NCBI GenBank assembly: GCA_002269645.1
Contig: NIVC01001784.1
Location: 1 to 64,000 of the forward strand
Reading direction: 5' to 3'
Source of the DNA: Macrostomum lignano
Taxonomy: Eukaryota
Length of the DNA: 64,000 bases
In this document: positions 1 to 64,000 of the stretch, piece by piece
How the letters are laid out: each line of letters opens with the position of its first letter
Numbering within the stretch: position 1 is the first letter of the stretch
The notes under the pieces: generated by a model
What the model was told of the DNA's origin: nothing
The model's database searches: none
Seen by the model: only the letters and a program-made list of their open reading frames with translations
Position numbers and translations under genes: made by a program

Positions 1-22
1 CCGCGAATAGGCCACGAGGCCC

Positions 23-1930
<1,908 letters not shown>

Positions 1931-2756
1931 GCTCCCTCGAAGTTTACGAACATCCCGCACGGTCCATGAATATCTCTACATGTATTGATACTCATAGAGC
2001 TTTTCGTTATACGAGTATTAGGATATAACGAAATTTACTCCTTCACTCCAAATTTACTCCAAGGACTACTCCTTCTACTTCAGTAGTCCTTGACTAATAG
2101 TTGAGCGCGTTTATTATTAGCTAACTTGCATCAACAACTAAAATTGATTGACTGATTGATTGAAACCTGCGAATCGTTTCCCCCTAAAGTCAAATAGATT
2201 CCTTTCTTCCGGCAATACGACCAGAGGGCAGCACTTGAATTTGACCGATGCCACCGCGGCCACCACGTTGGTGCTCTGCTAGCCACATGCAAAGCTTGCA
2301 GCTGTTTCATTTTTTGTCGATAAAACTTGGACCCCTGCTGCGATCGGTCAATTGCTCCTGGCGATTTGGATCAGCACTATCGACGAGAGATATTTTCTTT
2401 CCGAAAACTAAACGATCTAACCGGTACTCGTAAGTAAAGACACTCGGTTATTCTTTTTGATAATTTTTATACTTAGGAATTTGGAATTTACAAGCATAAT
2501 TTTATTTAATTTATTCACCTGGCATAAAAAATAGTTCGATACGCGGGTTATTCTAGAAGTTTTCGAGCTCAGCCCGATCACCGAGTGCTTGCAAGACTCG
2601 CTTCGACACTCATCACCGATTAGTTCTCTATTCAGCCTCTATATCAGACCCTAATTCTGATAGCTAGTTCGTCATTAGCAATGCCTGCAGTTTTTAACTT
2701 TGGATTTCTATCGGAGAAGAAAAACTTTTAACGTTGACAATCAAAAGTCATGACAA

Positions 2757-4013
2757 GTATTGCTTTTGTCCTGCTATGTGGAGCAGTGGCATGCAAAACG
2801 GAACGGTCCATAAGAATTCATGCCAAGCGGTTGAATTAACTTACAAAAGCAAACCATATATAGATAACCAGATTTTTTGCAATATGGAACGGTACGCGAT
2901 CTGCAGCGCATCGTCGCCGCCTTGCACGTGGACTGTCGATGAAGGGTTGTGACAGTGTTGTTAGGAGTATCCAATTTTTCTGTTCACCGCATTTGGTCAA
3001 CATTCTAAAAGACAAGACGGCGCAGGTTGGAAGCTGCCACTTAATTAGCACTAGCAGACACCACTTAGCAGACAGCTGCCAACAACTGGACCCTAAGCGA
3101 AACTGGGTAGTTTTTAATTTTATGTATGGCCCGAATTTCTATCGTAGCGTACGGAGATCCCTGAGAACCATCGGAACAGAACTTCAACACGAATCCTGAA
3201 GCAGTGCATGGCACTTAAGCAGTTGAGATTCATGTTAAAAATCGAGAGAGAGGCGGCTGAAGCCGTTGGGCCACGCAATCACTGCTGGAAAGTGCGCTGG
3301 GTTGGAGCTGCCCTGCAACAGATTGTTTGAATTGTCTCTGCAGCGACATCAGTTTTGAGAGTTAATTTTTGTAAATTTTGATGCTTTCAATCTGTGACAA
3401 AATATGCTTTATTGATTCAGTTTTTATTCTTTCTTTAAATGTGTAATAAACCACTGAAACGAGGAGATACTCTATGCAGAATCTCCGAGGCGAAGCCTCA
3501 ATATTTACAATATTTCCGGACCGCAGGCTTTGGCTCTAAGTCAACAATGGTCCGCCCCTGTACTAAACTTCTACGGGCCAACCACGATCAATTTCAGTTC
3601 CCCGACAAACAAGATGCAATAGTGATAGCAATAAAAAGTTGTAGACTAACGAACTAAAACAACTATAACTGACTAAACGCTTGTTTACCGTTTTAACGTT
3701 CAATAAATATACGTGTTCTTGTTTTACTATCAATTTTAAGTTTGTCTATGGTGGCGGAGTTAACGCTACCAATAATCTCCGCGAGCTTAACACTAGGGAC
3801 ATAGGCAAGGCGAACAGGCAAAGTTGATTAAATAGAACTCAAATCATTTATTCTATTCTGGCTCACCGTTCCATATTGCAAGACAAATCGGCTTATCTTA
3901 TGACTTGCTTTTGTAACTTTTGTAAGTTAATTCAACCGCTTGGCCATAGAATTCTAATGGACCGTTCCGTTTTGCATGCCCGCTGTTCCGTATAGCACGA
4001 CAGAAGCTATATT
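2757..4013. repeat. Inverted repeat pair (~135-150 bp arms) around a ~1 kb spacer; possible old MITE
   Basis: GGCATGCAAAACGGAACGGTCCATAAGAATTC...GCGGTTGAATTAACTTACAAAAG at ~2787-2850 recurs as its reverse complement at ~3910-3980. Similarity extends to GCAATATGGAACGGT on both arms. No clear TSD. Confidence 0.7.
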
Positions 4014-4774
4014 ATACTGAGATGTACGTTTCCATTTATTGACTTTACAAGTTCTGTATTAGTATGCTAGTAAGAATCGCAAATGCCACGTACTTGGTTG
4101 AATTTACCAAGTAAGCATAGTCGACCTATACTCAACAACATTAAAAAGTCGCCACCTTTGAGAGAGCGCAGTAAATTCTGGCTCAGTATTGACTTTTGAG
4201 TGACGCAACTTGCGCCACGCGACGCAGAGTTGGGCTGGGTGAGGAGGGATTGGGAAGAGCGGAGGGCGAAGATTGGATGGATTAAAGCTTCCGCCCGGTT
4301 TTCATTGTTTTTTAAAGCATTTTTTAATATTAAAATGGTTGTCCAGGTGATAGACACTGGTCAAAAGACACTGCCCACTGGGGCAAAGGGTAGTGACTTT
4401 TCAATGTTGCTGAGTATATCTTTTATTAGAGACAGGGGCTGTGTGCACCCTGGCGCACTTTAAGTGACATTGTCACACAAATTTTTTCAAGTCATGCGAC
4501 AAAATTGAAATTACATTTATTTCTATGAAGTTGAATTTTTGCTGCATCTCTAGCTTTTCTATCTAGCGTCGATGACGAATCTGAAATTACCAACTCGAGG
4601 CCCTGAATGAAATAATAGTTAAATGGTTTAAAAAAATAACTTAGTATTCGATAATATGGTTTTCCGTGTACATGTAATTATAATATTGGTAGCAGCTAAT
4701 TATTGCATTGTATTTGACTCAATCGACAGCGCCAGTGGTTGATAGCGATAACACAAGTCGCGTTCGTTCAAAGG

Positions 4775-7700
4775 ATGCAAGGCGCCCAGCTTCTCGTTTT
4801 CGCGCTGGCACTCAGCGCCTGCCCGATGGCAAATGCCGAAGGCTTGGGCACCAAAGTGGCCAAAAAAGCGTGGGACATTGTTCAAAACAAGCTGAACCCA
4901 AAGAGCAAGGCCGAGATGTACCAGAAAGCTGTGGACATTGTGTCGGACCACATCACCAAGTCTGCCAACAAAGCTGAGAAGCTAGCTAGTAGCTACATGT
5001 CGGCTGTGGACAAAGACCCCGGTGCTCTCATCACCAGGGAGAGCATGAAGAAGATCATAAGTGGCAGCTCATTCCTGCCGCAGAAGGCCGGCACAAGAAC
5101 GGTGTCTCTGCAGTCGGATCAAGGATTCAACGGTTTCACCAACTACCAGCCATCGGGTTGGAAGATCACCGAAACAATGAGCGGTCCTACAGATAAGAAA
5201 GAGGAGCCTTCAGAGACCAAGGAGCCCGTTTACACTTACCCGATGGGCCTCGGCCCGTTCTGCTCAACCAGTGCACGGAGAAGAACTACGACAAGACCAG
5301 CCCGTGCTACAACAGCAAGTTGTTCGACCTGCAAATCACGATCTGCTTGAATCAGATCGACGCAGCCAACTATATCGGGGTGGGCTTCAACGGCAGAGGC
5401 TACTACAATGCGCAGAGTAGAAGAGCCAGCCTGGTTCAAAGAAGCTGCTCAAACCGAGCAACCTTCATGGGATCGGACATTCCCGACACTATGAACATAT
5501 TCGGCATTTTTGAAACATTCGCCGAGACTAAGTCGTTCCAGTCAGCCGATGAGTATATGCAATACATCAGACATAAGGCTGGATTATCCAACCAAAAGAA
5601 CTTGTTCGCGAGCGAGGCCAGCAAATACGGCAAGGCCAGCGGAATCGGCTTTGATCTTGGAGGCGTTGGCGCTGCAGCGGGAGCTTTGATCGGCGCCAAG
5701 GCCGGCGGTCCAGCGGGAGCCGAAATGGGCGCGGGTCTGGGCGGGGCTATTGGTGGCACCATCAATGGAGGCAGCGGATCTGGGTCAGGAAACGCAAAGC
5801 AGAGCGAACGGAGCAACAGTTCGTCTGCAACCAGTCACTTCGAAGCTTCAGACAAATTTCAAAAGGCCTCGAATAATTTCTTCGCGATTATGTATGTCAA
5901 CGTTATTCTGTACGAGATCAGCTTGGATGAGGTGAAGCCAACAGATCTCAGTCTAGCCCTGCTTAAGGATTACATGAGCCTGCCAGTGTCCTATTTCTCC
6001 ATCGGTGCTGACGTCAAGTACCAGAACTTCCTGCTGCGTTGGGGCACGCACTTCATCCGTTCAGGAAAGTTCGGAGGCCAACTGAAAATTACGAAGAGAG
6101 CGAGATCGGATAAGGTTCAGTCAGCTCAGCAGTTTGCCAGCATTGCAGAGACCGAGTTTCAATCCATGTTTGCCACTCTGCAGTCAAAATACTCGCAGAA
6201 GGAGAGCGGAATTGCTATATTCTTCATCAACACGAAGAGCAAGGAGGTTGCGCAGAACAGCCAAGCCAAGGCAGGGTCTGAATACTCGAGCTCTATGAGG
6301 CAGACACAGAGCCAATCGCGTCAATTTCAGCAATCTGAGTTTACCCAGACAACCGTGGAGGCTCAAGGTGGAACTCCCGAGATTGCAGAAGCTCTCGTTG
6401 ACTTTTACACCCCTGCGTTCAAGCAGATTTACCACGATTGGCTGGCGTCCATTAAGGACTACGCTAAGCCGTTCGAGTTCCAGTTGAAAGCTATTGACGT
6501 GCTGTTTAACATGAACATGAACGACCTGTTTCCGGCTGGCAACATTGACTTCGGCTGCGTCAAGGATGGAGGCGGCAAAGCGAATATTCTCATCGAGCCC
6601 AAGACGAAACTTCGCTACTATATAGATGTTCAAACTCAGTTTTCCAACTCTACTAAGATTGAGGTAAAGAAAAAAGTCTATTGCAAGTACTCTAAGCTGG
6701 ACGACTTCAAGACAGATCTCGACAGGCGCAGAATCTCTTTGGAGAGGGCCATCGGGGTGTACATGGCAGAGGGGCCGTTTCCAACATCGACTTTCGAACT
6801 CAAAGGCGGTGAGCCAGGGTGCGAAGAGGCCACGCTTGGAGCACTGAGAGCGGCCAATAAGGGCAAGTCGGCTGTGCTCAAGTTCTCGGAGATGAAAAAG
6901 TACCCATTTCTTGTTACATTCGATTTACCAGAGGCAATCCCGGGCCTCATTCCGAAGCAGTCAAAGTTCAGACTCATCTACAGATCAGGCATGTGGTTTG
7001 CGACTGAGCCCACACAAACGACCATGCATCTGTACGATGGCTGCGAGATTCCAGAGTCCAAAGAGGCAAAGATCTGCTTCAGGAATATTATCATGACTTA
7101 CAATGAAGCGTCTGGATTTCTGCGCGTTGATGCGAAAGATTTCCGTGCGACGAAAGCCAGGATACCAGCTTTGCCAATCTGGCTGGCAAATTCCGTTGTT
7201 GCCAGGGTACAAAAGCTTGAAATTTCTGCAACCGCTAAGAACGATATGTATGGCGGCCGGGGTGCGGTTCCTTGCAACATCAAGTGGGTGAACTCGCATC
7301 GTCTTGACCCGCAGAAGGAAGAAAACTGCATTCACTTCACTGCCGCCACCTCAGGTGACATATTCGTCATACTTTCAGCCATTCCAAGGGACCATTCTAC
7401 CTGGTACTACCTGCAGATCAATCCCGAAGGTGTTTCGTTTTACCAGGCGATGGAATTAAAACGAAGGGACACTCAGAAAGGAATGGGAATCCTTGGCGAT
7501 AGCAACCTCTTTCAATCATTCTTCGTCTGTGTCGTGCAGAAGAAGGACAGAGTAACGATGCAGTACGGAAAGGCAGATCCCGTGAGCGAGGTCGGCACCG
7601 TGTATTCGGGTTATACATTTGCACCCGACAGCCAATTCAGCCGTTTGTCATTTTATACATTCGGGTCCGGTCGCAAGCCTGTGTCATTAATGGACATCCG

Positions 7701-10700
7701 TCTAACCCGAATGTTGCCCCAGGTGAAATGTTTGAGCAAAAACTACATCAATGTAGACGGGCACTGCGTTCTCGCGTGCCATTCGGAGTGCGATCAGTGC
7801 GATGTAGCCAGAGACAACAAGTCGTGCCGCCGGTGCAAGCACGTGCGAGTGGAGACTGGCAGCGGAAAGTTGAAAGTGACGGAGTGTTTCGCAGAATGTC
7901 CGCCTGGAACCACCTTGAAATCGTCTAAGACTGCGACTAAGAAGACTAAGGCTAAGCCGACTGGTCTGTGCGAGAAGTGTCCGGCAGGAACCTTCAAGAG
8001 TGGCGACGGAAACCAAAAATGCAGTCCGTGTCCCAAAGGAAAAATAAGCGACGCTGGAGCCAAAAGCTGCGTAGCCTGTGAAGCCGGAACCTTCAACGAC
8101 AAGCTTGGCCAGTCGAAATGCCAGCGCTGCGCACTCGGAACCTATTCAAGCGACGGTGCGGTGAGCTGCACAAAATGCCCTGTCGGGCACTATTCCGATA
8201 GTTTAGGCCAATCATCCTGCTTGCCATGCTCTTTTGGCAGCTTTGGGAAAGTCACTGGCCTGGCAAAGTGCACCCCCTGTTCGAAAGGATATTTCGCAGA
8301 CAAAAAAGGTCAATCAATTTGCTCAAAGTGTCCGGCCGGGACGTCCAGTGCCAAGGGCTCGATGACTTGCAATAACAGTTGCACGAAAGGCAAATTTAGC
8401 CCTCGAAAGGGTGAGCCGTGCAGGCCGTGTCCTCCAGGCACGTACGGCGACAGTGTGGGCTCTTCCGCTTGTTCGAAGTGCAAAAAAGGCACCTACCAGT
8501 CAAAGTCGGGTCGAACTTCGTGCATTTCAGCACCGATTGGTCACTACGTGTCGAAGGAGGGGGCCACTAAACCGTCTAAATGCGCAGCAGGATCATTTAC
8601 CGCTAAAACAGGAAGCATAAAATGCCGCCCGTGCTCTCCTGGAAGCTATGCGTCATCCACCGGCTCGACCGCTTGTAAAAAATGCTCGCGCGGCTACTTC
8701 CAGCCTTCGACAGGCCAATCGAGTTGCAAAAAAAGCGAGATATCATCATTATGTTAATCAGGAAGGAGCGGTGAAGGACACCCCTTGCTCTGCCGGTTAC
8801 ACGGCTGCTTCCGACCGCAGATCTTGCCACAAGTGCCGTCCAGGTACCTATGGCTCGGGAACAGGTCTTGGTTGCACAGGTTGCTCATGGGGTTCCTACT
8901 CAGGAAAATATGGAAGTTTGAGCTGCACCCCATGCCCAAAAGGCTATTATCAACCTAATCATTATGCAACTTCATGCATTCCCGCTCGGCGAGGCTATTA
9001 CATCAACCGTGTGGAATCAACATCTCCTGGCTCCCAATGCGCCCCTGGCTACTATTCTGATAAGCCGGGTCAGGCTTACTGCAAGCCTTGCCCTGCTGGA
9101 CAAAGGAGTGAGAAAACACGCGGATCGACCTCGTGCCGGTATTGCGGACCCGGTACTTATTCATCTAAATCTGGCAGCACCCAGTGCAAAAAATGTCCAT
9201 CGTCTGATTATGTCACTAATGCGGCCCGCTCTGCGTGTCACAAGTGTCCAGCCGGTTCTATCGCGCTGAGCCAGGACAGGAGAAAGTGTTTTAGTGAGCT
9301 TTTTTACTTCATTCTGATTCGAAGTTAGTCAAGGCCCTATAAAGTTCAGTATACTTATTATTCTAAATATATAAATACCAAAACTTTCAGAGTTTGGCGA
9401 GTGCTACTATCCTGGTAAAGACTTTGTTAGCACAAAGGTAAACCGTGCTTATGCTGGGCCGTGCCAGTCTTGGAGCGTGAAGAGCTGCTCCAAATACACC
9501 GAAGGAGTAAGTTGTCATACGCCAAACAAAAGGGTGCGTGAGGCTCAAGCAACGGGCAACACGTGTCGAATTATCGCCAAAGAAGGAGAAAAGAAGCCAT
9601 GGTGTTACACAAAAACAGCTACAAAATGGTCTCACTGCTCAATTCCTAGATGCGGAAAAAGTGAGTTGCTTGAATATTGATTACACTGCAGGGTAATAAT
9701 AGAGGAAAAACAACAGGAAGGCGTGTTCCGCAATGTTCTATTTTGCGTGACTAATGAAAACCCACTGTCTGGATTTTTATGATGTTAAGGTTTGTAGTTT
9801 AGAATTGATTCAATTTTAATATTTAGCAATGATTATTAAAATTTATTGCACTAAACGGAACCTATGCCGAAATTGTGTGAGAATTAAGTGCTTTGGGAAG
9901 CTCGCACCTTGTTTGTTGTTTGAAAAAGTAAAAACTATATGAGCCTAAATGGTAGCACAACAATTGCCCGAGACACCATTTTCTGCAATGCGTAGGGAAT
10001 GAGCGTAAGACTCTATGATGAATTCTATGATGAACTCTATGATGAACTCTTATGGTAAACTCTAGGGTAAACTCTATGGTAAACTCTAGGGTAAACTCTA
10101 TGGTAAACTCTAGGGTAAACTCTATGGTAAACTCTAGGGTAAACTCTATGGTAAACTCTAGGGTAAACTCTATGGTAAACTCTAGGGTAAACTCTATGGT
10201 AAACTCTATGGTGAACTCTAGGGTAAACTCTATGGTAAACTCTAGGGTAAACTCTATGGTAAACTCTAGGGTAAACTCTATGGTAAACTCTATGGTAAAC
10301 TCTATGGTAAACTCTATGGTAAACTCTATGATGGTAAACTCTATGGTGAACTCTATGATGAACTCTGTGGTAAACTGTATGGTAAACTGTATTTTAAACT
10401 CTATGGTAAACTTTATGATAAACTGTATGGTAAACTGTATGGTAAACTGTATGGTAAACTGTATGGTAAACTGTATGGTAAACTGTATGGCGAACTCTAT
10501 GGTAAACTCTATATGGTAAACTCTATGGTAAACCTTATGGTAAACTGTATTGTAAACTGTACGGTAAACTCTATGGTAAATTATGGAAAACTCTATGCTA
10601 GATTCGTTCTCATAATTGTTTTTGCAAACTACCACCGTGGATTCATGCGCTATAATATTACAGAACTGAAGGAGTGCTACAGACTTGGCAGCACAGATTA

Positions 10701-10932
10701 CGTCTCGGGCATCAGCGTGACGGAGAGTGGCAAGACCTGTCAGTCATGGGAGATTCGCACCTGCCCATCTGGCACCAGCGGCAAAACCTGCCACGAGCCT
10801 AGCAGCGCAGTGAAGCGTGCTAAAAAGATTGGCAACACCTGTCGGATTGTTCCCGGCGATTCAGCCAAAAAGCCGTGGTGTTATACTACTACGAGTAAGA
10901 AGTGGGAGTATTGCAAAATTCCGCAATGCTGA
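4775..10932 (+). CDS. Secreted MACPF (perforin-like) mosaic protein: signal peptide - MACPF - FAMeT-like domain - furin-like repeat - ~26 GCC2/GCC3-type Cys repeats - 2 kringles (~1,685 aa after repairing two frameshifts)
   Basis: Exons 4775-9293, 9391-9660 and 10664-10932, with GT-AG phase-1 introns. Signal peptide MQGAQLLVFALALSACPMANA. Exact MACPF signature WGTHFIRSGKFGG (6040-6078), followed by VEAQGG, WLASIKDYAKPF and RRISLERAIGVY. Repeats of CxxCPxGxY/F type span ~7970-9290. Kringles ECY..CQSW..NTCR..PWCYT..W..C.IP.C occupy exons 2 and 3. Frameshifts at ~5260 (one base missing) and 8728-8734 (A7 where A6 is needed). Confidence 0.9.
5362..6765 (+). other. MACPF domain within the mosaic gene
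   Basis: Signature Y/W-G-T/S-H-F/Y-x6-GG is matched exactly. Two long Ser/Gln/Lys-rich segments sit where TMH1 and TMH2 are expected. Confidence 0.9.
7270..7705 (+). other. Farnesoic acid O-methyltransferase-like (Methyltransf_FA-type) beta domain within the MACPF gene
   Basis: IHFTAATSGDIFVILS..WYYLQI..GILGDSNLFQSFFVCV..MQYGK resembles the F-x-V-x-A-x-x-D-x-H/F-I-x-L ... Y-E-I ... F-W-I ... V-G pattern. Recognised by eye, not by HMM. Confidence 0.55.
10010..10580. repeat. 12-bp minisatellite (GGTAAACTCTAT/G) in intron 2 of the MACPF gene
   Basis: Directly visible tandem array; it accounts for the MVNS/RVNS and EFTI ORFs. Confidence 0.95.
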
Positions 10933-11776
10933 ATGATTAACCTTTACTGGAGACGGTTTATAGTTGACGACTCAAAAATCATAAAAACTGGAAATTTTCT
11001 CTTTTGGCTTTTTAGTTTTCTCTATTTATTTCGTAATTTTACCGGGTTTATTTACGAGCGTAGTTTTTTTTCAAAGGTATTATCATGTTCTTATCTATAT
11101 TTAATGCTTTGCTGCCAATTCCCATAAGTTTTCCCCCTTAATAAACTGCGACGCTTGTCTAATATTCCTTTTGACTCGTCTCTAGACTGCGGTTTGAGGC
11201 TAATTTTTCGTTGCAATATAATAAATGCAAAACAATACAATTGAGCTTTTTAATGCCTTAGATCATTTTTTCTATTATAAATACGCGGATACCTATGATG
11301 GGTACATGTACTTAGATGCAATAAAGAATTGGTTTACGCTTCATGTTTCATGCAGTTAGCTAATATCGAAGTCCAGCCACGTGACGCTGGAGAATTTTCT
11401 GCTAAGATTTGCCAGCAAATGCATTTTTCCTGCAGCGCATTTGGCAGCTAGATTCTGTCTGCATTGCCTCCCTAATGCTTAAGTAAGTAATAGATTTAGC
11501 CGATCAAAACGTTTTGATAGTAACTGCATATCCAATTCATATTTTTGTAGGTATTCAGTTCTAATACATGCAGGAGTACATCGGTGAGCTATTAATTCAT
11601 GCATATGCCGTGGCGCTTTGTCGCCAAAATCTCTTTATTAAGACTTACGCGGTACTAGCATTAGAGGGGGGTTGCAATGCAGACAGAATCTGCTGCTGCG
11701 TGGCCAAATGCTCTGCAGAAAAAAGCATTGCGGGCAAATCTCGGCGGGCAATTCGTCTGCGGACAATTCTCGTGCT

Positions 11777-12774
11777 GGGATAACGACGTTTGCCTGCGCG
11801 ACGTTTGCCTGCGCGACGTTTGCCTGCGGGACGTTTGCCTGCGGGACGTTTGCCTGCGGGACGTTTGCCTGCGGGACGTTTGCCTGCGGGACGTTTGCCT
11901 GCGGGACGTTTGCCTGCGGGACGTTTGCCAGCCGACGTTTGCCAGCCGACGTTTGCCAGCCAACATTAAGTCAGTGAGTGAAAAAATTTGATACTGAAAT
12001 TTTCGCAGTTTGTTTTTTAGCCCAACTTTTTGGCGGTTCTTCGCATGTGTAAAAGTTCGAAAACGAAATCTATACAAATCATGCAGTTCATCAATCTAAC
12101 ATCTAGTTTAACAAAAAGTTCTTTGGATGTGAAAATATTATAAAGTTTACTTCTGACAGCTTTGTATCGCTTTTCCCAGTTTCTATTCCCATTTCCCAGT
12201 TCATTGGGAGATCCAAAAGTAAGTGAATTAATTCCAATGCAGCTTGTCAAGTGCACGCTGTCATGGCCAAACTCCATTAAGCAGAGTTTGGCTTTTGAGT
12301 TAAGTATAAATAGGCGAGACTAAGCCTATACCATTATGGATGTCTCAGTCTTTTCCCATTTAGCTTGTAAACACTTAGCTTGGTTGGCCACTTGAGATGG
12401 AAAGGGCCATTCCATGGCATACATAGACATCAATTGTGACATTGGAAACTCCTATTTTGTATTTTTAGCTTTCTATTTAGGCAGACAAGATCAATTACTT
12501 CAATAAGCCTGGACAGTAGTTTGTTAGTAAACCTGTATATTTAATAGCAGTTGTAGGGAGCAAGGTGGAATTAGATTAGTGCTATGTCCTCAGTTTTCAA
12601 ACGCAAGTACATGTAAGCCTAGAGAGGGCATTACTTCTTTAACCAATTGCCGCCTGTAAATGTCCGGTTGGCAAACGTCGGCTGGCAAATGTCCCGCTGG
12701 CAAACGTCGGCTGGCAAACGTCCCGCAGGCAAACGTCGGCTGGCAAACGTCCGGCAGGCAAACTTCGTAGACCC
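11777..12774. mobile_element. 998-bp non-autonomous DNA transposon with tandem-array TIRs and an 8-bp TSD (Merlin- or MULE-like)
   Basis: Termini GGGATAACGACGTTTGCC and (reverse complement) GGGTCTACGAAGTTTGCC. Inverted arrays of the 15-bp unit GACGTTTGCCTGCGG lie at ~11785-11960 and ~12660-12765. CTCGTGCT is duplicated at 11769-11776 and 12775-12782. Confidence 0.85.
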
Positions 12775-13929
12775 CTCGTGCTCCATGTGACGCATATTGC
12801 ATCACCCACAGTTGAGACGAAGCCATCGCGTAAATTGCGTCACTTAAGTCTGAGATCTGAGAAAAGTTGACCACTTGTGTTTGGGTGGAAACTTTAAAAT
12901 GTTGCTGAGTGTATATCAATATTTTCGAGCATTGGTACGTGTGCTCTTAAATGCTTAAACGACTTAGCGTCAAAACGAAAAGCGACGTCAAATTCCGAGT
13001 TTTTTAATTCAAAATTCAATGAAATAAACGCGGTTTGTTGTTTCTTAGAATTGTTCGATAAATGAATCATCCACTTTTTGCCTATTCATTCGGAGGGTGG
13101 ACATTTTGGGCGTACAAACAAGTGTGCATGTATCACTTGCTGATTATATTATTATACTACATGCGTAGAGATATTGTACAGTTAGAGAAGGCTTGAAGGG
13201 ATCATGGCTTGCCGTGAATCAGCTACGCACGTGCACACTTGTTGCATTTTATGATATAAAATGACTTTGACCTGCCGTTCTCTGTTATCAGCGGCAAAGT
13301 TTCTCTGAAGCGTTTAAACTCGCAACTGCAGCCTGTTAATCGGGACGCTATACTCGTATGAGTTGATACACAGCTAGGTGTAGGCATATAGCTATACTAT
13401 ACGTTTTAAATCACCGTGTGACCCTTCAGATATCGCTTCGCAATTCCAACCAAGGTTGATGGGTGCATAGCTACCAGCTATATATAACCCAGTAGAGTTC
13501 CTAGTAGGGTGCCAAAGCTGTCCATCAGAGCTAGCCAAAGCTATACATTTAGCTATACTTTTGCATGTTAAAATTTTGATTGTTAGGATTGTAAGGATCA
13601 CTTTTCAAGGTAAGCTCGGTGATCATATACTTCTTTCTGCGGGATATTATCTAGTCATGTCAAAAACAGATAATTTAAATGTGGTTGGTCCTCTAAACTT
13701 CCGTTTCTTTATAGAATGAAGCTGAACCGGGGCAAAAATTAAGATGAATAATTTGGATCGACAAAAAGAAGACGCGTCTGCACGTGACGAATTCATATTG
13801 TTGACATAATACTAATGCAATTTTTTTAAAGTATTTAAGCTACAATGATTTTATGAAACTATATTTTTGCACGCAACTTAAAAAAATTGTATTTTTATCA
13901 ACGTACCGATGTAAGTATATACGAGCAGC

Positions 13930-14540
13930 TATACTGTCCGTCAGGAGTTCCGGAGCCCTTGCTACAATGTCTTCTAGCGGACATAATTTCAGTCCGTTTC
14001 AATTGTAACTTGATTCAAATGAAAGCTGCGGATCTCAGCTCCATGATGTGGTCAAGAAAAAGTTTATTCGAAGGAGCGCGTGTGAACAGGCCAGTGTTAT
14101 GTACATAAAGGTTAGAGAAAAAAAGTGAGGAAAAGACAAACAAGCAATTGTCTATGGTTGCTGAGTCTATGGAGCAAACACACATGGGAAGGAATCGGTT
14201 TGCGCGCAGTGTTCAGCCTGGCTAACATTAGTCTATGGCCAAAACTTGTGTTGAAATCAACAGGCTCTTATGGATTCTTGTGCAGTCAGCTTTAATGGGA
14301 GAGTAAAAAAGAGTAAAAATAATTGCTTGTTTGTCTTTTCCTTACTTTTTTTCTCTGACCTTTATGTACATAACACTGGCCTGTTCACACGCGCTCCTTC
14401 GAATGGACTTTTTCTTGACCACATCATGGAGCTGAGATCCGCAGCTTTCATTTGAATCAAGTTGCAATTGAGACGGACTGAAATTGTGTCCGCTGGAAGA
14501 CATCGTGGCAGGGGTTCCGGAACTTTTGACGGACAGTATA
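13930..14540. mobile_element. 611-bp foldback/MITE with 220-bp inverted arms
   Basis: 13930-14149 is the reverse complement of 14321-14540 with scattered mismatches. Spacer is 171 bp. Both ends read TATACTGTCCGTCA, compatible with a TA target site. Confidence 0.85.
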
Positions 14541-15458
14541 ATTGATTCTGTAATAGTATCCACTACAAATTGATTAAATGTTCTTATGATACTACTATTA
14601 GTTCGCCGCTTGTATGTTTTGCTCCTACAGAAAGCCTGAATGAATTTATTTTTCTTCAATATTTTTAGCTGCTTCGATCGAAGTAATGTCGTGTGACTGC
14701 ATAATACTTCTGTACAGAAATTCGCGAACTATACGCTACTCACTACTACTTACTGATGGTAATGTTGTGACAGTAGAGCTCATATTTTACTGCCGCGAGT
14801 CAGTTACGAAATCGAGCAAACTTTTTGTAATTATGTTTTGTGCGAATCAATATAGTCGAGCATGGACTCGAACCCGGATAGAGAAGTCAACTGATCGAGG
14901 TCAAAGCCCCTCTCTTAAGTGTCAAGTTTAAATGTGTCAAGCACTTTTGTCTCCTTAGGTTCCAACGTATTTCTCAGCTATCATGCATAAATTCAAATGA
15001 GAAGCAGACGCGAAAAAAGCAGAAAGCAGGAAAGCTTACGAGCTATCAACAAAGAAAGCCTCGCCAATCTAAGTAATTCTTAATTATTTACTTAGCATAG
15101 TAGCCATTATATCATAAACGTGCATGTAAATAACGTATAGCATAGAGGACGCTTGTGAAGATAAATTACATGCATGCGTATCTTTCGCGTAGCTATACAG
15201 GTAAATGCCTATGTGCAAACCTGTGCAAACAAAAAACAATAGTTGGATGGTACGAGCGAATCTTTACAGTAGTTTATTGCAACTTTATGAGCCTGGAACC
15301 TTTCGAAACCTGGCAACTTAAAGCAGCACCTCATGCTTTCGAAGGTACTAGAACCTGGCCTGACAGTTGGAGTTGTATCGACGCCGCAACGGAGGTTGCT
15401 TGGATGCATGGGATTCAAGATGCTGATGCTGAATGCAAGCGTCAGAAGATTACAAGCA

Positions 15459-16316
15459 TTAGAACGCAGTCCACCGAATTGATTGCGAAAGCTGCAGTCC
15501 GCAGGCGCCGCTGCCGTTGCCGTTGTACGCGTCGCATTCTTCGGTTGCGATAAACTGATTAGCACCACCGGACGAAGCTCTCGTCAGCTGACCGCAGCTA
15601 CCCAGCGACGGCGGCGGCGGTGGCGGAGGCGGCGAGCGCTTTTTTCGACAGCAGCCGCTGTCCAGGCAGCGCTGGAAGGCCGGCTGGCCGTCTGCGTCGC
15701 ATAGCAGGAATGCGGTTGGAGCGAATCCTTCCACACCATCGCTAAGGCGGCGGACCCGCAGCCAATCTGGCCGACGCTCGCTGCAGTCGATGGCCAGTAT
15801 TTTCTCTTCGGCTGACAGGGCCAGCTCGTCCGGGCTATTGGGCGACGGCGAATAGGCGAATACGACTGTGAAGGCGAGGCCGCGGCACGGACGGCGGTGT
15901 GGGTTCTGCAGGAGCGTCTGCTGCTGCATCTGCTGCTCGATCTGTAAATCAATGCCAAGGCCTGAGTCTTCGCGACTGCAGCAGGTGCCGAGAGACGCTG
16001 CGGGACGTAACGGATGCGTCGCAGCCGCAGGCTGGTTGAGCCGCTGCTGCTGGGTGAGGCACTGCTTGAATTGCTGGAGCTGGTTGGGTTGCTGTTGTTG
16101 TCTGGTTTTTTGGTGCTGGTCCTGGTTAGGCCGCTGCAGGTGACGGTGCTGTGGATGAAGCGGCTGCTGATTTTGCTTGAACAGTCGAATATGCATGTAT
16201 TTATAGCCACACTTCATGCATGCATGTAGTACACGTACCGTTTCACTTGAAGCAGGCTGTAGCGACTCGCTCGATGCGCCCTTAGTTTTATTTGAATGTT
16301 TCACAAACAAATTCAT
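15459..16316 (-). CDS. Q-rich protein with a single SH3 domain followed by a polyproline tract
   Basis: FTVVFAYSPSPNSPDELALSAEEKILAIDCSERRPDWLRVRRLSDGVEGFAPTAFL (~15870-15703) has the Y..EL..W..G..P pattern of SH3 domains. The 5' boundary is uncertain and this may be one exon of a larger gene. Confidence 0.65.
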   Translation of the reverse strand: MNLFVKHSNKTKGASSESLQPASSETVRVLHACMKCGYKYMHIRLFKQNQQPLHPQHRHLQRPNQDQHQKTRQQQQPNQLQQFKQCLTQQQRLNQPAAATHPLRPAASLGTCCSREDSGLGIDLQIEQQMQQQTLLQNPHRRPCRGLAFTVVFAYSPSPNSPDELALSAEEKILAIDCSERRPDWLRVRRLSDGVEGFAPTAFLLCDADGQPAFQRCLDSGCCRKKRSPPPPPPPPSLGSCGQLTRASSGGANQFIATEECDAYNGNGSGACGLQLSQSIRWTAF

Positions 16317-18339
16317 TTCAACAAAATAATAACTGTAATCCTCTAATTCTAAATACGAGCTGAATTTTGATTTTTAACTCAACAATATGCTGTCAACCCC
16401 GGAAATCAAGCTATCCAAGATTCACTGTGGAATGGTGCTTCACATTTCAAACATTCCAAGCCTGTTGCATTTATAATATAAGAATGTTTTTCTTCTTCCA
16501 GTGAGGCTGCGAAGCAAGAGGTAGAATTTGTTTTGCTTGCTGCTGGAGTTCATTCTACACTGTAGCGAGTCTGCATGGTTGGCTGGCTTTTTGAAATGCT
16601 TCTGTGTCAAGAGCGACAGATAATGCAGAGCCATGCAGTTAAGAGACTTGAGAGAGTCATTCCATAGGCGGGTTTGTCAATTTGTTTGTCAAAGCTGAAC
16701 CAACATGAGCAGTAAAAACTGATGGCAACAGAGGCCGCTCTTGCTGTAGTGGCTGCAGCAAATGCTCAATTCAACTGTGTCACTACTCAGAATTATGTAG
16801 CTAGACATTTGCACTGGTTCAGTGTGTGTTGCTTACAGCCAATTTATTAATTTTTACTGACACTTCAGTATATCTATAAAGCATGGTGAGGCTTGAGTCG
16901 CTTCACCATTCCACAACTACAGCACTGTCATAAAGTTTTTATGACGAAAAATGCAGAACACCTTTCTCTTTTTTACGGCTAACAATATATGCAGTAGAAA
17001 AGAACAAAATTTTAAAGAAGTCTTCTCTATGAAGGCAGAGACCCCCACAGTCTCCCCAGTCGATGCAAATGTACAGCCGAGCTCCCCATGAGCTCAAATT
17101 TTTTTCTAGCATAGATTGTTGGTTGATTTTTCAGTGAATTGTACAGTGAAGCAGTCAATTGTTCTCTCTCCGGATTTTACTTTCCTTTGCTAAGCTCAAA
17201 ATAGCTAGTAGTGGCTTGCGTAAAATGACATATACACTCGTAAATCGTTAATACGACCTTAAATGCGCCGACCCGACTTGTTCCTGCCAATTTTTTTTCC
17301 AAAAGTCAAACTTGAGCAGAATTAGTTTGTGCTTTTGTTGTATCCCACATATACACTTGTAACGATTGAAGTACTGGTGCAGTATTTTTAAATCCTGATT
17401 TAAAAAAAGTAAAATATTATCCGTTTTTTAGATTACTTTTTTCTCCAGTGGCCAGTTATCAAAGATTTTGTATCTGAGCGTTTTATTCACTTTACTAACG
17501 GTAAACAACTATCTACTCTACGATTTGCATGAAAAGCTTTAATCATTTTCACTAATGGAAAAATAACTGCAAGAAAAAAGCATCACATATCAACTGTTTT
17601 AGGGTCGAACACATGATGGTCATGGTTATTAGATTATATTTAACAAACAACATATCAACGACTGTTAAATTTGAAACCTTCTAATCAAAAACAAGCAGTA
17701 AGTTTTCTGTCAATAAAATGTACTAAAAATACCAAATATATGCTAACACTGCGAAGCTAAATAAATATATACTTGCGAGTTGCGGCTTTAAAGAAACGAA
17801 ACTTTTAGGTAAAACGTTTTAACATTTGTACAGCATGTAAAGTTCTATACAGGACAACAATAATCAATGAATAACGTATGGAATTTTAGCTACGAAACGT
17901 AGGCGGTAGGCATCCAAAGGGGCTATTGTTTAAGTAGAACCAATCTATTGAGTTTTTATTTATTATGGATGGGTAATTGGCAGCCGCTTATGCATATCAA
18001 GTGTTCGAATGACTTTTTTCTAGCAAAAATATATTGAATTTTACAAACAATTTGATTCTCTGCATGTCCGTGCCTAGCCCGGGTGGGTAAATTGGATAAA
18101 TGTTTTTGATTTTTAGTTTCTTGGCTTTTGCCATGTTAAAAATATTTGATATGTGAGAGCATTGTTGCTTTTAATTGATTTTTTCAAAGATTATCTAAAT
18201 AACATCCCAAATCCGCTTTTTTAGCTGAAGCCTGAAAAGATTTAACATAACAATTAGTGTTTAACCGCCCTTACTCTACTGCATTGTAAGGGCGGTTAAA
18301 CACTATTGATTTTCTTAGTTAAGTTTGGCCTGGGTGAGA

Positions 18340-18900
18340 ATTATCGATTGGCTAGTCAAGCTCCGGTGGGGCCTGACTTTTAATCGTTTTAAAAAACGTC
18401 GGCCGCTCACCGTCCCCCCGCCTAGGCTCTTTTTTATGACATTAACGTTTAAATTAATAGCCTTGCAGTGGGTTTGGTCTGGTTGAACATTATCGATTTT
18501 TTGGTTAGCCCGCAGTTCAGACCGGGCCTGACTTTTAATCGTTTTAAAAAAACGTCGGCCGCCCACCGTCCCCCCGCCCTAGGCTTTTTATGACATTAAC
18601 GTTTAAATTAATAATAGCCTTGCAGTGGGTTTGGTCTGGTTGAACATTATCGATTTTTGGTTAGCCCTGCAGTTCAGACCGGGCCTGACTGTTAATCGTT
18701 TTAAAAAAACGTCGGCCGCCCACCGTCCCCCCGCCCTAGGCTTTTTATGACATTAACGTTTAAATTAATAATAGCCTTGCAGTGGGTTTGGTCTGGCTGA
18801 ACATTATCGATTTTTGGTTAGCCCTGCAGTTCAGACCGGGCCTGACTGTTAATCGTTTTAAAAAACACTCTACCGTCTCTTTCAATCTGCTAGGCTCTTT
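18340..18900. repeat. ~157-bp tandem repeat, ~3.6 copies
   Basis: TTATCGATTTTTGGTTAGCCC starts at 18490, 18647 and 18804; a diverged copy starts at ~18341. Confidence 0.9.
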
Positions 18901-19784
18901 TATGACTTAAAGTTCAAATTGACTGACTTGAGAGAGTGCGCGTGGGTGAATAAATTTTTTTATCTTTTATCGATTTTTACAGCGGTCAATTCCTCTGGCC
19001 TCATGCCTGATTTCTTGTTTTAACACTGTTGAATTAGTCAGTAAAGTTCATTGTTGTTTCCGCTTTAGCATCTTTTGTAGAACTTATTACTAACAAGTTG
19101 AATTAATTCAATAAATCGTTATTGGAGCACCTAAACAGAACACACATTTCTTTCCGGAGACTCAGCCCGTACTTTAGACGCCAAAACCGTTAATCTTTAC
19201 AAATCTACAATCACACAACGCAAGCATATAAACGTAGATTATAAAATAACAAAACAAAGCTATTGTAGTGCAGTATAATATAGCAAACGATATTTGTGCT
19301 GTGCTGTGTAATAATATACATAATTAATCTATCAAAATATAGGAAATATATAATACTAAACGAAATAATTAACTGCATGCTTATAAATAAAGAAGGAAAT
19401 AGCTACAATATACTTCACTTAGGATCACTCTACTCAGGCAGTAGTATGAACCAAACTAGCGGAGTAGCCGCGACAGCAGTTTTTTGAGTGGCAAATTTAA
19501 GCTAATTAAATAAATATATTAGCGGGAAAAAGGACAAGAGGGGAATATCTAACATGACTAGTAAAAATATAATTCACGATGAAAGAAACGAAAGTATAAG
19601 ATTGTGTTTTATGTCAAACAGTGAGTAAAAAGTTTTTGCAATTCCTGTTAAGCCTTTCATTGTGGTTTAACAATGCAAAATTTGCCCCCCCCTCACCTCC
19701 CGTTTAGTTTTCACCGCCGAGTTTGTCCAGCGGCTACAGATTAAAACAAAACTTGCTCATCAACCAACCAAACAATCCAATCAA

Positions 19785-22251
19785 TCAATCGTTGAGCACT
19801 TTAAGCCGCTTGGCCACATCAAGATCGCCTTGCACTGCAATCCTGCCTGTAGCCACAGCCTGCCACATTGGCAGCCGGCCAGCTCGGAGATCGTCCAGAT
19901 CCGAGCACAGCAGAGTGATGACAACGTCCGGCGAGGAGTGCCGGCCACGCTCGGCCAGCTGGGCCGGACAGTCCAAATAGCAGGTAGCAACCTGCTGGCC
20001 ATTCTCGGACAGCAGACAGAACTGGTAGCTGGCCTCGCCTAGCTGACTTCGAATATCGTCAACGTGTAGAGCTCGACGCGCTTTGGCCAAGTATTCGTCC
20101 AGCTCAGGCAGAGCTGGCGGCCTCTCCTCATCTGCAGCGCCTGATTGATTGGGATGGAACTCTTAGACTTAAAGGTTGTTCTCAAATTTTTACAAGCTTT
20201 TCAACATTTTGACACGTCTGAACTCGAATTTACAATGATATTTTAGGGGAAATTCTAACCATAGAATTTTCCAGGAATATTCCAGGCCAAATTATCATGA
20301 AATTTTCCAGGCCAAATTATCGTGGAGTTTTCCAGGCCAAATTATCATGGAATATTCCAGGCCAAATTATCATTGAATTTTTCAGGCCAAATTATCATGG
20401 AATATTCCAGGCCAAATTATCATTGAATTTTCCAGGCCAAATTATCATGGAATTTTCCAGGCCAAATTATCGTGGAGTTTTCCAGGCCAAATTATCGTGG
20501 AATTTTCCAGGCTAATTTATCGTATAATTTTATCTGTATATTACTGCCATAATACTAAGGAATTCCCCAGGGAATATTATACTGCTTTAGGATATTATCT
20601 CAGGGTTTATGACGTAATTTATTGGAAATATTCCAGACCTAATTATTGCGAAATGAATGATGGAACGTTTCGCCACTATAAGTATTAAAAAACACATTAT
20701 TATAATCGTATTCTCGAACTCCCAGGTATCAAAGGTTTCCCAACTAATTTAGAATGATTTAGCATTCGTCTCTCTCTCTTACCAACATGCAGCTCAACCT
20801 GCGAAGTCGAGGCTTCGCCGCGACTGCCACCAGCGGCGGCCGCGGCGGCACCAGCGCTAGAGGAGGAAGCAGCGGCGGCTCCCCGTGCCATAGCGGCGGC
20901 CAGAGCGCCGGAGGGGCCAGAGGTGGCTGCCAGCTGGCCAAACAGATGCTGAGTCAGGGTGCCAAAGTCCACGCCCTCGGGCAGTGGCTTCCGAGGCGGC
21001 GGCTGGGACACGATGGTCATAGGGCCGAGGGCTACGCTGGTCACCTCGAGGCCCCACTGGCAAGCTTCGGCGTTGAGCGTCGCAACGATGTCGGCCTGCA
21101 TTCTGGTGGCCTTGTCGGCCAGATCGTCGGCGTCTTGACGAGCTACGTAGCGTTGCACTGTCACCTCGATTAGGTGGGACAGGGCCGTCCTATAAACGGG
21201 ATGGGTTAAATTGGCTGTCAGGTGGGTTAAATTGGGTGTCAGGTGGGTTAAATTTTGATTGTCAGGCGGGGGGGGGGCTGAATAGGTTGTCAGACGGTGT
21301 AAATTGGTTGTCAGATGCGTTAAATTGGGTGTCACGCGGGTTAAATTGACTGTCAAATATTGGGGGCCAAGGAAGTAAATTATGTTTTTTTCTGGTTTAA
21401 CTGCTTTAGCAGTGGTAATAAAAAGAAAATAGCACTCATAGTAGAAAGGGATTAGTTTTTCAGTTACCTGGGATCAGCAGTAGAAGTCACGGCCATCTCC
21501 GGCTCGCGAACTCGATAGACGGCTTCACCAGCAAAGCACACGATTCCTCGATCGGCAGTGAAAAATTCGCGCTCAGCAAAAGCAACCGATTTCGGGCGCA
21601 GATCGATCCGCTGCCAGCTATCGATGATTGGCAGGACGCAGGCATAGCCCGGGCCGGCCACGGGCTGGCGCATTCGGCCCAGCCGCATGCTGATTAGGCG
21701 CTCGTGGCTTTCCAACTTCTACAAGCAAGTTTTATTTTCAATTTTAGGGGCAAAAAATCTCAACTACTCTACTTGTAGTAAAAATGTTGAAAACAAAACG
21801 AGTTTTTTGCCGAAATATATTGATTAATTACCTTGACTGAAAACCAGCCCAAGACTGGGAACAGAAAGAGCACCATTATTAAGAATAGGCCCGTGATAAA
21901 AAAGTTGGCAATCTTCTCTGTCTGGCTGTAAGGCATTGGGGGATCTGAAATGAAAATTGTATAAATTTGTAGAATTTGAACATTAGCTGATTCGCAATAA
22001 AGGCGTGAAAATATATATTAGAGAAAAAATCAATCCTTACTAAGCTGTTGGGTTTTCCAATGCTTCCGATCGTCGCTATAAGTGAAGATGGACTTATACT
22101 TATTGCTGCTATCTTGGCCAGCATTGCTGCTGCTAGTTGCATTGGTTCTAAACAGCTCACCATTGCCCCCAAATTCAAAGGCAGTACCAAAGTCAAATGC
22201 CTCAGGGCGGGGCGGTTCCGGCGGTGGGTTAATGTTGACCTTCTTGTACAT
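19785..22251 (-). CDS. STOML1: Stomatin-like protein 1 / UNC-24 (hydrophobic hairpin + SPFH + C-terminal SCP2 sterol-carrier domain)
   Basis: Exons 22251-22041, 21944-21832, 21718-21468, 21189-20783 and 20140-19785 join in frame with GT-AG introns (phases 1,0,2,1). Hairpin FFITGLFLIMVLFLFPVLGWF. SPFH: HERLISMRLGR..GPG..VLPIIDSWQRIDLR..TADRG and WGLEVTSV. SCP2 end: PDVVITL..AVATGRIAVQGDLDVAKRL. Confidence 0.92.
20275..20515. repeat. 25-bp intronic minisatellite (TTTTCCAGGCCAAATTATCATGGAA)
   Basis: About 9-10 visible copies in STOML1 intron 4. Confidence 0.9.
21200..21355. repeat. ~21-bp intronic minisatellite (GGGTTAAATTGGNTGTCAGGT)
   Basis: Starts just inside the acceptor end of STOML1 intron 3. 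Confidence 0.8.
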
Positions 22252-25200
22252 GACTGCTGGAATTCACATGAAATTGAATTGATGCTTGGATTTTTTAATA
22301 AATATATTGACAATAGTACTATTTTGAAGTTAATAGGGAAGTTTAATTCATACCCTAAACAAAATAAAATATTAATGTAGAATTAGTGAAGCCTACTATG
22401 TTAATTTTTCAATATAAAAGACCATCAATAAAAGAAAATCAACTTGTATCTGACTACTTTTTTGTAATGAGTTTATTGCTTTTAAGTTATAAACTAGAGC
22501 ATTTAGTATTATTTATTTGAAAAGGTATCTTGCCTAGACCTAGATGTACTGTCTTACCCCTTGGAATTTTTCCTATTGCTCTAGAAGATATATGTAATCT
22601 GAATGAGAGAACAAACATTAACTTGTTTTTATTTACTTTAATTCAATTGCCAATGCATTTTGAGTGTTGACCCTTATAGGTCATTGTCAGGGCAGTAATG
22701 AAATTAAAAATTCTAATAAACAGTTGAATAAATATACCTGTGATAAGTTGAATACACAATATAAATTATTATATATAGTTTTCAATCAAAACAAGTTAAC
22801 ACACAGTGCAGTAGCGTATACTCCAAGCTAAAACATGTTGATTTGTTTGTTCTCTCATTTATTTTATTCCTATTTATTAAATGAGCTACTCTACCAGAAT
22901 ATATCTATTCTCTTAGAGATAAAAAGGCAATTGTTTTATTTGCCTATCAAGATTTGTCCACCAAGCTTTTCCTGCCAAGATTTGCCTAAAATGCTTTTTT
23001 TCTTGCAGCATATTTAGGCATGCATATGTATACGAATGCATTGCCTAATAATGCTTAGTAAGTCTTTTTTAAAAAGATTTAGATACTCTTATATGTTTAT
23101 AAGAGTATCTAAAAGTATCTAAAGAGTATCTATCTATTTGTCACAGTTTTAATTATAGAATTAAAACTGAAAACCCACAAAAATATGCATTTTGATTGTA
23201 TAAATCTCTTTATTAAGAAATACTATAAACATTGTAAGCAAACCTTGATAAGAAAAGCTCAGTGGAAAATTGGCTTGCAAGCAAAATGCAATAAAGGCAA
23301 TTATTGCCAGGCAATTTGTTTGCAAGCAATTCTTGTAGGTTGAACTCTTAAAATATAGTGCCAACTCTTATTATTATATTTAAATATACATAGCATAGGA
23401 CTGAGGCTAATAATACCAATGTTTTATCCAAGAAGTCTAAACAAGAAAAACTATTGGTTATGTCTTTGACTTTATTGACTTGATTTAAATATGACAAAGA
23501 CAAGGAAGATCAATATAATAGAAATAGGGCTTATGATATAGACCTTAGATATGCAAAAAATTAATTTATGGAGAATATGAGTTGCAACAAAAATTTATAA
23601 ATTTATGTAACGCTTTAAAAAAGGAGCCGCAGCAGTTTCTATACTAGTTAGGGCCTATGTTACATGCCACAAAATGTCACAAATCATTTATTTTATTCTA
23701 AACAGTTAGTAAATTTAAGCAGAACTCTCTGTTTTTACACAGTTAGAGTTAAGCTTGAAATTAGAAATCACTTTGTTTGTTACTTCGTCTTTGAGGCTTT
23801 TCATTTCATATTGAGGTGGTGGGGGCGGAGAAGAAAATAAAAATTTGGAAAAAAATTGAAATGGGGTTGTTCGGGTTTTCTTCGAAACCGGTTAGCGTTG
23901 CGTTCGCACGAATCAAGCCGGAAATCGCACCGATGAATCGCAACCAAATTCTTCTCCTGTTTTACTCCGACAGCCGGGGTCCTCAAGTTCCGGGGGGAGG
24001 GTAGTCGTAATCGTAGCGGAGCGGTCGTGTAGCGGCGAGGTCGTTCAAGTCGATGAAACACTGTAATCGGAGATTCCTGACACCGTAAAATAATGCGTCG
24101 AATAGCTGAGTTTGTTACTTTCAGTAGGGTAGTTGCTGCCACCACCGTGGAACGGATAAGTCTCAGAGCTATCTTTGAGATGAGAACTTGGTTGTTTTAC
24201 GCCCCACGGGCAAATGACTCAAATAAATACTATGGCTTATAGTTTAATGAATAAATGGGGCTTATCGTTTATTAAATGTTCCTTAAGATGGAATTGAGCA
24301 GGCTTACTACTTATTATTAAAATATTAATGACTACGAGCGAGTGTAATTCGTCGGCGGCGCCGGATAATTATAAACTGGTTAAAACGAGAGAAATGCGCA
24401 GAGGAAAATGTTTAAAACAGAGCCAGATCAGTAGAGCAGAGGGGAAAAAACTCTTACATTATCGCACCAAAAGGTAGGGTTTATATAACAGGTAAAAGTA
24501 GCTCTCCCGCTGGAGCAGTGACGGGACTAAGCAATGGATGCGCACTGCACAAGCGCTGGATCGAGCAAAAAATAAACCGTGGGGAGCGCATTCCAACAAA
24601 TGAACCAGCACCTGGGAACGAACGCGCACCGCGTGGAAAATACAATGGAAAACGCAATGGACGCGAATCCAGACTCTGGAGGGCAAACAAGGGAACACCA
24701 CACGGGCAGTTCCAACAGGCAAAATTTGTCACCGTTTCGAACTTCAAATCAATAGTGGCATCCGCCTGCCACAATATTACTAATTCCAGAATCAGAATCG
24801 GTTCGGATCTTCCAAGAAAAACAGCAGTATAACTATTTAATTCTGTTGAATGTTTGACTGCCTTAACAGCCTCACTTTGCACAATTTTTCACTTTCTTCT
24901 TGGCGATTGTCATTCAATAATAAAAACTTTATAGCACGTATCTCCCTCTAGTTATGGAGACAAAAAGTTATATTTCACAAATTGGTTCTGGTTCTGGAAC
25001 CAGAACAAGCAATACGAAAAGGCCAATATATGTTGTCTGTATGCACAAAATGCATGCCTGCATGCAGGAATCGCACATGATGTTTATTTTTTTGTTCTGA
25101 CTGAAAGCAAAATATCATGCAGCAGGGAAACGAAAGAATGCCCATTTTGATATTTGTCCGGTTAAATTGATATTTTATGCTAGGCCTACAGAAACTACAA

Positions 25201-25694
25201 GCCTAAGGGTGAATATTCCTGGACTTCAACAGACTTCTCACTTGTATATTGATTAGGCTATTAGTTGTTTTATTTGTATATGTCTTATATACCAAATTAT
25301 GCTGAATCGCATATGTATTACACATATCTGCTTGCGCTTTGCTTGCACTAGTATATAACGAAATATTAATCAGGACAGGAGAAAAGGACTTAAAATTCTA
25401 GAATATTTATCACTAAATAAATAGATACTTGTGTTAGCAATTTAACTAGACAAATAGGAAAAGCCATTTGTCCAGTCACCTGACAAATAACAACTGCCAT
25501 TTTATTTTAATAGGCCTAATAAAAATAGGCCTATATATTCAACATTTTTCTTTTTTGTAGCAATAGTAAATTAAATTGAATTTAATATTATTGTCATAGG
25601 CCTTAGCTCTATTTCCACCCCACCATTAACACTAAGTTGTCTTAAAGCTTTTGTTTCTGCACTAAAATTATTAGATATCAGTTGTTTTAATTTA

Positions 25695-26139
25695 GGCAGT
25701 TGTTATTTGTCCGGTGACCAGTGCCTTTTTGCTATTTGTCTGGTTAAATTACTAACACAAGTATCTATTTGTTTCGTGATATATATTTTAGATGTTTAAG
25801 ACCTTTTCTTGTATACTGATTAATTTTCTTGTATACTAGACCTAGTGTAAGCAAAGCAGTGTATTCAGTTTGGCATAATTTGGTGTATAAGACCCACACT
25901 AGTATAACAACATAATAATCAAGATACAAGTAAGAAGTCTTTGTAGTCTAGGAATATTTACCCTTGTAGTTTCTATGAAATAGATATTTTAGCAATATCA
26001 ATTTTACTGGACAAATAACAAAATGCCTATTGATTTGTCCAGTATTAACCGGATGAATAGGAAAGCATAGTCATTATCCAGTAACTGGAAAAATAACCAC
26101 ATCGCTATTCATCTGGTCACCGGACAAATAACAACTGCC
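25695..26139. mobile_element. 445-bp non-autonomous TIR element with a 9-bp TSD (MULE-like); a truncated relative lies at ~25150-25499
   Basis: TIR GGCAGTTGTTATTTGTCCGGTGACCAG at both ends. TTTAATTTA is duplicated at 25686-25694 and 26140-26148. ~25150-25260 is similar to the reverse complement of ~25915-26035, and a TIR-like end sits at ~25465-25499. Confidence 0.85.
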
Positions 26140-26989
26140 TTTAATTTAATAATTATAATATTCTCTAGGCCTAGGCTAGGCTATAGTAGGCCTATAACTA
26201 GGCCTACTTTAAATTTAAGCCTTTTTGATTTTTTAGATATTTCTATAGTAGCAAGCAGTGCCTAAGTAGCAACACATTATTTTTTTTATTAAATCTAGGA
26301 AATTATAGCATTCCCTAGGCCCTAGACTCCAGAAAGTTACCTAGGCCTAAATACCAGAATTTTTTAGCATACTATTGGCCATACATGCGCAACTTCTGAA
26401 ATTACGCTGGCCGTGCGACTTAGTTTTCGATAAAAAATGCGACTTACCTATGAAAGAGCCAAGCAAACTTTAGGTAAACGGCAGGAGTAACTATGACCAT
26501 ATTTTTAAAGCTAAATGCCTCGCCAGCTAATTAGTGCTGCGTGCAGATTCCGCGTTTTTATAACAGCTAATCAGTATGTCATCTAGTGGCGGCATGAAGC
26601 AATTAGTAAATTGTCAGTACAGTGTAGTGAGCATACTACAAAAGTCATGATTCATGAATGTCCAGAAGTAAGTGAAGTGAAAACAGTGTGACCTATAGCT
26701 CAAGAACGATTTGCTAGACGATTTGGCATGGAAGATGAGAGCCCTGATTCAGATGGCTCATCAGATGCAGAATACGAATCCAGTAGAGATACAAGCTGTG
26801 AAAACCCACAGATTTTTAAACCACTGAATTCTAATTCCCGGAACTATTTTTGCATAGATTCTAAATTTGAAGTCATGCTCAAACAAAAACTTGTTAACAG
26901 TTAGGAAAAAGGCAAAGATGGGAGTAATGCATGTTAAACTAAGATTTGAGGCCTTTGCAAATTCTCTCCATTCCTCAATCTTCTCATCC

Positions 26990-27645
26990 TCTTTTTCTTT
27001 TCTCTCTCATCCCTTATCCCTTCTCTCTTTCCTCTCCTCTCTCCTCTCTTTCCTCTCCTCTCCTATCTCTTCTGTCTCCTCTCTACATTCTTATCTCTCC
27101 TCTCGTCTCTCTCCATTCCACCCTACTCTACTCTCTCATCTTATCTTCCCTCTCGTCTCTCTCCACTCTACTCTCTCATTATCTCTCCTCTCTTTTCTAC
27201 TCTCTCATCTCTCCTCTCTTCACTCTCCTCTCATCTCCTCTTTATCCTCTCTTCTCTCATCTACTCTCTCCTCTTTCCTCTTTCCTCTCTTCTGATCTTA
27301 TCCATCATCTTTTCTTTCCTCTTTTCTCTCATCTCCTCTTCTCTCTCATCTCTTTTTCCTCCCTCAGCTTTTCTCTCCTCTTCTATCTTTTCTCCCATCG
27401 CATCGCTCGCCTCTCCTCTGTTTGCTTATCTCTAATCTTCTATTCCCTCTACTTTGAAGTAAGAAAATATGCACATATTTTTGCTGAAGATAAGAGGAGA
27501 GAAGAGGGCATTGAGGAGAAAGGGTAGAGAGAAAGGGGGAGAAGAGAGGAGAGTAAAATGAGAGGAGAGAGAAGAGGGAAAAGGGGGGAGAGAGAGAAGA
27601 GGGGAGGCAAGGTAGAGAAGAAGAGAGAGATGAGAGTTGAAGAGA
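26990..27645. repeat. Low-complexity CT-rich tract followed by a GA-rich tract
   Basis: Pyrimidine-rich ~26990-27450, then purine-rich ~27490-27645. Confidence 0.85.
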
Positions 27646-27879
27646 CACCAACCTTGCTACTCGTAGTTAGGAAGTTTCAAAGAACCCGAGGGGCGAGGGC
27701 CAGATAGAGGGGCTTCGCGAGCCGGAGTTTGCCAACCCCTGCTCCAGAGTTTAAGAAATGACGCGGGCTTCTGATTTCAAAGATCTTGTCTGTGGTTGAA
27801 GGCTTCTATTCTGTTTTTGCTCTCCTGCCACACTTGCACCTACTACCCCCTGATTGCCTCTGATTGTGACTTACTTCCC

Positions 27880-28740
27880 TCTTATTGCGACTTAGTTGCT
27901 TCTTTTTGCGACTTACCTAATCCTTTTTGCGACTTACTTAATCCTTTTTGCGACTTACCTAATCCTTTTGCGACTTACCTAATCCTTTTTGCGACTTACT
28001 TAATCCTTTTTGCGACTTACTTAATCCTTTAGCGACTTACCTAACCCTTTGCGACTTACCTAACCCTTTGTGACTTACCTAATCCTTTTTGCGACTTACC
28101 TAATCCTTTTTGCGACTTACTTAATCCTTTTTGCGACTTACCTAATCCTTTTGCGACTTACCTAACCCCTTTGCGACTTACCTAACCATTTGTGACTTAC
28201 CTAATCCTTTTTGCGACTTACCTAATCCTTTTTGCGACTTACTTAATCCTTTTGCGACTTACCTAACCCTTTGTGACTTACCTAATCCTTTTTGCGACTT
28301 ACCTAATCCTTTTTGCGACTTACCTAATCCTTTTGCGACTTAGCTGATCCTTTTGCGACTTACCTAACCCTTTTGCGACTTACCTAACCCTTTTGCGACT
28401 TACCTAACCCTTTGTGACTTAGCTAATCCTTTTTGCGACTTACCTAACCCTTTGTGACTTACCTAATCCTTTTTGCGACTTACCTAATCCTTTTTGCGAC
28501 TTACTTAATCCTTTTGCGACTTACCTAACCCTTTGTGACTTACCTAATCCTTTTTGCGACTTACCTAATCCTTTTTGCGACTTACCGAATCCTTTTGCGA
28601 CTTAGCTGATCCTTTTGCGACTTACCTGATTCTTTTTGCGACTTACCTAATCCTTTTTGCGACTTACCTAATCCTTTTGCGACTTACCTGATTCCTGTTG
28701 CGACTTACCTGATCCTTTTTGCGACTTACCTGATTATTTT
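27880..28740. repeat. 21-22-bp minisatellite (GCGACTTACCTAATCCTTTTT), ~40 copies
   Basis: Directly visible array. The GCGACTTA core recurs in related dispersed repeats at ~26380-26530 and ~29105-29290. Confidence 0.95.
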
Positions 28741-31700
28741 TACAACTTAGTTTGCTTCTTTTGCGAATTGTTTTTCTTTTGCTTCATTATTTTCCCTGAA
28801 CTGCTCTTTCTTTCGCTTTCCTCTTGCCTTTCTTGGTTCTTGTGTTTTTCTGTTTTTGGTTGACTCAGTTTTGCGACTTACCCCTGGTCAGCCACGATTT
28901 ACGGTGGCCGGATCGGCCAGGTCGGCCAGCAGTTGCGCATGTATGCTATTGGCTATATTCCAGATCATGCATAGGCCTATGCTAAGTTTAATGCTGGAAA
29001 AATGACAAGATCTCATTTGTACACTAGGTTTATATGCTAATATAAAAGTGTCATTTGACACCATTGTATTTGCTATGTCATATATGCTAGGATATACCCT
29101 AATACATACATGCGCAACTTCTAAAATTCGGTTGGCCATGTAACTTAGTTTTAACAAAATGCGACATAGTTTTTGGCCAAAAATGTGACTTACATATAAA
29201 AAACCATTAGGCAAATTTAACGTAACTTTAGGTAAATGGCAGGAGTAACTATGACTATCTTATTAAGACAAAATGCCTCATCAGCTACTTAGTAGGCCCT
29301 ACTACTACTTAGGTATTTTTTAGATGGGCATTTTTGCAACTTCCTTGGTTGGCAGCCAAATTGGTTGGCCAGATCGGCCGACTGTTGCACTGTTACAGGG
29401 CTGATTCCTCTGTCTAGAAATCTCAGCCGCTGACACCAAGTTGTCACAGGTGTTTTACCTCTTACTTTATCAATTTTAATCCCAACCGCTGATACCAAAG
29501 TTGTCGCATGTTTTCAATTTCCCTCTATTAAATTTATACTGCTGATACTAAATTCTGCCTTTGGTATTTTTAACTGTTTCTTAGAATTTCATTTGAATAT
29601 ACAAGTACTGGTAGCGTCTTATGTATTAATCTGGTAGCATTCTTAGTATATTAGTCTGGTAGCATTTTTAGTATATGGTCTAGTAGCGTTCTTAGTATAT
29701 GGCCTGAGCGGTCTTACTGGTATATGTACTTTCTCTCTCCAGTCTGGGCGTTACCGAGATTAGAAGGTCACAGCGATTACTCTTAGTACTTTCTCTGCAT
29801 GAATCCCTGATTCCCAACTCTCAATACCTCTTTAAAATAAGCAATGATCTGAGAATAAGTTTTGAACAAGCTGTAAACAATTTAATTCGTGAGAGCAAGT
29901 TGAATCCTACTTCCCTAAACTTCACTCATATTTATACTATTTCTTTTGTGTGTATTTAGACAAACATAGAATATTTGAGAATATTTTGCAAAGTAAAACA
30001 AAAATAGAGTTTTTGTGTAACATTTTAAAACTAGTATTTCTTAGAAACAAAAACCACTTCTACAGCACATGTATGCCCTGATATATGCTAAAAATGGTAA
30101 GACCCTTATTGTACACTGGAAAATCCCAGTGTATATATTACCTTTCAAACTATGGTCATATAGACCATTGGAGAGTTTAGCTATTTTGGCATACAATTTT
30201 GAGCTTAAGAATTTTTTGATGCAGGGGACCTACATTCTATAATAATTTCCTTTTAAAATTTTTGCATATGCATGTGCATTTTAATGACAATGAAAGTTGT
30301 TACTAAAATAGTATTGACGACTAAGATTGATTATGCGTGTGCCATAGTGTTAAGCTATATACTTCAAAGAAAGGTAAAACTAGTCAGATAGTTAATTGTT
30401 ACAAAGAGAAGAAAAGAACAGGAAAATTTATTGTTTGAGCCATCAAAGTTGAAAAGAGCATAATGCAAAATATGTAAAATATATAGTGAGTGGCAAACAT
30501 GCCAATGCATAAGGAAATGCATGGACAACACAAGACAATGAAAGGACCCATGGGATAGACCAACAAAAAAGCAGAAGACCAAAGTGGAAAAAAAGAAAAT
30601 GAAAAGAACCAACAGGGGGACATGGGAGGACTATGGACTGGGAATGGAAAGCCATAACTAGGACTAGGAAAATGATAAAAATAGCCCTGGGGTTAAAAAA
30701 TAGTTCTAGAACTGGTCCTGAAAAAAAATACAAATTTCATGCAAAATTGTTTCATTTAACTTCCAATGTTTCAAATATAGTGGCAACTGCCTGCCACATA
30801 TATGAGGGTGCCATGCAGCATTAGGGCAAAATGAGCAGTTAGCCACTGCTGATGGATACCAGCCATAGTTGGCAAGCACTCAGCCACCTCAATTTGCAGG
30901 CTACATGCCTCTTTTAGCTCTGTTACAGGGCTCAGTTCTTGTCAGGCAAGTTGGATTCATTGCTGTAGCCAAACTGACAATTTAGACATTTCAACAAAGT
31001 TGCTTAATGCTTGCCAGGATCTCTTGGCATCTAGCGTGCCTTATAACTAGCATAACTAGGCTGCAGCAGAGGCAAAGTTGCTAGCCAGCCATTTCTGACT
31101 GCAGCTGCATGCCCACAAGACTGGCTTTGTTTTTTTGGCTAGGGCTGCCTCCTGTGATGGATGCTATCTGGCCAGATGGCTCTAGACACCATAGTCATTC
31201 ACAAAGCATGGGCCAGGGCAGCTTATGATCACCTAGCATAGGAGTTCCATGAGAATAGCAGGCTCTGGCTGCAGTGTTGATTCACATTGGCTGGCACATT
31301 CTTTGCCTCTTGGCTAGTCACTTACCTATGCTGCTAGTCACAACACTAGTGTCACTAGTGTGTCACTTGTCAGTCAGGCTCTAGTAAACTCAGGAACTCT
31401 TGTTTGTCAAAACTAGGGTGGCATGTACATTGCTCATGAATTGATCTAGCCAAACATTGGTAGTAAGTCCATTGAGCCATGTGGAAAAGCGGAAAAATTA
31501 GAAAATTGGTAAAAGGGTAGTATGTTTGATTAAGAAAAACTCTAAAAAATAGAAGTTTTCATGGAATAAAGATGGAAAGGTTCAAAAGATTATAAAATTT
31601 TGCTTCAAAATGATTTTATAAGAGAATCAGTCAATGTTGACAAAAGTTATATACATTTTAAAGTTTTTGGTTTTTTCTTTAAATTTCACATTTGTGATTT

Positions 31701-32149
31701 TTTTGTCTATGTTGCTAAAAAATGACAACACATAAAAAAAGAATGGTATAGTAAAGCAATGTTAATGATAATAGATAGAAAAGACAATAAATTTTACTTT
31801 TTATAGGTTTTTTGAAGAAATTTTTTATGTATTGTAAAATTTCATTTAAAAACTTTAAACAACTATTTCTACTAATGAATCTAGTCCCCCAATTGCCGGC
31901 ACCTGTTTTTTGTTTTAGAATTTTTTATAGAATTTAATTGTATCATTCTTTTTACTTTTTGGTCTCTACTTTTACCCACATAGTGGTCTAAACATGACCC
32001 CCCAACAATATATATACATAACCATTTATTAGCAGTGGACTTTCTTCTTCTTTTTTCTTCTGTTTTATTATCCAAAATGGCATACAAACAAGAGGAAACA
32101 ATGATCTTATTGCCAGATCTTAGGCCTATTACAACTCCAATGATGGTAC

Positions 32150-32740
32150 CAATGGTTGCATTATGTCTACGAGTATTGTAGACAATCCTGTTGAGCAAAG
32201 CATTCATTAGGCACATAAAGCTGGCTAAGGCTGAGCTTAGTTCTATCAGCATTAAATTATAGGCAAATTGTCCGTAGTGCAGCATGGTGAAGGCAGTCAG
32301 GTCTTGATCTTCTCGATACAGTGAAATCTGATAGTAGCTGCTATTCATATCAAAATTGCTAAACAGCTGGCTTCCTTCAAGGCTATCAAATGCTTCTTGG
32401 ATGTTAGGAATTGGGTATAGAAAGTACTCACACTTTTGGTTCAGACTCGGAAAATCTTGTACAATCCTCAGGTTTCTGTTTTTCTTTGGGATGATCACCA
32501 GTGGGGTGTTGTAGCTAGAAAAGCTCAGTCAAATCATGCCTTTGGCAAGTAGATTGTCAAGCAGCTAGTGTACCTTGGGCAACAGATGCAGCAGAATCCT
32601 TTGTGTTGGTAGATGTACAGGATCTCTATCCTTTAGCATGATGTTGTAAATGACTATCAGTTCAGCTAAGATTGTGTGGCCCTTGAGAGAAGATGGTCTT
32701 GTATTTCTTCAATTCAATAGCTCAATGACTTGATGACTTT
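32150..32740 (-). mobile_element. Degenerate Ty3/Gypsy pol (reverse transcriptase) remnant
   Basis: LDNLLAKGMI*LSFSSYNTPLVIIPKKNRNLRIVQDFPSLN..YPIPNIQEAFDSLEGSQLFSNFDMNSSYYQI..DQDLTAF..MLIELSSALASFMCLM. It has stops and is truncated before YxDD. Confidence 0.88.
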
Positions 32741-33599
32741 GCCCCTTGTTTACCACAATTTACAATGGCTAGATTGGCTAGGTCAACTAGCACTTGTACA
32801 TATGCATGTATATATTTATATTATTGTTGATACTTACATATAATTGAAGATTACTAAAAATATTTTAAACCTTTTAGGACCTAAAATATATTATTATAAC
32901 TGTTAAAATCAAATGAGAAAATCATAAGCTAGGCCTGGCTATGAGCATACATGTTTATAAATTTAAATGTTTAAATAAAAAGCTTTTAATATATACTAAT
33001 GGTTATATAATATATATAATATATGTTCATAGGCTTTTTGATTAGGCCAAATCAATAATAAGAGTGATTATAAAATGGCTAGATATTAGACAAAAGCATC
33101 ACAATAAAATTTTAATTTATCAACTTATATTTTTAGCTAAAAAAGCCATATCTTGTACCAAAAACTATAATTTGGCTATTCAAATCTAGATCTTATGGGA
33201 CCATTTGGTATTGGGATTGGGAAATCAAAAAGTTAGCATAGCAAGAGTCTAGAACCTTTCTAGAAGAAATAGTAGATTTGCTAAAATGGCACCAAAGTAG
33301 AAGTAGAGATTCTAAATGCTTTTGTCTATCATGCTGCAACAACTTGTAAGTGTCTACTTTAGCTTAGAGAACCATCTTTGGCTTATAGGTTGTTATAAGC
33401 ACAGTGACAGATAGATGGTAGGCAATTAATGTTTAGATTAGAAACTAAACTTTCTTGCAAGAGTTGCTAAGCAACTCTTGCTTAGCACAGCAAATATATC
33501 TATTAACAGCCTGCTATACTTTTTGCTGCTTCTTGGAGAATAACAAGGCAATAAGCTACACATCTGATTTTGTATTATCAAAATTTGCTAGTAGAAAAT

Positions 33600-34290
33600 G
33601 TTAGATTAAAGGCTAGGTATAGACTAACACACTAGACTAAACAGCTATACTATGGCATTCCAAACCATAACTTGCTGTTGAATTTAATAACATCTATTGC
33701 TAGAAAATACATAACTACTCTGTAGTTTTAGTCTTTTATACTAATTAATAATAGTCTAAAACTAGTCAAGACAAGCCACAGCATATCCCTGTCAAGGTAT
33801 TTTCTTATCTATGTCAAGCTTAAATATAAGAGCCTATACTTCTCTAATGAATTAAGAAGCTGCTCCTTACTTTGCTAAGCCTTTAGCAATAAAATTATTT
33901 ATTTTACCTTATAGACAGCCTTGACAAACTTTATTGTCTATAGCTTGAAGCTTTCAAGACAGACACAAGCAATCTAGCAAGCTTTCTAGGTTTATCATAT
34001 CAATGATAAAATCAAAGTTGTGAACTGTAGCATACAAAGTTTTTGCTAATCTAGTTGCATCTAATCCATGCCACATATTTATTTCTTCCAGAGCATTTAC
34101 ACAATTAAAGATAAAGCTTCTTTCTGTAGTTGTCACATGCTAGGTGGGAGATACTATTGCTCTTCCTTGAAGACTTTGTACACTGTTGATTGAATCAGTT
34201 CAATCTGATATTCTGTTAAAGAGTAACACTCTTTGAAGACACATGACACAGTGATTGGAGATTTTTTGTGCTTTAGTTTTATTTGAAATT
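33600..34290 (-). mobile_element. Probable decayed hAT transposase fragment (PRKRIR/ZMYM1-like)
   Basis: ALEEINMWHGLDATRLAKTLYATVHNFDFIIDMINLESLLDCL followed by shifted-frame LQ..D..FVKAV resembles the hAT catalytic core. Heavily mutated and no TIRs seen. Confidence 0.4.
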
Positions 34291-35514
34291 ATAGCTGATG
34301 ATATAAAACTAGAAATAAATTATCAATTAAAACAATATATTATTATCCTAAGGCTCATTCATATTAACATAAATTGAGCAACAACTCATGACTTATATAA
34401 CAAAAGGATCAATAAAAAATTATGTGCAAATAAATGTGAAGCAAAATTTAGCCTTGTTTGATAGCAACAAGGTAAATGTACACATTTTTATTGGTTGTAT
34501 TTCAGGTGATTTTATTAAATATTTTATGATAGTGAAAGTGAATAAATTAAACATAGCTCGTATTCATTCTGTTACAAAGCTTCAATTGATCTGAAAACAC
34601 TGTATAATACTTGCTATCTTCTCTTAATTAGCAAATCAAACTTTTATTATGTAGAAAAGGCCAATTATTTATCCTATCCACTAATGTAAAGCATAGAATC
34701 AATGTATCATCATATACCTAACAAAGTTACCTTGAGTTTTTCTTGTTTTACTTATAAAATGATGATGAAACATTTGAACTTATTACAAATTGAATGCACA
34801 ATAGTGCAAACTATGTTGAACAAAATATATTTATCTTATCTTTAAATAGCAAGTCTTCTTCAAGTTGGACTGCCTCATATCTATGGTCATAAGTGCTTAA
34901 GGTGTATAGGAAGCACCTTTATTTTATGTGAATGCTCTTAAGCATAGTGAAAAAAAATATGTAATCTACTTTATAAAAAAGGTCTCCAGGACTGTAAAAA
35001 ATAACTTCATTCCTGAGTTGAAAAGATGGATGAATTCTGCACTACAAGACTGATATCTCTCATAGCAGATACTAAATGATAGCTAGATGATAAAAGTAAA
35101 CATATAGAAGTATAATTTGCAACTTGGTCACTACTAGAATAGGAACTATCACTGGCAGAATGGGTGCAATCACCAATAGAATTGGTATCCTCACTGGTAA
35201 AATAGGTGCTATCACTAGTAGAATGGGCATTGTCACCATTAGAATAGGTACTATCATGGGTAGAATAGGTGCCATCACTAGTAGCATAGTAGCTAGTAAA
35301 ATGAGTGCTATCATTAGCAAAATGGGTGCCATTTTTAGAAGAGTAAAGGTGCTATCATCTGCATTAGTTAGAAGACAAGATTCAAAAGTGTTGCTTATAA
35401 CTTTTAATATAGATTTTAGCTTTTCCCAGCCTGCTATGCTGGCTTTTAGAAGCTTTGCTTTCTTTTGAAAGATTTTGGTCCCAGAAATTTCTTTCATGTC
35501 TCTAGAAGCTTGTA

Positions 35515-35871
35515 TATTTTTTATTAGAGGCAAGGGGATTGTGTGCAGCCTGGCGCACTTAAAGCAACATAGGCATACAACTGGTGAGAGGCAATGCTGC
35601 CCATTCTGCCAACTCCCCTGAGCAGGCATACAAGCGCGCAGATATGTACGCAGGCACACACACAGGAGTGTACAGCAGCCCTAACTTTATATTATCATTA
35701 GGCATGTACACTTCACTGCGCCTTGGGGGGTTGGCTCTCAAGGCCATTAATTGCACGAGCAGAGCCAAGCTGAGATTCTAATTTAGCCCCAAATTAATGT
35801 GACTGCACTTGGAATCGAGCCTGGGTTGCTGGCACACCAGAGCCTGCACTAGACCACTGGGCTATGGCCCC
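35515..35871 (-). mobile_element. tRNA-derived SINE (decayed)
   Basis: The minus strand starts GGGGCCATAGCCCAGTGGTCTAGTGC..CCCAGGCTCGATTCC, giving A-box TAGCCCAGTGG and B-box GGCTCGATTCC. The 3' end AAGTGCGCCAGGCTGCACACAATCCCCTTGCCTCTAATAAAA is shared with a fragment at ~4420-4465. Confidence 0.7.
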
Positions 35872-36567
35872 AGAAGCTTGTATAGCCTCCAGAGGCATTT
35901 ATTTATTTTATATTGCTCACTATCAAAATTGATTGCCTCAATTGTTTGCCTTGTTTATTAATAATTCATATGAGACTTGTGCTTGTCTCTAAAATGTCTA
36001 TAAAAGACACAGTAGGGCACAGTAAAGTAGTAAAGGCACTAAAACATAGTAAAGCTCATCTGTAAGAAACCAAGAGCTTAAGAGCAACCTAGAGTTTTAA
36101 TTCACATGTGACCTATATTCTTACTAATATATATTCCTAGCATGTGTATTGCATACCCCTTTCATAAATTACATAATCTTTCTCTATTTGCATTTCATTT
36201 ATAAAATGAAATTGCAATGATTATGTAAAGAGCATTGCTGAAATGAATAAGGCTAAGTGACTAAAGTGAGGCAACGGTTTGCTTTTGGTTTCATTGTTAT
36301 TGAATATTTGTTGGAATGGTTTTTATATATTTATGGGCTATGAATAGCTTACTGAAAAAAAATTAAAAAGATTTTGAATATCTTATACATAGTATTGAAT
36401 TAATAATCGTGAATACTGTTTTCAAAGCTATTTTATGACAGTAAAATTGTCAACAGATACATACTAAAAATCAGAATGCATATAAAAACATGTGGAATCT
36501 TATTTGTGCAATGTTGAAGAAGTATGTATAGAAATTTCTGTCATTCTTCTCAAATCAGTTTCTTGAC

Positions 36568-37407
36568 ATGCTTCAGGATGCATACAAGCCAGTTTTACTA
36601 AATCGAGACGTTGTCTTGCACAACCAACAATTAGTGCAGCATCACCAGCTGCATCAGCAGTCTCAGTTGCCTCTGTCACATCAGCAGCATCAGCATCACC
36701 AGCAGCCTCTGCAGCAGGCCATACCGCATCAGTTGCAGCAGCAATTACCCCAGCAGCCTAATCCAGCTGCCAGCCAGCAGCTCCAGAATCCCGCAGCCGC
36801 ATTCAATTTTGGCGATTTATTAATAGGCAACTTTCGTATTAGCTTTGCCCCAGTTTACACTTGCAACATCTGCGAGAGGTCGTTTGGCGATCGGGCATCG
36901 TTTGAGAGGCACAACGTCATACACGATCCGCTGACTATGGGCCAGCCTAGACAGCAGCAGGGACAGGGTCAGAGTCAGCAGCAACAGCAGCAGCATCAGC
37001 CACAGCAGCCAAGTCAGCAGCAACAGCAGCAGCATCAGCAGCCTCCGCAGCAAGATGATCCAGACAAGCCTTACAAATGCGACGTCTGCTACAAGCAGTT
37101 TAAACAGAAAACTCACCTGAGCCATCATTTGATGACGCATTCTGGCGCTCGGCCTTTCAAATGCACCTCGTGCGATCGGTCGTTTCCGCATCAATACTCG
37201 CTGAGTCGGCACATGATGAAGCATTCCGATCAGCGACCGTTTCCTTGCGTCCATTGCGATAAATCGTTTCGTCAGAAAGTGCACCTGGACTCGCATCTGC
37301 GCACGCACAGCGGGCATAAACCATTTGCTTGCAGATTCTGTCCAAAGCAGTTCACCCACCGCTATTCGTTGGATAGGCATGTCAATCAGCTGCATCCTCT
37401 TACCTGA
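36568..37407 (+). CDS. PolyQ/H-rich C2H2 zinc-finger protein with 5 fingers (possibly the terminal exon of a larger gene)
   Basis: Fingers CNIC..HNVIH, CDVC..HLMTH, CTSC..HMMKH, CVHC..HLRTH and CRFC..HVNQLH, with linkers SGARPF, SDQRPF and SGHKPF. A possible acceptor CTTCAG precedes 36577. Confidence 0.9.
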   Translation: MLQDAYKPVLLNRDVVLHNQQLVQHHQLHQQSQLPLSHQQHQHHQQPLQQAIPHQLQQQLPQQPNPAASQQLQNPAAAFNFGDLLIGNFRISFAPVYTCNICERSFGDRASFERHNVIHDPLTMGQPRQQQGQGQSQQQQQQHQPQQPSQQQQQQHQQPPQQDDPDKPYKCDVCYKQFKQKTHLSHHLMTHSGARPFKCTSCDRSFPHQYSLSRHMMKHSDQRPFPCVHCDKSFRQKVHLDSHLRTHSGHKPFACRFCPKQFTHRYSLDRHVNQLHPLT

Positions 37408-37554
37408 TGTTCAAAATTTTGTTTTCCTAAATTCACGCGTTTTATCACAAATTTTAAGTACAAAGACGTACAAACGTGCAAAAAGGACAACTTGATTGCA
37501 AACGTATGTACAGTGAGAAAATTCGTTTCTAGATAAACGTTCACGTGAATGCAT

Positions 37555-37810
37555 TGCTCTCAGTCAATATAACTGAAACAGTTGTCACGTGACTGCTCTC
37601 AGCCAATAGAACTGAAACAGTTGTCACGTGACTGCTCTCAGCCAATAGAACTGAAACAGTTGTCACGTGACTGCTCTCAGCCAATAGAACTGAAACAGTT
37701 GTCACGTGACTGCTCTCAGCCAATAGAACTGAAACAGTTGTCACGTGACTGCTCTCAGCCAATAGAACTGAAACAGTTGTCACGTGACTGCTCTCAGCCA
37801 ATAGAACTAA
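37555..37810. repeat. 39-bp tandem repeat, ~6.5 copies
   Basis: Unit CTCTCAGCCAATAGAACTGAAACAGTTGTCACGTGACTG. Confidence 0.95.

Positions 37811-64000: not shown

Follow-up and report, generated by a model that had tools for sequence, protein, structure and literature searches.

A putative secreted pore-forming MACPF protein of Macrostomum lignano joining a conserved invertebrate core to terminal kringles

Introduction

Among the effectors of animal immunity, MACPF proteins are the chief pore-forming killers, and their accessory domains set their targets. Several of them, such as the astrotactins, the BRINPs and Torso-like, form no pores. In the bacterial insecticidal proteins GNIP1Aa and Mpf2Ba1, a beta-rich domain C-terminal to MACPF serves for receptor binding. 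Among animals, MPEG1 constitutes an ancient metazoan MACPF family whose reported range includes flatworms, Macrostomum lignano having 13 copies (PMC10781884). The FAMeT domain (Methyltransf_FA, PF12248) is an extracellular beta-sandwich of an immune-related family, and is also found in the CPAMD8 thioester proteins (PMC9363628).

Here we describe a three-exon gene at positions 4775-10932 of a 64,000-nucleotide stretch of M. lignano DNA (contig NIVC01001784.1, hereafter the window; all features given below lie on its + strand). An initial annotation of the window had proposed a secreted perforin-family protein of ~1,685 aa; its coordinates and length were exact, and the MACPF domain and a signal peptide without membrane anchor were also found. 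The further suggestion that its odd domain string represents an undescribed system stands in part: no characterised family with this architecture was found, but the sequence is already deposited and its core is present in at least five phyla. On the basis of sequence comparison, the protein belongs to an unstudied invertebrate family, in which one conserved core of pore-forming type is combined with interchangeable binding domains.

The locus and its gene copies

The gene starts with the ATG at 4775, ends with the TGA at 10930-10932, and encodes 1,685 aa after two single-base repairs and the splicing out of two GT-AG introns (9294-9390 and 9661-10663). Exon 1 runs through a series of Cys half-repeats up to 9293, and is followed by intron 1 (97 nt, phase 1), where the splice sites of gene copy g1 agree; exon 2 (9391-9660) corresponds to kringle 1, and exon 3 (10664-10932) to kringle 2 and the stop codon. 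Intron 2, likewise of phase 1, holds a 12-nt minisatellite at 10005-10597. Indels between gene copies are found in this array, some of them equal to a whole 12-nt unit.

The window locus is one copy of the M. lignano gene cluster Mlig027585. An intact copy of 1,685 aa (PAA73168.1 in GenBank, BOX15_Mlig027585g1) shares its start codon with the window gene and differs from its equally long product at 5 residues; three-exon splicing of the g1 genomic coding sequence at the sites of the window model gives the exact PAA73168.1 translation. The intact sequence is not new: both GenBank and UniProt list it, as a hypothetical "MACPF domain-containing protein."

The two frameshifts reported in the initial annotation are present in the window sequence, and their sites were read from a three-way alignment of the window, L002 (g1) and L003 (g4). 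Frameshift 1 (5253-5256) is one C short, with CCC at 5254-5256 in the window and CCCC in L002 and L003; adding one C gives PMGLGPVLLNQC, the same as in P0001, P0021 and P0022. Frameshift 2 (8728-8734) has one A extra (A7 in the window, A6 in L002 and L003), and dropping it gives SCKKARYHHYVNQEG, the same as in P0022, the repaired model reaching the full length. Both are absent from the 99.7%-identical contig L003, which is the same locus in another assembly, and from the 98%-identical copy g1. The window differs from L003 by 33 indels (25 single-base, 21 in homopolymers) against 7 mismatches over 9.9 kb, and by 44 gap openings against 3 mismatches over 18.6 kb. Since two other copies lack the frameshifts and the differences are mostly homopolymer indels, both are almost certainly single-base homopolymer errors of this one assembly, as judged from other contigs rather than from reads.

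The frameshifts do stand in the window sequence, there are at least three near-identical loci, and the DV1 strain of M. lignano has large duplicated blocks (PMC5730564), so that the window copy could be viewed as a young pseudogene, i.e., a redundant copy in a neopolyploid genome where g1 alone is functional. This reading is very improbable: L003 has neither frameshift and carries two other single-base deletions of its own, the differences are overwhelmingly homopolymer indels, no stop codons or further lesions are present, and dN/dS against g1 is 0.078 (18 synonymous and 5 non-synonymous changes). With respect to the paralog P0002, dS is saturated; dN amounts to 0.085 over the MACPF core and to 0.57 over the Cys repeats. 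The gene is real and probably intact; the absence of a transcript together with a dN/dS near 1 had been named as evidence against it, and what was found is a dN/dS of 0.08 and a GenBank model that, like the others of M. lignano, derives from RNA-seq transcript assembly (PMC5730564).

Domain architecture

The first 21 residues, MQGAQLLVFALALSACPMANA (4775-4837), precede EG and form a predicted signal peptide with a hydrophobic core and an A-x-A site, cleavage being predicted after A-N-A from sequence reading and a hydropathy scan only; this segment is the top hydropathy peak of the whole protein. As the initial annotation had it, no membrane anchor was detected, with no 19-aa window at a Kyte-Doolittle value ≥1.6 and no hydrophobic stretch in the C-terminal 700 aa. 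An N-terminal region follows (aa 22-199, 4838-5370) with a conserved YPMGLGP..LNQC motif; its C-terminal part (YPMGxG..LMNGC..DPCY) is kept across the family alignments, and relatives possess N-terminal extensions of 143-222 aa ahead of the aligned core.

The MACPF domain spans aa 200-581 (5371-6516), and its Pfam match (PF01823, aa 349-581) reaches E 2e-15 and 57.9 bits against a cut-off of 21.5. The AF2 model (pLDDT 71.3) shows four long central strands at model residues 79-94, 207-223, 265-283 and 364-370, with the TMH regions in between and low confidence confined to both TMH clusters. All top Foldseek matches are MACPF proteins (GNIP1Aa, 4e-12; perforin 3NSJ, 7e-12; then Mpf2Ba1, MPEG1, C9, C6 and C8), and the probability is 1.00 for each of these and for TgPLP1. 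Judging from the model, the MACPF fold is genuine, with a predicted bent four-stranded sheet, the lack of which would have spoken against the initial annotation, and with both of its TMH-position segments, recovered in the AF2 model and the Foldseek matches. The TMH1 cluster (aa 256-367, 5539-5874), between sheet strands 1 and 2, is unusually long (~112 aa, twice the usual length), with low pLDDT only at model residues 126-204. It contains a Gly/Ala-rich, glycine-zipper-like insertion (aa 288-333, 5635-5772) with a weak Pfam match to Gly-zipper_YMGG (E 0.26), which is kept in the paralogs P0002 and P0003 and missing from P0004 and the non-flatworm relatives. The TMH2 cluster (aa 445-524, 6106-6345) lies between strands 3 and 4, with low pLDDT at model residues 310-360. 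The MACPF signature, YQNFLLRWGTHFIRSGKFGG (aa 416-435, 6019-6078), had been called exact, which it is not: in regex tests and column counts the strict PROSITE pattern Y-x6-[FY]-G-T-H-[FY] fails, solely from W423 in place of F/Y, and the relaxed form [YW]-G-[TS]-H-[FY]-x6-G-G matches aa 423-435, W being the family consensus (35/42).

Beyond the MACPF domain, an extension of ~250 aa (aa 582-830, 6517-7263) is conserved in the family; it keeps 30-40% identity across phyla, with pLDDT mostly 70-92 and no Pfam match at E≤10. The next domain (aa 831-985, 7264-7728) is a ConA-like beta-sandwich with Foldseek matches to galectin, LG domains, legume lectin and the C-terminal domain of levanase. It had been described as FAMeT-like, and this holds only for relatives: 5 of 18 homologous sandwich domains match PF12248 below threshold (E 0.002-0.04, 14-18 bits vs. 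a cut-off of 24.2), aligning to nearly the full profile (positions 5-132 of 140), whereas the window domain gives no match even at E≤10. By sequence, a FAMeT relationship would be remote at best. The term "furin-like" fared similarly for the following Cys-rich piece, of furin-like or growth-factor-receptor-like Cys spacing (aa 986-1065, 7729-7968, 9 Cys): the window protein lacks a match to Pfam PF00757, but relatives show weak sub-threshold matches at the corresponding position (P0018, E 0.026; P0036, E 5e-4), and PF00757 is precomputed for the relatives P0014 and P0015.

The long stalk of ~26 Cys repeats and the two terminal kringles of the initial annotation were both recovered, the former by Cys spacing and the latter by Pfam. 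The ~26 half-repeats of ~17 aa (aa 1066-1506, 7969-9293) match Ephrin_rec_like (PF07699) in tandem and above cut-off (E 9e-49, 163.5 bits, 12 stretches), and among solved structures their closest relative is the mastigoneme protein Mst1 (8TX1, E 2.7e-38). The repeats probably form a stiff, disulfide-bonded rod, an extended shape supported by their alignment to Mst1 and ELAPOR1. The Pfam Kringle match (E 3e-13, 50.4 bits vs. a cut-off of 34.3) comprises two stretches, the best of which (aa 1601-1685, in exon 3) covers profile positions 1-79 of 79; the exon 2 kringle matches plasminogen and HGF, and the E-value of the kringles to plasminogen is 9e-32. Each kringle has 8 Cys, i.e., the six-Cys framework and an extra pair. 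Reading by eye the HMMER alignment to plasminogen at the lysine-binding site (D55/D57; W62, Y/F64, W72), the aromatics and a basic residue are kept, and the acidic pair D55/D57 is replaced (..PGDSAKKPW..).

Distribution of the core family

The core (aa 1-990: N-terminal region, MACPF, extension, sandwich and furin-like piece) is carried by cnidarians (corals, Nematostella), annelids (Owenia), brachiopods (Lingula), flatworms and amphioxus (Branchiostoma), i.e., by at least five phyla, and the family comprises 342 cluster representatives at E≤1e-3. From a conserved Cys motif ahead of MACPF up to the Cys that closes the sandwich, ~830 aa are collinear in Branchiostoma, Lingula, Owenia, corals and Nematostella (28-40% identity, E 1e-120 to 1e-240), with invariant Cys and the motifs WGTH, GG and PCN.kWsN. 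The C-terminal heads of the relatives are diverse, including F5/8C (discoidin), CUB, C-type lectin, SUEL lectin, SRCR, pentraxin/LamG, chitin-binding, HYR and Sushi domains, and some amphioxus members also carry Ephrin_rec_like repeats. Within Macrostomum the gene is multi-copy and its heads vary (kringle or discoidin-like); kringle heads were found in two Macrostomum gene clusters only, and, as far as sequences indicate, lineage specificity appears confined to the kringle head. None of the family members has a name, and the literature search retrieved no paper naming any of them or giving an expression site or an assay.

Putative function and alternative readings

Taken together, we favor with moderate confidence the reading of the window locus as a copy of Mlig027585, a functional gene with assembly-error frameshifts, whose product would be a secreted MACPF pore-former built on the conserved core with a lineage-specific targeting arm of Cys repeats and two divergent kringles. 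Its putative function is most likely that of a secreted, target-directed pore-former: the kringle head would capture a protein or glycan ligand on the target surface, the conserved sandwich beside the MACPF domain may act as the membrane-proximal domain (compare the C2 of perforin), monomers would oligomerise via the MACPF sheet, and TMH1 and TMH2 would unfurl into a beta-barrel pore. Extracellular defence against microbes is the most likely role, because relatives swap lectin and scavenger-receptor heads on one core, with prey killing as a close alternative.

Sequence cannot separate pore-forming from non-pore MACPF proteins, and the double length and Gly/Ala insertion of TMH1 are unlike known pore-formers and count against the pore reading. 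The MACPF domain could alternatively be non-lytic, serving for interactions or as a scaffold in extracellular matrix, adhesion, mucus structure or developmental signalling, comparable to the astrotactins, BRINPs and Torso-like, with the rod and kringles tethering the protein to matrix proteins. Besides the atypical TMH1, this would fit with a rod resembling most closely the mastigoneme Mst1, a structural filament protein, with kringles being protein-binding modules of matrix and clotting proteins, and with a literature giving no lytic activity for any family member. We nonetheless consider it unlikely, though worth keeping in view, as the core is paired with F5/8C, C-type lectin, SUEL lectin, SRCR, pentraxin/LamG and chitin-binding heads, a combination characteristic of recognition-coupled effectors; full conservation of signature and sheet goes together with variable, Ser/Thr/Gly-rich TMH regions, as it does in lytic members, and the nearest structural matches (perforin, GNIP1Aa, Mpf2Ba1, C9) are lytic. 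Also rather improbable is a prey-capture or digestive toxin from pharyngeal or epidermal glands, lysing diatoms or other prey in the manner of PsTX-60 and AvTX-60A. MACPF toxins have been reported in nemertean transcriptomes and are known in cnidarians (PMC6410017; references in PMC6626399), and a multi-copy gene whose heads diversify fast within Macrostomum (kringle/discoidin-like) fits toxin-like evolution; the presence of the core family, in many copies, in filter feeders (amphioxus, Lingula) fits defence better.

Returning to the pore-forming reading, the locus provides a full-length example of a MACPF subfamily in a transgenic, RNAi-amenable flatworm model. This subfamily spans cnidarians, spiralians and amphioxus, with an accessory module of its own and a marked turnover of recognition heads. 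If its members form pores, it would be tractable for studying how targeting specificity is bolted onto the perforin engine, and would bear on humoral lytic defence prior to complement C6-C9. More speculatively, and with considerable doubt, the core might represent a "recognition-coupled perforin" arm of humoral defence in invertebrates, modular and ancient, older than the cnidarian-bilaterian split and lost from those vertebrate and ecdysozoan genomes that were sampled, with one pore-forming engine directed at different targets by exchanged lectin, scavenger-receptor or kringle heads, the Macrostomum glycine zipper at the TMH1 tip changing hairpin entry into membranes. If true, the core would correspond functionally to the membrane-attack step of complement, but lacking a C3/C5 cascade. 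No current concept would be overturned; shuffling of the domains that surround MACPF is a familiar phenomenon.

Comparison with known systems

The initial annotation held that this protein matches none of the named MACPF families, and the Pfam scan at E≤1 bears this out: it returned seven families (MACPF, Ephrin_rec_like, Kringle, NCD3G, two TNFR-like models and a weak Gly-zipper), without C2, TSP1/LDLa or ApeC, and no TM segment was found. Perforin-1 (MACPF-EGF-C2; 3NSJ) is likewise secreted and soluble, and its MACPF domain has two TMH clusters (Foldseek E 7e-12), but sequence similarity is marginal (E 0.37) and its C2 and EGF domains have no match in the window protein (Pfam, E≤1). The latter adds the ~250-aa extension, a sandwich that is ConA-like and not C2, and ~700 aa of rod and kringles; the sandwich after its MACPF domain could fill the membrane-proximal role of the perforin C2. 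The best structural matches are the bacterial GNIP1Aa (6FBM, E 4e-12) and Mpf2Ba1 (8B6U/8B6V, E 2e-10; for 8B6V, rmsd 5.3 Å over 401 alignment columns), although these are proteins of ~500 aa without Cys-rich rod or kringles, and sequence similarity is not significant (E 0.24).

MPEG1/perforin-2 also matches the model (E 2e-10), but carries a MABP/P2 domain followed by a transmembrane anchor and cytosolic tail, whereas the window protein ends in a kringle, has no TM-level hydrophobic segment beyond the signal peptide, and has no MPEG1 chains among its PDB sequence matches. Complement C6-C9 share the arrangement of a MACPF domain flanked by small disulfide-rich modules, and C7 is the best PDB sequence match, across the signature region (E 0.06); none of the TSP1, LDLa, CCP and FIMAC modules was found by Pfam in the window protein, which has its own, different conserved extension. 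Pfam contains an ApeC model, and the ApeC domain that follows MACPF in apextrin gave no match. The cnidarian nematocyst toxins PsTX-60A/B and AvTX-60A (~60 kDa, EGF-like and MACPF) are set apart by description from a protein of 1,685 aa with no EGF match.

The C-terminal modules resemble other systems. The Cys repeats align to the Ephrin_rec_like/TNFR-like repeats of Chlamydomonas Mst1 and of ELAPOR1 (E 7e-7 for the latter), both without MACPF, the likeness being limited to the repeat module. The kringles have in common with plasminogen, HGF and apolipoprotein(a) the six-Cys framework and the NxCR..PWCYT..WEYC core, and differ in the extra Cys pair, in an acidic lysine-binding pair not kept in the alignment, and in the lack of a protease domain in the window protein. 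Among all these comparisons, Nematostella LOC5500372, Branchiostoma LOC118430059 and Lingula LOC106160199, although without kringles and without the Gly/Ala insertion in TMH1, have both the core and the furin-like piece in common with the window protein.

Gene Model and Copies

The gene occupies positions 4775-10932 (+) of a eukaryotic sequence rich in repeats, and reads as a single very long frame with two breaks, followed by two short exons. The first break falls in a C run at 5254-5256 (+), which is one C short (CCC), and the second in an A7 run at 8728-8734 (+) that carries one A extra. Both introns, at 9294-9390 (+) and 9661-10663 (+), are GT-AG and phase 1. After adding one C, removing one A and splicing out both introns, the repaired CDS of 5,058 nt encodes a 1,685-aa protein, and the coordinates were re-verified. 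The domain string, coordinates and frameshifts of the initial annotation were confirmed, with minor corrections to the MACPF signature, the FAMeT-like and furin-like labels and the reading of the frameshifts. Intron 2 is mostly filled by a 12-nt minisatellite (GTAAACTCTATG, about 49 copies, 10005-10597), which gives rise to long spurious ORFs on both strands; its arrays differ by indels between the window and the g1 and g4 copies of the gene, some being a whole 12-nt unit.

A UniProt entry of Macrostomum lignano matches the N-terminal 986 aa at 100% identity, and its 90%-identity cluster holds two GenBank proteins: PAA73168.1 (BOX15_Mlig027585g1, the g1 copy), of exactly 1,685 aa like the window product, and PAA49111.1 (g4), of 1,281 aa. 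The g4 contig (NIVC01003974.1, L003) matches window positions 1-18633 with 99.68% identity (3 mismatches, 44 gap openings), and the g1 contig (L002) matches at about 98% across the gene. At the two frameshift sites, both copies alike read CCCC and A6. When the exon boundaries found in the window are applied to the g1 genomic sequence, its translation is exactly PAA73168.1. The g4 contig has single-base deletions of its own at window positions 8559 and 8782, the former truncating the annotated g4 protein. A 9.9-kb comparison of the window with L003 shows 33 indels and 7 mismatches, 25 of the 33 indels being single-base and 21 of them in homopolymers; this indel-dominated pattern is that of long-read consensus errors, not of mutation. 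Most indel differences sit in the GC-rich first 3 kb (1-3000), mainly as bases absent from the window; the consensus of this assembly therefore seems prone to deletions.

Between the repaired window CDS and g1 there are 18 synonymous and 5 non-synonymous changes (dN/dS 0.078). The paralog Mlig022132 (P0002) is 69% identical and shares the three-exon structure, with a dN of 0.085 for the MACPF core and, at the other end of the range, 0.57 for the Cys repeats; no dN/dS is given for this pair because synonymous sites are saturated. The GenBank annotation of the assembly was built on an RNA-seq-derived transcript set (PMC5730564), and therefore transcripts exist for the cluster Mlig027585 at the level of annotation. 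Two frame breaks could also mark the window copy as a real young pseudogene; this reading is improbable and was largely rejected, given the intact sites in g1 and g4, the homopolymer indel pattern and the low dN/dS. Judged by these sequence comparisons, the gene is unbroken and evolves under purifying selection. A 1,296-aa model of the same gene in UniProt (A0A1I8J970) lacks about 200 aa of Cys repeats and part of kringle 1 (compared with 8150-9660); introns appear to have been invented by the gene predictor to bridge a frameshift, and the model is mis-spliced rather than an isoform.

Elsewhere in the window, a 7.5-kb satellite (43084-50549; 16-nt unit TGTCGGAGATATGAAG, reported with period 32/48) shows an extreme GC skew (+0.7). 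Further tandem arrays, consisting of (GTCT)n-like repeats and units of 28, 30, 21 and 15 nt, are found at 56951-58070, 53646-55010, 39939-40908, 27881-28749 and 11785-11957, and the arrays are the source of many of the long ORFs listed mechanically. Other coding traces are an SH3-domain ORF or exon (15459-16316, -), a reverse-transcriptase fragment (31881-32498, -) and a C2H2 zinc-finger ORF (36568-37407, +), with no evident link to the MACPF gene.

Domain Organization

Pfam matches in the protein are MACPF (E 2e-15), Ephrin_rec_like (E 9e-49, 12 stretches) and Kringle (E 3e-13, 2 stretches). The N-terminus reads as a classical signal peptide, and no other segment reached transmembrane hydropathy in a scan of the protein. 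The MACPF signature, previously described as exact, fits [YW]-G-[TS]-H-[FY]-x6-G-G; strict PROSITE PS00279 fails because W423 stands where F/Y is required, and W at this position is the norm in the family. The Cys repeats (aa 1066-1506) have a period of about 17 aa and form about 26 half-repeats, their best solved relatives being the mastigoneme filament protein Mst1 (E 2.7e-38) and ELAPOR1; the periodicity and these matches fit an extended, probably disulfide-bonded rod. The kringles align to plasminogen, HGF and apo(a) (E 9e-32), each with one Cys pair extra, and in our reading of this alignment they lack the acidic lysine-binding pair.

TMH1, one of the two helical clusters that form barrel hairpins in pore-forming members, is double its usual length owing to a Gly/Ala-rich, glycine-zipper-like insertion of 46 aa (GGVGAAAGALIGAKAGGPAGAEMGAGLGGAIGG...) at aa 288-333 (5635-5772). 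Pfam gives just a weak Gly-zipper_YMGG match for it (E 0.26). The insertion is kept in the paralogs P0002 and P0003, and is absent from P0004 and from non-flatworm relatives.

Structural Model

The segment aa 591-987 (6544-7734) matches no Pfam family even at E<=10. Sequence searches of the PDB with the N-terminal 986 aa returned marginal C7 and perforin matches only, and a profile of the sandwich domain found no meaningful match there. AlphaFold was applied to aa 162-987 (protein aa = model residue + 161). A run with 11 sequences (pLDDT 45.6) was too poor for the MACPF part, Foldseek giving lectin-fold hints only, and was replaced by one with 47 homologues (pLDDT 71.3, pTM 0.60). In the latter, model residues 79-94, 207-223, 265-283 and 364-370 form four long strands; low confidence falls mostly between strands 1-2 and 3-4, the positions of TMH1 and TMH2, and is limited elsewhere to a few short loops. 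The top Foldseek matches in the PDB are all MACPF proteins: GNIP1Aa (4e-12) and perforin (7e-12), followed by Mpf2Ba1, MPEG1, Plu-MACPF, C9, TgPLP1, C6 and C8. The last ~150 model residues match ConA-like sandwiches in Foldseek (galectin, LG domains, a legume-lectin-like inhibitor and the C-terminal domain of levanase).

This sandwich had been called FAMeT-like. When the orthologous domains of 18 family members were scanned singly against Pfam, Methyltransf_FA (FAMeT, PF12248) was the only family matched by several of them: 5 of the 18, at E 0.002-0.04 and 14-18 bits (cut-off 24.2), over profile positions 5-132 of 140. All scores lie below the cut-off, and the label therefore stands as a plausible remote relationship, not as membership. 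The PF12248 domain is also a component of CPAMD8 thioester proteins (PMC9363628). The furin-like piece has the same status: the protein itself gives no match, but relatives show weak matches at the equivalent position.

Relatives and Head Domains

Searches by word index, together with a full HMMER scan covering 1.84 billion representatives, retrieved 342 clusters at E<=1e-3, of which 57 reached E<=1e-30. Macrostomum, Branchiostoma (many paralogs), Lingula, Owenia, the corals Oculina and Montipora, and Nematostella supply the named members, all of which are labeled "uncharacterized," "hypothetical," "unnamed protein product" or just "MACPF domain-containing protein." They have the core in common over its full length, beginning at the Cys motif that precedes MACPF and ending with the final Cys of the sandwich (28-40% identity), and differ C-terminal to it, where the heads include F5/8 type C (discoidin), CUB, C-type lectin, SUEL lectin, SRCR, pentraxin/LamG, chitin-binding, EGF, Sushi, HYR and fn2 domains, as well as Ephrin_rec_like repeats, in amphioxus too. 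Two Macrostomum gene clusters end in kringles and three others in a different terminal domain, for which the sole Pfam signal is a weak galactose-binding/discoidin-type match in P0003 (E 0.7); of the 182 family proteins retrieved, only those of Mlig027585 and Mlig022132 have kringle tails. One entry (P0019; NCBI [quoted passage not shown]) is a 405-aa fragment from a 1,250-nt contig, 55% identical to the flatworm protein over the eukaryote-specific extension, and almost certainly represents flatworm DNA that was wrongly binned with a bacterial metagenome-assembled genome.

In the literature searched, no paper describes the core family or the gene, contains the gene, protein or UniProt identifiers of this locus, or joins MACPF to kringle/Ephrin_rec_like or to Methyltransf_FA. 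The works retrieved on MACPF proteins in flatworms, corals, amphioxus and Lingula deal only with MPEG1, apextrin, complement or toxins unrelated to the core family, and the supplements of M. lignano papers, where present, have no entry for Mlig027585 or Mlig022132.

Putative Function and Comparison With Known MACPF Families

As modeled, the product is secreted and has no membrane anchor; a genuine MACPF fold is joined in it to a conserved accessory module and to a targeting arm that varies. The head would bind a ligand on the target surface, and the conserved sandwich adjoining MACPF would act as the membrane-proximal domain, the role of C2 in perforin; the protein would then oligomerize, and TMH1 and TMH2 unfurl into a β-barrel. 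That lectin and scavenger-receptor heads are exchanged on a shared core favors a role in defense against microbes, with a prey-lysis toxin as a close alternative; a non-lytic structural or signaling role is possible. The initial interpretation as a novel secreted pore-former is partly supported: the protein is real, secreted and unstudied, but its sequence was already deposited and it is not a one-off.

Perforin carries a C2 domain, C6-C9 carry TSP1 and LDLa, and apextrin carries ApeC, whereas Pfam scans found none of these in the window protein, which belongs to none of the three groups. Since 13 MPEG1 copies have been reported in M. lignano (PMC10781884), membership of that family was also considered, and was rejected because the protein has neither a transmembrane anchor nor a sequence match. 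It is a member of the MACPF superfamily, showing three of its defining features, and the gene is a single lineage-specific elaboration of a widespread modular family, already in GenBank and unstudied.
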